Shown here: piece by piece, positions 1 to 64,000 of the stretch
Layout of the letters: each line of letters opens with the position of its first letter
Position numbering within the stretch: the stretch's first letter is position 1
Assembly: GCA_038142145.1 (NCBI GenBank)
Contig: JAYQJM010000005.1
Coordinates: 451,816-515,815, forward strand
Length of the DNA stretch: 64,000 nt
Direction of reading: 5' to 3'
Origin: Candidatus Actinomarina sp.
GTDB lineage: Bacteria; Actinomycetota; Acidimicrobiia; Actinomarinales; Actinomarinaceae
Notes under the pieces: model-generated
Told to the model about the DNA's origin: nothing
Seen by the model: only the letters and a program-made list of their open reading frames with translations
Database searches by the model: none
Translations under genes and position numbers: made by a program

Positions 1-297
1 AATACTTAAGTGAATGTTAAAAATAGGTTTTATTAAATATGATTCTGGAAAAATATGGGCAAATGAAGCTGATATTCCATATTCCATATCTTCAGGAGGT
101 GAACTGTCATAATAGCTAAACCCTATATTATTCTCACGACAAAAATTTTCTACAGGATTTGGCTTTTCTTTTTTTCCACGTCCTGAAACTTTTGGCTTGG
201 TTGTAATAACCTTCAGCTTTTCTTCGTTGTTAAATATAGTTTCTAGAAATGGAACACTTCTTATATCAGAACCGTAAAAATATTTATATTTGATCAC
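1..297 (-). CDS. fmt: methionyl-tRNA formyltransferase, N-terminal part (gene runs off the left edge of the window)
   Basis: Not in the ORF track. My minus-strand translation from GTG 297..295 gives MIKYKYFYGSDIRSVPFLETIFNNEEKLKVITTKPKVSGRGKKEKPNPVENFCRENNIGF...IKPIFNIHLS. This fits the Fmt N-terminal pattern (T.P.+P.GRG+K; iNiH.S). The start overlaps the def stop by 14 nt, and def-fmt adjacency is classic. Confidence 0.8.
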   Translation of the reverse strand, partial: MIKYKYFYGSDIRSVPFLETIFNNEEKLKVITTKPKVSGRGKKEKPNPVENFCRENNIGFSYYDSSPPEDMEYGISASFAHIFPESYLIKPIFNIHLSI

Positions 298-778
298 CAG
301 GAAATCCTTTTATGGATATATCTTTTAAAGCTTGTTTCCTTTCTTTTCTTTTAAGAGCGCTTAGTAACAGTTTTCCATTTAGATGATCCAATTCATGTTG
401 TAAAACTCTACCTAATAAGTCTTCTCCTTCATAAACAACTTCTTCACCTTTTTCATTTAAACAAGATAATCGTGCATATTCATATCTTGTTATATCCCAA
501 TAATATCCAGGAAGGGATAAGCAACCTTCCATAAATACTATATCGCCTGAAAGTTCGTCCATTTTTGGGTTTATTGCAACAAAGGGCCCATCACCTGCAT
601 CAAAAACAAAAATATTTTTATTAATACCTATTTGAGGTGCAGCAAGTCCAACACCAGGAGCTGCATACATAATATCAATCATTTTTTTTGATAAATTTAC
701 TATGTAATCATCAATGTTATCTATATCAGAAGATTTAGTAGTTAATGCAGGATGTCCAAAAGTTACAATTTCACTCAT
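284..778 (-). CDS. def: peptide deformylase
   Basis: 164 aa. All three deformylase motifs are present: GVGLAAPQIG, EGCLSLPG, HELDHLNG. Confidence 0.95.
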   Translation of the reverse strand: MSEIVTFGHPALTTKSSDIDNIDDYIVNLSKKMIDIMYAAPGVGLAAPQIGINKNIFVFDAGDGPFVAINPKMDELSGDIVFMEGCLSLPGYYWDITRYEYARLSCLNEKGEEVVYEGEDLLGRVLQHELDHLNGKLLLSALKRKERKQALKDISIKGFPGDQI

Positions 779-2115
779 TAAATAAACCTTACTCTCTTTA
801 ATGCATACTCATATAAATTTTTATAAATATCATTTACTTGTACATAATCGTTATCAATATCTAATTCTAATTCGTATAGATAATTTCCATTATTCATAAT
901 TGGGCCTTTTAAATTTTTGTGTTGATAATCAAGTTTGACACCAGTGGTTATTGTAAATATTTTTTTAACTAAATTAGGACCGTATTTTTTTCGTATACTA
1001 ACTTCTTTTTGTATCCATTTGTATAAATTTTTGGAATAAAGTGAATTAGAAATATTTAGATCTTTATTTGATATGCAATATATTTTCTTTTTATTGTTTT
1101 TAAAATATCTTAATAATTTCATTAGAAATATTAATTTGTATGAATTTAAAACACCATTTGTTGAAATCGTTGGATTTAAAATAACAAGACAATCAGAATT
1201 TTTTATGTCATCATAATTTAAATAATTTAAATTTAAATTGTCGATTTTATCAGGTGAATAATAATGAAAATTTTTATCAATTTTTGAATTAAATAATGTG
1301 ATAGCTTCCTGTGTAGTATTGCCTATATAGTATTCAATATCAAAATCAAATTCATAATTATTAATATTTTGGACTCTATTAAATTCAAAATTTGGAAATT
1401 CATTAATTAATACAAATTCACCACCAAAAAATAAATTTTTTAAATAAACAGACTCTGTGATATTTAAGTTATTAAGTTTGGGAAGTCTAAAAGAGGTTGC
1501 GTTACTGTTGAAAATGTAATATTTTGAACGGTCGTTAAGTATAAGTTTTTCAAAATTTGTATTTAATAAAATTATATTTCCTTTTTTAAAGCTTTTTAAA
1601 TAAATGTTTGCTTCATCAACACCTCCATATTTTTGATAAAAACTAAATTCAAGAATATTCTTTAAATTCTCATATAATCTTTTAGATTCTTTTAATGAAG
1701 AAACTATAAATATATGATTTTTAGATTTATCAAATTTAATATTTGAAACTTTATCGATAAATATATTTTCTATGGAAGAATGTTTTAGTTTATTTTGTGA
1801 ACGAAGTGAATCTAATTTAATATAACTGTTCAAGCAAATACCTAAATTTAGATGATTTGTTATAGCAACTGCTTTAACATAATTTAGCTGAGTTTCATTT
1901 AATTGTTTATTGTGAATTTTTATTAATGAATTTACCTTAAAATTAGGTTTTTTGTTTGTAAACGAAGTAATAACACCAATTTTCTTTTTATTTCTAAAAA
2001 GAACTTCCACAAGTGTTCCTGTAGAAACTTTATTATTAAATTTTTCAGGAACTTTGTATGAAAACTGTGAAAATTTATAAGTGTTGTTAGAAATTATTTC
2101 TAAATTGGCAAACAT
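778..2115 (-). CDS. priA: PriA-like primosomal protein N' relic (degenerate, short)
   Basis: 445 aa. The N-terminus FSYKVPEKF..VSTGTLVEVLFRNKKKIGVITS resembles the PriA 3'-DNA-binding domain. It sits between coaBC and def-fmt, as priA does in Actinobacteria. I find no Walker A GxxGxGKT, no DExH box and no CxxC zinc-finger pairs (only 3 Cys in total). Confidence 0.5.
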   Translation of the reverse strand: MFANLEIISNNTYKFSQFSYKVPEKFNNKVSTGTLVEVLFRNKKKIGVITSFTNKKPNFKVNSLIKIHNKQLNETQLNYVKAVAITNHLNLGICLNSYIKLDSLRSQNKLKHSSIENIFIDKVSNIKFDKSKNHIFIVSSLKESKRLYENLKNILEFSFYQKYGGVDEANIYLKSFKKGNIILLNTNFEKLILNDRSKYYIFNSNATSFRLPKLNNLNITESVYLKNLFFGGEFVLINEFPNFEFNRVQNINNYEFDFDIEYYIGNTTQEAITLFNSKIDKNFHYYSPDKIDNLNLNYLNYDDIKNSDCLVILNPTISTNGVLNSYKLIFLMKLLRYFKNNKKKIYCISNKDLNISNSLYSKNLYKWIQKEVSIRKKYGPNLVKKIFTITTGVKLDYQHKNLKGPIMNNGNYLYELELDIDNDYVQVNDIYKNLYEYALKRVRFI

Positions 2116-3227
2116 TACATATCAATATTATCAATTATGTGTGACGCAATTTTCTCTTTAGAAACTAATTCAGACTCAAAAATTAATTTATCTTTATTAA
2201 TTATTTGAATTTTATTGTTTTCACCACCAAATTTGTTTTCCAATATATTATTAATAACTAGGTAATCTACATTTTTTTCTTTTAATTTATCAAAATTTAA
2301 TTCATTATTTATTTGAGCCGAAAAAGCAATATATTTTTTATTGGGAAATTCTTTTTTTATTGTTTTAACAATATCTAAATTAGGTTGCAATTTTAACGAA
2401 AACGATCCTTCATCCCTCTTAACTTTTCCATCAAATTTGTTTACTGTGAAATCTGAAACAGCTGCAGCCATTATAAGAGTGTTTACGTTTCCCATTATTT
2501 CTTTAAGCTTTTTATATAACTCATCTGATGAAGTAAATGTAATATTGTTTGCATGAGGTATGGACTCGATTGTATTTGCATGAAGGTAAGTAACAGCATA
2601 ACCTCTCGCTAACAGTTCAAAAGCTATTGCTCTTCCCTGTTTTCCTGAGGATAAATTTGATATCACTTTAACATCGTCAATATTCTCTTGAGTACCACCA
2701 GATGTAACGATTACTGATCCTCTATCTTTATTTATAATTGAAAAAATTTCCTCAGGTTCAAGCATCCGACCATAGCCTTTGTCACCAATGTCTAAATTTC
2801 CATATCTTGGTCCACATATAATATTTGCTTTACTTAATTCTTTAATATTTTTAATCGTTTTAATATTTAAATACATTTCTTCATGCATTGCTGGTGCAAT
2901 GAATGCAGGCTTATCGAACATTAAATAAGTAGAAGTAAGAAGATCATCTGCTATTCCAACAGCAAGTTTTGCAAGAAGATTAGCTGTAGCTGGATAAATT
3001 AAAAAAATATCTGCCCATCTGGCTAAATCTATGTGAGGAGATCCCTCTAAGTCATCCCAATTTGTAACTACTTTATTTGAGTTTAAAAATTCTTTACTTA
3101 AATATCTAGTTGAACTGTTTGTACCAATAATTTGGAAATTGTATTTTTCTTTATAAGTATTTAAAAGTGTTTCAGCTTTAGAACATGCAACACTACCTGA
3201 TAACCCAAGTAGTATGTTTTTTTTCAT
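2115..3227 (-). CDS. coaBC: bifunctional phosphopantothenoylcysteine decarboxylase / phosphopantothenate-cysteine ligase
   Basis: 370 aa. N-terminal flavoprotein part (GLSGSVACSKA, PAMHEEMY) plus a CoaB part (VTSGGTQENIDDVKVISNLSSGKQG). Confidence 0.9.
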   Translation of the reverse strand: MKKNILLGLSGSVACSKAETLLNTYKEKYNFQIIGTNSSTRYLSKEFLNSNKVVTNWDDLEGSPHIDLARWADIFLIYPATANLLAKLAVGIADDLLTSTYLMFDKPAFIAPAMHEEMYLNIKTIKNIKELSKANIICGPRYGNLDIGDKGYGRMLEPEEIFSIINKDRGSVIVTSGGTQENIDDVKVISNLSSGKQGRAIAFELLARGYAVTYLHANTIESIPHANNITFTSSDELYKKLKEIMGNVNTLIMAAAVSDFTVNKFDGKVKRDEGSFSLKLQPNLDIVKTIKKEFPNKKYIAFSAQINNELNFDKLKEKNVDYLVINNILENKFGGENNKIQIINKDKLIFESELVSKEKIASHIIDNIDM

Positions 3228-3454
3228 TATTCTTTTTCTGTAACTTCGACCTTTCCTGCAGCAATTTCTTCAAATGCGACAGTTAGTGGTTTACGACTTA
3301 AGCTTTGTACTTGTGGTGGAGTGTAAGCTCCAATGCCTTCTCCTAGCTGATTAAAATAAGAATTTATATCTCTTGCTCTCCTTGATGCTGTAATTACTAA
3401 AGCAAATCTTCCTGGTGTTTCTTTTAATAGTTCTTCAATAGGTGGTTTAATCAT
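3227..3454 (-). CDS. rpoZ: DNA-directed RNA polymerase subunit omega
   Basis: The track ORF is 3227..3472. I prefer ATG 3454 (MIKPPIEELLKETPGRFALVITASRRARDIN). GGAGGAA lies just upstream, and this start forms an ATGA overlap with the gmk stop. Confidence 0.9.
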   Translation of the reverse strand: MIKPPIEELLKETPGRFALVITASRRARDINSYFNQLGEGIGAYTPPQVQSLSRKPLTVAFEEIAAGKVEVTEKE

Positions 3455-3987
3455 ATTTCCTCCAAGGTACATATTATATCAACTAATTGATTAACAGAAG
3501 TATTTAAATCTATATTCTCTATGAAATAATTAAATATTTCTTTATTTGATCTTTGGCTGTCAGCAAGTTTCATTCTTGAATTTATAAAATCTTCAGTATG
3601 ACCCCTGCTATTTAAGCGTTTTATTAAAAGATCATTGCTTATATCAATAAAAATTCCGATATAATCCTTATTATTTGATAATAAATTTGTAGCTCCCTTT
3701 ATTTCTAAATCTAAAATAGTTATTTTGTCTTTTGTTTTTGCAAGCTCTTCAATAGAAGTACCATAATAATTGTTATTAAATTCCTCAAATTCGATAAATT
3801 TATTATTAGATATCATGCTTTGAAATTTCTCTAAAGACACGAAATGATAATCAACACCATCTATTTCATTTTCTCGAATCTCTCTTGTTGTATGAGATAC
3901 AACAAAGTTTATATCAATTTTGTTAGCTAGTTCATTAATAATAGTATTTTTGCCAACTCCACTAGGACCCGTAATTATATAAATCAT
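3451..3987 (-). CDS. gmk: guanylate kinase
   Basis: 178 aa. P-loop GPSGVGKNT, followed by HTTREIRENEIDGVDYHFV, typical of Gmk. Confidence 0.93.
   Translation of the reverse strand: MIYIITGPSGVGKNTIINELANKIDINFVVSHTTREIRENEIDGVDYHFVSLEKFQSMISNNKFIEFEEFNNNYYGTSIEELAKTKDKITILDLEIKGATNLLSNNKDYIGIFIDISNDLLIKRLNSRGHTEDFINSRMKLADSQRSNKEIFNYFIENIDLNTSVNQLVDIICTLEEI
3457..3463 (-). promoter_or_regulatory. Shine-Dalgarno sequence GGAGGAA for rpoZ
   Basis: The minus strand reads TTGGAGGAAATATG, ending in the preferred rpoZ start codon. Confidence 0.6.
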
Positions 3988-4277
3988 ATTGACTCAACAA
4001 AATTCTTAATTTTGTCTATGGAACTATTTTCTAATTCATAAATTTTAGTATTTTCATCTAAACCAATGTCATTTAAAAATCTCATTGTTTTGACTTTTCC
4101 TATATGACCATTCTCAGTTAAAAGTTTATGTACCCTAATAGAATTAATTTTTGAATTACTCACTGCATCACTTAGTAAATTATGAAAGTTTTCATATTCC
4201 AAATTAAAGGAATTAATAAAATCATTTCGTTCTTGTTTAATATGTAATATTTCAGTTTTTAAATTCATTTTTACCAA
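3984..4277 (-). CDS. mihF: actinobacterial integration host factor (mIHF-like)
   Basis: 97 aa. IRVHKLLTENGHIGKVKTMRFLNDIGLDENTKIYEL parallels the mycobacterial mIHF core (kV..LL...P.vGKVKa..im.el.I). It lies directly upstream of gmk-rpoZ, as in Actinobacteria. Confidence 0.7.
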   Translation of the reverse strand: MVKMNLKTEILHIKQERNDFINSFNLEYENFHNLLSDAVSNSKINSIRVHKLLTENGHIGKVKTMRFLNDIGLDENTKIYELENSSIDKIKNFVESI

Positions 4278-4635
4278 TCATATCGAGTATTGCGTTAACA
4301 AACTTTGCTCCTTCTGATGAAGAGTGTTTGTCAGTAAGTTTTGTCCACTCTGATACTATTACTTTTAAAGGAGTTAGTTTAAGAGACAGTTCAGATATTC
4401 CTAATATCAGCGATATTTTTTCTGTTTTAGCAATTCTTTCATAATTCCAATTATCTGAATACTTAATAATAAAACTTTTAATATTTTCATACTGATTTTT
4501 AGTATTTAGTATTAATTGTTCTGCTCGGATTTTTTGATTTTCTGATAATTCATTACTAACTATAGAAAAATTATCAATATCTATATCTGATGAAAATAAT
4601 ATTTTAAAACAAACACTTCTAAAATCTTCTTTCAT
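4252..4635 (-). CDS. nusB: transcription antitermination factor NusB
   Basis: 127 aa helical protein ending ...GAKFVNAILD (NusB FVNGVLD-type motif). It shows efp-nusB adjacency with a 4-nt overlap. Confidence 0.8.
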   Translation of the reverse strand: MKEDFRSVCFKILFSSDIDIDNFSIVSNELSENQKIRAEQLILNTKNQYENIKSFIIKYSDNWNYERIAKTEKISLILGISELSLKLTPLKVIVSEWTKLTDKHSSSEGAKFVNAILDMIGKNEFKN

Positions 4636-5189
4636 ACTCTTGTTATATAGCTCTTAGTTTTTGTATCAATTTTTATCTCATCATTCTCATCTATAAACAT
4701 TGGAACTTGCATAATTAAACCTGTTTCTACTGTTACTTCTTTTGTGTTTGAATTAACTGAGTCACCTTTAACAGCAGGTTCAGATTTAGTTACTAATAAA
4801 TTCACAGTTGTTGGAAGAATTATGTCTATAGGATTATTGTTATACATCGCAATTGTAACTTCTTGATTTGGTTTTATTAATAATTCTTGTTCGTTTAATT
4901 GTTCTTTTGTTAAAGAAATCTGTTCATAAGAGGTTGTATTCATAAAATAGTATTCAGTGCCTTCGTTATATAAATATTGGAATGATTGTTTGTCTATATA
5001 AGCTTGTTCAACATCTTCATCCGCTCTGAAGGTTTTATCAACTACACCTCCACTATTTAAATTTCTTAATTTAGTTTTTACAAATGCACGACCTTTTCCT
5101 GGCTTTACGTGCTGATATTCTAAAATTTGAAATAATATTCCATCTACAATAATTGATTGACCAGGACGAATGTCATTTGTTGATACCAT
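4632..5189 (-). CDS. efp: elongation factor P
   Basis: 185 aa. MVSTNDIRPG...HVKPGKGRAFVKTKLRNL is the EF-P signature. Confidence 0.95.
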   Translation of the reverse strand: MVSTNDIRPGQSIIVDGILFQILEYQHVKPGKGRAFVKTKLRNLNSGGVVDKTFRADEDVEQAYIDKQSFQYLYNEGTEYYFMNTTSYEQISLTKEQLNEQELLIKPNQEVTIAMYNNNPIDIILPTTVNLLVTKSEPAVKGDSVNSNTKEVTVETGLIMQVPMFIDENDEIKIDTKTKSYITRV

Positions 5190-6259
5190 TATGGAATTAC
5201 TCCTTCTTCTTTTGCTTTATTTTTTAGGTTAATAAATTCCTCATAATTATTTGTAAAGGTCATTTTGCCATCTCTACTGGTAAGAAGATAGTATATGTAA
5301 TCATTTTCTGGTGTATTAATAATTGCAGTCATAGCTCTTTCTCCAAATCCTGAAATTGGTGTTGGCGGTAAACCTGTAAATTTATATATATTGTAAGGAC
5401 TGTCTACTTGTAAATCAATTAACAAAACTTGTGCTTTTCTTTTTTGTAAAGCATAAAGAATAGATGCATCAATTTGAAGCAACATATCAATTTCTAATCG
5501 GTTTTTAATAACTGATGATACTAAAGGTCTATCTTCATCAATTTTTGACTCAGCTTCTATAAGACTGGCTATTGTAAAGAATTCATTTGCATCATTTATC
5601 CATGTAGGTAAGTTGTTGGTAGAAATTATATTGTTATACCTAAGCTCTAGTTCATCTACAAGTGTTTGAAGTATCTCTTCCCCATTTGCATCTATGTTTA
5701 TCTGATATGTATTAGGAAATAGCAAACCTTCCCAATTTTGAAGATCAACATAATCGTTGTCAGAATGAAATTGTGAGACAACTTTACCTGATTTTAAAGA
5801 ATTTTCTAATTGAATTACTTCGTAACCAGTTTGAGCTGATATAGTTTCAAGAGTTTCAGAAATCCATAAACCTTCAGGAATAGTAATTGTATATGTTTTT
5901 AGAGGAGGACCTTTCAGCAATAATGCGGTTAGTTCACTAAATTCTAAATTATTTGGTAGTTCATAATTACCAGCCCTTAATTTGTCTGTTAAATTTTCAT
6001 TTCTTAAATAAAGTTCAAAAGCAAGTTGAGAACTTATCACACCTGTTGAATCTAAAATACTAGCTATTTGTGATGCAGATGAGCCTTGAGGTATGTTTAC
6101 AAATATAATTTCTTCAACAACACTATTTGAAGATTCTTGAATCACATTTTTTTCAACAGAATCAGCAATACTTGTGATTGAAAAGTACGTAATAAAAATA
6201 AAAATAAATGTAACAAGTAATTGAGCAACAGATCTGTATTTAATGTAATTATTTTTCAT
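5189..6259 (-). CDS. mltG: endolytic murein transglycosylase MltG (YceG-like)
   Basis: 356 aa. N-terminal TM anchor and a YceG domain, including DSPYNIYKFTGLPPTPISGFG. Confidence 0.85.
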   Translation of the reverse strand: MKNNYIKYRSVAQLLVTFIFIFITYFSITSIADSVEKNVIQESSNSVVEEIIFVNIPQGSSASQIASILDSTGVISSQLAFELYLRNENLTDKLRAGNYELPNNLEFSELTALLLKGPPLKTYTITIPEGLWISETLETISAQTGYEVIQLENSLKSGKVVSQFHSDNDYVDLQNWEGLLFPNTYQINIDANGEEILQTLVDELELRYNNIISTNNLPTWINDANEFFTIASLIEAESKIDEDRPLVSSVIKNRLEIDMLLQIDASILYALQKRKAQVLLIDLQVDSPYNIYKFTGLPPTPISGFGERAMTAIINTPENDYIYYLLTSRDGKMTFTNNYEEFINLKNKAKEEGVIP

Positions 6260-6629
6260 TTGTTCTTATATACGTTTCTAATAATTGTAAAGCAGACAAA
6301 TCATCTATTCTCTCTTTACCATTTGTTTCATAAATATCAGAAGAGAATCTTTCATCTACTTTATGTATAGAAATATTGTACTTTTGTAAATAATTAATAA
6401 ATTCATCTACTAAATCCGTCATTCTATTCTTAGAATTATTCATTCCAATGGGATAACCAACAATTATTTTATTTATTGAATAATTTTGCATAAATGTATC
6501 AATCTGTTTTTGTGGATCGGTTTTCTTTTTATCTATTACATCTACAGGTATTGGAATGCTTGTTTTAGTTGTTCTAACAGCCAAACCTAAATATCTTTCG
6601 CCGTAATCAATGGCTAGTAAGTTGTTCAA
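6249..6629 (-). CDS. ruvX: YqgF/RuvX family putative pre-16S rRNA nuclease / Holliday junction resolvase-like protein
   Basis: 126 aa. LAIDYGERYLGLAV start motif. The alaS-ruvX-mltG order is conserved. Confidence 0.85.
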   Translation of the reverse strand: MNNLLAIDYGERYLGLAVRTTKTSIPIPVDVIDKKKTDPQKQIDTFMQNYSINKIIVGYPIGMNNSKNRMTDLVDEFINYLQKYNISIHKVDERFSSDIYETNGKERIDDLSALQLLETYIRTNEK

Positions 6630-9149
6630 TTACAATTTCTCTTGTAGAAGTGAAAGTGATGTCACCAAAGCATCATCAATAGAATATTTTTGAGGGCCCC
6701 CACCAATTGAGAGGTTTTCATCTTTTGAAGCACCCCCGCCAAACAATTTAGAAAGTTCTGTAACAACTGTAGAAATATTTAAACTCACGTTTTCTTTAGT
6801 GCTTCCAACTATTGATGTCTTTTGACCTAAGTCTGAAATTAATAAGACTACATCAATATCTGTTTCTTTTATTAAATTAATAGCAACAGTTCTTAATTCA
6901 TTAGGACTTTCTACATCTAATTTATTTAAGTATGTTTTAAATCCTGCAACATCTTTTGTGTTTGATGCTGCCGAACTTACAATATTGTTTAATTCAAGTT
7001 TTTTGTATCCATCTAATTTCAATTTATATTCTTCAAGTAACTCAAGTTGTGAATTTAATTTTTCTGATACTTGATCTTCAGATACCTTTAAGATATTTGA
7101 AACAGATTTGTATGATTTATAAGCATTGCTTAAAAATTCATATGCTTCAAAGCCTGAAAGCATCTCTACTCTTCTTAAATTAGAACCAATAGATGATTCG
7201 TTCATAAGAACTATTAATCCAACATCATGTGAATTAGAAACGTGTGTCCCGCCACACAACTCTTTTGAGTAACTACCTATACTGACAACTCTTACATCAT
7301 CATCGTATTTATCACCAAAAAATGCTAACGCCCCTTCTTTTTTAGCATCATCGATATTCATAATCTTTGTAGATATATCAAAATCGTTAAATATTACTTT
7401 ATTTGATTCTTCAAATATATGATTCAACTCTTCATCGCGTACTTTTTCAGTATGGCTAAAGTCAAATCTAAATTTTCCTGGTGCAACATTTGAGCCAGCT
7501 TGCGCAACATGATCACCTAAGACATTTCTTAATGAAGCATGAACAATATGTGCCGCACTGTGACTTTTAGAAACTGCATTCCTGAACGCACTATCAACTA
7601 AAAATTTAACTTTTTGACCTTCATCTAAATTTATCTTATTAACAACAACACCAACAGCACCATTACTTGATTGAAATACATTTTTTACTTCAATTGTTTG
7701 ATTTTCTATAATTACGGTACCTTTATCAGAAATTTGTCCTCCAGCTTCATAATAAAACGGGTGTTCTTTTCCAAACAATATAGTTTTGTCATCATACTGT
7801 TCAATGTGATAAAGTTCAGATTCAGTCTCTAAAGTGTCGTATCCTTTAAATATATTTTCATCTACTTCAAAATCTTCAATTGAACCATTAGTAGAGTTAA
7901 TTTTTTTTGATTTTTCTTTATGCTCATCAAAGTATTTTTTAAACATTGAATCATCTAAGTTTATATTGTTTTCTTGACATATTTCTTTTGTTAATTCATA
8001 AGGAAAACCAAACGTTTCAAATAAATAAAAAGCTTCTTTTTCAGTTAGTTTATTTTTAGATATTAAGTCGTTTATTTCATTAAGACCTTTTTTGATTGTT
8101 GAATTAAATAAATCTTCTTCTGTTGAAAATAATTTATGAATCTTATTTTTTTGATCAAGTAATTCTGGATATTCTTGTTTATACATATCTACAACAACAT
8201 CAATCAGGTAAGATAATGAAACATATTCATCACATAGTTGATTATTAGCTCTTACAGCTCTTCTGATAAGTCTCCTTAATATATATCCCCTGCCCTCATT
8301 TGTTGGTACTACTCCATCTGCCAGCATAAATGTTGTTGTCTTTATATGATCTATAATGACTTTTTCAAACTTTGAATTAGATTTATCAATCTTAGTTTTT
8401 AACTCGTTACTTAAAGGTGAGAAGAGATCTGTATCAAACAAGGTTTCTTTTTCTTGTAGGATCATTGCAATTCTTTCTAACCCCATTCCAGTATCAATAT
8501 TTTTATTGGGAAGTTCATCTATGACTTGAAAAGGTTGATCTTGTATTGACTCCATAAAGACAAGGTTCCAAATTTCTATAAAACGATCTTCTCCACCACC
8601 AATAGGACCACCGTCTTCACCATATTTCTCACCTCTATCAATAAAAATTTCTGAACATGGACCACATGGGCCGGGTATATTCATATGCCAAAAGTTATCT
8701 TCATTTCCTTTTTGAATTCTTTCTTCAGGTACACCAATATCATTTATCCAAATATCTAATGCTTCTTGATCGTCTTTATAGACTGTGAACCATAATTTAT
8801 CTTTATCTACACCAAGTTCTTTTGTAATAAATTCATAAGAATATTTGATAGCTTCTTTTTTAAAGTATGAACCTATACTAAAATTTCCAAGCATTTCAAA
8901 GAACGATAGATGTCTGTCTGTGTCTCCTATGATATCTATATCAACTGTTCTTACGCATTTTTGTGAAGAGACCATATTCGGGTTGTCAGCTTTTTTGTTA
9001 CCTAAAAAATAATCCTTTAGTGGAACCATGCCTGCAGCAGTAAACAGTAGTGTTTCATCTATTGGAATTAAGGACGCGGAATTTAATCTTTTATGATTAT
9101 TTTCTTCAAAATATTTAAGAAATTTTTCTCTTATTTTTGAACTATTCAT
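6630..9149 (-). CDS. alaS: alanine--tRNA ligase
   Basis: 839 aa. Class II AlaRS with the editing-domain motifs HSAAHIVHA and CGGTHV. Confidence 0.97.
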   Translation of the reverse strand: MNSSKIREKFLKYFEENNHKRLNSASLIPIDETLLFTAAGMVPLKDYFLGNKKADNPNMVSSQKCVRTVDIDIIGDTDRHLSFFEMLGNFSIGSYFKKEAIKYSYEFITKELGVDKDKLWFTVYKDDQEALDIWINDIGVPEERIQKGNEDNFWHMNIPGPCGPCSEIFIDRGEKYGEDGGPIGGGEDRFIEIWNLVFMESIQDQPFQVIDELPNKNIDTGMGLERIAMILQEKETLFDTDLFSPLSNELKTKIDKSNSKFEKVIIDHIKTTTFMLADGVVPTNEGRGYILRRLIRRAVRANNQLCDEYVSLSYLIDVVVDMYKQEYPELLDQKNKIHKLFSTEEDLFNSTIKKGLNEINDLISKNKLTEKEAFYLFETFGFPYELTKEICQENNINLDDSMFKKYFDEHKEKSKKINSTNGSIEDFEVDENIFKGYDTLETESELYHIEQYDDKTILFGKEHPFYYEAGGQISDKGTVIIENQTIEVKNVFQSSNGAVGVVVNKINLDEGQKVKFLVDSAFRNAVSKSHSAAHIVHASLRNVLGDHVAQAGSNVAPGKFRFDFSHTEKVRDEELNHIFEESNKVIFNDFDISTKIMNIDDAKKEGALAFFGDKYDDDVRVVSIGSYSKELCGGTHVSNSHDVGLIVLMNESSIGSNLRRVEMLSGFEAYEFLSNAYKSYKSVSNILKVSEDQVSEKLNSQLELLEEYKLKLDGYKKLELNNIVSSAASNTKDVAGFKTYLNKLDVESPNELRTVAINLIKETDIDVVLLISDLGQKTSIVGSTKENVSLNISTVVTELSKLFGGGASKDENLSIGGGPQKYSIDDALVTSLSLLQEKL

Positions 9150-10839
9150 CTTCTATCAATTCAATATTGTACTCAAGTAAAGTATCGGTATCTATCTCTG
9201 ATGGTGCATCAGTTAGTGGATCTTGACCTGATTGTGTTTTTGGAAACGGTATAACGTCACGAATAGAGTTTTGATTTAAAACTTCAGCTACTAACCTATC
9301 GATACCTATTGCAAATCCAGCATGTTGTGGTGTTCCATAAGATAGAGCTTCAATAAACCAACCGAATCTATTTTGTATATCTTCTTCACTTAAACCCCAT
9401 TTTTGAAGTACCAAAGTTTGTATTTCTGGATCATTTATTCTTTGTGAACCTGATCCAAGCTCAACACCATTTAGTACTAGATCGTAATGTAAAGCAATTG
9501 CATTTTCAGGTTCTTTTTTAAATTCATCAGTATTCATTGGAGATGTGAAAGGATGGTGAGACGGTTGTAAAACTCCTTCTTCTACTTCAAAGAAAGGAAA
9601 ATCTTCAACCCAAAGAAAATTATAAATATTGTCTGTCTTCTTTGTACCAACAGTTCTTCTAATAATATCCATGTAGGGTGCGATATTTTCAAGAAGTCCT
9701 GTTTGAAATAATAAAGTACCTTCTTTATATGATTTTATTTTGCTTAATTCATCATCTTTAAGAAATTTAGCTAAAGGACCGGAAACTTCATTTTCGACTT
9801 TAAACCAACCCAATCCGCCAGCACCCATTTCCTTAATTGTTGAATCTAAATCGTCTATTTCTTTTCTAGTGAGTAACTTGTTTACAAACAATCCTTTTAC
9901 AACTCCATTATTTTTTATTGAATCAGCAATAAATTTGATGTCAGTACTCTTAAAATCTTCAGTTAAATCTTCAATTACTTCATTAATTCTTAAGTCTGGT
10001 TTATCTGTACCATATTTATCTAAAGCTTCTTTAAATGAACAAACTGGAAATGGTGTATTAAGTTTTACATCATAAGCTTCCGAAAAAATGTGTTTTACAA
10101 TTTTTTCTATATTATTTTTAACTATTGTTGGATTTGCATCGCTGAATTCTAAATCTAATTGAGTAAATTCAGGTTGTCTATCTTTTCGTGAATCTTCATC
10201 TCTGTAGCATTTAGCTATTTGGTAATAATTTGGAAACCCTGACATCATAAAAAGTTGCTTATACATTTGTGGTGATTGAGGTAAAGCATAAAAATTACCT
10301 GGGGATTTTCTTGATGGAACCAAAAAATCTTTTGCTCCTTCAGGAGTAGATTTTATTAACGTAGGAGTATCAATTTCCAATATGTCTAATTTGTTCATAA
10401 CGTTTCGTATGCTTTTAAAAGTTTTAGATCGAGTTACTATGTTGATCTTCATTTGTTCTCTTCTTAAATCTAAATAACGATATTTCAATCTAATATTTTC
10501 ATCTGTTTCTATAGAATCTTCTATTTGAAAAGGCAGGACTTTGCTTTTGTTTACTACAGTCAGATCGCTAACAAGTATTTCAAATTTTCCCAAAGGAATT
10601 TTGTTGTTTTCAAGCCCTTTATCTCTTTGTTGAAACACACCATTAACAGAGATGTAATACTCATTTTTTAATGATTCGTTTATACCTGAATCTTTATCAA
10701 AAACTAATTGAATAGTGCCGAAAAAATCTCTTAAATCAATAAAAGTAAGACCACCATGGTCACGTACATTATCAATCCAACCATAAAGATCTTCTATTGA
10801 TTCACCTGAATTCAAGTTTCTTAAATTGTCTATCTTCAT
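9142..10839 (-). CDS. aspS: aspartate--tRNA ligase
   Basis: 565 aa. N-terminal OB fold, class II core (FYALPQSPQMYKQL, QIAKCYRDEDSRKDRQPEFTQLD) and GFAIGIDRL. Confidence 0.97.
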   Translation of the reverse strand: MKIDNLRNLNSGESIEDLYGWIDNVRDHGGLTFIDLRDFFGTIQLVFDKDSGINESLKNEYYISVNGVFQQRDKGLENNKIPLGKFEILVSDLTVVNKSKVLPFQIEDSIETDENIRLKYRYLDLRREQMKINIVTRSKTFKSIRNVMNKLDILEIDTPTLIKSTPEGAKDFLVPSRKSPGNFYALPQSPQMYKQLFMMSGFPNYYQIAKCYRDEDSRKDRQPEFTQLDLEFSDANPTIVKNNIEKIVKHIFSEAYDVKLNTPFPVCSFKEALDKYGTDKPDLRINEVIEDLTEDFKSTDIKFIADSIKNNGVVKGLFVNKLLTRKEIDDLDSTIKEMGAGGLGWFKVENEVSGPLAKFLKDDELSKIKSYKEGTLLFQTGLLENIAPYMDIIRRTVGTKKTDNIYNFLWVEDFPFFEVEEGVLQPSHHPFTSPMNTDEFKKEPENAIALHYDLVLNGVELGSGSQRINDPEIQTLVLQKWGLSEEDIQNRFGWFIEALSYGTPQHAGFAIGIDRLVAEVLNQNSIRDVIPFPKTQSGQDPLTDAPSEIDTDTLLEYNIELIEDE

Positions 10840-12011
10840 ATCAAATCTCTTAAAGTACCAATATTATATGGAAATGTTTCTTTCGAGTTAATTAATTTAA
10901 TTGTTCGCTCATTACAATTTATAACGATATCTGATTTGTTATTAACAGCATTTCTGTATTGAGTGTTTTCTTTACTAATTCTTACAGGAAGAATGTGATT
11001 TATATTATTGTTAATAAGTTCAGATGATATTTCATCTATAGTTCCAACAGTTGATCCAATTAAAGAGATTTTAGTCTCTTTACCGGGATTATTACCTACC
11101 AGACTCATAAGTCTATCAACTCCAAAAGCTACTCCAACACCTTCAGAATTTCCTAACTTTAATATTTGAGAGAGTTTGTCATAACGACCCCCACCACCGA
11201 CTGCTAAGCCATTTACTTTAAACTCAAAAGTTAAATCATTGTAGTAATCTAGCCCTCTTACTAAATTTGAATCTTCTTTGTACTGAACGCCTAGTGAATC
11301 TAATTCTTTTTTTATCTGTAAATAATTATTTGCAGAGTCGTCACTCAAATAGCCCAAAATAGAAGGAGCTTTATTTATTACATCTTTATCTTCAGGATTA
11401 TTTGAATCTAATACACGTAATGTGTTGTTTTCTAACTTATCTTGACTATCTTTTGAAAGGTTTTCTTTATTTGCTATTAAATAGTCTAATAATTCTGATA
11501 CATATTTTGACCTGTCATCAATCGTACCGATAGAATTTATGTGAAGATCGGCTTTAATCCCTAAACTATTTAAAAATCGAATAGATGACTGTATTATTTG
11601 TAAGTCTGAAAAAATGTCTATTGTACCTATTATTTCAGCACCTGCTTGGTGAAACTCTCTATATCTGTTCTTTTGTGGATTCTCATATCTATACATTTTG
11701 CCGAAATATGAATATTTTTTTGAGTCATTTTTATAGAACTCATTATGAAACCTAACAACACTAGCAGTACCTTCTGGCCTAAGAACTAATTCACGGTCAC
11801 CTTTATCTATAAATTCATACATTTGTTTAGTTACTATTTCCGAAGATTCACCAATTGATTTTGTAAATAATTCTTTATGTTCAATTATTGGGAGTTCCGT
11901 ATATTCATAACCGAATGAATTAAATGTATTAAGAAATGAATTAAGTATAAACAAATATACTTGCGCATCTTCACTGTGTATATTGCGTGTCCCTTTTACT
12001 TGTTCAATCAT
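10836..12011 (-). CDS. hisS: histidine--tRNA ligase
   Basis: 391 aa. MYRYENPQKNRYREFHQAGAEIIG HisRS motif 2, plus a GGGGRYD motif 3 region. Confidence 0.93.
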   Translation of the reverse strand: MIEQVKGTRNIHSEDAQVYLFILNSFLNTFNSFGYEYTELPIIEHKELFTKSIGESSEIVTKQMYEFIDKGDRELVLRPEGTASVVRFHNEFYKNDSKKYSYFGKMYRYENPQKNRYREFHQAGAEIIGTIDIFSDLQIIQSSIRFLNSLGIKADLHINSIGTIDDRSKYVSELLDYLIANKENLSKDSQDKLENNTLRVLDSNNPEDKDVINKAPSILGYLSDDSANNYLQIKKELDSLGVQYKEDSNLVRGLDYYNDLTFEFKVNGLAVGGGGRYDKLSQILKLGNSEGVGVAFGVDRLMSLVGNNPGKETKISLIGSTVGTIDEISSELINNNINHILPVRISKENTQYRNAVNNKSDIVINCNERTIKLINSKETFPYNIGTLRDLI

Positions 12012-12627
12012 TTAATAACTCTCTTAATGTAATATTACTATTCAATATCTCATTTACTTTTGAATAAGGACCATGACCAGGAAATACTGATAAATCCTTA
12101 TCAAAATTTAAAAATATGTTATTTAATGAGTCTTTCATTTCATTAATAGAACCACCTTTTAAATCAGTTCTACCAATACCATCTTTAAATACAAAATCGC
12201 CTGTAAATACAATTCCCAAATCTGGAAATTCGTAAGAAACACTTCCCTTTGTATGACCAGGATTTTTATGAATTTGTAAAAAATCAAATTCATGTTTTTC
12301 TACATCTAAAATATCACCCTTATATTCTTTTACACCTGTATCGTCACCCATAAACATTTTTATTTGTTCTTGTGGGTTTCTTGCCAAAAATTCATCATCT
12401 AAAGATAAATATTTACCGTAATTAAATTTTTCCATACCAAGAGCATGATCAAAATGACCATGGGTAATTAATGCACCCATAACTGTTAAATTTTCTTTGT
12501 TAACATAATCGAGTGCATTTTCAAGATCAGGAGGTAAATCAATAAAAATACAACGTTCATCATTGTATGGCTTTACAATATAACAATTAGATGTAGTAAA
12601 ACTTGTAAAAGTTGTAATAATGTCCAT
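12004..12627 (-). CDS. MBL-fold metallo-hydrolase (glyoxalase II-like)
   Basis: 207 aa. THGHFDH metal-binding motif. A homolog neighbours hisS in Mycobacterium. Confidence 0.85.
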   Translation of the reverse strand: MDIITTFTSFTTSNCYIVKPYNDERCIFIDLPPDLENALDYVNKENLTVMGALITHGHFDHALGMEKFNYGKYLSLDDEFLARNPQEQIKMFMGDDTGVKEYKGDILDVEKHEFDFLQIHKNPGHTKGSVSYEFPDLGIVFTGDFVFKDGIGRTDLKGGSINEMKDSLNNIFLNFDKDLSVFPGHGPYSKVNEILNSNITLRELLND

Positions 12628-14792
12628 TAGTTTTTACCTGGAAAAATTCTAGATGCTTCAAATACGCTTTCAATGTTCTTAGCATCTCTAATAATTTCTT
12701 CTAATTGTTTGTTGTCACTAATTTCAATTTGGAATAATAAACTAACAATTCTTTTACTGCTTGTAACAGATTTAGCAACCAGTATGTTTCCACCATTATC
12801 AGATATAGCAATTGTTGCATCTCGCAATAAATACGGTCTATCAATTGCTTCTATTTCTAGCCAAATTATAATTCCAGTATTTGATTCAAAAGCCCAAGAT
12901 ACATCTATAATTCTTTCACCTTTTTTAGAATCAATTTTTACATTGAGACAATCTGATCTGTGAATTGAAATACCATTAGTTATGGTCACAAATCCTAAAA
13001 TATCATCGCCTGGTACTGGAACACAACATTTAGCCATCCTTACTTGAATGTCGTCATAACCTTCAACAATAACTAGTGAAGATTTACTTTCTTGAGTTGT
13101 TTCTGCAGAATATAGATCTTCATCAGTATTAATTTCTTCTGGAAAAGCAATTTTTCTTAGTTTGTTACCAATTGAATTTATTCCTGTGTTGCCGTTGGCC
13201 AAATTCATATACAAACTTTCTATATTTGGAAGTTTTATTTCTTTTAATAGTTCATCAATTAATTGATCTTTTGAATAACTTTCTAGTATTTCATTATTTG
13301 TATCAAGCCAAGAATTTAAGATTGTTTTACCCTTTTGAATGTCTTCATTTTTTAATTGCTTCTGATACCATTGTTTTATTTTTGATCTAGCTCTTGATGT
13401 TTTTACAATATTTAACCAATCTCTACTAGGACCTTTATCTTTATCATTACTCGTAAGAATTTCAATTGTATCCCCTGTTTTTAATATTGAGCTTAAATTA
13501 GCTAATTTTCCATTTATTTTTGCACCAATTAATTTTTCACCAACTTGAGTATGAATTGCAAAAGCAAAGTCTACAGGTGTAGATCCTGAAGGAAGTGAAA
13601 TTACATCACCACTAGGTGTAAGACAAAAAACTTCATTTTCATAAAGATCTAGTTTCATATGTTGTAAAAATTCATTCGGATCTGGGTATTCATTTGATAT
13701 TGTTGAAAGCTCATTAGTCCACTTTGTTAAATCATCCGATGGTTTTTCTTTATACTTCCAATGTGCAGCTACTCCAAATTCAGCACGGTAGTGCATATCA
13801 TGAGTTCTAATTTGAATTTCCATTTTTGAGCCTGTATCAGTTAATACAGTTGTATGTAGACTTTGATACAAATTAAATTTTGGCATGGAGATAAAATCTT
13901 TAAATCTACCTAGTACAGGTTGAAAATTTGCATGTATTAATCCAAGTATTGTGTAACAATTCTTTACATCATCGGTGATAATACGAATACCAATTAAATC
14001 ATTTATTTCACCAAAAGACATGCCATTATTCACTATTTTTTTATAAATTGAGTAGTTATGCTTAGGTCTTCCATAGACTTCTGCAGAAAGTGAATTGTCA
14101 TCTAATAATGTTTTAATAATTTTGGTTGATTCATCAATTTGTTTAGATCTATTAGGATTACTTTGCTTTAGTAATTCTTTAATTTCATTATTTTGTTTAT
14201 CGTGGAGTATTTCAAAAGATGTATCTTCTAATTTATGCTTAATTGTTTGCAATCCTAGTCTGTGAGCTAAAGGAGCATAAACATACAAAGTTTCATTTGC
14301 AATTTTTTCCTGAGTCCATTTTTTATGAAATTCAATAGTTTCGATGTTATGAAGCCTGTCAGCAAGTTTTAATATCAAAACTCTTATGTCTTTGGACATT
14401 GCAATTACCATTTTTCTTATAGCATCTGCTTTTGCTTCTTCTCTTGAGTTGTATCTAATTTTGTCTAATTTCGTAACACCATCGACTAAATCAGCTACTT
14501 CTTTGCCGAATGTTTTTTTTATATCCTGATATGTTATTTCTGTGTCTTCAACTAAATCATGTAAAAGAGCTGCTTTTATTGTTTCAATATCAAAATTTAG
14601 TTCTGCAAGATATATTGCTACATGAAGCGGGTGTGTGATGTACTCTTCGCCTGATTTTCTTTTTTGACCCTGGTGTCCTTTTTTTGCATATAAAAAAGCT
14701 GTATTAATCTCTTCTTGATCTTTTTCAGAATATAAATTTAATAGCTTGTCAGACAATTCTTTTACATTCATTGCTTTAGATGCTGTAACCAT
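12627..14792 (-). CDS. relA: bifunctional (p)ppGpp synthetase/hydrolase Rel
   Basis: 721 aa. HD domain (HDLVEDT), synthetase (GRPKHNYSIYKKI), TGS (TPSGDVISLPSGSTPVDFAFAIH) and a C-terminal ACT-like region. Confidence 0.95.
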   Translation of the reverse strand: MVTASKAMNVKELSDKLLNLYSEKDQEEINTAFLYAKKGHQGQKRKSGEEYITHPLHVAIYLAELNFDIETIKAALLHDLVEDTEITYQDIKKTFGKEVADLVDGVTKLDKIRYNSREEAKADAIRKMVIAMSKDIRVLILKLADRLHNIETIEFHKKWTQEKIANETLYVYAPLAHRLGLQTIKHKLEDTSFEILHDKQNNEIKELLKQSNPNRSKQIDESTKIIKTLLDDNSLSAEVYGRPKHNYSIYKKIVNNGMSFGEINDLIGIRIITDDVKNCYTILGLIHANFQPVLGRFKDFISMPKFNLYQSLHTTVLTDTGSKMEIQIRTHDMHYRAEFGVAAHWKYKEKPSDDLTKWTNELSTISNEYPDPNEFLQHMKLDLYENEVFCLTPSGDVISLPSGSTPVDFAFAIHTQVGEKLIGAKINGKLANLSSILKTGDTIEILTSNDKDKGPSRDWLNIVKTSRARSKIKQWYQKQLKNEDIQKGKTILNSWLDTNNEILESYSKDQLIDELLKEIKLPNIESLYMNLANGNTGINSIGNKLRKIAFPEEINTDEDLYSAETTQESKSSLVIVEGYDDIQVRMAKCCVPVPGDDILGFVTITNGISIHRSDCLNVKIDSKKGERIIDVSWAFESNTGIIIWLEIEAIDRPYLLRDATIAISDNGGNILVAKSVTSSKRIVSLLFQIEISDNKQLEEIIRDAKNIESVFEASRIFPGKN

Positions 14793-14813
14793 ACTTATAT
14801 GGTAGTAAATAAT

Positions 14814-15725
14814 TTAATTTTTAATTATCTTTGACAAAAACGGAACTGTTACAAATATAGAGCTGTATGTTCCTGAAACGATACCTATCAATAATGGTAT
14901 TGCGAAATCTGATAAGTTTCCTTCAATACCTAGGTAATTACCTACAAATATAATTGAGAGAATTGGAATTGCGGATGTCAATGATGTATTAATACTCCTC
15001 ATAAGAACGTCATTAAAAGTTTTATTTAAGATTTCTGAAGTTAAGTTATCTCTTTTAAATGTTCTTTGAGAATCTTTTAATTTGTCAAAAAGAATAACGG
15101 TGTCGTACAGTGAATATCCTAAAATTGTCAACAATGCAATAATCGTTGACGGCGTAATCTCTAACCCAATTAATACATATATTGAAAAAGTAAGTAATAA
15201 ATCATGCATTAACGCGGCTAAAGCAATTAAAGAATATCTATATTCGTATCTAAATGAAATCAAAAGAGCAATTATTGATAAAAATATGATTAATGCTCGA
15301 ATTCCTTTATCAGTAATTTCAGCTCCAAAAGTTGGTCCTACTCTTTGGAATTCGATTTCATTTTTTTCTACATCAAATTTAGTTGAAAGATAATTTAATA
15401 ATTCTGATTCTTTTTCTTGTGTAGATTCAATAGCTCTAAAAATGATCGTATTGGAATTGTCAAAGGTTTGATATCTTGCAACTTTTAGTATTGTATTGTT
15501 CATTACATCATTTATATCTTCATCTGAATAATTAGCATCAAGTTGATAAGTAGTACCACCTGTAAAATCAACTGACAAATTAAGCTGTGTTAAACCAAAA
15601 ATTGAAGATAACAAAATAGCAATGAACAGAATAAATTCGATAACGAATATCTTGTAGAATTTAGATCCTAAATTTTTAAAATCTATATTTGTAGTACCTA
15701 AGAATAAATTTTTAAACATTTTCAA
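14814..15725 (-). CDS. secF: protein translocase subunit SecF
   Basis: 303 aa polytopic membrane protein in the yajC-secD-secF order. Confidence 0.9.
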   Translation of the reverse strand: MKMFKNLFLGTTNIDFKNLGSKFYKIFVIEFILFIAILLSSIFGLTQLNLSVDFTGGTTYQLDANYSDEDINDVMNNTILKVARYQTFDNSNTIIFRAIESTQEKESELLNYLSTKFDVEKNEIEFQRVGPTFGAEITDKGIRALIIFLSIIALLISFRYEYRYSLIALAALMHDLLLTFSIYVLIGLEITPSTIIALLTILGYSLYDTVILFDKLKDSQRTFKRDNLTSEILNKTFNDVLMRSINTSLTSAIPILSIIFVGNYLGIEGNLSDFAIPLLIGIVSGTYSSIFVTVPFLSKIIKN

Positions 15726-17157
15726 AATCCTTTTGTGTTAATGGAAAATAACTTCTCGGATTTGTAGATATTGAACCAAAAACTGGCACAGCGTTCCTTA
15801 TAAACAATCTTGTATAAAACAAATCAAAAACAGTAGCTATACCCAAGGTAAGTGCAAATCCTCTAATAGGTCCTATTGCCAAAATATACAAAATAACAGC
15901 AGCAATAATAGACACAAAATCAGCAACCAATATAGTGTTCCATGCCTCTGTAACAGCTTTTTCAGCAGCAAAACTAAAAGATCTTCCTATCTTTAATTCA
16001 TCTTTTAATTTTTCAAATATAACTATGTACGAATCAGCTGTAAGTCCAATTGAAACTATAACACCCGCAATACCTGCAAGTGTTAATGTGTAACCCTGGT
16101 ACTCACCGAGTAGGGCTATTACTGAATAAAACAATGCTCCAAAAGAAGCTAATCCTAAAATTGCAATAATCCCAGAGAGACGATAATAAAACAATAAAAA
16201 TATTGATACCATTACTAAACCGACCAAACCAGCTTGCAAACCTAAATTCAAAGTGTTTTCACCTAATGTTGCAGATACTTTTTGAATTGAGGATCTTTCA
16301 AACGCTACAGGTAAAGCTCCGTATCTTAAAATAACTGCTAAGTTGTTAGCAGATTCACCTTGATCAGTATTACCCATGGAGATAGCTGCTGTTCCACCAG
16401 TGATTCCTATTTCTGGATTAACGTCTAAAGCTATTCCTGGTGCGGAAATTACTTGACCATCTAATACTATTGCTAATTTTCTTTGTTCACCAAAATAAGA
16501 AGCTAATCGTTTAGTTAAATCAGTAAATTTATCTGCTGATTCATCTTTTAATACCAGTTGTACAATCCATTCATTCTGAGGGTATACAGCTAATGCGTCA
16601 TCTATATCACTACCAGTTAATTCTGCTGGACCTAAATGGTAAATTACTGGAAAACCATTGTTTAAGGAAAGTAAATAAGAATCTGTATTTGGGTTGTCAT
16701 CAATTGTTAAACCGGTCAAGTTATCTACACCTTGAGGAGCTTCGATTGTTGGGTTCTCAGGATCATCAGGATTTTCTGTAATAGTTAATGCAGGTGAATA
16801 TCCTGTTTCCAACGATGAAGCTAATACAGGTCTAAAAGTCAACAAACCTGTTGTTCCTACAGCTTCTATTGCTCTCTCTTGATCTGTTAATCCAGGTAGC
16901 TGAACTAAAACTGAATTTTCACCACTTATAGAAATTTCTGGTTCTTGAACTTCACCAATAGCAGCTATTCTTGTTCTCATAATTTCAACTGCTTGTTCTA
17001 TTAGCTCTGGATCAGTGCCTTCTTCTGCTGTTAATATAACTGAAACACCACCTTGTAAATCAAGACCCAATTTAGGTTGAATTGAATTAATAAATACATA
17101 TGTAAATAAAGCAATAGAAATCAAAGGCAGTAGAAATAGTTTGAATAAAGACTTCAT
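15712..17157 (-). CDS. secD: protein translocase subunit SecD
   Basis: 481 aa. N-terminal anchor, periplasmic domain (LGLDLQGGVSV) and a 5-TM C-terminal domain. Confidence 0.9.
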   Translation of the reverse strand: MKSLFKLFLLPLISIALFTYVFINSIQPKLGLDLQGGVSVILTAEEGTDPELIEQAVEIMRTRIAAIGEVQEPEISISGENSVLVQLPGLTDQERAIEAVGTTGLLTFRPVLASSLETGYSPALTITENPDDPENPTIEAPQGVDNLTGLTIDDNPNTDSYLLSLNNGFPVIYHLGPAELTGSDIDDALAVYPQNEWIVQLVLKDESADKFTDLTKRLASYFGEQRKLAIVLDGQVISAPGIALDVNPEIGITGGTAAISMGNTDQGESANNLAVILRYGALPVAFERSSIQKVSATLGENTLNLGLQAGLVGLVMVSIFLLFYYRLSGIIAILGLASFGALFYSVIALLGEYQGYTLTLAGIAGVIVSIGLTADSYIVIFEKLKDELKIGRSFSFAAEKAVTEAWNTILVADFVSIIAAVILYILAIGPIRGFALTLGIATVFDLFYTRLFIRNAVPVFGSISTNPRSYFPLTQKDFENV

Positions 17158-17406
17158 TTATTTGAAAGAAATATTAGATTTTAATATTTCAATTTCCCCT
17201 TTTTTAACAACTAGTGTTACACGATCATCTTTTATGTTTGTAACTCTACCAAATATGCCAGAATCAGTTATTACATCATCTCCTATTTTTAAAGCATCTA
17301 CATAATTTTTATGTTTTTTTTGTCGTCTTCTTTGAGGTATGTAAAGAACTACATAAAAGATTATAAATACAGTAATAAGTGGAAGTAACGCTAAGAAATC
17401 ATTCAT
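17158..17406 (-). CDS. yajC: preprotein translocase subunit YajC
   Basis: 82 aa. A single TM, then LKIGDDVITDSGIFGRVTNIKDDRVTL, which is YajC-like. Confidence 0.85.
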   Translation of the reverse strand: MNDFLALLPLITVFIIFYVVLYIPQRRRQKKHKNYVDALKIGDDVITDSGIFGRVTNIKDDRVTLVVKKGEIEILKSNISFK

Positions 17407-18484
17407 TTAAAAATTCCTTTTTATAATTATCAAAATCTGATTTTAATATACTTTCTTTCACTTCGTTAATAATAGTTTCTGTTTGATGTAAGTTATGCAA
17501 TGTTAGATAATACCAAGAAGATGTTGGTTCATTAACTAACAAATGTCTTAGATATGATTTAGAAAAATTCATGCATGATATGCAGCTACAATTTGCTACT
17601 AAAGGATCTAAATCATTTTTAAACTTAGCGTTTTTTAAATTAAAATATTCACCTCTATTTATTATCTTTCCATGACGAGCAATTCTTGCAGGCCAGACAC
17701 AATCAAACATATCAACGCCTAAATCAATCAACTCTATCATTCCCTTTATGTCACCTAAACCCATTACATAACGGAGCTTATTTGTGGGTAAAATTTCATT
17801 AACAAATTTAACTATCTCATTACGTTGGCTTCTTGATTCACCAATCGCTAAACCACCTATTGCATATCCATCAAAATCTAATTCAATCATATGGTTGGCA
17901 GAAATTTCTCTCAATTCTTTATGAATACCGCCCTGGACTATACCAAATAAAGACTGATTGTCGTTTTCATGTATTTCTCTTGCTTCTCTAGCCCAAGTAT
18001 TTGTTGTATTAATTGCTGATAGTTGATCAGACTTTTCTTTATTTGTATCAATTAAATGATCTAAAATCATAGCAATATCACTATTAAGAACATTTTGAAT
18101 ATCCATAGAAAGTTTTGGTGTCATTAAAAATTTTGAACCGTCATAAACATTTGTAAATTCAATACCTTCTTCACTTTGTTTATTAGGTATAGACCATCCT
18201 TGAAATCCACCAGAATCAGTAAGAATTAAATTGTTCCAATTTATGAAATCATGTAGACCACCAAATTGTTGTATTGTTTCTAAACCAGGTCTTAAATATA
18301 AGTGATATGTGTTTCCTAATAGTACAGGGAAATTTTTTAAACTTGATAATGGCAGTGACTTAATAGAACCTCTTGTCGCAACAGGCATAAATATTGGGGT
18401 GTTAAAAGATTTATTATTTATGCTTACTTCATTTACCCTTGCTTCCCCATCGGTAACAACATTTCTAAATTCTATAGTGTTCAT
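17399..18484 (-). CDS. tgt: queuine/preQ1 tRNA-ribosyltransferase
   Basis: 361 aa. TDSGGFQ, MFDCVWPARIARHG and zinc site CSCISCMNFSKSYLRHL. Confidence 0.95.
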   Translation of the reverse strand: MNTIEFRNVVTDGEARVNEVSINNKSFNTPIFMPVATRGSIKSLPLSSLKNFPVLLGNTYHLYLRPGLETIQQFGGLHDFINWNNLILTDSGGFQGWSIPNKQSEEGIEFTNVYDGSKFLMTPKLSMDIQNVLNSDIAMILDHLIDTNKEKSDQLSAINTTNTWAREAREIHENDNQSLFGIVQGGIHKELREISANHMIELDFDGYAIGGLAIGESRSQRNEIVKFVNEILPTNKLRYVMGLGDIKGMIELIDLGVDMFDCVWPARIARHGKIINRGEYFNLKNAKFKNDLDPLVANCSCISCMNFSKSYLRHLLVNEPTSSWYYLTLHNLHQTETIINEVKESILKSDFDNYKKEFLNE

Positions 18485-19461
18485 TTATATTCAAATAATA
18501 CAGCATCCCCAAAACTTAAAAATTTTAATTTATTTTTAAGAGCATATTCATATAGTTCTTTCCAATGCTCACCATATACATTTTCAACTATTGACAACAA
18601 GGAACTCATAGGTGCATGAAAATTTGTAATTAAATAATCTGGAATGTTAATTTTTGTGTCGGGTTTTATAAATAAATCTGTAACTCCATTTATATTATTT
18701 GTTCTGTACGCAGTTTCAATTGCTCTGAGTGAAGTTGTTCCAACGCAATATATAGGTTTACCTTTATTTTTAAAATCTATAATTTTATTGAAATCATCTG
18801 ATGTAATACTGTAAGTTTCTGAATGAATATTATGTTCATCTAAATTAGATGACTTCATAGGTTTAAAGGTGTCTATATTTACATCTAAATTTACAAATGC
18901 AAAATCATTTGATTGTTCCAATTTATTGATTAATTTATTTGAAAAATGTAATCCAGCAGTAGGTGAAGCGACTGAAAAACCATCATCAGAAAACTCATTA
19001 TTATATTTTTTTCTCTTTTCAGGATCATCTTTAATATATGGGGGTAATGGAAGAATGCCATATTTTTTAATTAAATCATTCACATTTACATCAAATTTAC
19101 AAGTAAAAGAGTCTTCATCTTTCTGTAGTATTCGAAAGTTAAAATATGTTGTTTTATATAATTTATCAATATTTTTTCTATCTGACGATTTAATTAAACA
19201 TACTGCTGTGTAATCATCAATAATTTTTAATATAAATATTTCTAGTTTTCCACCTGTTAACTTAGATGTGAGTATTCGTACTTTTTTAACTTTTGATTTG
19301 TTAAGAATAAATAAAGAATTTGTCTGTACTAATTCAGGCAAGTCACTAAATGAAAAAATTTCCCTTGTATTTGCGTTTAAAAGTTTTGAATCTTCAGGGT
19401 TTTCATATGGAAATTGATTTATTGCATTTGAAGGTAACGTGTAATCAAAACGATCACTCAT
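18481..19461 (-). CDS. queA: S-adenosylmethionine:tRNA ribosyltransferase-isomerase
   Basis: 326 aa. LPLPPYIK, PTAGLHF and VGTTSLRAIE motifs. Confidence 0.9.
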   Translation of the reverse strand: MSDRFDYTLPSNAINQFPYENPEDSKLLNANTREIFSFSDLPELVQTNSLFILNKSKVKKVRILTSKLTGGKLEIFILKIIDDYTAVCLIKSSDRKNIDKLYKTTYFNFRILQKDEDSFTCKFDVNVNDLIKKYGILPLPPYIKDDPEKRKKYNNEFSDDGFSVASPTAGLHFSNKLINKLEQSNDFAFVNLDVNIDTFKPMKSSNLDEHNIHSETYSITSDDFNKIIDFKNKGKPIYCVGTTSLRAIETAYRTNNINGVTDLFIKPDTKINIPDYLITNFHAPMSSLLSIVENVYGEHWKELYEYALKNKLKFLSFGDAVLFEYK

Positions 19462-19464
19462 AAG

Positions 19465-19818
19465 TTACTTATTTAATAACTTAATAAAAAGATCATAGGA
19501 CATAGTAACTACTTCGGGAATACCATCGTTAGTTCTTCTTGAATTACCTTCTTTACGCTTTAATTTTTTCCAAAACAATACTGTATTTTCATCACCTGAT
19601 TTTTCTATTGCTTTATCTAAAGATTGATGAATATTGAGATTTTGTCTTGCTTTAGCCTCAATAAAGTATTCTTCTTCCTCAACAAATAGTTGTATATCGC
19701 CTAAATCTTTAGATCCACCTTCAGCAAATCTTTGAGATTTGAATTTTTCATGTTCATTCAATCTATTAACAATATTAGTTTCGTATGTTGTACCCTGTTT
19801 TTTTGCTTTATTTACCAT
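19465..19818 (-). CDS. small PD-(D/E)xK nuclease, Hjc-like putative Holliday junction resolvase
   Basis: 117 aa. QGTTYETNIVNRLNEHEKFKSQRFAEGGSKDLGDIQLFVEEEEYFIEAKAR carries E13, GGS and D41-x12-E54-x-K56. This is the same layout as archaeal Hjc ([45 protein letters not shown]). It occupies the yebC-to-yajC slot that holds ruvCAB in other Actinobacteria. Confidence 0.55.
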   Translation of the reverse strand: MVNKAKKQGTTYETNIVNRLNEHEKFKSQRFAEGGSKDLGDIQLFVEEEEYFIEAKARQNLNIHQSLDKAIEKSGDENTVLFWKKLKRKEGNSRRTNDGIPEVVTMSYDLFIKLLNK

Positions 19819-19838
19819 ATAGGTAAATTTTACTTTTT

Positions 19839-20582
19839 TTATTCAGAAAGTAATGTTTCTAACTCTTTTTCTTCAATATCAAAATTTGTAAAGACCTCTT
19901 GTACATCATCAAGTTCTTCTAGTGAATCTATTATTTTAGAGATGCTTTTTAATTGATCAGCAGATATATTAACTCCAACATTTGGTATGTATGCAATTTC
20001 TGCATTTGACACTATGAATTCTAAATCTTTTAATCCTTCATTTATTTTTTTAAAATCTGATGGATTAAATTCAAAAGTAACACTGTCATTGGACTCAACA
20101 ATGTCTAAACATTCGTTACTTATTGCATAATCAATTAATTCATCACTATATTCATCAAATTGAAATATTGCTTTTCTCTCAAATAAATAATTTACACTTC
20201 CAGGTGTTCCCATAGAACCACCGTGTTTAGTTAAAGTAGCTTTAACATCAGCTGCCGTACGATTTTTGTTATCGGTTAAACAATTAATTAAAATTGCAAC
20301 ACCATGAGGACCGTAGCCTTCGTAAGTAAGTTCAAAAATTTCACCTGCATCTGAATTTCCATCTACTCTCTTTAATGCACGTTCAATATTGTCATTTGGA
20401 ACTGAATTAGATTTTGCTTTCGATATGGCTTGATATAAAGAAGCATTGCTAGAGGGATCTGTACCACCATTTCTTGCGGCAATTTCAATTGCCTTTACTA
20501 ATTTTGCAAATAATTGACCTCTTTTTGCGTCATTTACACCTTTTTTTCTTTTTATAGTTGACCACTTAGAATGACCCGACAT
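19839..20582 (-). CDS. yebC: YebC/PmpR family transcriptional regulator
   Basis: 247 aa. MSGHSKWSTIKRKKG signature. Confidence 0.95.
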   Translation of the reverse strand: MSGHSKWSTIKRKKGVNDAKRGQLFAKLVKAIEIAARNGGTDPSSNASLYQAISKAKSNSVPNDNIERALKRVDGNSDAGEIFELTYEGYGPHGVAILINCLTDNKNRTAADVKATLTKHGGSMGTPGSVNYLFERKAIFQFDEYSDELIDYAISNECLDIVESNDSVTFEFNPSDFKKINEGLKDLEFIVSNAEIAYIPNVGVNISADQLKSISKIIDSLEELDDVQEVFTNFDIEEKELETLLSE

Positions 20583-21147
20583 ATTTACCTTCCTGAATAA
20601 ATTGTTTAAGCCAATCTAGATAATACTCATCATTTGTTAATTCTGGATGGTATGTAAATGAAACTAAATTCTTCTCTTGAACACCAACAACTTCATCAAT
20701 ATGAGTTGATAAAACATTAACCTTGTTTTTATCGTAATCAATTATTTTTGGTGCTCTAATAAAACAATAGATATCTTCATTATCTAAAAACTGCACATTA
20801 CCTTCAAAAGATTCGTTTTGACGACCATACGCATTACGCTGCACTGTTATTGAAATATTTGGTATACATGGAGATCCATCAATGATTTCATTAGCTACTA
20901 ATATTGTCCCTGCACAAGTTGTTAATGTAGGAAGGCCTTCCTTAATTAAATTATCAATATTAGAAAATAAATCATTATATGTGTTTATCTTTCTCATCGC
21001 TGTTGACTCACCACCTGGGAGTATCAGAGAATCTACATCGAATAAATCATCAGGAGTTTTAATTAACGTATAATCTAAATTTATATTTTTTAAAGATTTT
21101 ACGTGATCAAAAAAACTACCTTGTAGAGCAAGTACACCTACAGGCAT
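20566..21147 (-). CDS. pdxT: pyridoxal 5'-phosphate synthase glutaminase subunit
   Basis: 193 aa. GVLALQG, LILPGGEST and the catalytic C in TCAG. Confidence 0.9.
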   Translation of the reverse strand: MPVGVLALQGSFFDHVKSLKNINLDYTLIKTPDDLFDVDSLILPGGESTAMRKINTYNDLFSNIDNLIKEGLPTLTTCAGTILVANEIIDGSPCIPNISITVQRNAYGRQNESFEGNVQFLDNEDIYCFIRAPKIIDYDKNKVNVLSTHIDEVVGVQEKNLVSFTYHPELTNDEYYLDWLKQFIQEGKYVGSF

Positions 21148-22032
21148 CTACCAACCTCTTTTTGCTAACTTCTCTTCTTCCGTTAGTGTATCGATATTGA
21201 TACCTACCATAGGTTCTCCTAAGTCCTTGGAAACTTCAGCAAGTATTTTAGGATCGTTATAGTTAGTTGTTGCTACAACGATAGCTTCGGCTCGTTCTGC
21301 GGGATCTCCACTTTTAAAAATACCTGAACCGACAAAAACACCATCACAACCTAATTGCATCATTAATGCTGCATCAGCAGGAGTTGCTATACCTCCAGCA
21401 GCAAAATTAACTACAGGTAACTTAGCTTCTTCTTTAATTTGTTCCAAGATATGAAGTGGAGCACCATATTTTTTTGAAATTGCAACAAGTTGATTTGTGT
21501 CAGAAGCTAAAACCTCATTAATTTCGTTAGTAATTGTTCTCATATGTCTCACAGCTTCAATTACATTACCAGTTCCCGCTTCACCTTTAGTCCTAATCAT
21601 AGAAGCACCTTCAGCTATCCTTCTAGTTGCTTCCCCTAGACCAGTTGCACCACAAACAAATGGTGTTTTAAAATTATTTTTATTAATGTGATTTACTTCA
21701 TCTGCTGGAGTTAAAACTTCAGATTCATCAATGAAATCGATACCAATAGATTCAATTATTTGAGCTTCAACAAAATGACCAATTCTAGCTTTTGCCATAA
21801 CTGGTATAGAAACAGCATCCATAACTTCTTGAATAACTCCAACTGATGACATTCTTGCCACTCCACCTTCAGCTCGAATATCAGCTGGTATTCTTTCTAA
21901 TGCCATTACTGCAACTGCACCAGATTTTTCTGCAATGACAGCTTGCTCAGCATTTACGACGTCCATAATAACGCCACCTTTAAGCATTTCTGCCAAACCT
22001 TTTTTAATTTTTGATGTTGCTTCTATTTTCAT
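21148..22032 (-). CDS. pdxS: pyridoxal 5'-phosphate synthase lyase subunit
   Basis: 294 aa. [15 protein letters not shown] and FVGSGIFKS. Confidence 0.97.
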
Positions 22033-22049
22033 AAGATAATTTTAACCCA

Positions 22050-23030
22050 TCACTTTAAATACAATAAAATGTATTCTTGCATATTTTTTCGTAAATCATA
22101 TTTTGAAATATGTTCTCTTTGTTTATTAAATATGTTTACCAAATTGTTCCTTGATAAGTTATTTAATGTTTCTATTAAATCATCAAGGTTATTGTTTTTA
22201 AAATATATTCCAGAATCTTCAAGTACATCTTTAAACGCTTCAATATCCGAAGATACAGCTATACATCCATTATTTATTGCTTCAAGTAATGTAATACCAA
22301 AACTTTCACCATGTGAGTTAAGCGCTAAGTAAATTCCTGCATTTTTAATAGTTTCAATTTTCTCTTTGTTGCTTACATTTAATTTATACAGAATACGTTC
22401 ATTAGTACCTTTTTCATTTGTAATTGCAACATAGTTATAAGAAGTATTTAATGAATTTGATAAATCTTCGAAAAGTTTAATATTTTTTCTTTTTTCATTT
22501 CTGCCGATAAATAAATAAGTTGATAAATTATTAAAATTTATTGAATTATCGATTTCAATCATATTTGGAATAATTACTGGAAAAGTTTTCATAGTTAGTG
22601 CATTAGGTGTAGAAGAATCACTAACTGCAACAGAAATATTATTTAATTTTTTAAAAAAATATAAAAACTTTAACAAGAAAATCACAAACTTTGAAAAACT
22701 AGCATGAAATGTAAAAATTAACTTTTTATTTTTAGGTAAATTCCAAAATAAAAGTGGAATGTGTGGCTCGTGTACATGAATAACATCTGCCCAGTTGTAT
22801 GCTTCTTTTAATAACTTCCTAGATGGAAGTATTGATAAGTTTGATTTTGACCCATTAAATGGAATCTTAAACGTATTTTTTATATTAAAGTCATTTGATG
22901 CAGGGGCTAAAATTTTAGATTCAAAATTATCTAAGTTATTTAAATAATTATTAATAAGATTAATTTGTTCTTGTACGCCACCAAAGGTGAGTAAATTGTA
23001 CTGTGTAACTTGTAGAACTTTAGTATTCAC
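22050..23030 (-). CDS. pimA: GT4 glycosyltransferase, PimA-like (phosphatidylinositol mannosyltransferase candidate)
   Basis: 326 aa. N-terminal FGGVQEQ (PimA has GGVQ) and C-terminal ESFGITLLEA (E-x7-E). It lies next to patA-like and pgsA, as in Mycobacterium. Confidence 0.65.
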   Translation of the reverse strand: MNTKVLQVTQYNLLTFGGVQEQINLINNYLNNLDNFESKILAPASNDFNIKNTFKIPFNGSKSNLSILPSRKLLKEAYNWADVIHVHEPHIPLLFWNLPKNKKLIFTFHASFSKFVIFLLKFLYFFKKLNNISVAVSDSSTPNALTMKTFPVIIPNMIEIDNSINFNNLSTYLFIGRNEKRKNIKLFEDLSNSLNTSYNYVAITNEKGTNERILYKLNVSNKEKIETIKNAGIYLALNSHGESFGITLLEAINNGCIAVSSDIEAFKDVLEDSGIYFKNNNLDDLIETLNNLSRNNLVNIFNKQREHISKYDLRKNMQEYILLYLK

Positions 23031-23866
23031 TAGTCCAAATTGGTTGAATTGAATGCCATTGGTTTGGATCTAATTTTATAAGATCCTCTAGTTGTTTCGC
23101 TAAAATTTTAAGTCCGTGTTGAATGCTTTGAGCTTCGTTTTCAAAATGTGGAACAAAAAAAGGATTACCAAAAATTAATTTATATTTGTTATCTTTCTTT
23201 AGAAAAGTTGCGGGAATAATAGGGAGCTGTGTTTTTAAAGCTATAGCGACAGGACCTTTAGGGAATGCAGCCATATTATTAAAAAATTCAACTCCTACAC
23301 CTGATTTACCAACATGTCTGTCTGATAAAAGACATACGTGATAGCCTTCATCTAATTTTCTGACTACTTCATCAAAAGTGTTTTGACCTTTACCACCTAA
23401 AATTATTTTGCAACCCAAATCTTCTCTTAATGATGTAAACCAATTTAAAATTTTTTCATCTTCTAAAGGTTCTGCAACCGCTAATAAATTTAAACCTAAT
23501 CCTTCTCCTTGAGGTATTGCAAACTCCCAATTCCCAACATGAGGTAAAGCAATAATGTAGGAGTTAAATGATTTATTTAATTTTGATATCTCTTCACCAT
23601 TTATAATTTCAACTAAATGGATCTACATATTTTTTATAACCTGCTTTTGTTAACCATATGGTTTCAATCCAATATTTAACATAATTAATCTTTACTTTCA
23701 AAATTGAATATCCCTCAATAAAATTTTTCCTTTTTGATATTCTAAAATTTTGTAAAGGTGTAAAAAAATAATTAATAATTCCAAATGGATATGCAAATAA
23801 TAAAACAAGATTGAGTGGCATCTTACGAATAAATAGATGGATATTTTTTATTAAAACAAATTTCAT
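23020..23866 (-). pseudogene. patA: LpxL/HtrB-PatA family lipid acyltransferase interrupted by a +1/-1 frameshift
   Basis: The track shows two pieces, 23609..23866 and 23020..23418. My translation shows the downstream frame is open from 23622: IHLVEIINGEEISKLNKSFNSYIIALPHVGNWEFAIPQGEGLGLNLLAVAEPLEDEKILNWFTSLREDLGCKIIL... It contains the acyltransferase HX4E motif HVGNWE. The two frames overlap only at 23612..23622. Confidence 0.7.
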
Positions 23867-24435
23867 GAATCTAAAGAATTATATAGATGTAAGAATCTCT
23901 GTATGGCTGTTAACCAAACTATAAAAGTAAATAAATACACAAAAACAAAATCGAAATTGAAATACATGAAAAATATTGCAAACAAAACACGTTCAGGTCT
24001 AGCAGCAATGCCGTATTTATTATCTATACCGTGAAGTTCTGACTTAGCTCTCATATAAGGGATAATATTTGATCCTACGACAATTGAAAAGATTGTAAAC
24101 AATTCTAACGGATTAGATGTATAGGATATTCCTACCACACCCCATATTATTAACTCTCCTACCCTGTCTATAAAAGAATCTAACACTGCACCTTTATTAG
24201 ATGAAAGATTTGTTTTTCTTGCATACGGTCCATCTAAGCCGTCAATTGCACTACCTAAAAATATAAATACTATACCTAAATTAATATTTGATTCGTAAAA
24301 AAAATAAGACCCAAGCAAAATTACTATCAAGCCAATAAATGAAACAGTATTTGGTTTAACTTTTAATTTTATTAAAACGTAAATAAAAGGCTCAGCAAAT
24401 TTCTCACTTGCTTTTTTAAAATATCTTTCAAGCAT
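23863..24435 (-). CDS. pgsA: CDP-alcohol phosphatidyltransferase (phosphatidylinositol-phosphate synthase-like)
   Basis: 190 aa. DGLDGPYARKTNLSSNKGAVLDSFIDRVGE matches D-G-x2-A-R-x8-G-x3-D-x3-D. Confidence 0.85.
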   Translation of the reverse strand: MLERYFKKASEKFAEPFIYVLIKLKVKPNTVSFIGLIVILLGSYFFYESNINLGIVFIFLGSAIDGLDGPYARKTNLSSNKGAVLDSFIDRVGELIIWGVVGISYTSNPLELFTIFSIVVGSNIIPYMRAKSELHGIDNKYGIAARPERVLFAIFFMYFNFDFVFVYLFTFIVWLTAIQRFLHLYNSLDS

Positions 24436-24913
24436 TTATATTTTCAGTATATGGTTCGGTTACAACTATTCCTGAAAATGCATTTATTTCTACAATTGTT
24501 TTTTTAATTGGTGGATTTTCGTGAGAATAAACTATTACAGTCCAAACTGGTGTAAGAATTGATTTAATTGAAAAATTAAATGTTAAAGCAATAGAGTAAT
24601 ATCCAATAGAATGAGGAATTAAAGTTGAAATGTTTTCAATAACTTCACTTTGATTGATTTTAAATTTGTTGTTAATGATAGTTAAAAAAATTGTAATAAA
24701 AGTTATCACTACAAATACAGGTAAAAAGTTAATAAAATCTAAAAAATATGAAGCTGCTAGAAATAACAATCCAACTATAAAACTTAGTGCTGGATAAACT
24801 TTTCTCTTTGAAGGGTTTGGAACTACATAGCTACCAACTGCAAGTGAGTTTAAGTCGTCAGGCAGATATTCTTGATCAGCATCTTCTTGATTTATGTTTA
24901 TTCCATCAACCAT
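24428..24913 (-). CDS. hypothetical membrane protein (2-3 TM)
   Basis: 161 aa. Acidic N-terminus followed by hydrophobic helices. It is tightly coupled between thrS and pgsA. No recognisable motif. Confidence 0.55.
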   Translation of the reverse strand: MVDGININQEDADQEYLPDDLNSLAVGSYVVPNPSKRKVYPALSFIVGLLFLAASYFLDFINFLPVFVVITFITIFLTIINNKFKINQSEVIENISTLIPHSIGYYSIALTFNFSIKSILTPVWTVIVYSHENPPIKKTIVEINAFSGIVVTEPYTENINA

Positions 24914-26843
24914 GTAAATTAAATTCCGGTTCTTTTAAATAATCAGCAATTTTTTGAATTGCATCTTTTAAAGATAAATCTTTTTCATTATCTAAATTTT
25001 TAAAGTTAAGTGCCACAGTACTGTTGTCTTTGTCGTTTTCACCGATAATCATTTGTATGGGTGTACGTAACTTTTCTGAATTATGTAATTTCTCACCTAA
25101 ACGAACATTTCTATTATCAATATTTATACGATATTTATCTAAAGAAGTTTTTACTTCATCAACATATTCATCAACATCTCCAATTGTGCAAATATCTATC
25201 TGAACAGGAGCTAACCAGCCAGGGAGTTCGCCGGCATAGTGCTCTAATAATACCCCAGTAAACCTTTCAATAGATCCAAGTAAAGCTCTATGAAGCATTA
25301 CAGGTCTTACCTTTTCATTATTTTTGTTTACATATTGGATATCGAAATTATCTGGTTGAGCAAAATCAACTTGTATTGTAGAAAGCTGCCATCTTCTTCC
25401 AATTGCATCTTTTGCGTGCAAATCAATTTTTGGACCATAAAACGCACCTTCACCATCTGCGGTTATATATGGAACTTCTAGATCATTTAATGATTTTTTA
25501 AGACTATCAGTAGCTATATCCCAATCCTCGTCAGAACCAATTGACTTTTCAGGTCTAGTTGATAAATCTGCTTCTATTTCATGTAAGCCAAAAGAATTTA
25601 ATAATTTAATTGAGAAATTAAGCAATGTTTTTACTTCTTCATTAATTTGTTCAATACTACAAAATATATGCGCATCATCTTGAGTAAACCCTCTAAGCCT
25701 CAACATGCCATGGAGTACTCCTGTTTTTTCATATCTGTAAACTGAACCAAATTCAAATAATCTTATTGGCAATTCTCTATAAGAATGTATATCACTTTTA
25801 TAAACCAAAATATGGAATGGACAGTTCATTGGCTTTAAATAGTAGGTTTCATCATTTTCTTGATGAACAAGTGGTGGAAACATATTTTCTTTATAATGTT
25901 GTAAATGTCCCGAAGTTTCCCAAAGAACACTTTTACCTATATGTGGAGTGTTAACTAATTGATATCCGTTTTTTAAATGTGCATTTTTTGAATATGTCTC
26001 TATTAAATCTCTAAGAACTGCTCCTTTAGGTTTCCAAAGAAAATTACCTGAACCTAGTTCTTCAGCTGTAGTAAAAAGATTCATTTCATTTCCTAATTTT
26101 CTATGATCTCTTTTCTCAGCTTCTTCTTGTTGGTTAAGGTATTTTTCAAGATCATCTTTTGTAAACCAAGAAGTACCGTAAATTCTTTGTAGCTGTACAT
26201 TATTTTCGTCACCTCTCCAGTAAGCACCAGATATTTTTGTTAATTTGAAATGTTTTAGTATAGAAGTATTCGGTACATGCGGTCCCATGCAAAGATCTTT
26301 GAATTCATCATTGCTATATATAGAAACATTTTCCTCAGTAATACCTTCACTAGATTCAGCAGTTTCTATAAGTTCTAACTTTAAACTTTGATCTTTGAAA
26401 TGTTTAGATGCTTCTTCTTTTGTAATCTCTGTTCTTATAAAGCTTTGTTGCAAAGATGCAATTCTTGACATCTCATTTTCAATTTTTGGTAATTCATCTT
26501 CTGATATGGGCTTTTCAAAAAGAAAGTCATAATAGAATCCATTTTCAATACTAGGTCCTACACCAAATTGAGCATTTGGATATAGGTTTAACACAGCCTG
26601 TGCCAGGATATGAGCTGATGAATGTCTAAGTATATGTAAAGAATCTAAGTCTCTATTAGTTAGGATGCGTATATCTGAATCCTCATTAACGACAAAACTA
26701 AGATCTTTAAATGAATTGTTGATTTCAATACAGATAGAATCTTTAGCTAATTTAGGACCTATGCTTTCAGCAACTTCTAGGCCTGTTAAAGGACTTTCGT
26801 ATTCACGAATACTTCCGTCAGGTAATGTAATTTTGATTGACAT
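24906..26843 (-). CDS. thrS: threonine--tRNA ligase
   Basis: 645 aa. TGS N-terminus, HILRHSSAHILA, RGFTQDDAHIF and a C-terminal anticodon-binding domain. Confidence 0.97.
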   Translation of the reverse strand: MSIKITLPDGSIREYESPLTGLEVAESIGPKLAKDSICIEINNSFKDLSFVVNEDSDIRILTNRDLDSLHILRHSSAHILAQAVLNLYPNAQFGVGPSIENGFYYDFLFEKPISEDELPKIENEMSRIASLQQSFIRTEITKEEASKHFKDQSLKLELIETAESSEGITEENVSIYSNDEFKDLCMGPHVPNTSILKHFKLTKISGAYWRGDENNVQLQRIYGTSWFTKDDLEKYLNQQEEAEKRDHRKLGNEMNLFTTAEELGSGNFLWKPKGAVLRDLIETYSKNAHLKNGYQLVNTPHIGKSVLWETSGHLQHYKENMFPPLVHQENDETYYLKPMNCPFHILVYKSDIHSYRELPIRLFEFGSVYRYEKTGVLHGMLRLRGFTQDDAHIFCSIEQINEEVKTLLNFSIKLLNSFGLHEIEADLSTRPEKSIGSDEDWDIATDSLKKSLNDLEVPYITADGEGAFYGPKIDLHAKDAIGRRWQLSTIQVDFAQPDNFDIQYVNKNNEKVRPVMLHRALLGSIERFTGVLLEHYAGELPGWLAPVQIDICTIGDVDEYVDEVKTSLDKYRINIDNRNVRLGEKLHNSEKLRTPIQMIIGENDKDNSTVALNFKNLDNEKDLSLKDAIQKIADYLKEPEFNLHG

Positions 26844-26919
26844 ACTTCAATAATAATAATGGTGTAACAATATATTTTTTAAGTAGAAAACATTTAAATT
26901 TATTCAATAAAATTAAATT

Positions 26920-27498
26920 ATGAAATTTGAAATACACATTAATCAAAATGAAATTTGTATTGATTTTAAAAAAATAGTTAATAAATATAATGTTTCAATA
27001 AATTATGACTTTGTAAATGAATATCAATTAATGCCATCAAAATTTTCAATAATTCCAATAACAAAAAACAACATAAATTCAATAGACATTCGAAATTTAA
27101 ATATATATGGGCTAACAAACAAAGGTTTTAAATTGATTAATAATTATTTAGATATTGATGAGAAAGAATTTAGAAAAATAACAAAGAATAAAAGATTTAA
27201 CAAATTTAATATTAAAAAAGTTACAAAAGATATTAAGAATAAAAATTATTCTTCCAAAGATATGAAATTTGCATTGTATGCGTATGCGTATTGCTACTAC
27301 ATCCCCTACAACAACCAGAATTATTCACTATATCTCTCTAAGAAACTAAATTATTCTGATGCTTACATTAAGAATTTAACAAAAGAACTCTTTAGTAAAA
27401 AATATTTAATTAAACAAGGAAAAGGAGTACCCGGAGGGTTGTTTTCAAGTGAATTAATTAAATTATTTAATTCTCAAGAATTTCAACAGTACTTATAA
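26920..27498 (+). CDS. hypothetical N/K-rich protein (ORFan)
   Basis: 192 aa in extremely AT-rich DNA. The C-terminal stretch LSKKLNYSDAYIKNLTKELFSKKYLIKQGKG could be a helix-turn-helix. The 3' end overlaps the convergent PPIase gene by 32 nt. Confidence 0.4.
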   Translation: MKFEIHINQNEICIDFKKIVNKYNVSINYDFVNEYQLMPSKFSIIPITKNNINSIDIRNLNIYGLTNKGFKLINNYLDIDEKEFRKITKNKRFNKFNIKKVTKDIKNKNYSSKDMKFALYAYAYCYYIPYNNQNYSLYLSKKLNYSDAYIKNLTKELFSKKYLIKQGKGVPGGLFSSELIKLFNSQEFQQYL

Positions 27499-28105
27499 CA
27501 ACATCTTCCAAAGGTTTGTCGGCTGAATCTGTTTGAACAGCTGCTATTTTATCTATAACATCAAGGCCATCAATTACATTTCCAAATATTGTGTAATTGT
27601 AAGGAAGTGGATAATCCACATGCATAATGAAAAATTGACTTCCATTTGTGTTAGGTCCTCTATTAGCCATAGCTAAAATTCCTTTTTCATATGGTCTAGG
27701 ATTATCAAGTTCGTCTTCGAATTCATATCCAGGGTACTTTCCATAGTCACCATGACCAGTTCCAGATGGGTCTCCTCCTTGAATCATGAAACCAGAAATA
27801 ACTCTGTGAAAAATAATTCCATCGTAATATCCATCTTTAGCTAAAGTTACAAAGTTGTTAACAGTCATAGGAGCATCATCTGTAAAAAATTCTATGGTCA
27901 TATCACCTAAATTTGTCTTAACTATAGCTTGATATGTTTTTGAATTATCTAAATTCATAGCGTGAGGCTGCGAGTAAGTTTTATCTGCCACTTGTTCTCC
28001 AATCGTAGTAGTTGTTTCTTCAATCTCTATTTCAGGGTTATTTGCTTCTTCGCTGTTTCCACCGCAGAATGAAAAAATTAATAATAATATCAATAGTTTC
28101 TTCAT
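27467..28105 (-). CDS. cyclophilin-type peptidyl-prolyl cis-trans isomerase, lipoprotein
   Basis: 212 aa. Signal peptide plus lipobox (FSFCGG), a TTTT linker, and FHRVISGFMIQGGDP and SQFFI cyclophilin motifs. An AGGAG SD lies upstream. Confidence 0.9.
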   Translation of the reverse strand: MKKLLILLLIFSFCGGNSEEANNPEIEIEETTTTIGEQVADKTYSQPHAMNLDNSKTYQAIVKTNLGDMTIEFFTDDAPMTVNNFVTLAKDGYYDGIIFHRVISGFMIQGGDPSGTGHGDYGKYPGYEFEDELDNPRPYEKGILAMANRGPNTNGSQFFIMHVDYPLPYNYTIFGNVIDGLDVIDKIAAVQTDSADKPLEDVVISTVEILEN

Positions 28106-28156
28106 ATAATCTCCTGAATTAGTAAGTTCATATTTAATTTTATAGTTGTAAAAAAT

Positions 28157-28546
28157 TTAACCGACTCTACTTAAACGAACCTTTGATACGGCACAGAGTT
28201 TATCATTATGATAAATTTTAGATTCCCATAATTGATAAGATTTTCCTCCTTTGATTAAAGTAGCCTCACAAATTATTTCACCTTCTTTAACGCTAGACAA
28301 AAAATCAGTGTTGTTATTAACACCAACAAAAGTACCTTCTTGCGTAACATTTGCTCCGTAAGAGCATATAGTTTCAGATAAAGTTGAGTAAATGCCACCA
28401 TGTACAAGACCCATTGGCTGTTTATGGTTATTGTTTACTAAAAGTTTTGACTTAACATATCCTTCTTTGATTTCAATAAGTTCATGTCCTAAGTATGTAT
28501 CTAAAGTCTCTCCACCAAAGGACATAAATTCTTCATTCATATTCAT
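28157..28546 (-). CDS. PaaI-family hotdog thioesterase
   Basis: The track ORF starts at 28594. I prefer MNMNEEF at 28546. GLVHGGIYSTLSETI is typical of PaaI/YbgC-like thioesterases. Confidence 0.8.
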   Translation of the reverse strand: MNMNEEFMSFGGETLDTYLGHELIEIKEGYVKSKLLVNNNHKQPMGLVHGGIYSTLSETICSYGANVTQEGTFVGVNNNTDFLSSVKEGEIICEATLIKGGKSYQLWESKIYHNDKLCAVSKVRLSRVG

Positions 28547-29099
28547 TTTGTAACCTCTTTTCACCTTCGTTGTTAACAAACCAATAAAATCCATAAATAA
28601 AAGTTACTAATGTAATTATTGTCATGAAAATTACAAATAGATCATTACCTAATACATAGAAAATGTTATACATACCATAGAAATATTGTGTTAATCCTAA
28701 AAATGTTATGAATAGAGTAACGAACCCAAAATAAGAAAAATCTTTGCCGAGTTTAGCCACAACAATCTTTTTATCTTTTATTGGAAAAAAATATTTATTT
28801 TCTAACTTGTGTGTGATGAAAGTTTCAGAATCAAGAAGATTGTTGATTTTATTTTCCAAATACTCTGAATAATGTCTTGAAAAAATTAGAAAATAAGCAT
28901 GAAAAGCTAGTATCACACTTCCTAATAAAGAAACTATAGGAACTAAGTAAAAAACTTTATTTTGAGAAAAACTAACAATTAATACTGCTAAAGATATGAA
29001 AAAATAATATCTCACATCAATGAGAAATTGTTCATGATAAAATTTGTTCATTTGTCGCATTCTCTTTAGCTGTTCACTAAGTAAAGTAATTTTTTCCAT
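28533..29099 (-). CDS. hypothetical membrane protein (4 TM)
   Basis: 188 aa with four hydrophobic segments. No motif recognised. Confidence 0.5.
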   Translation of the reverse strand: MEKITLLSEQLKRMRQMNKFYHEQFLIDVRYYFFISLAVLIVSFSQNKVFYLVPIVSLLGSVILAFHAYFLIFSRHYSEYLENKINNLLDSETFITHKLENKYFFPIKDKKIVVAKLGKDFSYFGFVTLFITFLGLTQYFYGMYNIFYVLGNDLFVIFMTIITLVTFIYGFYWFVNNEGEKRLQNEYE

Positions 29100-29114
29100 T
29101 AGTTAAAGTGTATA

Positions 29115-29486
29115 TTGGCCATGATTAATAAAAGAAATATAATTACAATTTCAATTTCTCTTTTAGTGCTATTGTTTATAAATTTATTTTCTGATGTCAA
29201 AGTTGAATACTTAACAATGTCATTGACAGAATATAAAAATTTCAGCTTAAACTGTGGTACCGTTTATGAAATTTTAGTAAATAGAGTTGAATACACTGAT
29301 AAGGCCCTACGTATGAATCAGGCAGTGTGTTTTAATAATGCTGTGTTGAGAGTTTTTAATACTGTTTTTGGAACAATTTTTATATTACTGTCGTTATGGA
29401 TCGGAATTAGGTATGTAAGAAACAGATCAGAAAGAGAAGATATCACTGATCTGCTCACGATTTTAAAACTAAGAAATAAATCTTAA
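29115..29486 (+). CDS. hypothetical membrane protein (2 TM)
   Basis: 123 aa with N- and C-terminal hydrophobic helices. Confidence 0.45.
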   Translation: MAMINKRNIITISISLLVLLFINLFSDVKVEYLTMSLTEYKNFSLNCGTVYEILVNRVEYTDKALRMNQAVCFNNAVLRVFNTVFGTIFILLSLWIGIRYVRNRSEREDITDLLTILKLRNKS

Positions 29487-29499
29487 CTATAATTTAAAT

Positions 29500-30441
29500 A
29501 TGAAAATAGGAGCTTTTGTACCTCAAGGTTGGCGAATGGACCTAAATGGCATTGATAAAAATGATCAATGGCAAACAATTTTAGACGCAGCAAATAAAAT
29601 TGAAGCTCTGAATTATGAATCAATTTGGGTTTACGATCATTTCCATACGGTACCAAAACCTACACAAGATCCAACTTTCGAATGTTGGACGCTTATGTCG
29701 GCTCTTTCACAAACAACAGAAAAAGTTAGATTAGGACAAATGTGTACATGTAATTCCTATAGAAATCCATCATATTTAACTAAGGTAGCTTCAAATATAG
29801 ACGTGATGTCGAATGGACGTTTAGAATATGCAATTGGTGCTGGATGGTATGACCATGAATATAAAGCATATGGGTATGAGTATCCATCAGATGGTGAGCG
29901 TTTAAAAATGTTAGAAGAGTCACTTATTATATATAAACTCATGACGACAGAAGAAGAACCAAAATTTGAAGGTAAATATTATTCAATTGATGGAGCTATA
30001 AATCAACCAAAGCCTGTTCAGAAACCATACCCTCCTCTTTGGGTTTGTGGAGGTGGCGAAAAGGTAACTTTAAAATTATTAGCGAAATACGGTGACTACG
30101 GAAACTGGGATGTTGATGTGGAAGGTTTTATCCATAAGTCCAATGTATTAAAACAACATTGTGAAAATGAAGGAAGAGATTTCTCTGAAATTGGTAGAAC
30201 ATTGCATACTAATGTATTGATTGCAAATAGTGAAGATGAGCTTAAAACCAAAATTTCTAAGCTATCAACTTATACAAATATTCCTGAAGATTATTATTTC
30301 AACAGACCTCTGATAGGTACAAAAGATAAAGTTTTTGATACAATAAATCAATTTAAAGAAGCTGGATGTTCTTATTTAATTGCCTATGTGCCTGATGTTG
30401 TTTGGGGTGACACCTTAGATATATTGAGTGAACTAAATTAG
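29500..30441 (+). CDS. LLM-class (luciferase-like) F420-type oxidoreductase, Rv1855c-like
   Basis: 313 aa. MKIGAFVPQGWRMDL...SIWVYDHF is the characteristic N-terminus of this LLM subfamily. Confidence 0.8.
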   Translation: MKIGAFVPQGWRMDLNGIDKNDQWQTILDAANKIEALNYESIWVYDHFHTVPKPTQDPTFECWTLMSALSQTTEKVRLGQMCTCNSYRNPSYLTKVASNIDVMSNGRLEYAIGAGWYDHEYKAYGYEYPSDGERLKMLEESLIIYKLMTTEEEPKFEGKYYSIDGAINQPKPVQKPYPPLWVCGGGEKVTLKLLAKYGDYGNWDVDVEGFIHKSNVLKQHCENEGRDFSEIGRTLHTNVLIANSEDELKTKISKLSTYTNIPEDYYFNRPLIGTKDKVFDTINQFKEAGCSYLIAYVPDVVWGDTLDILSELN

Positions 30442-31268
30442 TACATAGTTGCTTGATCTATTTTTCCATGCTTTCTGGATAGTTTAAATAAAAATACATA
30501 ACTTAAAAAACAACCAATAGAGAAAACAACTGATGTAAACAATAGACTTTCCCAGTCGTAAGGATTATCTCTAAATACTGGATGAATACTATATCTTACT
30601 AATTCAATCCAGTGTATTAAAGGAAGTGATGTAGAAAAATTCTGAATATATGATGGTAGTATTTCTGGTCTAATAATTGATCCCGAAATTAAATATAGTA
30701 AACCTACTATTGCTTCTCCAACCCCAATTGGAGTCCTAGGTACATTTAAAGTTATACCTGCTGTTAATAAACCTAAAAAAAATAAAATCACTAATCCTAT
30801 AACTAAAGACAAAGTAAATTCAAAAAATAAAACAGATTCAAGTGTTATATTTAAATTCAAAAAAATATTTGAAACGATCGTAATTGTAAAGAAACTAAAT
30901 ATAGCAAACGGGACACCGGAACTAGCTCTTGCAGATAAATATATAAAAAAAGGTGTTGGACTTAATATGATATTTTTAATGTTTCTCAACCATTCTCTTT
31001 CAGAAGTTATTGCCCAGTACATAAGTTCTACTTGGCTTTGTACAAGCCCCCAAGTACTGATACCTATAATGACCCAGAGTAAATCTTTTAAGTTTGATCC
31101 CCTTGAGGCTACGGAATACATTATCGACAAAATAATTGCCGAGGAAATGGGTCTTATTGTTTTAACAAATAGAACATTTATAGGAGATGCCCAATTAGTT
31201 TCAATACGCCATCCAATGATTAGAGAAGAGATAAATCCTCTATATAAATTTCTGTGTTTTATTGCCAT
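30438..31268 (-). CDS. ABC-2 type transporter permease
   Basis: 276 aa, 6 TM. Translationally coupled downstream of a second permease and an ABC ATPase. Confidence 0.7.
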   Translation of the reverse strand: MAIKHRNLYRGFISSLIIGWRIETNWASPINVLFVKTIRPISSAIILSIMYSVASRGSNLKDLLWVIIGISTWGLVQSQVELMYWAITSEREWLRNIKNIILSPTPFFIYLSARASSGVPFAIFSFFTITIVSNIFLNLNITLESVLFFEFTLSLVIGLVILFFLGLLTAGITLNVPRTPIGVGEAIVGLLYLISGSIIRPEILPSYIQNFSTSLPLIHWIELVRYSIHPVFRDNPYDWESLLFTSVVFSIGCFLSYVFLFKLSRKHGKIDQATMY

Positions 31269-32077
31269 TTTAAAGTTAACGTCCCAGACTCTCTTGCCGA
31301 CTTTTCCATATAATTTAATGTATATTTTGAAAATCTAAGTGCTATTAATGCATAAAAAAACATTATTACTGTTTCTATTTCCCAAGATATAAGTGTTGGA
31401 TATTCAGAGACTACTAAAACTTGTCTAAGAGCATCTATTCCTAGAGTAAGTGGGATAAGTGAAGCAATAGCGCCAAAAAGTATATTTATTGAAAATATAG
31501 GAAAAAAAGAACCAGATAGAAGTTGAACAGGCTCATTTGCCATTTCTAAATAATATTCAAACTCTCTTCCATATTTTAAAAACACAGATGCCAAACACAT
31601 ACCTATTGCATACAATGCAACAACACAAGAAATAAAAATGATTAAGGCTTGATACCAATTAGACCATAAAAATTCTGTGTCAAATAAAACAGAAGATATT
31701 GAAAAAATTGCAACTGTATAAGAAGTTGTAGATATGCTTCCTCCAACCATCATCCCTAACAATATCCAAGATAATTTAGTGGGGCTTGATATGTAAAATT
31801 CTAAATTACCGCCATCTTTTTCCCATCTAAGTTGTAAAGCCATTGCGAAAACTACATTAAACCAAATTGCCATCATTGAACCACCAATAACTGCATAAGC
31901 TTCAAATGCAGGATCTGCATTAAAGCTCCTAAGAACATAAATGAATGCGATAATTGATAAAACGGGCAGCAATATTTCAAACAAAACCCAAGATGGTTCT
32001 CTTAAAACACCCCATATTCTTGGATAAGCTCTTCCATAAATTGTTCTTAAAGCAAATTTATAGTTATAACGATTCAT
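31259..32077 (-). CDS. ABC-2 type transporter permease
   Basis: 272 aa, 6 TM. Overlaps both neighbours. Confidence 0.7.
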   Translation of the reverse strand: MNRYNYKFALRTIYGRAYPRIWGVLREPSWVLFEILLPVLSIIAFIYVLRSFNADPAFEAYAVIGGSMMAIWFNVVFAMALQLRWEKDGGNLEFYISSPTKLSWILLGMMVGGSISTTSYTVAIFSISSVLFDTEFLWSNWYQALIIFISCVVALYAIGMCLASVFLKYGREFEYYLEMANEPVQLLSGSFFPIFSINILFGAIASLIPLTLGIDALRQVLVVSEYPTLISWEIETVIMFFYALIALRFSKYTLNYMEKSARESGTLTLKWQ

Positions 32078-33011
32078 TTAATTTTTTTCCAGTCAAATTT
32101 AAAAATGCATCTTCTAATGTTGGTTCATATCTATTTACAGAAACAATGCCATTTAAATTTTTTAAACTATTGAAAATAGATTCTGAATTTTCATCTGAAT
32201 CAAGTTCAATAGATACAGTATCTTTATTAATTTCTACACGTTCAAATTTTTCTAAATCAGTATGAGGGATATTTTCTAAAAATTTACAAATGTACTTAAC
32301 TGAAAATTCTGCTTTATTTTTTAATTCATTAGATGTTCCAGTATGCAATATTTTTCCATCATCAATTATTGATATTTTTTCACACATATCATCTGCTTCT
32401 TGCATGTAATGAGTAGTTAGCAGAATAGTCCTTTCACCATTTCCTTCTTTTATCCATTCCTTTAAATATCGCCTTACGTCTAATGCTATTTCAACATCTA
32501 ATCCCAATGTTGGTTCATCCAGAAATAGTATTTCAGGATCAGTCATTAGCCCTCTTACTAGATTCATTTTTTGTCTCATTCCTGTTGAGAGTTCATTAAG
32601 TTTTACATCTCTTGAATTTTCTAAACCTACGATTTCTAATAACTGATTAATTTTGTATTTTGCTTCATTTTTGGTAAGTCCATTAAACATTGCAAACATT
32701 GTTAATTGTTCATAGACACTCAATAAACCATAACCGGACATTTCTCCACCTGTAACTAGTGAAATTTTCCATCTAATTTCATTCTCTTCTTTAAAAACAT
32801 CGTGCCCTAGAACTGAAACAGAACCTGAAGTTGGCAATAATAATGTAGTAAAGATTTTGATTAAAGTCGACTTTCCAGCACCATTTGGACCTAATAGACC
32901 ATAGAAAGATCCTCTCTCAACTTCAATATTTACATTATCAAGTGCTAATTTGTAAGGAGAGTTTCTTTTTTTGAATTCACGAACAACATTTTTTGCTTCA
33001 ATTGCAAACAT
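32064..33011 (-). CDS. ABC transporter ATP-binding protein (DrrA/CcmA-like exporter ATPase)
   Basis: 315 aa. Walker A GPNGAGKST, signature LSTGMRQKMNL and Walker B LFLDEPTLGLD. Confidence 0.93.
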   Translation of the reverse strand: MFAIEAKNVVREFKKRNSPYKLALDNVNIEVERGSFYGLLGPNGAGKSTLIKIFTTLLLPTSGSVSVLGHDVFKEENEIRWKISLVTGGEMSGYGLLSVYEQLTMFAMFNGLTKNEAKYKINQLLEIVGLENSRDVKLNELSTGMRQKMNLVRGLMTDPEILFLDEPTLGLDVEIALDVRRYLKEWIKEGNGERTILLTTHYMQEADDMCEKISIIDDGKILHTGTSNELKNKAEFSVKYICKFLENIPHTDLEKFERVEINKDTVSIELDSDENSESIFNSLKNLNGIVSVNRYEPTLEDAFLNLTGKKLNESL

Positions 33012-33027
33012 TTATATCCTTTTGCAC

Positions 33028-33061
33028 AAAAAAAACGGAAGCCTCCCAAAAGGAGGCTTCC
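33028..33061 (-). terminator. rho-independent terminator
   Basis: The minus strand reads GGAAGCCTCC-TTTTG-GGAGGCTTCC followed by GTTTTTTTT. That is a perfect 10-bp GC-rich stem (33037-33046 / 33052-33061) plus a T8 tract (33028-33035). It lies 72 nt after the DUF3048 gene stop. Confidence 0.8.
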
Positions 33062-33132
33062 CAACAGGGCTGCGTATCACACTTAATTGAAACGCAATCT
33101 AAGGATATCACGTAACATATTAAAAAGTAAAG

Positions 33133-34878
33133 TTAATTATTGAAAGAAGGTGAATATGTGTTTGGAACCAAGGAAATCCATGGCTTACCTTTGGGTACAA
33201 ATAAGGTATTTCCAGAACTATCAACTATATGAAATGGATCTAAATTAGAGCCTCTTTTCCATGTAGCATCGAGCATTTTACCGTTATGCATAATGACAGC
33301 CCTACCTTCGCCAACGGTTTTTACAGATGGTAATTGAAGTGGATGAATATAAGGTTCACAAAAAAGAGCTATTACAGTTTTCATAGAAATTTGACCAGTA
33401 TTTCCATTTTGATCAATCCATGAATGAACATTATTAGATGAACTACCCTTGTACGCATCATAATAAGTTCGTACATACGAAGTACCATTCCAAGTCCATT
33501 TTGTTGTTGTCTGGCCTGAAAATTTTAATGTAATTGAATTTCCTGTACTCCAAGATGCTGTACTTGGATCTCCCCAAGGAAATAATGGTTGAGGATTTGT
33601 AGATTTTTTGTAGCCTTTAGCTACTGCTAAAGATTTTAACTTTGCTGTGTCTGCATAAAGATTATGAGGAGCACTTCTTGAAGAAATTCTGAAGTATTCA
33701 GGTCTTCTATCTGAAATAACAGGGACACCCATATCAATTATTTCAGGAATTAAACCTCCAGTAGCACCACTTGCTACTAAAACTCCATCAAGTGGTCTTA
33801 ACACTGTAGGATCTGTAGGCCTTGCAGATCTTATAGGACCATGATAATTTGTATCTGATTCATAAAATATATTTATAAATCTAGTCATACCCCCTTCAAC
33901 CAACACTTCAAATACAGCATCTGCATTTTGTGGACCTGATTGAGGTCTTGCTCTTACGTTATTATCATTTTTAACGCCTATTACAATTTTGTTATTTGCA
34001 TTTGAGGGCATAGGTAAACCATTTACAGGTGAATTTACACCATCTGTATAATTTTGTGTTTTTACTCTACCAATAGTTACATATGTTTTTTCTTTTTCTA
34101 ATGACCATCTATCAGCTAAGTAAGCATCAAGCTCGTTTTGTGAATTTACTTGTGCAGTCTTACCGAATCTATAAACAAAAACAGGTTTAAAACATGGGTC
34201 AGGAACCCAGATGCCATTGGAATCTACATAACCTGAAACACAAGGTTTAGACGGATCATAGTTTCTTAAATCTAGCGCTGAACTAGAACTTACTGTAGTA
34301 CTATCCGTTTCTGTATTGCTCGGTGTATTATCAACTGTTACATAACTAGCTTCACCTTTAGAAAGTGCTGCTTTAGTTAATGGTCCAAGTACTCCGTCTT
34401 GTGATAGACCACTTTTACGTTGGAATTCTTTAACTGCTCTTTTTGTTCCAGGCCCATTTATACCATCAACAGTAGACGTATATAGGCCTAAAGCTTTAAG
34501 TTGAGTTTGAGCATCATAAATTTCTTGTGAAAATTTATCTTCTTCATTTTCAATATTGTCATTTGTTAAATTAGTTGAACTTGCTTTTTCACTTTTTATA
34601 ATATCTGTCTTATTTAAAAATAAAGTACATGTATTGAGACCTACTACGCCATCTGGAGATAAATTATTTTTTCCTTGAAAGAGTATTAAAGCTTTTCTAG
34701 ATTTATTACCAAATTGCCCATCAATTTTTCCATCATAATAACCATATGATTTCAACACTACTTGGAGCATGATGTCACTTCTTACAGGATGATTCTGATA
34801 GTAATCATTACAACTATCAATAGATGGTTGGACAACAATTAGGGATGATATTATTAAAGAAGAAATGAAATTAATCAT
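33133..34878 (-). CDS. secreted protein: two peptidoglycan-binding (PG_binding_1) repeats fused to a DUF3048 domain
   Basis: 581 aa. PG-binding repeats LQVVLKSYGYYDGKIDGQFGNKSRKALILFQ and LKALGLYTSTVDGINGPGTKRAVKEFQ. DUF3048 core NVRARPQSGPQNADAVFEVLVEGGMTRF...GPIRSARPTDP. Confidence 0.8.
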   Translation of the reverse strand: MINFISSLIISSLIVVQPSIDSCNDYYQNHPVRSDIMLQVVLKSYGYYDGKIDGQFGNKSRKALILFQGKNNLSPDGVVGLNTCTLFLNKTDIIKSEKASSTNLTNDNIENEEDKFSQEIYDAQTQLKALGLYTSTVDGINGPGTKRAVKEFQRKSGLSQDGVLGPLTKAALSKGEASYVTVDNTPSNTETDSTTVSSSSALDLRNYDPSKPCVSGYVDSNGIWVPDPCFKPVFVYRFGKTAQVNSQNELDAYLADRWSLEKEKTYVTIGRVKTQNYTDGVNSPVNGLPMPSNANNKIVIGVKNDNNVRARPQSGPQNADAVFEVLVEGGMTRFINIFYESDTNYHGPIRSARPTDPTVLRPLDGVLVASGATGGLIPEIIDMGVPVISDRRPEYFRISSRSAPHNLYADTAKLKSLAVAKGYKKSTNPQPLFPWGDPSTASWSTGNSITLKFSGQTTTKWTWNGTSYVRTYYDAYKGSSSNNVHSWIDQNGNTGQISMKTVIALFCEPYIHPLQLPSVKTVGEGRAVIMHNGKMLDATWKRGSNLDPFHIVDSSGNTLFVPKGKPWISLVPNTYSPSFNN

Positions 34879-34887
34879 TTTAATAGT

Positions 34888-35997
34888 TTAATCTTCTATA
34901 GTTATTTCGCCTTCATTAGGTAAAATATGTACCCACTGTGAACTTGGTGGAACTTCAATAGGGTTTTGATTTGAGTCAAGCAAATCAAATGTTTCAGATA
35001 TATCTCCCCTTCTCCAAGTACCTTTAATGTGTTTACCACCACTAATAACATATGCATCTCCAACACCAACTGTTAATACACTTGGTAGTGTTGTAGCTTT
35101 ATCTTTGTATAAAGGACCTTGCAGTACAACAATTGTTTCAGTCTTTAATATGTCTGAGTTTCCTTCTTGAGTAATAAAATTATGTGCAACTGCTTCTTTG
35201 TTATCTGAATAATTGTCAATTATAAATCGAGCATATTTGTCACCATCCTGTTTCCAAATAACAGTTGTAAAATCTGAATATTTAATTGTTATTTTGCTTG
35301 CACCTTCATTCCAGTTATTTTGATCTAAACCAAATGGATAAAGAGGGTTTGGTCCTGGTTGAAGGAAATAAAAACCACGCTCATTAATTCTTTCTCTTAC
35401 TAGCTCTGTATCTGCATATAAATTGTGTGGTGCATTTCTAGATGAAATTCTAAACATTGTAGGTGCATTTTGTTCTTCTAAAACTGGTACTCCAAGATCT
35501 CTAATAGCTGGAATTAGACCATCTGTAGCACCTGAAACAACAAGAGTTCCACCATACGGTCTAACTAAAGTAGGATCGGTTGGTCTAGCTGAACGTATTG
35601 GACCTAAATATTTAGATGTATTGTCTAGAAAGAAGGCTAGAAATCTAGTCATACCACCTTCAACTAATATTTCATGAACAGAATCGGCTTCTTGTAGGCC
35701 AGATTGAGGTCGTGCATTAATATTATTGTCAATTTTAAAAGCTATTACTCTTCTAGGACGATTTAACCAAATTTCTGGAGGTAACTCTTTTCCAGTTAAC
35801 GGAGACATTTTTTCAACATCAAAAACATATTGGAATACAGGTTCAGTTGTTGTTGTTGTATCTTGTGAGTTTTCACTACCGCTAATTGTTGTTGTGGTAG
35901 ATTCAACAACAGGATCTGCAGAAGATTCATTTTCATCAGTACCGGATCCACATGCAACTAAAGAAAGCAAGAGCAAAATAATTATATTTTTCTTCAT
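34888..35997 (-). CDS. DUF3048 lipoprotein (YerB-like)
   Basis: 369 aa. Lipobox LVACGSG, T-rich linker and INARPQSGLQEADSVHEILVEGGMTRF...GPIRSARPTDP. It is a paralog of the downstream gene. Confidence 0.8.
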   Translation of the reverse strand: MKKNIIILLLLSLVACGSGTDENESSADPVVESTTTTISGSENSQDTTTTTEPVFQYVFDVEKMSPLTGKELPPEIWLNRPRRVIAFKIDNNINARPQSGLQEADSVHEILVEGGMTRFLAFFLDNTSKYLGPIRSARPTDPTLVRPYGGTLVVSGATDGLIPAIRDLGVPVLEEQNAPTMFRISSRNAPHNLYADTELVRERINERGFYFLQPGPNPLYPFGLDQNNWNEGASKITIKYSDFTTVIWKQDGDKYARFIIDNYSDNKEAVAHNFITQEGNSDILKTETIVVLQGPLYKDKATTLPSVLTVGVGDAYVISGGKHIKGTWRRGDISETFDLLDSNQNPIEVPPSSQWVHILPNEGEITIED

Positions 35998-36001
35998 ATG
36001 T

Positions 36002-37651
36002 CTATATTAGTGTAGAAAAAATTAATTTAATAAAGTTTAATTTTGACTTAGAAGCTTGGTAATAAGTTAGATTCTTAAAAATACGATGACTTTTTTTATT
36101 GGTTACAAACCACGGTGGATCAATTAATCTTGAAATCCTAAACTTAGTTTTTACTATACCTTTTTGAGGAGACTCAAGAAACAAAGCATTGTGCACAAAT
36201 CCTTGACCGCTTTGAATGTCATAATCAGGATTACCTGGATACCCACCCCATGGCATAGTAGGTATAACATATCCAATTGCTGCCCATTCATTTACTGCTA
36301 TTGTTCCGTATGTAAGATTATTTAAATACCTATCTAATAATTTCTTATTACGTTTTTTATTATGATTTTTAAACAATATAGAAACCCCTAGATTACCCCA
36401 AAGGTTTGTATTTACATATTCAACAGCTTTATCAACATAGTCATCAACGTCATCATGGTCTAACTCTTTAAAATATAAAACACTTGACCATACTTCATTT
36501 TTTTCAAAATCTAATTCATCATCTATATCAGAAACTAGAAATGGAGTTTCACAAGAAGAATCGTTAACTTGATTATAAGAATCATTACTTTGTAAGGATG
36601 ATAAAAGTTTATTTGCACCTGGATAATAAGATGATGTGTCTCCGATTTTATTTAAATAGTAATTAATATATTTTTTTAATATTTCAGCATGTCTCCATTG
36701 CTTAGGGATAACAATAATTTGTGCAGCAATACAATTAAAACCAGAATTGTTCAGTTTTGCTGTTACAATTTTTCTGGCTTGATATTTAATTTCAGATCTT
36801 GACCAGTTGCCTGGATGAATAATAAACGGAGTTACATTTCCAAGTTCTGTGGTTATAGGAGTTTTGTTAACTTTCTTTAGAGTTTTTGTATTACGTTCTT
36901 TTTCAGATAACACTTTTTTATACACTATTTTTTCATAAGTAAAGTTTGAACCAGTTAAATGAATATGATTAAAACTTTCGTGATCACATAAATATTCAGA
37001 AGCTTCTATATCAGCTTTGGATACTATTAGGTAACCTCTTTCTATAAAAGGCATTAAAATTTGTTCAAAAACTGGAAGTAAATAATCATTTACGGGATTT
37101 AATTTTAAAAATATTGTAGATCTATAAGCAATAATATGAAAAAGTGCATCGAGTAACGGTATAGATGAAACATTGCCAGCACCTAAAACTAACGTAATTT
37201 TAGGAGTAAATTTATCATATCTATTTGAAAAGCCTCTATAAGTATCTATCTTTTCAAAATCTAATGTTTTATTGAATACAACTTCACCAGTTAAAAAGGG
37301 AAATGTTAATTTTTCAACATTATTGTTGGGAAAGACTTTCAATGTATTTGTGTTTTCATCAAAATTACTCATATCTAAATTTGATTCATTTTGTAAAAAT
37401 TTTATGTAATACTCTATTGCGAGGATTGTAGAAAAAGGACCAGATACCCAATCTTCACCCGCTAAGTGTTTTTTATCATATCCTTTATTTTCTGAAGCGA
37501 CAGATATCCAATAATATGATGTGGTTTTAATGTTTTTAATAACATTTTGCAACATAGATATGAGATCGTCATTAGATAAATTAGAAAAGTCTTTTGAATT
37601 TAATCTTAATTTACTGACACTTCTGTCAATTTCTAACTTAGAAGGATACAT
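36002..37651 (-). CDS. aldehyde dehydrogenase superfamily protein (long form)
   Basis: 549 aa. ELGNVTPFII (the ELGG-type Glu motif) and NSGFNCIAAQ (catalytic Cys motif). Confidence 0.65.
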   Translation of the reverse strand: MYPSKLEIDRSVSKLRLNSKDFSNLSNDDLISMLQNVIKNIKTTSYYWISVASENKGYDKKHLAGEDWVSGPFSTILAIEYYIKFLQNESNLDMSNFDENTNTLKVFPNNNVEKLTFPFLTGEVVFNKTLDFEKIDTYRGFSNRYDKFTPKITLVLGAGNVSSIPLLDALFHIIAYRSTIFLKLNPVNDYLLPVFEQILMPFIERGYLIVSKADIEASEYLCDHESFNHIHLTGSNFTYEKIVYKKVLSEKERNTKTLKKVNKTPITTELGNVTPFIIHPGNWSRSEIKYQARKIVTAKLNNSGFNCIAAQIIVIPKQWRHAEILKKYINYYLNKIGDTSSYYPGANKLLSSLQSNDSYNQVNDSSCETPFLVSDIDDELDFEKNEVWSSVLYFKELDHDDVDDYVDKAVEYVNTNLWGNLGVSILFKNHNKKRNKKLLDRYLNNLTYGTIAVNEWAAIGYVIPTMPWGGYPGNPDYDIQSGQGFVHNALFLESPQKGIVKTKFRISRLIDPPWFVTNKKSHRIFKNLTYYQASKSKLNFIKLIFSTLI

Positions 37652-37660
37652 AAATATATC

Positions 37661-39166
37661 TTATTCAGTTAATTCAAGAAGTTCAAAATCTCCCCAGTTA
37701 ACTGTTAAGTGTTTTGCTGGTATTAGCTCATTTGGCCTACCTACAGGTAAATTTTTAGGATACGATTCTAATGAGACATCATCGCCTTGTAGCTCTTCAA
37801 CAATAATTTTTAACGTCTCAGCTAAATCATCTAGAGTATCTACTGATTGAGTTTCTGTAGGTTCAAACATTAAAGCTTCTTCAATGATTAAAGGAAAATA
37901 TATAGTTGGAGAATGAAAACCTTTATCAAGTAAAGCTTTTCCAACATCATAAGCTTTTATCTTATGTGATTTTTTGAGATCTTTTACTGTAGCTACAAAT
38001 TCATGCATGCATGGTTCGTTATAAGCTAATGGAATTATTTTTGAAACAATAGAACTTAAATATCTTGCATTTAATACTGCATACGATCCTAAAGTATCTA
38101 ATCCTGATTTACCAAGTAATTTCATATAAACCAAAGCTCGAAGTGCAACTAAGAAGTTTCCATGATATCCGTGCATTCTTCCAATAGAAGAAGAAGGTGT
38201 ATACCACTCATATCTATTATTTTCTTTTACAACGATAGGTCCAGGTAAAAACTCTTTTAAAAATGCTTTAACAGCTACAGGACCTGATCCAGGTCCACCG
38301 CCACCATGAGGAGTTGCAAATGTTTTATGCAAATTAGAATGAACTATATCAAATCCCATATCTCCAGGCCTACATACTCCTACAATGGCATTTAAATTTG
38401 CACCATCGTAATAAACCAATCCACCAGCATCATGAATGATGTTTGAAATCTCCATTATATTTTCTTCAAACAAACCACCTGTATTTGGATTAGTCAACAT
38501 TAAACCAGCAGTATTTTCATTAACTAATTCTTTAAGATCATCTATATTTACCATTCCCCTGACATCTGTTGAAACTTCTACAACTTTAAAACCAGCCATT
38601 CTTGCAGATGCTGGATTAGTTCCATGTGCTGAATCCGGTACGACAATTTCATCTTTGTGTCCTAAATCATTTTCTTCTAAATATTTTTTTATAATTAACA
38701 ACCCAGTTAATTCTCCAGAGGCTCCTGCAGGTGGCTGGAAAGTTGCATAATCCATGCCTGAAATTTCTTTTAAATATTCTTCAAGTTCAAATAAGATTTC
38801 AAGATTACCTTGAGTAAATTCTGAAGGTGTTGCTGGATGAGAATTAGCAAATGTAGATAGACCAGAGACATAATCTGCAAATCTAGGATTATATTTCATC
38901 GTACATGAACCTAATGGATAAAAACCAACATCTACAGCGAAATTTCTGTGGGCTAGACGAGAGTAATGCATTACTAAATCATGCTCACTAACTTCTGGAA
39001 GACTTGGTTTATCATTTCTGATTGCAGGGTTGTTAATTTCAGTTACGGGGACATCCAATTTAGGAAATCTTGAAGCTCTTCTACCTGGTTTAGATAATTG
39101 ATTAATTGTAGGTTCTGGAGCACCACCAACTAAAGGTAGTGAACTCGCATTTCCACCACTATACAT
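37661..39166 (-). CDS. gcvPB: glycine dehydrogenase (decarboxylating) subunit 2
   Basis: 501 aa. PLP-lysine region VHSNLHKTFATPHGGGGPG. Confidence 0.95.
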   Translation of the reverse strand: MYSGGNASSLPLVGGAPEPTINQLSKPGRRASRFPKLDVPVTEINNPAIRNDKPSLPEVSEHDLVMHYSRLAHRNFAVDVGFYPLGSCTMKYNPRFADYVSGLSTFANSHPATPSEFTQGNLEILFELEEYLKEISGMDYATFQPPAGASGELTGLLIIKKYLEENDLGHKDEIVVPDSAHGTNPASARMAGFKVVEVSTDVRGMVNIDDLKELVNENTAGLMLTNPNTGGLFEENIMEISNIIHDAGGLVYYDGANLNAIVGVCRPGDMGFDIVHSNLHKTFATPHGGGGPGSGPVAVKAFLKEFLPGPIVVKENNRYEWYTPSSSIGRMHGYHGNFLVALRALVYMKLLGKSGLDTLGSYAVLNARYLSSIVSKIIPLAYNEPCMHEFVATVKDLKKSHKIKAYDVGKALLDKGFHSPTIYFPLIIEEALMFEPTETQSVDTLDDLAETLKIIVEELQGDDVSLESYPKNLPVGRPNELIPAKHLTVNWGDFELLELTE

Positions 39167-40466
39167 TATCTACCTCAACTAACTTTTCAATATAATCATC
39201 TATTTCAATTTTTGTTCTTTTCTCAGTTACAGCGACCAAAATTTGTTTTTCTGCATATTTGATACCAGCTAAGTACCCATGACTACCCATTGCGCTTATT
39301 ACTTCAGTTGCATCATTATTAGTTTCAATTATGAATTCTCTTAATGAACTACCAGCATTAGGTACGTTATATCCTTTATCAGCTAGTTGATTTTTCATAT
39401 ATGATGCTTTTTGAGTAGCTTGATAGCCAATTTCATACAAACCCTGAGGACCTAACCAAGACAAATGAATAGTTGAACCAACAGCATTTAATGTTTGGTT
39501 GGTACAAATATTTGACGATGCTTTTTCTCTTCTAATATCTTGTTCTCTTGCTCTTAATGTCATAACGTAAGTTTTGGTATTATTTGAATCACGAGATTCA
39601 CCAATAATTCTTCCAGGAACTAATCGGGCTAAATCTTTTCTAGTAGCAAACCAACCAACTGTAGGCCCACCAAAAGATAAAGGAGAACCCATAGATTGTC
39701 CTTCAGCAACTACTATATCAAAACCCATAGAGCCTGGAGTTTTCAAAATTCCAAGCATGGAAGGATCTACGTAACAAATTGTTACAACACCTGCTTGTTT
39801 AGCTTTTGTAACAATTTCTGTTAAATCTTGAGCCGAACCTTCGTAGTGAGGAAGACTAACAACAAATGCAGCGTCTTTTTCTGTAAATTCATAATCGTCA
39901 GGAAACAAATAATTGTTCAATTCAACATATTTAATATCAAACTTACTTGTATCAATTAAAGTATTGATGACTTCTTTTGAATTAGGATTTAATCCACTAG
40001 ATACAACCACCCCATCTCTTTTTGTTTTATTTATTGCTACTGATATTGCTTCAGCTATAGATGTTGCTCCGTCATATAAAGAAGCATTTGCAAGTTCCAT
40101 ATCTGTAAGATCGCAAATCAAAGATTGGTACTCAAAAAGAATTTGAAGAATACCTTGAGAAATTTCTGCTTGATACGGTGTATAAGAAGTCATAAATTCT
40201 GGCCTCATAGTAAGTGTTTTTACTGTATGAGGAAGATAAACATCATAATGACCACCACCAGCAAAGCATATTAAACCTTGGGAGTTCTTTTTCTCAACTG
40301 TTTCAAAGTGTTGAATAGCTTCTAATTCGGATAAAGATTCAGGTAAATTAAGACCGTCATTTAGCTTAAGAGTTTCAGGAATGTGAGTAAATAAATCATC
40401 TAGCGAACTTATAGAAAGCTCTTCGAACATCTTTTTTAAATCAATTTCAGAGTGTGGTACAAACAT
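39159..40466 (-). CDS. gcvPA: glycine dehydrogenase (decarboxylating) subunit 1
   Basis: 435 aa. YTPYQAEISQG motif. Operon partner of gcvPB. Confidence 0.95.
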   Translation of the reverse strand: MFVPHSEIDLKKMFEELSISSLDDLFTHIPETLKLNDGLNLPESLSELEAIQHFETVEKKNSQGLICFAGGGHYDVYLPHTVKTLTMRPEFMTSYTPYQAEISQGILQILFEYQSLICDLTDMELANASLYDGATSIAEAISVAINKTKRDGVVVSSGLNPNSKEVINTLIDTSKFDIKYVELNNYLFPDDYEFTEKDAAFVVSLPHYEGSAQDLTEIVTKAKQAGVVTICYVDPSMLGILKTPGSMGFDIVVAEGQSMGSPLSFGGPTVGWFATRKDLARLVPGRIIGESRDSNNTKTYVMTLRAREQDIRREKASSNICTNQTLNAVGSTIHLSWLGPQGLYEIGYQATQKASYMKNQLADKGYNVPNAGSSLREFIIETNNDATEVISAMGSHGYLAGIKYAEKQILVAVTEKRTKIEIDDYIEKLVEVDNV

Positions 40467-41488
40467 TAACTTAAGAACCTCTTTTTTAACAAATTTCCTT
40501 CTAATAAATTACCACGTATATCAAAATTTACTAAATCGACAGGAGGTTTAGATTCAAACAAAACAAAGCCAATAGGAACTTGTAAAACAGGAGATATATT
40601 TCCTGAAGTAACTAAACCTTTTACATTATCACTGAATACTTCAGTACCTGTCCTTGCAATTTGACGGCCATTTAACGTAAATCTTTTTAAATATTTATGA
40701 TTACCTGAATTTATCTGATCATCTACCCTGTCTTTACCTAAGTAGTTGGATTTATTTGTAATAGTCCATTTTAAACCTGCTTCAACTGGTGATATATCCT
40801 CTGTTAATTCAAAACCATACAGTGGTAATGACCCTTCAAGTCTCAATGTGTCCCTAGAACCTAGTCCACAAGGTTTTATATCAATAGACATCAAATAATT
40901 TATTAACTCATCTGAATCATCATTTGAACACATAATTTCAATTCCGTCTTCCCCGGTATAACCAGTTCGAGCATAAGTAAACTTATCATTTCTTCCTGTA
41001 TTAAATTTTTCAGGAATATTAAATTTACTTTTTAATTTTTCAATAGCAGTTTTACCTTGAACAGCTATTAAAACTGTGTCAGAAGTTAAATTATCGAAAT
41101 TTACACCATGTAAAGCTAAATGATTTGTTATTTTTTCTGTATTACTTGCATTACAAATAAGAATTAGATCATCTTCAAATTTCCAAAAAATTACATCATC
41201 TAAAGCATTTCCATTTTCATTTAAAAATAAAGAATATAAAGCTTTTGTATTTTCTATGGATGTAAGTTCAGAACAAATTAATGAATTTATCAATTCCATC
41301 TGGTCTTGTTGTAGTCTTAAACGTCCCATATGAGAGACATCAAAAAATCCAGAGTCTTCACGTACATAATTATGTTCTTTTAATGTTCCATCATAGGAAA
41401 ACGGCATGGACCATCCGCCAAAATCAATTATCTTGGCATTTTGTGAAGTATGAAAGTTGTAAAGGTAAGTAGTTTTTAGTTCAGACAT
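40466..41488 (-). CDS. gcvT: glycine cleavage system aminomethyltransferase T
   Basis: 340 aa. FFDVSHMGRLRL and RTGYTGEDGIEI. Confidence 0.93.
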   Translation of the reverse strand: MSELKTTYLYNFHTSQNAKIIDFGGWSMPFSYDGTLKEHNYVREDSGFFDVSHMGRLRLQQDQMELINSLICSELTSIENTKALYSLFLNENGNALDDVIFWKFEDDLILICNASNTEKITNHLALHGVNFDNLTSDTVLIAVQGKTAIEKLKSKFNIPEKFNTGRNDKFTYARTGYTGEDGIEIMCSNDDSDELINYLMSIDIKPCGLGSRDTLRLEGSLPLYGFELTEDISPVEAGLKWTITNKSNYLGKDRVDDQINSGNHKYLKRFTLNGRQIARTGTEVFSDNVKGLVTSGNISPVLQVPIGFVLFESKPPVDLVNFDIRGNLLEGNLLKKRFLS

Positions 41489-41850
41489 TAAGAAATAAAA
41501 GCTTCATATTCTTGATATGTCATACCAGAATCGTCAACTTCTTTTACTTCAGCTTTAACCATCCAACCGTCTCCAACTGGATCTTCATTAATAAGCTCAG
41601 GTTCAGTTTCAAGTTGAGAATTTACTTCAGTAATTACAATATTCATTGGTGCATATGCTTCAGCAACTGTTTTTGTTGCTTCTACTTCAACAATTGAATC
41701 ACCTTTATTAAATTCTTCTCCAACTTCAGGCAAAGTAACAAAAACAATATCTCCTAGTTCACCTTGAGCAAAGTCAGATATACCAACTGTTATGCTATTT
41801 CCTTGAAGTGAATACCATTCATGCGTTTCTAAATATTTCTTTTCAGACAT
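41488..41850 (-). CDS. gcvH: glycine cleavage system H protein
   Basis: 120 aa. Lipoyl-lysine motif VEATKTV. Confidence 0.93.
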   Translation of the reverse strand: MSEKKYLETHEWYSLQGNSITVGISDFAQGELGDIVFVTLPEVGEEFNKGDSIVEVEATKTVAEAYAPMNIVITEVNSQLETEPELINEDPVGDGWMVKAEVKEVDDSGMTYQEYEAFIS

Positions 41851-41857
41851 AAAGCTC

Positions 41858-42568
41858 CTATCTAGGTTTTACTGTAGACAATCCGCCATCTACATGTATT
41901 GTTTGTCCAGTTACCCATTTTGCATCGTCGCTAAGTAACCACTTTACAACAGGAAGTATATCACCAGCATCTCCAATTTTCGAAATAGGATGCATGTTTT
42001 TAGATACTTCAATAGCTGCTTCAGATGAAAGAATCTTTTGTGACATATTTGAATCCATAATGCTTGGGGCAATAGAGTTTACTCTTAAATTGTCTTTTGC
42101 GTAGGTTGCAGCAGCTGAACGTACAAATCCCTCGATACCAGCTTTTGCTGCAGCGATAGCTTCATGATTAGACAAACCTTTTGAACCTGCAACGGAAGAA
42201 AAGAAAATAGCTGAGCCATTTTTCATTCTTCTAGCGAATGATGCTAACAATAAATAAGATGAGAATAGGTTTGTTGTTATAACATCGTTAAATTCATTTA
42301 TAGATGTTCCATGTAAAGGTTTTATTAAAATAGATCCAATGCAATTTACCAAACCCTTTATTTCAATATCAGAATCTATAATCTTTGAAAACTCTCTAGG
42401 TTCAACAGGAGTATTAAGATTGATAACAGTATACGTACAATTTAACGTACTTGCCTGAGCTTCCAGTTTCTCATTATCTCTACCTATAAGATGTATGTCA
42501 TTATTTTGAGATAAAAATTCAGCAATTGAACTACCGAGAGTACCTGTTGATCCTGCGATAATATACAT
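41858..42568 (-). CDS. short-chain dehydrogenase/reductase family protein (atypical: catalytic Tyr not conserved)
   Basis: 236 aa. Rossmann GSTGTLGSSIA and LRVNSIAP. Where SDRs have S-x12-Y-x3-K, this protein reads SSVAGSKGLSNHEAIAAAK (Ile at the Tyr position). Confidence 0.8.
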   Translation of the reverse strand: MYIIAGSTGTLGSSIAEFLSQNNDIHLIGRDNEKLEAQASTLNCTYTVINLNTPVEPREFSKIIDSDIEIKGLVNCIGSILIKPLHGTSINEFNDVITTNLFSSYLLLASFARRMKNGSAIFFSSVAGSKGLSNHEAIAAAKAGIEGFVRSAAATYAKDNLRVNSIAPSIMDSNMSQKILSSEAAIEVSKNMHPISKIGDAGDILPVVKWLLSDDAKWVTGQTIHVDGGLSTVKPR

Positions 42569-42591
42569 ATTTAAATTCTAAAAAGATTTAT

Positions 42592-43860
42592 TTACTTTGA
42601 TAAATTGTTTGTTCTTGAGATTTCACCAAACCATTTTGCAGATTCGTGAGGATGTCTACTGAAATCAGTTTTATCAACTTCTACAAGTCCAAAATTCATT
42701 TGATACCCTAAATCCCATTCAAAATTATCTAATAACGACCAATATAAATAGCCAATAATCTTGCCATTCTTTTCGTTATATTTATATAAATCAGAAAGAA
42801 CATCTGTTACGAACTCTATTCTTTCATTGTCATCGTCTGTTGCAATTCCATTTTCAGTAATAAAAATTTCTTTATCTGGAAATTGTTTATGAATTCTGTG
42901 AAGGTTGTAGAGAACAGCTTGTGGTCTGTATTCATACCCCATTTTTGTTGTTCTTACATTTGGTGTTACAAAATCATTTCTACCAGAAAAAGTATCAAGA
43001 AACTTAGGGAGCAATCGGTTTCTAAACAATGGAATTTTTATGAGCAGCCAAGATATTCCTCGAAAAAATATACTTGGACTTGTTCTTTTTATTGAATAAG
43101 TTTGTAATGCTATGTAATCATCTTCATCTGAAGCAAAAAAGAATTTATCTTCTAAGTGATATTTAATATATTGATTGAGTACGCTTTTATCTTCATCATC
43201 CCATTCATGAAGCGCATGCGTCATTGCAACTTTGGCATTCTCATTATGCTTTTTTATTGTATGTAACGAATCTTTATGAGCTTTGATGATATTGTCAGAA
43301 GCTTTTATAAAAGTTTTCTCATTTTGTATTCCAGGCGGAAATTTTTGATTTGAGAAGTAACCAAACATTGAAAATATACCTGGTTCATTAATTGTATTAA
43401 AGTACACAATGTCTTTAGATAAATTTTGCATCATTATATCAACATAGTTAACAAAAGCTTTGACAGTATCTGGTGATGCCCACATTCCTCTTTCCATTAA
43501 CCATTCTGGTGAAGTGAAATGATGAAAAGTTACTATAGGAGTTATATCGTTGTCTAAAAGCTTTTGAGCTTTATTAACATAATGATTTATTTGCTCCTGA
43601 TCATACTCACCTTCTTTTGGCTCTACACGACTCCACTCTATTGAAAATCTAAAAGCTTTAATACCAAGATTTTTTATTAATTGTATGTCATCATCTAATA
43701 GTTCAAAATGCTTACAAGCTTCATTACATGGTTCTTCACAAATAGAGTCATTTTGATTTTCCCAATGCGTCCAGTCATTATTGTAAATACCTCCTTCAAC
43801 TTGATAAGAAGCTACGGCTGTACCGAAAATAAATGATTTTGGAAATTGTAAATTATTCAT
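42592..43860 (-). CDS. GH1 beta-glucosidase
   Basis: 422 aa. FGTAVASYQVEGG, acid/base TINEPG and nucleophile ITENG. Confidence 0.9.
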   Translation of the reverse strand: MNNLQFPKSFIFGTAVASYQVEGGIYNNDWTHWENQNDSICEEPCNEACKHFELLDDDIQLIKNLGIKAFRFSIEWSRVEPKEGEYDQEQINHYVNKAQKLLDNDITPIVTFHHFTSPEWLMERGMWASPDTVKAFVNYVDIMMQNLSKDIVYFNTINEPGIFSMFGYFSNQKFPPGIQNEKTFIKASDNIIKAHKDSLHTIKKHNENAKVAMTHALHEWDDEDKSVLNQYIKYHLEDKFFFASDEDDYIALQTYSIKRTSPSIFFRGISWLLIKIPLFRNRLLPKFLDTFSGRNDFVTPNVRTTKMGYEYRPQAVLYNLHRIHKQFPDKEIFITENGIATDDDNERIEFVTDVLSDLYKYNEKNGKIIGYLYWSLLDNFEWDLGYQMNFGLVEVDKTDFSRHPHESAKWFGEISRTNNLSK

Positions 43861-44221
43861 ATCTATAAATTAAATAAGTTATAAAAATATATGCTATTTG
43901 TAAAAGAAATCTATAGAAGTGTTGTGTATTTGAAAAATAACGGTTTCCATAAGGAAGATTATTAACCCAGACGTATAAATTTGCTCCATATATTAAAACA
44001 AGAAAAATAATCATAAAAATTGCTGCTTCTTTTCTATATTTAGTTAATAAAAATAAAGGTGCAACTATTTCAATGACTCCAGTTAATTGATGAGTTAATT
44101 GAGGAAATGGAATAAATTTAGGTACTAATGGTTCATAAAATTGTGGGTTTAAGAAATGATTAATTCCAGCTAGTACGAAGAAGCCAATGTAAACATAAAT
44201 TAATAATTTAATTAAATCCAT
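43853..44221 (-). CDS. DoxX-like small membrane protein (4 TM)
   Basis: 122 aa, four helices. Coupled between glpK and the GH1 gene. Confidence 0.5.
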   Translation of the reverse strand: MDLIKLLIYVYIGFFVLAGINHFLNPQFYEPLVPKFIPFPQLTHQLTGVIEIVAPLFLLTKYRKEAAIFMIIFLVLIYGANLYVWVNNLPYGNRYFSNTQHFYRFLLQIAYIFITYLIYRYE

Positions 44222-45678
44222 TCTTTTGCTTTATTTATAGCTTTTGACCATTTTTGTATATATTTGTCTCTTAAATTACTTTCAATATTTGGCGACCAGG
44301 TTGACGAACTTGAAACAAAAGACGCCATGGTTTCCAATGAAAGGTTGTTTGTAAAAATATAGCTAGCTGCAGCAGCGCCTAAAGCTGTTATTTCATTAAT
44401 TTTTTGTGAAACAACTTCTTTACTAAAAATATCAGCTTGGAATTGCATCAACAAATTGTTTGCAATCATTCCTCCATCAACACTTACTTTTGAAAATTTA
44501 ACATTGGTATCTTTCTCCATAGCTTCTAACAATTCATACGATTGATATGCAACTGATTCAAGAACTGCTCTAGAAATATGAGACTTGTTTGAGTATCTAG
44601 ATAGTCCAACTAAAACTCCACGTGCAGTCTCATCCCAATGAGGAGAGAATAAACCAGAAAAAGCTGGTACAAAATACACATCTCCGTTGTCTTCAACTTT
44701 AGAAGCTAATGCTTCTACTTCAGAGCTTTCAGAAATAATGTTTAAATTATCTCGTAACCATTGAACTGCAGCTCCAGCTATTGCTACAGATCCTTCTAAT
44801 GCATATTGTGGATCTTCTCCCTCCACTTGAAAAGCCACAGTACTAAGCAAACCATTCGAAGATTTTACAATTTCACTACCAGTATTAGTTAATGCAAAAC
44901 AACCAGTTCCGTAAGTATTTTTTACTTCACCTTCTTTAAGACAATTTTGACCAAACAATGCTGCTTGTTGATCTCCTAATACAGCTGAGATTGGTATGTC
45001 TTTAAGAATTTCCTTATTTGTACCAAAATTTGATAATGAAGGCTTGATTGTTGGTAGTGAAGATGTTGGAATATTTAATTCTGCTGTTATTTCTTCTGAC
45101 CAATTTAAAGTTTCTAAATCCATTATTAAAGTTCTACTAGCGTTTGTCACATCTGTAATATGTGTACCAGTTAATTTATACAAGAGCCAACTGTCAATTG
45201 TTCCAAAACAAACGTTATTATTTTGTAGTTCAATTTGAATATTATTTACATTGCGTATAAGCCATAATATTTTTGATAATGAAAAATACGTTGCGACTGG
45301 TAAACCCGTTTTTTCTAATTGATATTTAATATTTTGATTCTCTTTAATTTCATCACAAATATCTTGAGTTCTGGTGTCTTGCCAAACTAATGCGTTATGA
45401 AATGGTTCACCTGTATTTCGATTCCAAGCTAATGTAGTTTCTCTTTGATTTGTAATACCAATGCTATCTAACTGATCAATTGAAAATTCTTTATCTACTT
45501 CATCAATACAATTAAGTACTGATTCCCATATTTCATTAGGATCATGCTCTACGGACACCTCATCAGGAAGATACTGAGTAAATTCTTGTTGGTGTTGCTT
45601 TACTATTGAACCATTTTCATCAAAAACTATAAACCTTGAACTTGTAGTTCCTTGATCAATAGCTCCAAAATATTTCAT
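44212..45678 (-). CDS. glpK: glycerol kinase
   Basis: 488 aa. AIDQGTTSSRF, GDQQAALFGQ and FGGY-kinase domains. Confidence 0.95.
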   Translation of the reverse strand: MKYFGAIDQGTTSSRFIVFDENGSIVKQHQQEFTQYLPDEVSVEHDPNEIWESVLNCIDEVDKEFSIDQLDSIGITNQRETTLAWNRNTGEPFHNALVWQDTRTQDICDEIKENQNIKYQLEKTGLPVATYFSLSKILWLIRNVNNIQIELQNNNVCFGTIDSWLLYKLTGTHITDVTNASRTLIMDLETLNWSEEITAELNIPTSSLPTIKPSLSNFGTNKEILKDIPISAVLGDQQAALFGQNCLKEGEVKNTYGTGCFALTNTGSEIVKSSNGLLSTVAFQVEGEDPQYALEGSVAIAGAAVQWLRDNLNIISESSEVEALASKVEDNGDVYFVPAFSGLFSPHWDETARGVLVGLSRYSNKSHISRAVLESVAYQSYELLEAMEKDTNVKFSKVSVDGGMIANNLLMQFQADIFSKEVVSQKINEITALGAAAASYIFTNNLSLETMASFVSSSSTWSPNIESNLRDKYIQKWSKAINKAKEWI

Positions 45679-45725
45679 AGACTTTATTTTAAAATTTTAA
45701 ATTTATATATGTCCAATAAAAGAAT

Positions 45726-45986
45726 TTATATTCCGTTTTGAGAACCAAAAGGTCCAATAATGGTGCCCATGATAAATCCATAGGTGAATCCATAAAAGAA
45801 ACCAATTTTAAGATATTTTATAGTTTCATTTCTAAATCTAAGCTTTCCATCATCTTCAAAACGAAACTTATATCTATATTTGTCAGAGAAAGTATGTCGA
45901 ACGACTGGATAGAGATAAAATATAAAACCAATACCAATACCTGATAAAATTCCTTCGATAAGTCGTGATAGAGCTTCTTCTAACAT
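45726..45986 (-). CDS. hypothetical small membrane protein
   Basis: 86 aa. Two Gly-rich hydrophobic helices flank a basic loop. Confidence 0.4.
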   Translation of the reverse strand: MLEEALSRLIEGILSGIGIGFIFYLYPVVRHTFSDKYRYKFRFEDDGKLRFRNETIKYLKIGFFYGFTYGFIMGTIIGPFGSQNGI

Positions 45987-46040
45987 TCTTTCAATTTAGT
46001 GACGTTTTTAAATTAAATAGATACAATAAAATGACTTACT

Positions 46041-46793
46041 ATGGATTATCTTTACGACGATACAACTGTTTTTATAATTTTATTTGTTGTTGCCTTTTTT
46101 GCTTCTTTAATTGATTCAATTGCAGGAGGAGGTGGGTTATTGACGACTCCCTCAATGCTCCTTGTTGGAATGCCACCACTAAATGTTTTGGCTACTAATA
46201 AATTTCAATCTTGTTTTGGTACGTTTACGTCTACCTTTAATTATTACAAAAATGGACTACTGGTAGAAAAAAAAAGATTTCTATATTTTGTATTAGCATT
46301 CACTGGATCTTCTATAGGTACATTACTTGTAAGTAGAATTTCAAATGAAACACTTGAATCAGTCATACCAATTTTATTAATTAGTGCTGCAATATTCTTT
46401 ATTACAAACAAAGGGCCTTCTGCGGTGAAACAAAATGAAAAATTGCTTATCATTTTTAATTTAGTTGTATTTGCGATTGGATTTTACGATGGATTTTTTG
46501 GTCCAGGTACAGGTTCCTTTTTTGTTTTATCTTTCATCATTATTAAAGGAGCAAATATTATGCAAGCTACCGCAGTAACAAAGCTCTTAAATTTTGCATC
46601 TAATTTCGCTGCATTTATTATTTTTGCGTTCCAAGGTTATGTACTTTGGTATCTTGGTTTAACTATGGCTGTAGCTCAAATCGCAGGTGCTTATACCGGA
46701 TCTAGATTTGCAATAAAAAATGGTGAGAAGGCTGTTAGGCCTGTATTAGTTATTGTTTCAATACTTTTATCTATAAGAATTTTGTTAGGATAA
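46041..46793 (+). CDS. TauE/SafE family anion (sulfite/sulfonate) exporter
   Basis: 250 aa, 7-8 TM. N-terminal DSIAGGGGLLTTP is typical of TauE/SafE. Confidence 0.8.
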   Translation: MDYLYDDTTVFIILFVVAFFASLIDSIAGGGGLLTTPSMLLVGMPPLNVLATNKFQSCFGTFTSTFNYYKNGLLVEKKRFLYFVLAFTGSSIGTLLVSRISNETLESVIPILLISAAIFFITNKGPSAVKQNEKLLIIFNLVVFAIGFYDGFFGPGTGSFFVLSFIIIKGANIMQATAVTKLLNFASNFAAFIIFAFQGYVLWYLGLTMAVAQIAGAYTGSRFAIKNGEKAVRPVLVIVSILLSIRILLG

Positions 46794-46820
46794 AAAAAAC
46801 CGGCAGACTAGCTACCGGTT
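46792..46820 (-). terminator. probable rho-independent terminator of cspA
   Basis: The minus strand reads AACCGG-tAG-CTAGT-CTg-CCGGTT followed by TTTTTT (complement of the A8 run 46792-46799). It lies 22 nt after the cspA stop, between convergent genes. Confidence 0.55.
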
Positions 46821-46842
46821 GTAAAACAGTTTAACTTTTAAT

Positions 46843-47040
46843 CTATTTAAGATTCTCAGCAGATGTTTTTCCGTTGTTTTGAACTAACTCATATTCAACA
46901 ACTTGATCTTCTTGAAGATCTTGCATGCCCGCATTTCTAACTGCAGACATATGTACGAATACGTCATCTCCACCATCTTCTGGTTCAATGAATCCGTATC
47001 CTTTGGTTGAGTTAAACCATTTAACTTTGCCTTTCGGCAT
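46843..47040 (-). CDS. cspA: cold-shock protein (CspA family)
   Basis: 65 aa. [15 protein letters not shown] and DVFVHMSAV (RNP1/RNP2). Confidence 0.95.
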
Positions 47041-47044
47041 ATTT

Positions 47045-47050
47045 CTCCTT
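47045..47050 (-). promoter_or_regulatory. Shine-Dalgarno AAGGAG for cspA
   Basis: The minus strand reads TTAAGGAGAAATATG. Confidence 0.65.
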
Positions 47051-47111
47051 AATCGCTTTGTCTTTTACAAGACGAAATAATCATACATGATACAAAAAGT
47101 TTTCTTAGTAT

Positions 47112-48056
47112 TTATATTAAATTTATAGCCTGCTTTATAACTTCAACTGTTTCATCTCTCTTAGAAGGTTCAAGGTCAAGAAGTTGCAAATAAACAGCTC
47201 CTATACCAACTTCCTGCCACATAAATAACGTTGAGGCAACCTCTTCAGGTGTGCCGTATAAATAACTTCTTTCTTTCCAGTTTTTTGCTATTTCATCTTC
47301 AGGTTGAATTAGTGCTTTAGCAGCTGTTATAAGTGAATTATCAACACTTTCTTTTGTTAATCCCACTACAGGTGGACATGCAGTTGTAATCTCAAGTGAG
47401 CTAACATCCCTATCGTTTTCTTGAGCTACTGTTTTAAATAAATTTATACTGTTTTCCAAGGTTTCTTTTGGACCTGCATAAATATTAAATTCTTCAGAAT
47501 ACTTACCAGCTAATGTTGGAGTTTTTACTTTTCCTCCACCACCAATAATTAGTGGAATTTGTGACAACGTTGCTGGCTCCACAGGAAATTTTTCTAATTG
47601 ATAATACTCGCCTTTAAATCCTTGATTATCACCAGATAAAGCTTCTCTGATATAAATAAGAGACTCCTCTAGCATTTCAAATCGAGTTTTTAAATTTGGA
47701 AAAGGAATACCAAACAGTTCATGTTCGATTTCTAACCAACCTGTGCCAACACCTAATCTAAATCTATTTGGTGCCATTTCATTAATCGTTGATGCCATCT
47801 TTACAAGAACACTTGGATGTCTAAAGGTAATTGGAGAAACAAGAATAGAATATATCATTTTCTCTGTATCTCGTACTAAACCTGCGCTTGCAGTAAGTAA
47901 ATCTAATGCAGGTGCCGGATTGTCTTTATCATGCCTTTGTTTACCAACAATATAGTGATCAGGTAATCCTATTCTTTCAATATCATTTTGTTCGGCCCAA
48001 GTAGATAAATTAAGTAACGTATCGTAACTACCTCTAGCTTGAATATAAATTTTCAT
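47112..48056 (-). CDS. LLM-class (luciferase-like) oxidoreductase
   Basis: 314 aa TIM-barrel LLM pattern (GLPDHY..., RFRLGVGTGW, PLIIGGGG). Confidence 0.8.
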   Translation of the reverse strand: MKIYIQARGSYDTLLNLSTWAEQNDIERIGLPDHYIVGKQRHDKDNPAPALDLLTASAGLVRDTEKMIYSILVSPITFRHPSVLVKMASTINEMAPNRFRLGVGTGWLEIEHELFGIPFPNLKTRFEMLEESLIYIREALSGDNQGFKGEYYQLEKFPVEPATLSQIPLIIGGGGKVKTPTLAGKYSEEFNIYAGPKETLENSINLFKTVAQENDRDVSSLEITTACPPVVGLTKESVDNSLITAAKALIQPEDEIAKNWKERSYLYGTPEEVASTLFMWQEVGIGAVYLQLLDLEPSKRDETVEVIKQAINLI

Positions 48057-48478
48057 TCTTCTTCTGAATGTACACGATTTAATCGGTCTTCGGGAGCGAT
48101 ATTAAAGTTTTTTGGATACTGTTCTCTGCTAATAAGGTCAGCATCCTCAGGTTGATAAAGAATGAAGTCTTTCATAAACACATCTTTTGCAACTCTTAGG
48201 TATGCAACTGCCTCAGCTACTGTAGCCTCACCTTTTTTAAATTTACTTCTTGCAAAATTTGATGCCTCAATTGCTCCTGCATAAATATGAGGTGCTAAAG
48301 AATTATAAAAAATATTTCTAATAGCATTTACTACAACCTGGCACTCAGGAGTTTGTAACCTTCTCCATACTGTGCTTCTGTTGATACCAAGCTTTTCTGC
48401 AATAACTGGATTAGAGTCACCCATAACGTGATACTCAGCTACTTTCCAATCTATATTATCTGGATTAAGTTCTTCCAT
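48053..48478 (-). CDS. helix-turn-helix protein (terminase-small-subunit-like N-terminal HTH)
   Basis: 141 aa. VAEYHVMGDSNPVIAEKLGINRSTVWRRLQTPECQ is an HTH of the kind seen in phage TerS and small regulators. Its stop overlaps the LLM start (ATGA). Confidence 0.55.
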   Translation of the reverse strand: MEELNPDNIDWKVAEYHVMGDSNPVIAEKLGINRSTVWRRLQTPECQVVVNAIRNIFYNSLAPHIYAGAIEASNFARSKFKKGEATVAEAVAYLRVAKDVFMKDFILYQPEDADLISREQYPKNFNIAPEDRLNRVHSEEE

Positions 48479-48544
48479 ATAATAATTTTAGCAACTCAAA
48501 ACGTCACTATAAACGCAATGATTATGGGGTTTTTTGCTGTAAAT

Positions 48545-50014
48545 TTATTTATCTACTTCAATAACAATTGCAGGAGGATTAGCAGTTCGATATGATCTAA
48601 AAGTTGCTCCTGGTTCTATCTTTAACAAGAAATCAGACTCACCTTCAAAACAACCATAAAATTTAGCTACTAAATTTGAACCTTCAGCTGTAATAAGGCC
48701 AGGGTTTGTCCATGTAGATTCCATTAATTCCCAGTCCCAAGAACAAAAAGCACCTCTTATATTTAAATACTCTATAAAATCATCAGGAACTTTACAACCA
48801 CCCTCATCAGTTACACAAGGATTCCCACCTTTTCTAACTGAATACCATCCAGGTGGTGAATCATTTTCTGTTGTTCTTTCTAGTAAAATCACAAAAGAAT
48901 CGAAAGTATCACCAGTAATAATTCCGGCATCTCGTAATAATGTTGGATTGTAATCACTTGTTCCACCTTCACCTTCAATTTTATCATTTGAGGACTCTGG
49001 TTCAGGTAAAGTAAGCTGGCAAATCAGATCAGGAATCGGAGTTGAATAACCACTTGGCCAAGGATGGCCTGTGTACTTGTAGGAATACCATACTCCATCC
49101 GAAGAGATTTTAAGTCTGAAACCATAAGTTCCATCATCTCCCTGATATGTGCCATCAATTAAACTTTTTGTAATTCCATTATCAAACATAGACATTTTAA
49201 CAACTTGATTTTCTCGTAATTGTTGAGGATTCATACTTTCCATTGGCCATATATAACCAGGTGATTCGCCAAACCATTCATCAGTATCATTACCACAAGC
49301 AATTTTAGGTTTACCCCAATTCTCCTCTGCTGGAGTCATATATAAGAGTGCACCTAATGTATATGTATATTTGCCTCGTTGATGATCATCATCATAATTA
49401 TTTTCAAATGATGCAATATATTCTGAAAATTTTGGCACTTCTGGATAAGCATCACCTGAATTTATAAAATCTAAATACTCTGTTGAAATACTCTCTAAAT
49501 ACTCATAATCACAAGTCCAGACCCCACGCATAATCTGACTTATAGTTATCACTGCTTCTTCTGTTAAGTAATCATAATTATCTTCTGCCCAATCAAAATA
49601 GGTATCATAATATTCAATTGTTGATTCAAATACTCCAAATGCTTTTTTATGTTCATCTGTTTTAGAAATTCTGTTAAAGCTACAATCAAAATCAACCAAT
49701 GTACCAATTAAAGTACTATTTTCATCAAAATCATCAAATCCATAAGCTCCAGTTTGATCTTCTCTATTAAAAACATCCCATGCCCATTCAAAGTTTTCTG
49801 GTTTCTCTGATGACAACACTATTGCCCACGTACCATCGTCGTACTCTCCCCAGTAGTAACCAACTGGGATATCTAATACTGGTGCATTTGTTGTAGTTGT
49901 TGTATATTCTGCGGATACGGTTGTGTCAATTGGTTCAACGTATTCAGGTAATTCTTTAGATGAACTGCTACAACTTACAAAAAATAACAATATAAAAATT
50001 ATTGATTTGTACAT
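48545..50014 (-). CDS. orphan acidic Cys-rich lipoprotein
   Basis: 489 aa. Signal plus lipobox FFVSCSSS, a TTTTT linker and about 8 further Cys. No family recognised. Confidence 0.6.
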   Translation of the reverse strand: MYKSIIFILLFFVSCSSSSKELPEYVEPIDTTVSAEYTTTTTNAPVLDIPVGYYWGEYDDGTWAIVLSSEKPENFEWAWDVFNREDQTGAYGFDDFDENSTLIGTLVDFDCSFNRISKTDEHKKAFGVFESTIEYYDTYFDWAEDNYDYLTEEAVITISQIMRGVWTCDYEYLESISTEYLDFINSGDAYPEVPKFSEYIASFENNYDDDHQRGKYTYTLGALLYMTPAEENWGKPKIACGNDTDEWFGESPGYIWPMESMNPQQLRENQVVKMSMFDNGITKSLIDGTYQGDDGTYGFRLKISSDGVWYSYKYTGHPWPSGYSTPIPDLICQLTLPEPESSNDKIEGEGGTSDYNPTLLRDAGIITGDTFDSFVILLERTTENDSPPGWYSVRKGGNPCVTDEGGCKVPDDFIEYLNIRGAFCSWDWELMESTWTNPGLITAEGSNLVAKFYGCFEGESDFLLKIEPGATFRSYRTANPPAIVIEVDK

Positions 50015-50092
50015 TAAATTAATTTTAAAAAAGAATATGGCTTTTGCAGGTCTTTTGTTTTTTTTGCAGGATAGATTTCTGAAAAACCCTTG

Positions 50093-50139
50093 TGGGCGCT
50101 ACAGGATTTGAACCTGTGACTTCTTCCTTGTAAGGGAAG
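50093..50139 (-). other. tRNA-Val(UAC) 3' fragment (anticodon arm to discriminator), att-site-like relic
   Basis: The minus strand reads CTTCC-CTTACAA-GGAAG AAGTC ACAGG-TTCAAAT-CCTGT AGCGCCC-A. Upstream there is no GGGCGCT acceptor strand and no convincing D-arm, so this is not a complete tRNA. Confidence 0.75.
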
Positions 50140-50183
50140 ACCTCATCATAAAGAGTTATAATAAACTAAAAGAAAGGAAATAA

Positions 50184-50588
50184 ATGATAAATGTAGTAAG
50201 AATTAGAAGATTCTTTGCTATCTTTTTGCTCTTTTCTACTATTCAAGGTGTGATCTCTGATTACGAAAAAGGTCTTCCATTGAGCGAGATTATACCTGGT
50301 GCTGTTCTAATGGTAATAATTGTATTTTTCCTAGTTAAACCTCCAAAAAAGAAAAAAAAACAATTAGAAGTTGAAGATTTAAACTACGAAGAAATTGATG
50401 AAGCCATCATAATTGAAGAAACTTTTGACAATATGGAAACTTCAGAAGTTGAAGAAAATGATGAATATTTACCATCAGAAGATCTTAAAAGTAAATACGA
50501 ACAAAAAAGAGAGATAAGAAGTAATCCAATTAACGATAAGCAAAGTTTGTTATCAAGAATCTTTCAAGGTAAAACCGATAGATATTAA
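50184..50588 (+). CDS. hypothetical membrane-anchored acidic protein
   Basis: 134 aa. Two N-terminal hydrophobic segments, a KKKKK stop-transfer and an E/D-rich tail. Confidence 0.45.
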   Translation: MINVVRIRRFFAIFLLFSTIQGVISDYEKGLPLSEIIPGAVLMVIIVFFLVKPPKKKKKQLEVEDLNYEEIDEAIIIEETFDNMETSEVEENDEYLPSEDLKSKYEQKREIRSNPINDKQSLLSRIFQGKTDRY

Positions 50589-50621
50589 TTACTTAATTTA
50601 ATAACTAATTATTCTCATCTT

Positions 50622-51992
50622 ATGGATTTTTTTGATATCGCAATACTGCTCTTCACGTTTGAGTTAATATTTTATAAATTTATTCCTCAAAGAGTGTTTC
50701 TATTTTCTATTTACTTAGGGGTTTTAACTGCAATTGCACAAATAATAGTTGTTGGGTATAAATGGCAATATATGCCGATATACTTTATTATCTTCGCATA
50801 TTCAGTTAGGTTTACATATTCTTCAACTGTTTTTAATAAATTTATTTCAAGAATCTCTTCTTTAGTAATGTTTTTTACCTTTTTAACTGCTTTAGTTCTC
50901 AATTATGTGTTTCCAGTTCCAACATTTGAAATAGAGAACTTCAAATACACAGTTGGATATGAAGAAATTTACATTAAATTAGACAAAGAAAATCCAAAGG
51001 CATTTCTTGAAATAAGCAATTTAGAACCCGGTTCAAATAGAGAATTAATGGTTGATATATATTACCCAAGCAATGAGGAATCTGATTATGTTCAATTAGT
51101 AAAAGAAAAAGGTAAAGTTGGTGGAACAATTGTTCAGTATTTAAATAGAACTTGGGGTCTAAATATTCCTGAAGTATTGTTAGAACACCTGTCTTTAATC
51201 AGTTTTCAAGTTTCTGAAAATATAGAACCAATAGATGAAAAACTTCCCGTTGTAGTTTACTCACATGGATGGGCTGGAACAAAGTTTTTTGCTGCAGAAC
51301 AATTAATGAATCTTGCTTCTCAAGGATATATCGTTATAGCAGTTGATCATACGGGATTAGCAATGTTTACTAATTTACCTGATAAAACTATTTACAATAC
51401 TGGCTCTAGTGATGTGTCCTCAAATATATTCAATGTTATGAATGGTATGGCAATAGATATTGAAGACACATTAAGTTATTTACAAGAAACTTCATTGTCT
51501 GAGAATTTAAATACTTTATTTAAGAACTATGCAGACTTTAATAACATTTCATTAATTGGACACTCTACTGGAGGTGGGTCAATATATTTATACTGCACTA
51601 ATAATCCATGTCAAACAATGATTTTACAAGATCCATTTTTTACACCATTGACAACTGAGCTTGGTATTTTAAACATGCCTTCTGATACATACTGGATTTA
51701 CTCACAAGACTGGTATAGAGGATTTGAACCAGGAGTGGAAACCCCAGAGTTTGATGTTTATAAGGACCAATTTAATAGAAATGGATATAAAGCAGAAAGT
51801 TACTATTTAAAAGAATCGAGACATTATGACTTTATTGCTTTTGGTTCTATAAGCCCCTTATCAGGTTATACATTTTTAAAAGGACCAATCCCCTATAAAA
51901 ATGCTTTAGAGTCAAATAATAGTTTCAATTTAGCAGCCTTAACGAATAACAATATTGTTGAAACTGAATACCTTATTCAAATTTCTGAGTGA
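50622..51992 (+). CDS. membrane-anchored alpha/beta hydrolase, PAF-acetylhydrolase-like lipase
   Basis: 456 aa. About 4 N-terminal TM helices. PVVVYSHGWAGTKFFAAEQLMNLASQGYIVIAVDHTG and nucleophile elbow GHSTGG. Confidence 0.7.
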   Translation: MDFFDIAILLFTFELIFYKFIPQRVFLFSIYLGVLTAIAQIIVVGYKWQYMPIYFIIFAYSVRFTYSSTVFNKFISRISSLVMFFTFLTALVLNYVFPVPTFEIENFKYTVGYEEIYIKLDKENPKAFLEISNLEPGSNRELMVDIYYPSNEESDYVQLVKEKGKVGGTIVQYLNRTWGLNIPEVLLEHLSLISFQVSENIEPIDEKLPVVVYSHGWAGTKFFAAEQLMNLASQGYIVIAVDHTGLAMFTNLPDKTIYNTGSSDVSSNIFNVMNGMAIDIEDTLSYLQETSLSENLNTLFKNYADFNNISLIGHSTGGGSIYLYCTNNPCQTMILQDPFFTPLTTELGILNMPSDTYWIYSQDWYRGFEPGVETPEFDVYKDQFNRNGYKAESYYLKESRHYDFIAFGSISPLSGYTFLKGPIPYKNALESNNSFNLAALTNNNIVETEYLIQISE

Positions 51993-52034
51993 ATACAATA
52001 CACTAATATTTATAATTAGTAAGGATTTTTTATT

Positions 52035-52700
52035 ATGACTCTTATAGATGGTACATATTTAGCAATAGAAAAGCCTCTTCTCTATATACATATTTTTGCA
52101 GGTTTTGTATCACTAAGTATCGCCTATATTTTGTTATTTATAAAAAAAGGCAATAAAAGACATAAACAATTAGGAATGATTTATGTTTACGGAATGTCAA
52201 CAATTTTTATCACTGCTATTCCAATGAGCTTGCTTGGAGGTTTAAATATATTTTTATTTGTTGTGGCTATCTTTTCATTTTACTTAGCTTTTGCTGGATA
52301 TAGACAAGGTAGGAATAGACAAGGTGCTAGAGAAACTATTGATAAACTTTTTGCCGCATTTATTCTTCTTGCAGCTTTTGGGTTATATGCATTGGCTGTT
52401 CAATCTTATTTAAATGATGATTCAATGTGGATAACATCAGTTGTGTTTGGAACAATCTCTCTTGGTTTTGGCATTAGAGATATTTTAAGATTTAGAAAGA
52501 ATGATAAACCAAATTTTTATGATAGAACAAACTTGCATTTGATATTGATGTTAAGCGCAACAATTGCTACGACAACAGCCTTTTGGGTAACTATTGATTT
52601 ATTCCCTCAAGAATGGCTTAACTGGGTTTCCCCAAATTTTGTGTTGGTTCCAGTTATTATTTACTTTTCTAGGAAAGAATTAGCGAAAAAAGAATCATAA
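52035..52700 (+). CDS. hypothetical polytopic membrane protein
   Basis: 221 aa, about 6 TM. No motif recognised. Confidence 0.55.
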   Translation: MTLIDGTYLAIEKPLLYIHIFAGFVSLSIAYILLFIKKGNKRHKQLGMIYVYGMSTIFITAIPMSLLGGLNIFLFVVAIFSFYLAFAGYRQGRNRQGARETIDKLFAAFILLAAFGLYALAVQSYLNDDSMWITSVVFGTISLGFGIRDILRFRKNDKPNFYDRTNLHLILMLSATIATTTAFWVTIDLFPQEWLNWVSPNFVLVPVIIYFSRKELAKKES

Positions 52701-52702
52701 AT

Positions 52703-53392
52703 CTAATTTAAAATGTTTTGAATTATAGCTTCACAATGAAGGTCTACTGTGTCGAAAACAGGTAATGATGAATTATCGCTATTAAGTAAAAGTCCAACTT
52801 CTGTACATCCTAATATGACAGAATCAGCTCCAAGTAATTTAACATTTTCTACAATTTGAATAAAAAGTCTTCTACTTTCATCTTTCAAAACATTAAAACA
52901 TAGTTCATCATAAATAATTGAATGCAAGACTTCTCTATCCTCACTAGAGGGAACGATTGGATCAAGTGAATACTCTTTTAATTTAGATATATAAAAATCT
53001 TCCTCCATGGTGAATTTTGTAGCAAGTAACGCAGGCTTTGAGTATCCAGAATCTTTTATCTTCTTAGCTGTAGGGTTTGCAATATGAATAAAGTTTGTTT
53101 CAACACCATTTAACATAGCTTCTTCTAACTTATGCATCGTATTTGTACAAAGCGCTAACACTTCAGCTCCTGACGAACTAAGCAAGTGTGCCTCTTCATT
53201 CAAAATTTGACCTAATTGGTCCCAATCATTTTCATGCTGTAGTTTTTCTATTTCACCAAAATTAACTGAACTTAATAGTATTTTTGGTGTTGTTAAATCT
53301 CCAAAATGATCTGAGGTTAATTTATTTAACTTTTCGTAGTAAGTAATGGTCGAAGAATATGACATTCCACCAATAAGACCAACTGTTTTCAT
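52703..53392 (-). CDS. aspartate/glutamate racemase family protein
   Basis: 229 aa. VGLIGGMSYSSTITYY and the second catalytic-Cys region VILGCTEVGLL. Confidence 0.85.
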   Translation of the reverse strand: MKTVGLIGGMSYSSTITYYEKLNKLTSDHFGDLTTPKILLSSVNFGEIEKLQHENDWDQLGQILNEEAHLLSSSGAEVLALCTNTMHKLEEAMLNGVETNFIHIANPTAKKIKDSGYSKPALLATKFTMEEDFYISKLKEYSLDPIVPSSEDREVLHSIIYDELCFNVLKDESRRLFIQIVENVKLLGADSVILGCTEVGLLLNSDNSSLPVFDTVDLHCEAIIQNILN

Positions 53393-53421
53393 ATATTAAA
53401 TCTACAATATAAAATAACTTT

Positions 53422-53661
53422 ATGAATGATTTAGGTGTAAATGAAAACACTATAACTGGGCAGATATATATTTCTATTTTTGAAATCCTAGAAGAACATT
53501 TAGACAGTGGAATAAACTGGACTGAACTAAATAAAACATTAGAAAACAAACATCCAAATTTTCATCCTAAGACGATTAATGGTTGTGTATGGAAATTAAT
53601 TCAAAAATACCCTGATAAAGTACATAAGCCAGAGAAAGGATTGTTCAAATTAATACAATAA
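53422..53661 (+). CDS. small winged-helix-like protein
   Basis: 79 aa. The pattern ...IFEILEEHLDSGINWTELNKTL...KPEKGLFKL resembles HARE-HTH/Mrr_N-type winged helices. This is pattern-level only. Confidence 0.4.
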   Translation: MNDLGVNENTITGQIYISIFEILEEHLDSGINWTELNKTLENKHPNFHPKTINGCVWKLIQKYPDKVHKPEKGLFKLIQ

Positions 53662-53705
53662 ATAAAGATTTAATTGAAAACTTACAAGGTACTGAATTTC
53701 AGATT

Positions 53706-53951
53706 ATGGTCTGGAAAGAAATTGCAAAAATACCGTTTGGGCAAACAATAACCTACAAAGAGCTAGCTGAAAACATAGGTAGACCTAAAAGCTCTAGAGC
53801 AGTAGCTAATGCATGTGGGAAGAATCCAATACCTCCAACAATTCCATGTCATAGAGTTATAAGAACAGATGGAAAATTAGGTGGATACAGTGGTGAAGGT
53901 GGAATCGAGCAAAAAAGAAATCTTTTAAAAAAAGAAGGTGTAATTATTTAA
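53706..53951 (+). CDS. ogt: methylated-DNA--protein-cysteine methyltransferase, C-terminal (active-site) domain only
   Basis: 81 aa. IPFGQTITYKELA and active site IPCHRVI. The conserved GT.FQ..VW element (GTEFQIMVW) straddles the annotated ATG. Confidence 0.8.
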   Translation: MVWKEIAKIPFGQTITYKELAENIGRPKSSRAVANACGKNPIPPTIPCHRVIRTDGKLGGYSGEGGIEQKRNLLKKEGVII

Positions 53952-55742
53952 TTACGTTTTTACGTTTAAATCTGATTTTCTCAATCTTATTGTTTCAGGA
54001 GTAACTTCAACAAACTCATCATCACTAATAAACTCTAATGACTGATCAAGAGACATTAACTGAGGAGGTCTTAACGGAACTGTATCATCAGAACCCGACG
54101 CCCTGTGATTAGTTAGTTTTTTCTCTTTAGTTATATTTACAACAAGATCTCCTTCATTATTTCTTTCGCCAATAATCATACCTTTATATACCATTGTTCC
54201 TGGTGTAACAAACAGGATTCCCCTATCAGCCATTGCGAGACTTGCATAAGTTGTAACTTTTCCATCTCTATCTGCAACAAGAACACCAGTTGAACGCTGA
54301 GGAATATCACCAAACCATGGTTTATATGAATCAAATAATGTATTCATTATTCCAGCACCTCTAGTTTCAGTAAGGAACTGATTTCTAAATCCTATTAAAC
54401 CTCTAGATGGTATTTCAAACTCTAATGTAGCCCTACCAAAACCATTATTCATCAAGCTAGTCATTTTACCTTTTCTTGATGATAGATTTTTTGTAACATT
54501 CCCAACGTACTCTTCAGGAATATCTATAAAGACATTTTCGACAGGTTCATGAGTTTTTCCATCAATTTCAGACGTAATAACTTCTGGTCTTGAAACCATA
54601 AATTCAAAACCCTCTCTCCTCATTGTTTCGATAAGGACTGCCATTTGAAGTTCTCCTCTGCCTTTAACTTCAAAAACATCTGTTTTGTCTGTTCTTGAAA
54701 CTTGAAGTGAGACATTATTAAGAATTTCTTTCTCTAAACGCTCTATCAAGTTTCTTGAGGTAACAAACTTCCCTTCTCTGCCAGCAAAAGGTGAATTATT
54801 TACATGAAAAAAGATAGAGACAGTTGGTTGATCAATGCTTATCCGGGGTAAAGCTACAGGTTCTATGTTGTCTGATAAAGTATCTCCAATATTAATATCA
54901 TCAATTCCAGCAACAGCGATGATATCACCTGACTCTAATCTCTCTACAGATTCTTTTTCTAAACCTTTAAATGTATACAGTGCAGAAAGTTTTAAATTGT
55001 TTTTGATACCTTCTTCAGTACAGAGACTATATCTTTCATTAATTTGTAAAGTACCTTGATCAAGCCTTCCTACAGCAACTTGACCAACGTAATCGTCATA
55101 AAATAAATTTGTTATAAGAAATTGTGTTACACCTTCATCTGATGTTTCAGGACCATCAAAATAATTAATTATTAAATTAAATAAAGGTGTTAAGTCAGTT
55201 GGTGTATCTTCTAAATTATCAACTGCAACTCCATCTTTTGCATTTGTATATATAATTGGAAATTCTATTTGTTCATCATTTGCATCTAGGTCTATGAATA
55301 AATCATACGTTTCCTGAACTACCTCGTTTACTCTTGCATCAGGTTTATCTATTTTGTTTATGACCAATACAACTGGTAAATTTTTTTCTAAAGCTTTTTT
55401 CAATACAAATCTAGTTTGTGGCAGTGGACCTTCACTAGAATCGACAAGTAACAGAACTCCATCTACAAGATTTAAGCTTCTTTCAACTTCCCCACCAAAG
55501 TCAGCATGTCCTGGAGTATCTACAATATTAATTTTTATATCTTTATAGTGGATAGCAGTATTTTTAGAAGTAATAGTAATACCACGTTCTTTTTCTAAAT
55601 CTCCAGAGTCCATAACACGATCTTCAACAACAGTGTGACTGCTAAATGTACCGCTCTGCTTTAAAAGACCGTCAACTAATGTCGTTTTACCATGATCAAC
55701 GTGTGCAATGATTGCAATGTTTCGTATATTCTCTTTTGGCAT
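53952..55742 (-). CDS. typA: translational GTPase TypA/BipA
   Basis: 596 aa. AIIAHVDHGKTTLVD, DTPGHADF and NKID G-motifs. Confidence 0.97.
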   Translation of the reverse strand: MPKENIRNIAIIAHVDHGKTTLVDGLLKQSGTFSSHTVVEDRVMDSGDLEKERGITITSKNTAIHYKDIKINIVDTPGHADFGGEVERSLNLVDGVLLLVDSSEGPLPQTRFVLKKALEKNLPVVLVINKIDKPDARVNEVVQETYDLFIDLDANDEQIEFPIIYTNAKDGVAVDNLEDTPTDLTPLFNLIINYFDGPETSDEGVTQFLITNLFYDDYVGQVAVGRLDQGTLQINERYSLCTEEGIKNNLKLSALYTFKGLEKESVERLESGDIIAVAGIDDINIGDTLSDNIEPVALPRISIDQPTVSIFFHVNNSPFAGREGKFVTSRNLIERLEKEILNNVSLQVSRTDKTDVFEVKGRGELQMAVLIETMRREGFEFMVSRPEVITSEIDGKTHEPVENVFIDIPEEYVGNVTKNLSSRKGKMTSLMNNGFGRATLEFEIPSRGLIGFRNQFLTETRGAGIMNTLFDSYKPWFGDIPQRSTGVLVADRDGKVTTYASLAMADRGILFVTPGTMVYKGMIIGERNNEGDLVVNITKEKKLTNHRASGSDDTVPLRPPQLMSLDQSLEFISDDEFVEVTPETIRLRKSDLNVKT

Positions 55743-55820
55743 AAGAGAGAATTATATATTGTATTTATAGATGTAGGATTAAAAAATATTTTTTATAAAT
55801 TTAAATTTTAACTAATATTT

Positions 55821-55934
55821 TTACTTTCTTTTACCAGTTCTATTAGTACGAAAATCGAGGCGACCTTTTCTTTTACTCATGTGAATTTTTTTGCGCTTTT
55901 CACGTCTAGCTTCCCTAATTTCTTTTTCAGCCAT
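55821..55934 (-). CDS. possible 37-aa highly basic peptide (bS22-like composition)
   Basis: Not in the track (<60 aa). My translation is MAEKEIREARREKRKKIHMSKRKGRLDFRTNRTGKRK, with 17 of 37 residues K/R. The KRKK.(H)MSKRK core recalls mycobacterial ribosomal protein bS22 (..KKRRKRMSKKKHRKLL..). I see no obvious SD. Confidence 0.3.
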   Translation of the reverse strand: MAEKEIREARREKRKKIHMSKRKGRLDFRTNRTGKRK

Positions 55935-55956
55935 ATAACTATGTTAATGTTATTAC

Positions 55957-56859
55957 ATGAATAACAACTACTCACAAAGTATTCCGAAAATTGGTCTTGG
56001 AACTTACAACATGACTCCTGAAGAAGCAGAAATTATGACGTTCGAGTCAATTAAACATGGCTATAGGCATATTGATACAGCTGCAGTTTATAGAAACGAA
56101 GAGGGTGTTGCTAAAGGTTTAAACAAGATCTTTAAGGAAACGCAATTACAACGTGAAGATATATTTATAACAACTAAATTATGGCCTGGTGGTTTAATGA
56201 AAGTCGATTTAGTTAAAAGCTACGATGGAGCAAGAAAGTCATTCGAAAAAAGTATGTTACGTTTAGGTTTAGAGTATTTAGATTTATATTTAATCCACTC
56301 CCCTCATGCAAAAGAAAAAAGACTCGAGCAATGGAGAGCGCTTGTTGACTTAAAAGAATCTGGAAGAGTTAAACATATTGGAGTGTCTAACTGGGGAGAA
56401 ACACATATAAATGAATTGTTAGAGAATGATTTACCTTTACCTGATGCAAATCAAATAGAATTACATCCCTGGTCTCAAAAACCTGATTTAGTTAAATATC
56501 TAAGATCACATGATATTGAAATTATTGCTTACAGTAGTTTGGTACCACTATCTACATGGAGACACAAAAAGGGTGAAAATAGTAAAAAAACTGAAGAGAT
56601 GCAATCAATAGGAAATCAGGAAAGCTCACCTTTCAAAGTACTTGCTGAAAAATATAACGTTACAGAAGCGCAATTTTTACTGCAATGGGCTATTCAAAAC
56701 AACTATGCTGTTTTACCAAAAAGCATTCAGATTGATAGGATGCAAGAGAATTTTGATTTTGACTTCGTGATTGGAGAGGATGATATTAAATATATTAAAA
56801 CTCTCGATAAAGGTGACAGTGTTACCTGGGAATACGGAGATCCCCTAGCTGTTCAATAA
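55957..56859 (+). CDS. aldo/keto reductase
   Basis: 300 aa. IDTAAVYRNEE, TTKLW and LIHSP (the D-Y-K-H tetrad context). Confidence 0.9.
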   Translation: MNNNYSQSIPKIGLGTYNMTPEEAEIMTFESIKHGYRHIDTAAVYRNEEGVAKGLNKIFKETQLQREDIFITTKLWPGGLMKVDLVKSYDGARKSFEKSMLRLGLEYLDLYLIHSPHAKEKRLEQWRALVDLKESGRVKHIGVSNWGETHINELLENDLPLPDANQIELHPWSQKPDLVKYLRSHDIEIIAYSSLVPLSTWRHKKGENSKKTEEMQSIGNQESSPFKVLAEKYNVTEAQFLLQWAIQNNYAVLPKSIQIDRMQENFDFDFVIGEDDIKYIKTLDKGDSVTWEYGDPLAVQ

Positions 56860-56864
56860 AATTC

Positions 56865-57038
56865 TTATATAATTTTAAAATATTTAAGCGCTCTAATTGC
56901 AAAATAGATAATGCCAATGAATACAGAAGTAGCTAACAAAATGTCACTCATGCTTGTCTCTGGTGGAATATAAGTTACAGCATTAAAAATTAGAATTGAA
57001 CCAAATATAAGTATTTGAAAGATTTTTTTTCTATTCAT
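56865..57038 (-). CDS. possible 57-aa two-TM peptide
   Basis: Not in the track. My translation is MNRKKIFQILIFGSILIFNAVTYIPPETSMSDILLATSVFIGIIYFAIRALKYFKII. It fills an otherwise empty 194-nt gap. Confidence 0.3.
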   Translation of the reverse strand: MNRKKIFQILIFGSILIFNAVTYIPPETSMSDILLATSVFIGIIYFAIRALKYFKII

Positions 57039-57053
57039 CTAAGGCTTAGCTTA

Positions 57054-57254
57054 CTATTCAAAAAATAGATCAGCTATAGGTGTTCCTTTGAGATACTTTC
57101 TATATTGTTCTAGCTCTTTTGGGTTTTCCATTAAACATGCAGAACAATATGACGGAAGCCCCTTTCTAATTTCAACATTCAGTCCACATAACCAACAATG
57201 TGTTTTTATTAAAGGTAATTCATATTCACTATTTTGATTTAACGCACCATACAT
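57054..57254 (-). CDS. small zinc-ribbon protein
   Basis: 66 aa. The CWLC ... CSAC pair suggests a zinc ribbon. Confidence 0.45.
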   Translation of the reverse strand: MYGALNQNSEYELPLIKTHCWLCGLNVEIRKGLPSYCSACLMENPKELEQYRKYLKGTPIADLFFE

Positions 57255-57375
57255 ATCATATAAATCTAGATTCTCTGTAAGACAGATTTGCTACTGAGAG
57301 AGTAAAAGGAATCCAAAAAATAAAGGAATAAGAAGTATAAATGCTCCTAATAAAATTCTTGTTCCCTTCATAAAA

Positions 57376-57813
57376 TTACTTTTCTCTTATCGATATAAAA
57401 AATACAGCTAACGTCACTAGACCAATAATTGGAGATACTGCACCTGGGGGGGCATCTCCTAAAATTAAAGGTTTATATAGTCCTACTGCTCCTCTTAAAA
57501 TATTTTCTAAAGCAACAATGAGCAACATAAGAGGTATGAATTCTCTCATTTTTAAAACAACAAGTAATAAGATGCAAGCTAAAACTAGCTGAGAAAAACC
57601 CCACTGTGCAAATATTGAAATTATATTGTTTGCAGCTTCAGAAGAATATGACTCAAGCTGAATACCAGCAATCGATTGAGCTCCTCCATCCTCATTAAAT
57701 ATATGCTCTAAACTTCTAAAAAAATTAAATGCAACTAATAGCCATGTGAAATAATAGACAAATTTGTTACTTGGAATTTGATTTTCTATTGTTTCAGGAA
57801 TTATTTTTTTCAT
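57376..57813 (-). CDS. hypothetical membrane protein (4 TM)
   Basis: 145 aa with four hydrophobic helices. It contains the C7/G7 homopolymer at 57446-57452. Confidence 0.55.
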   Translation of the reverse strand: MKKIIPETIENQIPSNKFVYYFTWLLVAFNFFRSLEHIFNEDGGAQSIAGIQLESYSSEAANNIISIFAQWGFSQLVLACILLLVVLKMREFIPLMLLIVALENILRGAVGLYKPLILGDAPPGAVSPIIGLVTLAVFFISIREK

Positions 57814-57997
57814 TCATATCAATTCTAAAAAGAGTATTGATAAATGTTTTGATTATTTATTTAATTAGTATTTAAAGAACATCTATTATGACTGAAACAG
57901 GCTCTATATCGCAGTGAGTGATAAATAAATCAGACTTCAGAAGTGATCAGTTCCAACTTTGTTCCAACTTTTTATAAGTAACTTATAGATAACCCAT

Positions 57998-59281
57998 TCA
58001 ACCTGAATTAATAGAATAGAAATCTACTAATTCATTTAAAGGTTTTGTTGGGAAAAAGCCAACAGGAGGAACTGTATTATCCATTATGAACTGATTAAAG
58101 TTTTTATAAAAATCATCTAAGCTAAGCCCTACATGCTTCTCAAAACTAGATTCAAATCCTAATTGATAAACATCTTCATGAAGGTTAATAAATAAAGTGT
58201 CAAATGAAGTTATATATGCAAGATAAAAATTTATCATTTGCCAACCATCAGAATTGCAAATTCCGGTTTCTCTATATTCTTCTAGTTTTGTAAATTCAGT
58301 GCATTCTCCTTGTTTATTTACAATATCGTTTCTTAAATAATTATATTTTTCTACAAGATTACAACCTGATCCTAAAATAAATCTACCTTTTTTGGTTCCA
58401 GGATCAGCTACAGGATTATTTTCGCAAGCTCCTACTCCGTCAAAATCTTTAACAAATGAAAAATCATTAAAATTATCTATAAAAAACAAAGTTGGGAATA
58501 CTTGTGCCTGCCCCTCAACATACCAAGCTGGCGCATTTACCGGATTGTTTAAGCCACAACAATCATTTTCCATTGCATTTGATCTACCAAATGTATGTGA
58601 TCTTTGAACATGGTGGTAATATTCATGTACAAAACTACCGATTACTTGTAGAAGAAATCCTTCCTCGCCATAGAAATTTTTATTAAATTCTTCATCAGGA
58701 TTTGAGTATGGATAAGGTTGATTACAGAATGAGAATTCATTAAATGTCCAATCTTTATTTCTTCCAAAACTTGATAGACAACTTCTTCTGTCGTAAACAA
58801 TATCTATTGCAGGAGTTTGTTTATTTCCGTTTTCGTCATAGAAATAACCAAATTGATCTAATGCATTAAGAAGTTCAGTGTTATCAGCTTCAATTTCGTA
58901 GATTACATGTACCCATCGATCGTATCCACCAACATAATCAATAAGCTTGTTCATTACCTCTATTTGATATTCTCTAAAATTTTCAGGAATACTATCAGAC
59001 CAAAGAAGACAGAATTCAGGATCTTTTTTAGGAATGTTCAAACCTAATTCTTTACTAACCTCATAAAAATTATTTGTTCCTGGAATTACTAATTCAGGTA
59101 TTGTACATTGAGCATCCTTTGTAAATAGAATTACGCTACCACTCATATTATTTTCCTGAACTGGTGTAGTAGTTGTGGTGTCTTGAACTGTAGTAGTTGT
59201 GGTGTCTTGGACTGAATTATTGTTATTTGAACCTGAACAAGATACAAAAATTAATAGAATTAGAAAATATAATTTTTTCAT
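57998..59281 (-). CDS. orphan Cys-rich lipoprotein with HExxH zinc-metallopeptidase motif
   Basis: 427 aa. Lipobox FVSCSGS, duplicated VQDTTTTT linker and SFVHEYYHHVQRSH (HExxH). About 10 Cys. Confidence 0.6.
   Translation of the reverse strand: MKKLYFLILLIFVSCSGSNNNNSVQDTTTTTVQDTTTTTPVQENNMSGSVILFTKDAQCTIPELVIPGTNNFYEVSKELGLNIPKKDPEFCLLWSDSIPENFREYQIEVMNKLIDYVGGYDRWVHVIYEIEADNTELLNALDQFGYFYDENGNKQTPAIDIVYDRRSCLSSFGRNKDWTFNEFSFCNQPYPYSNPDEEFNKNFYGEEGFLLQVIGSFVHEYYHHVQRSHTFGRSNAMENDCCGLNNPVNAPAWYVEGQAQVFPTLFFIDNFNDFSFVKDFDGVGACENNPVADPGTKKGRFILGSGCNLVEKYNYLRNDIVNKQGECTEFTKLEEYRETGICNSDGWQMINFYLAYITSFDTLFINLHEDVYQLGFESSFEKHVGLSLDDFYKNFNQFIMDNTVPPVGFFPTKPLNELVDFYSINSG
59166..59213. repeat. 2 x 24-nt tandem repeat (1 mismatch) inside the lipoprotein gene
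   Basis: gtagtagttgtggtgtcttgaact / gtagtagttgtggtgtcttggact. It encodes VQDTTTTT twice on the minus strand. Confidence 0.85.
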
Positions 59282-59405
59282 TTCTTGTAGATAATAACAT
59301 TTTGAAATGTAATTTACTCAAGATACTCATGATATTCGAATGTTTTGCTTGGAATTAATTTGGAATCTCTTTAAATTTTCTCAAAAACTAATTAAAATAT
59401 TGGGT

Positions 59406-59780
59406 ATGAAATTTCAAGTAGCAGTATTTACGCGCCATGTTTGTCAGTCAACGGCTGCTTGCGCCACAGCAGCGTCACGCGGAGATATCTCAACTTTCAA
59501 CTTGGAGCACTGGCAAGAAGCATTATCAACAGGTGCAAGTGTTGGTCTTCTTGCAGTGATCTTCACTTTCGGCAGTCTCAAAAAGATTCAGTCCAATCGA
59601 TGGGGAATTGCGGGAATTGCTTTCGTTGCAACTATAATTGCTGACTTCTTAATGGACCATGCAAGTTACGGAGGTCTTATCGGCCAACCCTTAGTAACTG
59701 GACTGAGTGCAGCCTTTTTATCCTTGCTGCTTAGCTCTACAACCTTGGGGAATTTCTTAGAAAAACTTGAAACTGCATAA
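59406..59780 (+). CDS. phage r1t-type holin-like membrane protein (GC-elevated gene)
   Basis: The track ORF starts at 59340. I prefer ATG 59406 (MKFQVAVFTRHVCQSTAACATAA...HWQEALSTGASVGLLAVIFTFGS...). The pattern resembles actinobacterial/phage r1t-family holins (..R..KT.aQ.a.a........W...l..a..a.lsvLts). I hand-counted 165 G+C in 360 nt (59401-59760). Confidence 0.4.
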   Translation: MKFQVAVFTRHVCQSTAACATAASRGDISTFNLEHWQEALSTGASVGLLAVIFTFGSLKKIQSNRWGIAGIAFVATIIADFLMDHASYGGLIGQPLVTGLSAAFLSLLLSSTTLGNFLEKLETA

Positions 59781-59859
59781 CTTTCTATAGAGAATGCCAA
59801 GCCATCGTCACAGTTTATAAAAGTTTGATTGTATAGGCAAAATATGCCAATATTTATTG

Positions 59860-59906
59860 TGGCCAGAGGCAGAATCGAACTGCCGACCCCTTGTTTTTCA
59901 GATAAG
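59860..59906 (-). other. tRNA-Phe(GAA) 3' fragment (anticodon arm to discriminator), att-site-like relic
   Basis: The minus strand reads CTTAT-CTGAAAA-ACAAG GGGTC GGCAG-TTCGATT-CTGCC TCTGGCC-A. There is one A-C mismatch in the anticodon stem. No GGCCAGA acceptor strand or D-arm lies upstream. Confidence 0.75.
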
Positions 59907-59926
59907 TGGTCACGTATAATATCTAC

Positions 59927-60757
59927 ATGAAAAGAATCTATACTTTTGGCCACGAACAAGTTCAAAGAAATATAACCGTTGGTGATATCATTGAAAACAA
60001 AAAAAATAATGTCAAAATGACTCAAGTAACAGCTGCAAATAAAGAAGAAGCAGAGATATTAGCTGAACAAGAGATTGACATGATAATTACAGGAAGTGAC
60101 TGGTATCAAGATGTAAGAAACGGTGCTCCCAATACATTTATAACAGCTGCTTTATTCGCAGGTAGATTTATAACAAACGAAGAGATATTACGAGGAGCAT
60201 TTGATGCTGTTATGGCTGGTGCTGATTCTGTATTAACGCCACGAAGTTATGAAGTTGTTGAAATGCTTGCGAATGAAGGGATGCAAGTTCAGGGGCACGT
60301 TGGAATGGTTCCCTCTATGTCAACAAAGTACGGCGGTATCAGAACAGTTGGTAAAACAGCAGAAGAAGCAGTGGAAATTTTGAAAGATTTAAAAAGATTG
60401 GAAAATGCAGGAGCATTTGGAGCTGAAGTAGAGTGTGTTGCTGATGATGCATTAGAGGAAATCAAAAAACATACTTCATTAGTACTTAATTCACTTGGAT
60501 CAGGATCAGGTGGAGACGTCATATTTTTATTTTTTGAAGATATTTGTGGCGAGACACAGGGAATTAAAAAACCACGACATGCAAAATCTTATGGTGATGG
60601 CAATAAAATTAAAGAAGATCTGAAGATTGAAAGATTGAAATCTGTTCAATCATTTAAAAAAGATGTTGATGGAGGCTCATTTCCTTCAGCTAAATACACA
60701 GTTCAAATGAATACTGGTGAAAAAGATAAGCTATTAGAAATGTTGGATAATTTTTAA
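59927..60757 (+). CDS. PanB (ketopantoate hydroxymethyltransferase)-like protein, divergent
   Basis: The track ORF starts at GTG 59906, inside the tRNA fragment. I prefer ATG 59927. The protein is collinear with PanB (KMTQVTAAN vs TAYD; QGHVGMVPS vs CGHLGLTPQ; VECV vs LECV; LGSGSGGDVIFLFFEDICG vs IGAG..DGQILV.HD). Several catalytic or metal positions differ. Confidence 0.6.
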   Translation: MKRIYTFGHEQVQRNITVGDIIENKKNNVKMTQVTAANKEEAEILAEQEIDMIITGSDWYQDVRNGAPNTFITAALFAGRFITNEEILRGAFDAVMAGADSVLTPRSYEVVEMLANEGMQVQGHVGMVPSMSTKYGGIRTVGKTAEEAVEILKDLKRLENAGAFGAEVECVADDALEEIKKHTSLVLNSLGSGSGGDVIFLFFEDICGETQGIKKPRHAKSYGDGNKIKEDLKIERLKSVQSFKKDVDGGSFPSAKYTVQMNTGEKDKLLEMLDNF

Positions 60758-61623
60758 CTGAACAATTTTGGAAAAAGTTTAGGAGTGTTTTTTAAGTAAT
60801 CTTGATATTCAGGTAAATGACCATATCTTTTTTTACCAATAGCTGTTAGTAAATTAACTCCACTCATACGTGTTAAGAGAACGTATACAAAGATTGGAGA
60901 AATAATAACTCCGTACTCAATACCAGTAATAGTGTGGAGTGACATAATTAAAATTCCTGTCCATAAGGTGATCTCTCCAAAATAATTAGGATGACGCGAT
61001 CTTGACCAAAGTCCTGTATTGATAAATTCTGTATGTGGATCATGTGATTTTCGAAAAGCTCTTTTTTGATAATCTGCAATAGACTCGTAAATAAAGCCAA
61101 ACCACCAAATTGCAGCTCCTGCAATAACAATAGTTGACAGAGTATCTGACTCAGGTGAGAGGATAGCAATTACTGCTGCACACGCGGTTAACGACACCCA
61201 CAATGCTTGTCCCATCCAAAATTGTAAAAACCAAAAGAAGTGTTGTTTTGCTTTATCAAATCGAACATCTTTGCCGTCTTTACGAACTCTTCTGAATAAG
61301 TATGTTCCTAATCTTCCAGCCCATATCAATACATACACAAAAATTAGAGTGTCTAATGTGGTTGGATTATCAACTGATGTATAAGCAACACTTACTACAG
61401 CTATGTATGTCAGGCTTCCAACAAGATCATATACTTTTTCAGTTCGTAATAGATACGATGGAATAAAAGCAATAACCTGAACTGATACAGCTGTTAATAA
61501 AACAAAACTAAATGCATTAATGCCGTATATAGTTGCTTCGATATCTCTACCAACAAAACTTACTAAATAAATTGCTAATAAGAATGCTGATGAATTGATG
61601 ATATTTTTTAACTGTCTACTCAT
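60754..61623 (-). CDS. DUF1295 / steroid-5-alpha-reductase-like membrane protein
   Basis: 289 aa polytopic. GLWSRSRHPNYFGEITLW signature. Confidence 0.75.
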   Translation of the reverse strand: MSRQLKNIINSSAFLLAIYLVSFVGRDIEATIYGINAFSFVLLTAVSVQVIAFIPSYLLRTEKVYDLVGSLTYIAVVSVAYTSVDNPTTLDTLIFVYVLIWAGRLGTYLFRRVRKDGKDVRFDKAKQHFFWFLQFWMGQALWVSLTACAAVIAILSPESDTLSTIVIAGAAIWWFGFIYESIADYQKRAFRKSHDPHTEFINTGLWSRSRHPNYFGEITLWTGILIMSLHTITGIEYGVIISPIFVYVLLTRMSGVNLLTAIGKKRYGHLPEYQDYLKNTPKLFPKLFS

Positions 61624-61662
61624 GTGTTTATTTTATTCTTTTTGAGTAATTAACATGTTGAT

Positions 61663-62157
61663 ATGGAAAATGGTACAAATTTATATGAAGATAATGCATA
61701 TATAACTTACTTTGATGCTCTGTATCTCTTAAATATAGTTTTTAAAAACGATTCAAAGTATGCATTTATTGACTCCTCCCATGTTGAAGGCATTTGGAGT
61801 GATGAAAAAGATAAGTATCATAAATTTTGTAATATAAAAGCCTTTAAATATCAACTTGGTGGCTACGTTATACAGATTGATGATGAATACAAGGGAGCAT
61901 CCGAAGAATTAATGCCACTATCTACGAATATTAAAAATTCTTATAACCCTTTTATAACTAGTGAATCTCCAACTTTTAAAAAAGCATATTGGGCACGAAG
62001 GGACAATGCTTTATCAACATTTGTAGACGGTGATGAAAATATCAATGAACATTATTTTATTGCTGGCTTTACAGAGAAATATGATTATGAGCATCAGAAA
62101 TTACTTGGTTTGAATACCCCATATATAAATTTTGTTATCAATAATGACAAAAGCTAG
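61663..62157 (+). CDS. hypothetical soluble protein
   Basis: 164 aa, Y/D/N-rich. No motif recognised. It lies between the two DUF1295 genes. Confidence 0.45.
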   Translation: MENGTNLYEDNAYITYFDALYLLNIVFKNDSKYAFIDSSHVEGIWSDEKDKYHKFCNIKAFKYQLGGYVIQIDDEYKGASEELMPLSTNIKNSYNPFITSESPTFKKAYWARRDNALSTFVDGDENINEHYFIAGFTEKYDYEHQKLLGLNTPYINFVINNDKS

Positions 62158-62169
62158 TGGTAGAAGTTC

Positions 62170-63075
62170 TTGAAATATTTTAAACCCCTTATTCCCTACC
62201 TTCTAGGTTTATTCGTTTTATACACTCAATCAAATTTCAACGAATTGCTTTCAATCAATTTAATGGTCCAATCTATTCTCTTTTTTATTGTTGTTTGTAT
62301 ACCTATCTATAGAACACAGAGAATGAGTTATGTAGATATTGCATGGCCATGGGGTTTAGTGTTAATAGGACTTGTTAACTATTTCTATAATGATGGATCT
62401 GAAATTAGAGTGCTTATCGCAAGTATCATTGTATCAATTATTGGATTAAGAATGGGCATCGGTGCTCTTGGTTTATGGAAGCAAGGATATTTAAATAAAG
62501 AACTTTCACGATATGAGTATCAAAGAATAGTTTGGAAAAAAGAAGGAAAAACAAATACTCAATTAGCACTTCAAATAGATGCAATCACACAAGGATTAGC
62601 TAATGCAACATTTTTAGCAGTACCTATATTTCTATCTGGATCAAATGGTTCTAACACTTTCACAGTTATTGAATATCTAGGTATTTTTATATGGTTAATG
62701 TCCATAATTCTTGAATCAATTGCTGATAGTCAGAAAATAAAATTTTTACGTACAAAGAAAAAGGAAGGTCTCAAAAATCAGGTTTGTGATGTAGGATTAT
62801 GGAAATATAGTCGTCATCCAAATTATTTCTTTGAATGGATGGTTTGGAATGGTGTTATTTTATATTCAATACCATCACTTTTAAATAATCAGACAATATC
62901 TGGATTTAACTTAATATTTATTGCTGGTTGTTTACTCTATGCTTCGAAGCTAATGTACGACACTTTGGTATATAAGACTGGTGCTGTTCCATCTGAATAC
63001 TTTTCTTTGAAGAAAAGACCTGGATATAAAGAGTACCAAGAAAATACAAGTCAATTTTTTCCACGATTTAAATGA
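62170..63075 (+). CDS. DUF1295 / steroid-5-alpha-reductase-like membrane protein (second paralog)
   Basis: 301 aa, TTG start. GLWKYSRHPNYFFEWMVW signature. Confidence 0.75.
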   Translation: MKYFKPLIPYLLGLFVLYTQSNFNELLSINLMVQSILFFIVVCIPIYRTQRMSYVDIAWPWGLVLIGLVNYFYNDGSEIRVLIASIIVSIIGLRMGIGALGLWKQGYLNKELSRYEYQRIVWKKEGKTNTQLALQIDAITQGLANATFLAVPIFLSGSNGSNTFTVIEYLGIFIWLMSIILESIADSQKIKFLRTKKKEGLKNQVCDVGLWKYSRHPNYFFEWMVWNGVILYSIPSLLNNQTISGFNLIFIAGCLLYASKLMYDTLVYKTGAVPSEYFSLKKRPGYKEYQENTSQFFPRFK

Positions 63076-63092
63076 TATAGAAGATTTTTTTG

Positions 63093-63166
63093 TGGGGAAT
63101 ACAAGACTTGAACTTGTGACCTCTTCCATGTCAAGGAAGCGCTCTGCCAGGCTGAGCTAATTCCCC
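63093..63166 (-). tRNA. tRNA-Val (anticodon GAC)
   Basis: Hand-folded 74-nt cloverleaf: GGGGAAT TA GCTC-AGCCTGGCA-GAGC G CTTCC-TTGACAT-GGAAG AGGTC ACAAG-TTCAAGT-CTTGT ATTCCCC A. All stems are Watson-Crick paired. CCA is not encoded. Confidence 0.93.
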
Positions 63167-63210
63167 AGAACTTCAATTGTACAAAGAAAAGAAACTTTTA
63201 TAAAACGTTT

Positions 63211-63414
63211 TTATCTTTCCGTTGTATAAATTCTTGTTCCAAATCGTAACAATGATCTTTCGACTAATTCAATTAATAAATTAAGGATCCAAAGACCAAG
63301 ATATATAGCTAAAGCAATATGTAAATATAGTGACAATACGTACACAATTCCTGAGTAAACAATAATCCAAGAAATTGTAAATTTAAATGAGTAGATGGGT
63401 GATTGAGAATTCAT
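63211..63414 (-). CDS. hypothetical small membrane protein (2 TM)
   Basis: 67 aa with two hydrophobic helices. Its start shares one nt with the SRAP stop. Confidence 0.4.
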   Translation of the reverse strand: MNSQSPIYSFKFTISWIIVYSGIVYVLSLYLHIALAIYLGLWILNLLIELVERSLLRFGTRIYTTER

Positions 63415-64000
63415 TAAAAAGGTGTTTCTGTATATTCTTTAATAAGTGATTCATTATTATTTCGTGGATTATTTACGGCCTTATCAACTTCATGATATGT
63501 AACTTTGTCATAGTCATAATTATTTACTCCATCATATATTTCACCAGAATCAATATCGGAGTTCCAAATAGCCAACTCGTCATCATTTAGTATTAATGGT
63601 GATCTATTATGAACAACATTTAAGCTACTAGAAGCCTCTCTTGTAATTATGCTTGTTTCTATTTCACCACTGCTTCTTGTCCAAAATAAACCTGCAGCAA
63701 ACATGGTTGAATTATTGGAAAAATAATATGGAGTTTTGTTTTCTCCATCACGTTTCCATTCGTACCATCCAGAAATAGGAATTATGCATCTATTGTTTTT
63801 AAATGCAGATTGAAAAGTTTTCTTTTCTTGTACGGATTCGAAACGAGTATTGAACAGTGGTCTAGAGTTTGCTTGTGATTTTAACCAATCTGGATAATAT
63901 CCCCACGTTGTCATAGTTAAGTTATTATTTATAATTGCCGGTACTTTACTTTGTGGAGAAATATTAAAATTTGGTTCAAATTCAAACTCTTCAATATTCG
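63414..64000 (-). CDS. SOS response-associated peptidase (SRAP/YedK family), partial: N-terminus lies beyond the right edge
   Basis: The track starts it at Met 63914, but my translation shows the frame stays open to position 64000 (..NIEEFEFEPNFNISPQSKVPAIINNNLTMTTWGYYPDW..). NISPQ..VP.I......WG..P.W, NNRCIIPISGWYEW and HNRSPLIL are SRAP hallmarks. Confidence 0.8.
   Translation of the reverse strand, partial: NIEEFEFEPNFNISPQSKVPAIINNNLTMTTWGYYPDWLKSQANSRPLFNTRFESVQEKKTFQSAFKNNRCIIPISGWYEWKRDGENKTPYYFSNNSTMFAAGLFWTRSSGEIETSIITREASSSLNVVHNRSPLILNDDELAIWNSDIDSGEIYDGVNNYDYDKVTYHEVDKAVNNPRNNNESLIKEYTETPF

What the first reader, a model, noticed from the sequence alone, without database searches (positions are those of the whole stretch)
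19465..19818. Hjc-like PD-(D/E)xK mini-nuclease occupies the ruvC-ruvA-ruvB slot
**Sequence match.** The 117-aa ORF reads KKQGTTYETNIVNRLNEHEKFKSQRFAEGGSKDLGDIQLFVEEEEYFIEAKAR. Its key positions are E13, R30, G34-G35-S36 and D41-x12-E54-A-K56. Pyrococcus Hjc reads [45 protein letters not shown], with catalytic E9/D33/E46/K48 and the same D-x12-E-x-K spacing. The order and spacing of the conserved elements are therefore the same as in archaeal Hjc Holliday-junction resolvases.

**Genomic context.** The gene lies 20 nt downstream of yebC and 3 nt upstream of queA-tgt-yajC-secDF. Mycobacterium, Corynebacterium and Streptomyces encode RuvC, RuvA and RuvB at exactly this place. No Ruv-like ORF exists anywhere in the 64 kb.

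**Hypothesis.** A minimal Hjc-type resolvase has displaced RuvC, and perhaps the whole RuvABC machine, non-orthologously and in situ in a streamlined actinobacterium. I am not aware of this arrangement having been described.
Basis: partly seen in the sequence, partly recalled or inferred. Interest (0 to 1): 0.7.

Follow-up and report, generated by a model that had tools for sequence, protein, structure and literature searches.

The report
Hjc-like resolvase replaces ruvCAB operon
A small, very strongly conserved nuclease gene with the fold and catalytic residues of archaeal and phage Hjc Holliday-junction resolvases sits exactly where other bacteria keep ruvC-ruvA-ruvB, in every informative genome of the abundant marine order Candidatus Actinomarinales, and it looks like a phage gene taken over to cut recombination junctions.

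Summary
A 117-aa ORF lies on the minus strand at 19465-19818, 20 nt after yebC and 3 nt before queA. It carries E13, R30, G34-G35-S36 and D41-x12-E54-A-K56.

The Hjc-like call holds at superfamily level:
- A 73-sequence profile hits only archaeal and phage Hjc in the PDB (E 7e-4), with the four catalytic residues aligned.
- hhalign against Sulfolobus solfataricus (Sso) Hjc gives 95.6% probability.
- An AlphaFold model (pLDDT 94) matches Hjc structures best, and phage "Holliday junction resolvases" better still.
- It does not reach the Pfam Hjc or PDDEXK_15 cut-offs.

The context claim also holds:
- 50 of 50 informative Actinomarinales species loci read pdxT-yebC-hjcL-queA-tgt.
- All 29 outgroup loci carry ruvA, and where present ruvC and ruvB, just downstream of yebC.

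Two points are new. All sampled non-Actinomarinales relatives (at most 53% identity) lie on phage-like contigs, and the Actinomarinales clade is monophyletic. The gene is also the most constrained in its neighbourhood (dN/dS 0.09).

Two things remain untested: whether ruvAB survive elsewhere in the genome, and junction cleavage itself.

I rate this a new variant of a known kind, with interest about 0.6.

The parts
19465..19818 (-). hjcL: 117-aa Hjc-like PD-(D/E)xK nuclease and predicted Holliday-junction resolvase (13.6 kDa, pI 8.8)
   Evidence: The ORF is listed. The profile hits Hjc in the PDB and hhalign gives 95.6%. The AF2 model has pLDDT 94, and Foldseek finds Hjc and phage resolvases. 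PHROG 244 matches at E 1.1e-11. Median dN/dS is 0.09.
19651..19782 (-). Catalytic core from the E13 codon (19780-19782) to the K56 codon (19651-19653), including R30, G34-G35-S36, D38, D41 (19696-19698) and E54 (19657-19659)
   Evidence: Across 73 diverse members the counts are E13 70/73, D41 73/73, E54 72/73 and K56 60 K plus 13 R. These residues align with Sso Hjc E12, D42, E55 and K57.
19519..19572 (-). Conserved basic beta-hairpin and loop W83-KKLKRKEGNSRRTNDG-I100 (7 K/R in 18 residues), a candidate DNA-arm contact
   Evidence: Conservation is W83 69/73, K84 66/73, R95 65/73 and G99 70/73. The model places strands at 79-84, 86-88 and 95-97. The DNA-contact role is inference.
19839..20582 (-). 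yebC (TACO1/YebC family), the gene that precedes ruvC in outgroups and lies immediately upstream of hjcL
   Evidence: Pfam identifies it. The yebC-ruvC linkage is documented in PMC3403352 and seen in the outgroup loci.
18481..19461 (-). queA, whose start lies 3 nt after the hjcL stop. In several outgroups it follows ruvB directly
   Evidence: Pfam identifies it. Outgroup loci L059, L065 and L076 show yebC-ruvCAB-queA.
17399..18484 (-). tgt, in the same co-directional, tightly packed gene string
   Evidence: Pfam identifies it. No terminator-like site was found on the minus strand in 17000-22200.
14814..17406 (-). yajC-secD-secF, the downstream end of the syntenic block that flanks ruvCAB in Actinomycetota
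   Evidence: Pfam identifies these genes.
20566..22032 (-). pdxS-pdxT, the upstream end of the syntenic block
   Evidence: Pfam identifies these genes. The block is conserved in all Actinomarinales loci.

Best explanation
hjcL encodes a small metal-dependent PD-(D/E)xK endonuclease of the Hjc-like kind.

**Proposed origin.** An ancestor of Candidatus Actinomarinales acquired it from an actinophage recombination module. It became fixed in the exact place of the ruvC-ruvA-ruvB operon, between yebC and queA, and is probably co-transcribed with them.

**Proposed mechanism, by analogy with Hjc.** A homodimer binds four-way DNA junctions. E13, D41 and E54 hold Mg2+ and K56 assists catalysis. The dimer makes paired nicks that resolve recombination and fork-reversal intermediates. 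The conserved basic hairpin (residues 83-100) probably contacts the junction arms.

**What is shown:**
- the fold
- the aligned and conserved catalytic residues
- the phage kinship
- a single monophyletic chromosomal clade
- order-wide synteny
- strong purifying selection
- absence of ruvCAB from this locus

**What is inferred:**
- dimerisation
- junction specificity
- co-transcription
- the cell's reliance on this gene for resolution
For: **Homology to Hjc.**
- A 73-sequence family profile searched against PDB sequences hits only Hjc proteins at the top: 1hh1, 4tkd, 2eo0, the phage enzyme 7bgs and 2wcz, with E from 7e-4 to 8e-3. E13, D41, E54 and K56 align with Sso Hjc E12, D42, E55 and K57.
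- hhalign gives 95.6% probability, E 1.3e-8.
- The AF2 model has pLDDT 94 and an alpha-beta-beta-beta-alpha-beta core.
- Foldseek against the PDB puts Hjc and Hje at 20 of the first 22 ranks (probability 0.98-1.0). The other two are the restriction enzyme R.SwaI.
- Foldseek against BFVD finds phage 'Holliday junction resolvase' proteins at TM 0.65-0.73.
- PHROG 244 matches at E 1.1e-11.
- The catalytic residues are nearly invariant across the family.

**Phage kinship.** The relatives sit in phage DNA-metabolism or packaging contexts:
- ERF-SSB-WhiB
- SSB
- SSB and a weak Rad52 hit
- exonucleases
- terminase
- 78 IMG/VR contigs carry a relative

**Synteny.** 50 of 50 informative Actinomarinales species loci have pdxT-yebC-hjcL-queA-tgt. 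All 29 outgroup loci have ruv genes after yebC. No Ruv hit was found in the window or in 839 kb of Actinomarinales loci.

**Evolution.** The Actinomarinales sequences form one clade, with an actinophage-like contig as sister. Median dN/dS is 0.09, against 0.17-0.29 for the four neighbouring genes.

**Functional precedent.** An archaeal Hjc restores repair to E. coli lacking RuvC (PMC10956419).
Against: - There is no biochemical evidence.
- TM-scores to archaeal Hjc are only 0.39-0.50 with large rmsd, so the C-terminal half differs.
- The protein falls below the curated cut-offs of PF01870 (no hit) and PF24608 (16.9 bits against 27).
- PD-(D/E)xK nucleases have many substrates, and R.SwaI also appears among the top structural hits.
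- The NJ tree has no bootstrap support.
- dS is near saturation at about 1.4, so the dN/dS values are rough.
- Whether RuvAB or another resolvase exists elsewhere in the genome is unknown. A RuvX/YqgF gene is present at 6249-6629.
Confidence: 0.72

Rival explanations
1. Only RuvC was functionally replaced. ruvA and ruvB survive elsewhere in the roughly 1-Mb genome, and HjcL works with RuvAB as RecU does in Firmicutes. This is a narrower form of the main explanation: its confidence overlaps the 0.72 given there and the two are not meant to sum to 1.
For: RuvAB is present in more than 98% of sequenced bacteria, and Firmicutes keep RuvAB alongside RecU (PMC3403352). Only the window and about 16-kb loci around yebC could be searched.
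Against: Where RuvC alone is missing (Borreliella, L061), ruvA-ruvB stay in place after yebC. In Actinomarinales all three genes are gone from the slot in every species. Relocating two genes in a streamlined genome is less parsimonious than losing them; that is inference.
Confidence: 0.35
2. HjcL is a domesticated phage nuclease with a different DNA substrate, for example flaps, stalled forks, mismatches or a nicking role, and not a Holliday-junction resolvase.
For: The PD-(D/E)xK fold serves many functions. Scattered members give weak hits to Mrr_cat, Vsr and a pPIWI-associated REase. R.SwaI is among the top PDB structural hits.
Against: The best sequence and structure matches are consistently Hjc and phage resolvases. 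Phage relatives sit with ERF, a weak Rad52 hit, SSB and exonuclease genes. The gene occupies the resolvase slot after yebC.
Confidence: 0.15
3. HjcL is an RNA or tRNA-related nuclease linked functionally to the adjacent queA-tgt queuosine genes.
For: The gene lies 3 nt upstream of queA and is probably co-transcribed with it.
Against: The queA-ruvB adjacency is an old synteny seen in outgroups (STRING table in PMC3403352). The intact acidic metal-binding triad plus lysine and the Hjc alignment point to a DNA nuclease. Phage relatives have no queA or tgt nearby.
Confidence: 0.04
4. HjcL is a prophage remnant, a selfish element or an anti-phage defence or restriction nuclease with no housekeeping role.
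For: The family is overwhelmingly phage-borne.
Against: The gene is fixed at one locus in 50 of 50 informative species, with no other phage genes around it. It is more constrained than yebC, tgt, queA and pdxT. There is no PADLOC hit and no adjacent methyltransferase.
Confidence: 0.03

Closest known systems
Archaeal Hjc/Hje Holliday-junction resolvases (Pfam PF01870; PDB 1gef, 1hh1, 2wcw, 1ob8)
   Same: Both are proteins of about 120-140 aa with a PD-(D/E)xK fold. They share the E...R...G-S...D-x12-E-x-K arrangement and the catalytic residues align one to one. Hjc gives the best PDB structural matches.
   Different: HjcL is bacterial and chromosomal. It does not reach the PF01870 score. TM-scores are only 0.39-0.50, and the C-terminal half carries a conserved basic hairpin. 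No PCNA-interaction motif is expected; that is inference.
Phage Hjc-like resolvases: Thermus phage Tth15-6 Hjc (PDB 7bgs), actinophage 'Holliday junction resolvase' proteins such as Gordonia phage Gustav and Microbacterium phage Floof gp46, PHROG 244, Pfam PF24608 PDDEXK_15
   Same: These are the closest relatives by sequence and structure: PHROG 244 at E 1.1e-11, BFVD TM 0.65-0.73, and 7bgs at E 5e-3. Size and catalytic motif are the same.
   Different: Those proteins are encoded in phage replication, recombination or packaging modules. hjcL is a fixed core chromosomal gene in a housekeeping operon. The PHROG label 'RusA-like' does not fit, because the fold is PD-(D/E)xK.
RecU of Bacillota and Mollicutes, the known non-orthologous displacement of RuvC
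   Same: RecU is also a PD-(D/E)xK resolvase that replaces RuvC in a whole bacterial lineage (PMC3403352).
   Different: RecU genes lie far from ruvAB, and RuvAB is retained. Here the replacement sits in the ruvCAB slot itself and ruvAB are gone from it. HjcL gives no Pfam RecU hit.
RusA of the cryptic prophage DLP12 in E. coli (established knowledge: rus suppressors of ruv mutants, dependent on RecG)
   Same: RusA is a phage-derived resolvase that can stand in for RuvABC in a bacterial cell.
   Different: RusA has a different fold, is normally silent and acts only as a laboratory suppressor. hjcL is a naturally fixed, order-wide replacement.
YraN/UPF0102 and NucS, other small PD-(D/E)xK proteins of bacteria
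   Same: They share the small size or the PD-(D/E)xK superfamily.
   Different: No Pfam or NCBIfam match to these families appeared even at E<=10.

Membership tests
PD-(D/E)xK nuclease superfamily | An alpha-beta-beta-beta-alpha-beta core with an acidic residue at the start of strand 2 and (D/E)-x-K on strand 3 | tested here: met
   The AF2 model (pLDDT 94) has H4-21, E26-30, E42-46, E49-57, H63-74 and E79-84. D41 lies just before the strand at 42-46 and E54-A-K56 lies on the strand at 49-57. All significant Foldseek hits are PD-(D/E)xK enzymes.
Archaeal Hjc (PF01870) | The catalytic E...D...E-x-K residues align with the experimentally essential Hjc residues | tested here: met
   E13, D41, E54 and K56 align with Sso Hjc E12, D42, E55 and K57. 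Conservation is 70/73, 73/73, 72/73 and 60 K plus 13 R. The essential residues are listed in PMC10956419.
Archaeal Hjc (PF01870) | Score at or above the Pfam gathering threshold for PF01870 | tested here: not met
   The window protein gives no PF01870 hit at E<=10. Only 2 of 73 family members reach E<0.01.
Archaeal Hjc (PF01870) | Overall structural similarity to solved Hjc structures | tested here: inconclusive
   Hjc gives the top hits at probability 0.98-1.0 and E from 1e-4 to 1e-2. TM-scores are only 0.39-0.50 and rmsd is 7-9 A.
Archaeal Hjc (PF01870) | A homodimer that makes paired, Mg2+-dependent nicks in four-way junctions | not testable with these tools
   This needs biochemistry or at least a multimer prediction.
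Pfam PF24608 PDDEXK_15 (phage putative PDDEXK endonuclease) | Score at or above the gathering threshold of 27 bits | tested here: not met
   The score is 16.9 bits, E 0.006, covering residues 4-69 only. 11 of 73 members match at E<0.01.
PHROG 244 (labelled 'RusA-like Holliday junction resolvase') | A significant full-length match to the family HMM | tested here: met
   E 1.1e-11 over residues 1-116. The phage relatives in L143 and L095 hit the same PHROG. There is no curated cut-off, and the 'RusA-like' label is not supported by the fold.
RuvC, RecU, RusA, YraN (other bacterial resolvase or resolvase-like families) | A match to the family HMM | tested here: not met
   No Pfam or NCBIfam hit to any of them at E<=10.
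Functional replacement of RuvABC | ruvC, ruvA and ruvB absent from their conserved locus across the lineage | tested here: met
   50 of 50 informative Actinomarinales loci have hjcL between yebC and queA, and none gives a Ruv hit at E<=1. All 29 outgroup loci have ruv genes there.
Functional replacement of RuvABC | ruvA, ruvB and ruvC absent from the whole genome | not testable with these tools

The most novel reading that the evidence does not exclude
An abundant, free-living marine bacterial order, reported to recombine heavily, has discarded the entire RuvABC resolvasome. It relies on a domesticated actinophage Hjc-like resolvase inserted in the very slot of ruvCAB. This would be a natural, fixed counterpart of the laboratory RusA suppression of ruv mutants, and a case of a bacterial cell using an archaeal/phage-type resolvase as its main junction-cutting enzyme.
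Probability: 0.45. Interest if true: 0.75.

Novelty: new variant of a known kind. Interest (0 to 1): 0.6.

Why it matters
RuvABC is close to universal in bacteria. The 2012 survey found RuvAB missing in fewer than 2% of genomes, mostly parasites (PMC3403352).

Here a very abundant free-living marine order has lost ruvCAB from its ancestral locus and holds a phage-type Hjc-like nuclease there under very strong constraint. Actinomarinales populations are reported to be shaped by strong homologous recombination (PMC7771536). How they resolve junctions is therefore a real question, and this gene makes it testable.

The case would also be a clean example of a phage recombination gene being domesticated into a core housekeeping role. 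It would be a second, independent non-orthologous displacement of RuvC after RecU. The protein is only 13.6 kDa and could be a convenient minimal resolvase for biochemistry.

Tried and rejected
1. **Shallow-alignment model.** The first AF2 model, built on the Actinomarinales-only alignment, had pLDDT 64.6, and its Foldseek hits (kinases, I-DmoI) were meaningless. It was replaced by the model built on the 73-sequence alignment.
2. **Single-sequence PDB search.** It gave only chance hits.
3. **Curated libraries.** NCBIfam and PADLOC gave no hits.
4. **Cultured phages.** tblastn of the window protein against cultured-phage records found nothing. A high-GC relative gave one marginal hit, to Microbacterium phage Floof 'holliday junction resolvase'.
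6. **Literature.** No paper combines Actinomarinales with Holliday junctions, and no paper combines 'Hjc-like' with Holliday junction resolvase and bacteria. Searches on Actinomarina/OCS155 or Acidimicrobiia with Ruv genes turned up nothing relevant among the papers listed. The Actinomarinales genome paper and its supplements mention neither ruv nor repair genes.
7. **Longer family members.** Some have about 115 extra N-terminal residues. These gave only weak, below-cut-off matches to Sigma70_r4 and KorA (helix-turn-helix type) domains, which added nothing about function.
8. **Rejected readings.** RuvC, RecU, RusA, YraN and NucS membership was rejected for lack of HMM hits. A defence or restriction role was rejected on conservation and context.

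Full report
**1. The observation**

Reading the minus strand shows the following order: the yebC stop at 19839-19841, a 20-nt spacer, the ATG at 19818, the stop at 19465-19467, 3 nt, and the queA ATG at 19461.

Pfam confirms the neighbours. They are pdxS, pdxT and yebC on one side and queA, tgt, yajC, secD, secF and relA on the other. No terminator-like site, and no excess of promoter-like sites, lies on that strand between 17000 and 22200. Co-transcription is therefore plausible but not shown.

The protein is 13.6 kDa with pI 8.8. E13, R30, G34-G35-S36, D41, E54, A55 and K56 are at the stated positions.

**2. What the protein is**

Alone, the sequence gives little:
- Pfam gives only a sub-threshold match to PF24608 PDDEXK_15, 'phage putative PDDEXK endonuclease' (16.9 bits against a 27-bit cut-off, E 0.006).
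- NCBIfam and PADLOC give nothing.
- The single-sequence PDB search gives only chance hits.
- PHROGs gives a clear full-length match to phrog_244, E 1.1e-11. That family is annotated 'RusA-like Holliday junction resolvase'.

An exhaustive profile search of 1.84 billion representative proteins found a small family: 241 representatives at E<=1e-3. An alignment of 73 diverse full-length members (31-71% identical to the window protein) shows near-invariance at many positions:

| Residue | Count of 73 |
|---|---|
| T10 | 73 |
| D41 | 73 |
| G9 | 72 |
| E54 | 72 |
| D38 | 71 |
| G40 | 71 |
| E13 | 70 |
| R30 | 70 |
| G35 | 70 |
| K73 | 70 |
| G99 | 70 |
| E33 | 69 |
| W83 | 69 |
| K56 | 60 K, 13 R |

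A profile of this alignment searched against all PDB sequences returns only Holliday-junction resolvases at the top. They are Sulfolobus solfataricus (Sso) Hjc 1hh1 and 4tkd, ST1444 (2eo0), the phage enzyme 7bgs, and Archaeoglobus Hjc 2wcz, with E from 7e-4 to 8e-3. The alignment places E13, D41, E54 and K56 on Sso Hjc E12, D42, E55 and K57. hhalign of the family profile against the Sso Hjc N-terminal region gives 95.6% probability, E 1.3e-8. The review PMC10956419 lists the Hjc motif E-Xn-PD-Xm-E-X-K and the essential P. furiosus residues E9, D33, E46 and K48.

**3. Structure**

A model built on the shallow Actinomarinales-only alignment was poor (pLDDT 64.6), and its structural matches were meaningless. 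With the 73-sequence alignment the model reaches pLDDT 94.2 and pTM 0.86. Its helix-strand-strand-strand-helix-strand core is followed by a beta-hairpin region and a C-terminal helix.

Foldseek against the PDB gives P. furiosus Hjc 1gef as the best hit (E 1.2e-4, probability 1.0). Archaeoglobus Hjc, Sulfolobus Hje and Hjc, and ST1444 follow, and R.SwaI is the only non-Hjc entry among the first 22. TM-scores are modest (0.39-0.50), so the C-terminal half is not a close copy of Hjc.

Against predicted viral structures the matches are better, at TM 0.65-0.73. They are largely phage proteins annotated as Holliday junction resolvases, for example Gordonia phage Gustav.

The protein is therefore an Hjc-like PD-(D/E)xK nuclease. 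By score it is not a member of Pfam Hjc, and it belongs with a phage resolvase-like family.

**4. Where the family lives**

Close homologues (70-99% identity) come from Candidatus Actinomarinales genomes and marine metagenomes. Some IMG records already call them 'Holliday junction resolvase'.

Every more distant relative whose context I could read (at most 53% identity) lies on a phage-like contig:

| Relative | Context |
|---|---|
| P0128 | ERF, SSB, WhiB |
| P0274 | SSB among many small ORFs on a 32-kb Tara contig |
| P0293 | SSB, weak Rad52-family hit, Mom, MT-A70 |
| P0173 | two genes upstream of a terminase large subunit |
| 78 IMG/VR viral contigs | carry a relative |
| L143, L095 | homologue again hits phrog_244, with exonuclease genes nearby |

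Cluster members outside Actinomarinales sit on contigs that mostly top out near 40-45 kb, which is phage-genome size.

In a neighbour-joining tree of 162 unique sequences the 41 Actinomarinales tips form one clade with nothing else inside it. The sister group includes the ERF-SSB-WhiB contig. The tree has no bootstrap support. The simplest reading is one acquisition from an actinophage at or before the base of the order.

**5. The slot**

I scanned one genome per GTDB species with the window's YebC. The scan returned 51 Actinomarinales loci and 29 loci from other phyla.

- All 50 Actinomarinales loci that extend past yebC read pdxT-yebC-hjcL-queA-tgt. The 51st, L056, ends inside yebC.
- Five metagenomic loci, including a lineage only 71% identical, show the same order.
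- All 29 outgroup loci have ruvA immediately downstream of yebC. These include Spirochaetota, Gemmatimonadota, Acidobacteriota, Desulfobacterota, Omnitrophota, Verrucomicrobiota, Bacillota and Bifidobacteriaceae.
- 28 of the 29 have ruvC. The exception is Borreliella, where ruvA-ruvB remain in place.
- 26 of the 29 have ruvB; I did not check why it is missing from the other three.
- In several outgroups queA follows ruvB directly.

The surrounding gene order matches what I recall of the Mycobacterium tuberculosis Rv2614c-Rv2554c region: thrS, pgsA-like, acyltransferase, glycosyltransferase, pdxS, pdxT, yebC, [ruvCAB], yajC, secD, secF, relA, hisS, aspS, alaS, ruvX. That comparison rests on my own knowledge and was not tested here.

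tblastn with RuvA, RuvB and RuvC proteins taken from outgroup loci found no hit at E<=1 in the window or in 839 kb of Actinomarinales loci. The yebC-ruvC and queA-ruvAB linkages are documented in PMC3403352. That paper also reports that fewer than 2% of bacteria, mostly parasites, lack RuvAB.

**6. Selection**

Across about 50 species the median pairwise figures are as follows:

| Gene | Amino-acid identity | dN | dN/dS |
|---|---|---|---|
| hjcL | 80% | 0.14 | 0.09 |
| yebC | 68% | 0.25 | 0.17 |
| tgt | 62% | 0.32 | 0.20 |
| pdxT | 58% | 0.37 | 0.29 |
| queA | 51% | 0.45 | 0.29 |

dS is near saturation at about 1.4, so the ratios are rough. The ranking by dN is clear. This is a core gene under stronger constraint than its housekeeping neighbours, not a decaying prophage remnant.

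**7. Mechanism proposed**

By analogy with Hjc, which is a homodimer that makes paired nicks near the junction (PMC10956419), HjcL would dimerise and bind four-way junctions. It would coordinate Mg2+ through E13, D41 and E54, with K56 assisting catalysis. It would then resolve recombination or fork-reversal intermediates. The conserved basic hairpin (W83 to G99, 7 K/R in 18 residues) is a candidate arm-binding element.

Shown here are the fold, the aligned and conserved catalytic residues, the phage kinship, the locus replacement and the constraint. Dimerisation, substrate, co-transcription and cellular role are inferred.

**8. What could not be settled**

Two observations favour full loss. 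All three genes are missing from the slot. In the one sampled lineage that lost only ruvC, ruvAB stayed put. This remains inference, and I put it at roughly 55-65%.

A RuvX/YqgF gene is present at 6249-6629. It is usually regarded as an rRNA-processing nuclease, so it is a weak alternative resolvase candidate.

**9. Novelty**

The protein kind is known: Hjc-like PD-(D/E)xK resolvases of archaea and phages. Automated annotation already names some orthologues.

I found no description of the order-wide, in-situ replacement of the ruvCAB operon by a phage-derived Hjc-like gene in a free-living bacterial lineage. The searches that bear on this are, and the Actinomarinales genome paper does not mention it.

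The replacement parallels RecU replacing RuvC in Bacillota and RusA suppressing ruv mutants in E. coli. It differs in fold or family, in origin and in position. I rate it a new variant of a known kind, with interest about 0.6.

Noticed in passing
window 6249-6629 (-): A 126-aa RuvX/YqgF-family gene (PF03652, E 9.5e-24) lies just downstream of alaS. It is the only other 'Holliday junction resolvase'-named family in the window.
   Followed up: partly
window 23020-23868 (-): The lipid A-type acyltransferase gene (Lip_A_acyltrans, 287 aa in relatives L006 and L007) appears split here into ORFs of 85 aa and 132 aa in different frames. One frame stays open for only about the last 200 codons. This could be a frameshift, a sequencing error or a shorter start. 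L005 also has a shorter call of 222 aa.
   Followed up: partly
alignment A2, column of K56: 13 of 73 family members have arginine in place of the catalytic lysine (E-x-R). This is unusual for PD-(D/E)xK nucleases. The window protein has K.
   Followed up: no
proteins P0169, P0184, P0210, P0266: Some family members are about 250 aa long, with about 115 extra N-terminal residues. These give weak, below-cut-off Pfam matches to Sigma70_r4 (P0169) and KorA (P0210) DNA-binding domains; P0184 and P0266 gave no match. They may be fusions or merged gene calls.
   Followed up: partly
L010 3557-6413: The closest non-Actinomarinales relative (53% identity) is on a 61% G+C contig with ERF, SSB and WhiB genes, which looks like an actinophage. 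The next closest relatives are on 34-38% G+C marine viral contigs (L091-L093, L169).
   Followed up: partly
L008/L009 10454-11890: In the lineage whose HjcL is 71% identical to the window's, no yajC gene is called between tgt and secD. The window and L005-L007 do have one.
   Followed up: no
L044 8810-9112 and L050 8764-9024: In two MAG-derived loci (at least L050 from a long-read assembly) the hjcL match is truncated, and in L044 the yebC match is too. These may be assembly indels rather than real pseudogenes.
   Followed up: no
PHROG 244 annotation: The PHROG label 'RusA-like Holliday junction resolvase' is attached to a family whose members here have an Hjc-like PD-(D/E)xK fold, not the RusA fold. 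The label looks like a misnomer.
   Followed up: partly
L061 (Borreliella yangtzensis) 8001-12645: This locus has yebC followed by ruvA-ruvB-queA with no ruvC hit. It shows that loss of ruvC alone leaves ruvAB in place.
   Followed up: partly

Follow-up and report, generated by a model that had tools for sequence, protein, structure and literature searches.

Among free-living marine bacteria, Candidatus Actinomarina ranks with the smallest and the most abundant, and it is reportedly almost without mobile elements. Its variable genes cluster at hot spots linked to tRNAs. Small integrative elements include phage-inducible chromosomal islands (PICI) and the tycheposon-type elements, tycheposons being elements of marine bacteria. 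The tRNA-gene integration sites of tyrosine integrases, with the anticodon loop as one sublocation, are said to have been described by Williams in 2002. Working on Ca. Actinomarinales, Lopez-Perez et al. (2020; PMC7771536) described a cell-envelope island with five tRNAs at which cassettes insert, and the same study reported cassettes bounded by direct tRNA repeats as well as a prophage in tRNA-Val, with tRNA-Ile and tRNA-Glu as the only extra loci beyond the additive flexible island fGI1. A tRNA-bounded hypervariable region has also been found in complete Actinomarina genomes (bioRxiv 10.64898/2026.04.03.716425).

The locus analysed here lies in a window of 64,000 nucleotides (C5:451816-515815) of a five-contig Ca. 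Actinomarina genome of 1.10 Mb and 32% GC (G000), and it extends a described system rather than introducing a new principle. It shares with the fGI1 cassettes (PMC7771536) the type of organism (about 1.1 Mb, 32% GC, selC-bearing), the tRNAs involved (Val and Phe), the absence of a resident integrase and the repetition of the 3' part of a tRNA at the ends of small cargo cassettes. The core is the same as in fGI1-type arrays of relatives. In contrast to those cassettes, the core in the window adjoins no tRNA gene; it is 364 kb away from tRNA-Val(UAC) and inverted, in a second island that is not listed in PMC7771536. What is new is an att core of conserved position, detached from its tRNA gene, located in a second island and, as relatives indicate, used.

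The feature that drew attention to the locus is a 47-nt piece of tRNA-Val(UAC) (Table 1). Read on the minus strand from 50139 to 50093, it gives CTTCC/CTTACAA/GGAAG, AAGTC, ACAGG/TTCAAAT/CCTGT, AGCGCCC and A, which are the anticodon arm, variable loop, T arm, 3' acceptor strand and discriminator, exactly as a first-pass annotation of the window had described them. The genome holds one intact tRNA-Val(UAC) gene (C5:865776-865850), and the fragment matches it at 100% identity, the kind of match that the annotation had proposed to look for. However, the repeat is longer than the 47 nt first recognised: it spans 68 bp and consists of tRNA positions 27-76 (48 nt of tRNA) followed by 20 nt of 3' flank (AAGGGTTTTTCAGAAATCTA). 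The two copies are 364 kb apart and in opposite orientation, which rules out the simple pairing of fragment and tRNA gene as attL and attR that the annotation implied. As it had anticipated, ARAGORN made no call at the fragment; the only tRNA called in the window was tRNA-Val(GAC) at 63092-63166, which at a distance of 13 kb is the tRNA nearest to the core, and the locus itself has no tRNA-Val(UAC) gene. Many mismatches exclude the fragment as a copy of tRNA-Val(GAC), again in agreement with the first reading. A full cloverleaf drawing on the upstream sequence was ruled out by ARAGORN, by the Rfam tRNA model and by the minimum free energy (MFE) fold, which forms hairpins for the anticodon and T arms but lacks an acceptor stem; in it, a downstream GGG that precedes a U-run is the partner of the 3' acceptor strand. 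The core is a copy of the tRNA-Val(UAC) target; it starts at the anticodon stem, continues 20 nt beyond the 3' end and is not preceded by a functional tRNA. We consider it likely that the fragment is the core of an orphan att site, kept at a fixed place in a flexible island and receiving cassette insertions on its 3' side.

Table 1. Coordinates of the features discussed; plain numbers are positions in the window.
Feature	Location	Strand	Remarks
Luciferase-like oxidoreductase gene	47112-48056		Island border
Flexible island	48057..59906		Luciferase-like gene to PanB-like gene; contains both orphan cores and accessory genes including typA/BipA
141-aa HTH protein	48053..48478	minus	Translationally coupled to luciferase-like gene
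Conserved 74-nt border of variable slot	48474..48549		84-90% identity in G021 and G013; upstream of HTH gene
489-aa orphan lipoprotein gene, cargo of 3'-side slot	48545..50014	minus	Absent in G013
Degenerate direct-repeat pair, CCTGCAAAA twice, starts 20 nt apart	50042..50070	minus	Directly 3' of core
att core, 68 bp	50072..50139	minus	100% identity to C5:865803-865870, inverted
tRNA-Val(UAC) 47-nt fragment	50093..50139	minus	tRNA positions 27-73; identical to intact gene
Degenerate D-arm-like relic, TAACTCTTTATGATGAGGT	50140..50158	minus	Rfam tRNA model positions 8-26
134-aa membrane-anchored acidic protein	50184..50588	plus	~40% identity to 136-aa homologue
tRNA-Phe(GAA) orphan core, 56 nt	59853..59908	minus	tRNA positions 25-74 plus 6 nt; 98.2% identity to C5:882644-882717
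PanB-like gene	59906-60757		PF02548; island border
G021 type I R-M cassette (hsdR, hsdS, hsdM)	L037 (G021:C1:15000-34999) 4104-10326		
G070 element, ~5.9 kb	L055 (G070:C3:164000-183999) 4835-10900		In tRNA-Val(UAC)

The sequence just upstream of the core bears on its origin. The first-pass annotation considered both the 5' acceptor strand and the D arm to be missing. In the alignment to the Rfam model no 5' acceptor strand is present upstream of the fragment, so the first part stands; the second needs amending, given that the local match (29.9 bits) covers model positions 8-63 and therefore includes a weak D-arm-like stretch (TAACTC...GAGG) ahead of the fragment. In the relatives G013 and G006, UAGC...GAGCG still precedes the core of the orthologous copies, which reach 37.2 bits over model positions 6-65, a resemblance to a tRNA that suggests descent from a longer tRNA copy. 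These remains would fit a dead gene, namely a former second tRNA-Val(UAC) that lost its 5' acceptor strand and D arm and persists as a functionless pseudogene. The D-arm relic is only suggestive, however, because an arm of the class-A elements also gives a weak D-arm-like alignment (28.1 bits), and the resemblance may thus be partly due to chance. Furthermore, a pseudogene would be expected to decay evenly, yet a block of 68 nt, 20 nt of them flank, matches the tRNA locus at 100% while the adjacent 20 nt are about half diverged, and the orthologous copy in G021 has received the insertion of a complete cassette. A pseudogene may describe how the site arose and leaves its present state unexplained; as an account of the fragment it is unlikely. 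For an orphan att core, the difference between the half-diverged upstream sequence and the 100% identical core could arise if visiting elements repeatedly rewrote the core from the crossover onward.

Directly 3' of the core is a degenerate pair of direct repeats, which we read as a decayed, putative arm-type pair of integrase-binding sites. Over 50022-50149 the window is 83% identical to G013, where the pair reads AAAGACACCTGAAAGACACC, and the CCTGCAAAA pair is probably a decayed form of the AAAGACACC pair of G013. The window has such a pair only 3' of the core; in G021, intact pairs are found on both arms.

The core recurs behind the tRNA-Val(UAC) gene of related genomes. The core was found in 31 of the 41 genomes searched (the window genome and 40 relatives), and many genomes of the same genus carry two to five copies that begin and end at the same points as the window copy. 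Synteny of 20 regions revealed a conserved primary locus, in which a class II ribonucleotide reductase (RNR) gene is followed by tRNA-Val(UAC) and by one to three more cores in direct orientation, spaced 0.7-4 kb apart. When all copies were aligned with their flanks, the array copies were preceded by a conserved upstream arm of ~45 nt (ctctataaattgatactctc..tagtatttaatggtt) and read CTTTCC where the tRNA reads CTTCCC. Every copy, the tRNA gene included, has a pair of ~10-nt direct repeats 12-16 nt downstream, and the sequence of the pair is specific to the cassette (e.g., AAAGACACCTAAAAGACACC or CACACCCACAAAACACCCACA). The cargo between the cores comprises a cytosine-methyltransferase pair, T5orf172-like, HIT-like and TIR-like proteins and lipoproteins (names read from the sequences, some of them checked against Pfam); no recombinase was found among the array cargo. 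The first-pass annotation had called the fragment a relic attachment site, and its choice of kind was sound, as the core bounds cassettes behind tRNA-Val(UAC) in the genus; the side on which it placed the insert was not.

Several further observations were made at these arrays. In the window genome itself, the DNA downstream of tRNA-Val(UAC) (C5:865871-873000; L001 10872-18000) contains a series of genes without Pfam families, a PG-binding protein and an MBOAT protein. The repeat word (CACTCGCACA) occurs there just once, in decayed form, and the core is not repeated. A Val core of G024 (L049, G024:C1:150000-169999, 9221-9285) is situated 63 nt downstream of a tRNA-Ile(GAU) gene, in a region where two copies of tRNA-Ile are separated by 4.5 kb, which shows that a core of one specificity can reach the array of another tRNA. 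In G018 (L042, G018:C2:84000-103999), ARAGORN calls two tRNA-Val(UAC) genes 3.7 kb apart, at 8433-8508 and 12241-12315, and the second call may be spurious, its upstream flank being unlike the 5' part of a tRNA.

The orphan core is part of an island whose size differs greatly between genomes. The space between the luciferase-like and PanB-like border genes is 11.85 kb in the window genome, with full Val and Phe cores; it measures about 15 kb in G021, with a full Val core, about 10 kb in G009, with a 16-nt Val relic, about 6.5 kb in G064, with a 15-nt Phe relic, and just 59 nt in G017 and G008, with no core relics. In the latter two genomes, a homologue of a 124-aa backbone gene of the island occurs ~2.5 kb away, beyond the PanB-like gene, and therefore a related island without cores is found nearby. 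The 141-aa HTH protein next to the luciferase-like gene belongs to the island, being syntenic yet divergent in the sister species and absent at the short site of G017 and G008. Its candidacy as a relic of a satellite small terminase was dismissed, with no PHROG match and a BLASTP E value of 19. The typA/BipA gene (53952-55742, minus strand) is also inside the island; a search of 12 relatives, several of them 90-94% complete, found it in only 3, and within the genus it is an accessory gene.

The same orphan Val core occupies the orthologous island in G021, G013, G006 and G007. A match that runs continuously across the junction of the core and the 124-aa gene was obtained in G021 and 11 other genomes, some with a partial core, and with G000, G006 and G013 added to these 12 the orphan core, whole or truncated, is present in at least 15 of 64 genus genomes. 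In G058, this junction is 1.4 kb from the luciferase-like gene, which places it at the same locus.

Comparison of syntenic genomes shows on which side of the core DNA has been gained or lost. G013 aligns with the window over 44001-48057 and 48474-48546 and, after 385 nt, resumes at 50022-50149, a stretch that comprises the core, the region of the repeat pair and another 10 nt. The two genomes therefore differ cleanly, 3' of the core, in the presence or absence of the 489-aa lipoprotein gene. In its place, the 385 nt of G013 hold an ORF for a membrane protein of ~52 aa. In G021, the slot is 6.6 kb long, of which 6.1 kb form a complete two-armed cassette with hsdRSM as cargo. This cassette begins with a full core and the 20-mer ACACCCACAAAACACCCACA about 20 nt past it, and the 20-mer recurs about 134 nt before the far end, which is formed by the conserved right arm and a truncated core (CTTTCCTTACAAGGAAGAAGTCA). 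G007 has two cores about 400 nt apart. The DNA beside the orphan core thus varies by insertion, as seen in the absence of the lipoprotein gene in G013 and the cassette of G021. The lipoprotein gene itself has a weak Pfam match only and no PHROG match, and it was rejected as cargo shared with other sites, with one relative of 60% in the genome contigs and none in the arrays. A side observation concerns the small membrane ORF (~52-55 aa, ..SYTPTQVIL..YLGIR..), which follows the terminal core in several relatives, both in primary arrays (L035, L040, L039 and L054) and at the orphan locus (L051 1322-1477, L037 3793-3951), and which is absent from the window genome.

The first-pass annotation had instead expected the inserted DNA above 50139, the fragment then being the attR of an element on its 5' side that has lost its integrase and whose remaining genes encode the acidic protein, a PAF-AH-like hydrolase and a membrane protein. 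Some features are consistent with such an element. The junction GAGCG/CTTCCC is common to several loci (in the tRNA-Ile array of G024, and in G009 and in G003), as expected of an element end, a homologue of the acidic protein adjoins such a core in G003 as well, a homologue of the 221-aa membrane protein of the window directly follows tRNA-Val in G023, and the PAF-AH-like gene is just 48% identical between species. However, the DNA above 50139 proved to be backbone common to the sister species, and the clear differences in presence and absence lie below 50072. In G021, G013, G006 and G007, the 5' side of the orphan Val core carries the 124-aa gene at 92-95% identity and the gene for the 136-aa acidic protein at 85-91%, values of 85-95% in four genomes that resemble vertically inherited genes. 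Moreover, neither a conserved element arm nor a repeat pair is found on the 5' side, no intact tRNA in direct orientation is available to serve as attL, and the cleanest indels are on the opposite, 3' side of the core. A former element on the 5' side therefore has a low probability. Both genes are also carried by G003, at lower identity. In all, five genomes besides that of the window have the 136-aa acidic-protein gene next to the orphan core, and the 124-aa gene has been lost from the window genome. Neither the 124-aa nor the 136-aa protein matches a Pfam family, and the 134-aa acidic protein of the window has no Pfam or PHROG family.

A scan of the genome with every tRNA and its flank returned a single other tRNA-fragment repeat, a piece of tRNA-Phe(GAA) that is situated in the same island. 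Its 5' end abuts the conserved PanB-like gene and its 3' end points into the island. The Phe core is kept at the island edge in G006, G012, G058 and G075, and the DNA on its 3' side is variable, G012 having two Phe cores 2 kb apart. Their variable 3' sides indicate that both orphan cores take insertions on the 3' side, as real tRNA genes do.

The presence of two such cores raises the question of whether part of the cell-envelope island, from tRNA-Val to tRNA-Phe, was inverted or translocated to this place in a large rearrangement that brought two att remnants along. The core and the tRNA gene have opposite orientations, the genome's only two tRNA-fragment repeats are both in the window and both match tRNAs of the island at 866-883 kb, and gene order is reportedly poorly conserved between species (bioRxiv 10.64898/2026.04.03.716425). 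Against this, both copies are on one replichore (terminus near 425 kb) and GC skew is not reversed over the 364 kb between them, so that a recent inversion or one symmetric about ori and ter was rejected as unsupported. The adjacency of RNR and tRNA-Val is conserved across the genus, and G021 has the same geometry (368 kb), by which any such rearrangement must be old. From the geometry, recombination between two inverted cores could not itself create the arrangement, and in the window the Phe and Val cores do not follow the order of the tRNA genes. Taken together, an origin of the site by large rearrangement is very improbable.

The statement in the first-pass annotation that no integrase survives was borne out: the window genome encodes only two tyrosine recombinases, both of Xer size and neither near a core copy, and nearly all of 61 genus genomes likewise have just two of Xer size. 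One exception is G070, in which a 366-aa integrase is directly beside tRNA-Val(UAC), within an element whose first part consists of the core, TTTCCCCCAC twice, the integrase (PF00589 and SAM_3; phrog_1), a 262-aa protein and an Xre-HTH protein. The remainder encodes a 103-aa protein, a DUF3631 protein and a small terminase subunit (phrog_4102, 6e-17) and finishes with a right arm ending in taatggtt, followed by the next core. This satellite-like element was found in one of the 61 genus genomes and in three marine metagenome contigs. The gene order of G070 recurs in such contigs with integrases of 78-99% identity, and two of them have it in the following form. One (L078, 5.9 kb) has cores at both ends, and in the other (L079) the right arm, core, repeat-pair arm and integrase gene are contiguous, which is the layout of an attP or of a tandem copy; no terminal overlap was detected in either contig. 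The cognate integrase gene adjoins the core in G070, L078 and L079 and does not in the window genome, where tblastn with all seven proteins of the G070 element retrieved the Xer genes only. The integrase-bearing element uses as its core exactly the block from anticodon stem to 3' end that the first-pass annotation had named as duplicated by such elements. In the autonomous elements, identity to the tRNA is confined to the 48 nt of the tRNA itself; in the window copy it extends over 68 nt.

The first-pass annotation had proposed to look for the 47-mer as attP in phage genomes. In the viral contigs, neither the 47-mer nor the arm-core junction had any match, and hence no attP or phage counterpart was found in them. 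The one viral match to a 29-mer was rejected as an attP; it belongs to an unrelated, GC-rich tRNA-Val(CAC) near a putative serine recombinase. This tRNA-Val(CAC) (L076, IMGVR_UViG_3300038466_000104, 187-262) has the same T-arm and acceptor sequence on a GC-rich viral contig, and its 3' end is overlapped on the opposite strand by an ORF of 614 aa for a putative large serine recombinase. For the G070 integrase, IMG/VR yielded a 27% relative only.

The following mechanism is proposed for the use of the orphan core. Small satellite-like elements of the genus would carry a tyrosine integrase and an attP that includes this tRNA-Val segment. Elements like those of G070, L078 and L079 would supply the integrase, which would be heterobivalent and would bind the repeat pairs as arm sites. 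Strand exchange would take place in the anticodon-loop or stem part of the core, a position suggested by two observations: the difference at position 4 (T or A in element copies, C in the tRNA) is retained at far junctions, and truncated far-side cores stop at about position 23 while short relics span positions 14-34. The element, or an integrase-less cassette with both att arms, would then enter 3' of the core as it does at the tRNA gene. Integrase-less two-armed cassettes could either have been moved in trans or have been left behind after loss of the integrase module. In the window genome, the orphan core has neither a direct-orientation partner nor an integrase, and no far-side arm or second att junction was found beyond the lipoprotein gene; use of the site in this lineage is therefore deduced from relatives. 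The lipoprotein cargo is old or arrived by replacement. With a single lipoprotein gene, a decayed near-side arm only and no integrase, the site in the window is a landing pad with old cargo and not an active element.

The locus and the elements that share its core can be compared with further known systems. The locus resembles anticodon-loop sublocation sites in that the identical block begins at the anticodon stem and includes the 3' end, the core has repeat pairs beside it and, in autonomous elements, the integrase gene adjoins it. Unlike such sites, the orphan target has no 5' third of a tRNA and its identity continues 20 nt past the tRNA, and the point of crossover would follow from the junction sequences described above. 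The autonomous elements resemble PICI and tycheposons, on gene content alone, in their size of ~5.9 kb, their position in a tRNA gene and their integrase, Xre-type regulator, DUF3631 protein and small terminase; no such element is present in the window genome, which sets it apart from these systems. As in integrons, promoter-less or single-gene cassettes are stacked at one platform, each with its own recombination site. In contrast to integrons, there is no resident integrase, attI or attC, and the site is derived from a tRNA and has lambda-like arms.

A broader and more tentative idea is that orphan tRNA-derived cores are portable landing pads. Detached Val and Phe targets may have seeded a second cassette island, and visits by satellite-type integrases may keep the core perfect; we regard this as possible, though not probable. 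If true, the island would be an integron-like gene bank without a resident integrase, in which the single-copy tRNA gene would not be put at risk. For Ca. Actinomarina, the finding means that a recombination target can function apart from its tRNA gene and that it marks a second flexible island, one that contains even typA. The likely agents are small satellite-like elements with an integrase, which are rare in the genomes. The exchange of defence and surface genes in streamlined oceanic genomes is thereby made more testable.

Follow-up and report, generated by a model that had tools for sequence, protein, structure and literature searches.

A 5'-truncated tRNA-Phe copy beside a PanB-like gene of Candidatus Actinomarina as a probable stand-alone attachment site

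Why should the 3' part of a tRNA-Phe gene stand, without its front, next to a core gene in Candidatus Actinomarina, one of the most abundant and smallest bacteria that live freely in the sea? The locus lies within a stretch of 64,000 nucleotides (here called the window; C5:451816-515815) of the genome designated G000, a 1.10-Mb assembly of 32% GC in five contigs that is 88% complete. On the basis of the comparisons below, the fragment is most probably, with a probability of about 0.85, a stand-alone att site: a 5'-truncated copy of tRNA-Phe (positions 22-76) by the promoter of the PanB-like gene, which would serve as attB for tRNA-Phe elements and for integrase-less cassettes. The coordinates of all features are given in Table 1.

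Table 1. Features of the orphan tRNA-Phe site, of the insert beside it and of related copies (positions in the window unless a contig is named)
Feature	Position	Strand	Remarks
tRNA-Phe(GAA) 3' fragment	59860..59906	-	anticodon stem to discriminator; 46/47 identical to own tRNA-Phe gene
Full tRNA-Phe homology, putative att core of the orphan ('type B') site	59853..59911	-	tRNA positions 22-76 plus 7 nt; compared with C5:882644-882730
Core PanB-like gene (Pantoate_transf)	59927..60757	+	Pfam 4.3e-31; in 29/31 genus genomes
Whole insert, 1,986 bp	57874..59859	-	limits set by comparison with L098/L101, in which the site is empty
Element-derived P' arm, directly 3' of the core	59795..59859	-	register match to L068; within the L105/L107/L108 cassette match
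Arm-type motif TAAACTGTGAC in P' arm	59807-59817	-	
146-aa membrane ORF ('holin-like' gene), cargo	59340..59780	+	about 46% GC by the count of the initial annotation
427-aa HExxH lipoprotein, second cargo gene	57998..59281	-	between 146-aa ORF and outer P arm
Direct repeat AAAGTTGGAAC, two copies	57950..57971	-	resembles the paired arm-type repeats of P' arms; putative role
Outer part of P arm (...CTCACTGCGATATAGAGCCTGT)	57896..57937	-	inner P arm and attR core missing
Orphan tRNA-Val(TAC) fragment	50093-50139	-	parent gene C5:865776-865850
Val orphan with upstream GAGGT and start of P' arm	50072..50144	-	
Val paired repeats CCTGCAAAA, two copies	about 50040-50071	-	
80-nt 'tRNA-Phe' calls	L072 11748-11827; L073 862-941, 6937-7016; L075 6050-6129; L076 5-84, 6078-6157		

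The minus strand of the fragment reads CTTATCTGAAAAACAAGGGGTCGGCAGTTCGATTCTGCCTCTGGCCA, letter for letter as the initial annotation, made from the sequence alone, had given it. The parent is the tRNA-Phe(GAA) gene at C5:882644-882717(+), the sole tRNA-Phe gene that ARAGORN found in the genome; the two lie 371 kb apart and on opposite strands. When the 47 nt of the gene were searched against the window with up to three mismatches, the single match was the fragment itself, with one mismatch, and 100 shuffles gave none, so that its resemblance to the 3' half of its own tRNA-Phe is clearly better than chance. An extent from the anticodon stem to the discriminator had been claimed. This describes the core correctly, but the homology is slightly longer. 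It begins at 59911, where the fragment has GACCACTTA and the gene GAGCACTTG (tRNA positions 22-30), and it ends at 59853, seven bases beyond the discriminator. Between 59853 and 59908 there is one mismatch to the gene, the identity to a tRNA 3' part by which an anticodon-loop att site is recognized.

A complete cloverleaf with the acceptor 5' strand and the D-arm, as judged by ARAGORN and by the Rfam tRNA model RF00005, served as the measure of a functional tRNA. ARAGORN makes no call at 59860-59906, the Rfam model scores 18.8 bits there, below its gathering threshold of 29, and the 21 nt upstream of the fragment are unrelated to tRNA positions 1-21. The acceptor 5' strand and D-arm are thus lost, as had been proposed, and the fragment is not a functional tRNA gene. 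The further suggestion that the 47-mer might stem from a previous host finds no support: the sequence is native, and only the 146-aa cargo gene described below has high-GC actinobacterial relatives. Viral contigs scanned with the 42-nt core and with an integrase fragment from the related genome G003 gave no matches.

All Phe copies were compared together with their flanks, and they fall into true genes, element-borne copies and orphans linked to the PanB-like gene. Downstream of the true gene, the tRNA-Phe 3' part is repeated directly in most genus genomes, as two to four copies at a spacing of 0.7-3 kb. Element-borne copies are preceded by a conserved P arm of ~75 nt (...AGAGCCTGT..CGAGCG...GAATAAGTTA.AAT...AGGTCAAATGGTT.GCCCtTAT), and they are identical to the tRNA from C32 onward, the base that opens the anticodon loop. 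The third kind, to which the copy in the window belongs, has the start of the PanB-like gene on its 5' side (CAT-GTAGATATTATACGTGA[C/G]CACTTG). Its left junction, ATTATACGTGA[C/G]CACTTG, is shared by no fewer than 14 of the 64 genus genomes and by the 12 contigs that a metagenome scan for it returned, and in six further genus genomes the anticodon-arm remnant alone stands next to the PanB-like gene. A chimeric join at a tRNA repeat could be imagined in a metagenome-derived genome of five contigs and 88% completeness, at a locus where the contigs of many relatives break; the independent assembly of an identical junction in all these genomes and contigs makes the chance of such an artefact negligible.

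The best-kept copies of the orphan (G055, G020, G073 and G066) read GAGCACTTG and are therefore genuine tRNA sequence from position 22 onward, a sequence that the P arms lack. The initial annotation had taken the 5' strand of the anticodon stem for an element's imperfect inverted repeat; instead, it consists of residual genuine tRNA positions 22-30 joined to the promoter of a core gene. Most copies have one to three substitutions in these positions. The A at 59903 (tRNA position 30) is replaced by G in each of the 12 junctions from metagenomes and in every other genome for which the junction was read, and the A/C mismatch is therefore specific to G000. The P arm of the cassette family has CTTAT where G000 carries the A; this base may have been brought in during integration.

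These junctions also bear on the idea that the fragment is the distal, attR-type scar of an insertion at the true tRNA-Phe gene, carried over 371 kb and flipped by a large chromosomal inversion. The opposite strands of gene and fragment would suit such a history, the gene order in the genus is fluid (bioRxiv 10.64898/2026.04.03.716425), and the orientation of the PanB-like gene relative to tRNA-Phe differs between G000 and G021. However, an attR should be preceded by DNA of the element and followed by that of the host, whereas here a core gene lies 5' and a P' arm with variable cargo lies 3'. Furthermore, attR copies start at position 32 behind a P arm and the fragment starts at position 22, and the same junction with the PanB-like gene recurs in at least 14 genomes. 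A displaced scar is hardly tenable on these grounds. No genes were shared between the window and the surroundings of tRNA-Phe in G003 and G021 when these were compared by DNA and by protein synteny.

Could the fragment instead owe its survival to a function for the PanB-like gene, whether as a promoter element upstream of it or as an RNA that is antisense or structured? The ATG of this gene at 59927 is 15 nt from the 5' end of the fragment, and this start and its -10 box are conserved. A perfect TATAAT at 59915-59920, 6 nt ahead of the conserved ATG, suggests that the transcript is leaderless. The GTG start of the ORF track does fall within the fragment, at 59906, as had been remarked, and is unlikely to be used. 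With the TATAAT placed between fragment and ATG, a -35 region would fall within the fragment, and the good conservation of the left junction is in line with such a role. Against it, most of the 64 genus genomes have no contiguous fragment at the 5' end of the PanB-like gene, and in G009 and G001 typA directly adjoins that gene. A promoter scan gave no -35/-10 pair that uses the fragment, and the fold of the fragment is not unusual (z = -1.5). Service to the PanB-like gene is accordingly a highly unlikely reason for the presence of the fragment. As the outgroup genus (G080) has no PanB-like gene, it does not polarise the origin of the orphan.

Some features of this neighbourhood may be mentioned in their own right. 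A second Pantoate_transf-like gene, ~26-32% identical, is found elsewhere in most of the genus genomes searched, and the PanB-like gene of the window may therefore not be an enzyme of the pantothenate pathway. In L046 (from G008) and L047 (from G017), at about 9500-10800, a luciferase-like gene homologous to 47112-48056 of the window adjoins the PanB-like gene, and the block homologous to 48-59.9 kb of the window, with typA, is located elsewhere. This arrangement makes the region upstream of the PanB-like gene a synteny breakpoint across the genus.

If the orphan is an att site, then insertions should begin and end at its core. Examination of related genomes for indel boundaries had been suggested at the outset, and such boundaries are found at the orphan both in relatives and in metagenomes. 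Two comparisons, L091 versus L100 and L098/L101 versus G000, set an empty allele against an occupied one, with the difference lying exactly at the core. L091 is an empty orphan site with a decayed T-arm (GGCAGTTTGATTATGCGTATTGTCAC). L100 shares its left flank, continues with a pristine core and a P' arm and then with a 1.6-kb cassette, at the right end of which a P arm is joined to the decayed 3' part of L091 and to the same distal flank. This pair thus indicates insertion at the orphan, with replacement of its 3' part by the element's copy, and it confines the crossover to a 24-nt stretch (TCTGAAAAACAAGGGGTCGGCAGTT) that is wider than the loop. The second pair is close to the window itself, the flanking proteins of L098/L101 being 97-99% identical to those of G000 at the amino acid level. 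In these empty variants the core is directly followed by AAATAGTTAATTAAA... and the w57376 gene. As this flank resumes at 57873 in G000, the limits of the insert given in Table 1 follow.

Occupancy of the site is not confined to these pairs. Cargo of other kinds is enclosed by the orphan and a P-arm-bearing copy in G012 and G068, within the same outer flanks and with an ndh-like gene beyond, and L092 and L099 hold two cassettes in tandem. Direct-repeat partners of the orphan are present in G012, G068, L092, L099 and L100. G043, the closest genome, has 39 nt in place of 2.4 kb of G000, and homology resumes 14 nt beyond the fragment. Among the junctions found, the insertions at the orphan are integrase-less cassettes only, none being an integrase-bearing element.

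With these alleles at hand, it can be asked whether the fragment is simply what decay has left of a duplicated tRNA-Phe gene, inert and unrelated to site-specific recombination. Several relatives (e.g. G069, G061, G003, G046 and G060) retain decayed or truncated versions only, and the substitutions at positions 22-30 of most copies would be expected of decay. Nevertheless, the core is pristine in G000, G055 and G068, despite a PanB-like protein that in the latter two is only ~79-84% identical; it is followed by a P' arm; and the pairs of empty and occupied alleles break exactly at it. There is very little to be said for a mere relic, and an att site is by far the better reading.

The insert of G000 fits the att-site reading in its composition. 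Its P' arm agrees with the one that follows the Phe core of the metagenome contig L068 in the same register (25/26 in the best stretch). Over 609 nt, window positions 59320-59911 are 85.9% identical to a cassette located at the true tRNA-Phe gene in L105, L107 and L108. This cassette of ~740 bp is bounded by the true tRNA-Phe (attL) and a P-arm-bearing copy (attR), and its sole gene is an 88% homologue (amino acids) of the 146-aa ORF. The outer P arm of the cassette (L105 1378-1414) is 89% identical to 57896-57932 of the window. In G000, the two parts that match the L105-type cassette are separated by the gene for the HExxH lipoprotein. The latter is flexible in the genus: in G006:C24 a copy of 94% identity stands behind a Phe core, and the cassette at the orphan site of G012 encodes a HExxH lipoprotein of 576 aa. 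A repeat related to the one next to the outer P arm, AAAAGTTGGAAC, is found in the flank of G043. Thus, the P' arm (59795-59859) and a remnant of the outer P arm (57896-57937) are present. A full P arm is absent from the G000 genome, as judged by a regular expression and by an nhmmer profile built from 23 P arms (best E-value 1.9, on contig C2). No second core copy bounds the insert in G000, the only other copy being the true gene, inverted and 371 kb away, and the search downstream of that gene for cassette remnants gave nothing convincing.

The reading of the 146-aa ORF as a holin is unsupported, since neither Pfam nor PHROGs gave a match. Besides the cassette homologue, a 75% homologue (amino acids) lies at 5001-5417 of L102, a MAG contig of Aquiluna sp. 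(Microbacteriaceae) of 52.6% GC that has no Phe core. This homologue in a contig of higher GC fits the raised GC of the ORF, and it suggests that the cargo gene may have moved between distant actinobacterial lineages.

Other parts of the G000 assembly are worth recording. Downstream of the true tRNA-Phe gene, L002 6981-11124 (C5:882980-887123) contains short ORFs of 80-138 aa, including a truncated NTP_transf_3 fragment. Contig C2:16757-18471 is 87% identical to L015 12668-14382, a cassette between tRNA-Phe and the first repeat in G003, the genes of which (120 and 460 aa) are transporter-like. The four small contigs of G000 may be unassembled pieces of a flexible island. ARAGORN found only 31 tRNA genes in C1-C5, with none for Ala, Ile or Ser, and for complete Actinomarina genomes 39-52 have been reported; the region of the rRNA operon and further tRNA clusters are probably missing from the assembly.

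Which enzyme could act on this site? The tyrosine recombinases of G000 are two Xer-like (XerC/D-like) proteins, with one or two of the same kind in nearly every genus genome searched, and there is no serine recombinase. Among 65 genomes of the order, an element-type integrase was found only as a truncated 145-aa ORF in G003 and a 44-aa scrap in G002. The truncated gene of G003 lies just upstream of a Phe copy, an arrangement that is repeated in L068 and L070. In marine metagenomes, full-length relatives (380-391 aa) are common; they have the domains PF00589 and SAM_5, match phrog_1 and show a weak AP2-like signal at the N-terminus (25.9 bits, cut-off 33.3). The integrase stands beside Phe cores in G003, L068, L070 and L072-L076, and it is absent from G000. 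The initial annotation had argued for an integrase att site of the anticodon-loop type rather than random decay; this is borne out by element copies whose identity starts at the loop and by the presence of an integrase beside such copies elsewhere.

Integrase-bearing elements of 6.1 kb occur only in other genomes and in metagenomes, not in G000. In L072, an NCBI metagenome-assembled genome, tRNA-Asp and tRNA-Phe are followed by a 6.07-kb element and a copy of tRNA positions 31-76; the tRNA-Phe gene is attL and the copy attR. Its genes specify a primase/helicase-like protein of the AAA_25 family, two HTH proteins (one excisionase-like, HTH_17, and one Cro/CI-like), a product of 328 aa without family and, facing inward at the distal end, the integrase. 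In L072-L076 alike, the integrase is at the attR end, the AAA_25 protein towards the attL end and tRNA-Phe is the target. The TARA scaffolds L075 and L076 have the same att region (the core with a P or P' arm) at both ends, ~6.07 kb apart, and since this is one element length, circular or tandem forms are indicated.

P' arms contain paired direct repeats of 9-11 nt that differ between cassette families. In the Phe families these are AAAACTGTGAC, AAAACGGGGACAA and AAAGTTGGAAC (window 59807-59817 and 57950-57971; L072 about 5770-5800), and in the Val families CCTGCAAAA, ACACCCACA and CAGACCCACA (window about 50040-50071; L040; L043). They resemble arm-type sites at which integrases of different specificities would bind. 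When P arm and core are taken together, ARAGORN calls the att copies on the elements as 'tRNA-Phe' genes of 80 nt (Table 1). The P arm (…AGGTCAAGTGGTCTGCCTTTAT) mimics the 5' acceptor strand and a shortened D-arm, and attP therefore resembles a decayed complete tRNA gene.

A probable course of events can be drawn from the junction sequences. In the attP, the P arm and the P' arm with its paired repeats of 9-11 nt would enclose a core that equals tRNA positions 32-76. An integrase with an AP2-like N-terminal domain, supplied by the 6.1-kb circular elements, would pair this attP with the orphan, and the strands would be exchanged in the anticodon loop or close to it. The left junction of the inserted element would then be made up of host positions 22-31, the pristine core of the element and the P' arm, while the old 3' part of the site would be shifted to the right junction. 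With a fresh core at the left and the old 3' part at the right, every insertion would renew the orphan. In G000, 59853-59911 and the P' arm at 59795-59859 would represent the left junction of a composite cassette of 1,986 bp, from which the inner P arm and the right-hand core were presumably deleted later. Their loss, together with the lack of an integrase, would leave this cassette locked in place. It is from its relatives that the activity of the site in G000 may be presumed, G000 itself having no second core, full P arm or integrase.

A companion site seems to exist for tRNA-Val(TAC). The orphan Val fragment is identical to its parent gene from the anticodon stem to 21 nt beyond the 3' end. 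Identical extents had been claimed for both fragments: their 5' limit is indeed common, but their 3' limits differ, since the identity runs 21 nt past the 3' end in Val and 7 nt in Phe. The 5' limits are sharp, at position 22 in the Phe orphan and position 23 in the Val orphan (in G021 and G006), and the P arms of the elements lack those bases. Synteny of the two orphans, at a distance of 8-13 kb, is seen in at least eight genomes. typA and other genes common to most relatives lie in between, and the two fragments are thus separate landing sites and not the ends of one island. None of the single inversions considered to link the two fragments to the true genes (Val at 865.8 kb, Phe at 882.6 kb) gives the observed order and orientation.

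The common 5' limit could have two origins. Preferably, it would be the left edge of the core-binding site of the integrase, with renewal of only those copies that kept this edge; alternatively, it may go back to a recombination event in the conserved D-arm. It is tempting to go further and to imagine that Actinomarina has dedicated, self-renewing landing pads, consisting of the tRNA-Phe and tRNA-Val(TAC) halves around typA, which spare the single-copy essential tRNA. Such a system is rather unlikely at present. If it did exist, the mobile cassettes that use the true tRNA genes would also be captured at fixed positions 8-13 kb apart, and the limit at 22/23 would mark the core-binding edge of the integrase, which would explain the same extent of both fragments. 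Exchange between the orphans and the true tRNA island could then help to shuffle gene blocks in the genus.

Setting this speculation aside, the att-site reading of the Phe orphan has consequences of its own. The locus ties an integrase-bearing circular element and the arms of its attP to the cassettes of Actinomarina. It indicates that a tRNA fragment alone can suffice as a landing site and that insertion renews this site. Finally, a cargo gene with high-GC actinobacterial relatives is evidence of gene flow into a very streamlined genome.

How does this site compare with known systems? In the sublocation scheme attributed to Williams (2002), tRNA att sites reportedly include an anticodon-loop class, used for example by actinomycete integrative elements of the pSAM2 type. 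In this class, an imperfect 5' stem strand on the element side is a core-type half-site, and integration restores the 3' part of the gene from the element. The orphan differs in that it cannot be restored to a tRNA, the 5' third being absent. The 6.1-kb element has an integrase, a xis-like HTH_17 protein and an AAA_25 replication-like protein, but a search for an FtsK/SpoIIIE-like transfer gene gave no FtsK_SpoIIIE match, and membership in the conjugative pSAM2/SLP1 group is therefore unsupported. A second chromosomal site is also said to be used by Salmonella genomic island 1, an element with a preferred primary attB. Secondary att sites are generally weak, chance look-alikes. In contrast, the orphan is a true copy of the primary site, conserved in position across species and, as it seems, renewed by each insertion.

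The closest mechanistic analogue is provided by the tycheposons of Prochlorococcus (Hackl et al., bioRxiv 10.1101/2020.12.28.424599). Their layout, with the integrase at the attR end, an AAA_25 protein towards the attL end and a tRNA as target, is shared by L072-L076. Actinomarina belongs to a different phylum, and relatives of the tycheposons are reported in that preprint only in Alpha-, Gamma- and Deltaproteobacteria. Furthermore, tycheposon islands are described there as anchored by full-length tRNA genes, and partial tRNAs are taken for relics rather than primary landing sites.

In terms of organism and target, the nearest precedent is found in the same group. Gene cassettes between tRNA direct repeats have been described for flexible genomic island 1, or tRNA-direct repeat islands, of Ca. 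Actinomarinales (Lopez-Perez et al. 2020, PMC7771536). This pattern was published for the cell-envelope island of the order, and tRNA-Phe is among the tRNAs of the island. In these islands the hot spots are full tRNA genes within or beside the island, whereas the orphan is 5'-truncated and lies between typA and the PanB-like gene. No tRNA gene adjoins it; the nearest, tRNA-Val(GAC) at 63092-63166, is for a different tRNA. As the truncated fragment itself is the anchor, the locus falls outside the additive islands anchored by a full tRNA gene (Lopez-Perez 2020). An att site of tRNA-Val is on record for a phage fragment as well (PMC3861242). A literature search for integrase elements or stand-alone tRNA-fragment landing sites in Actinomarina found no published account. 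Since tRNA-repeat cassettes were already published for the order, the advance is incremental: it is the stand-alone site and its apparent renewal that are new. Actinomarina has been described as being without identifiable mobile elements (PMC7771536), and the integration mechanism at its tRNA-bounded hypervariable region was left to be identified (bioRxiv 10.64898/2026.04.03.716425); here, in contrast, an integrase-bearing 6.1-kb element with a matching attP is present in metagenomes.
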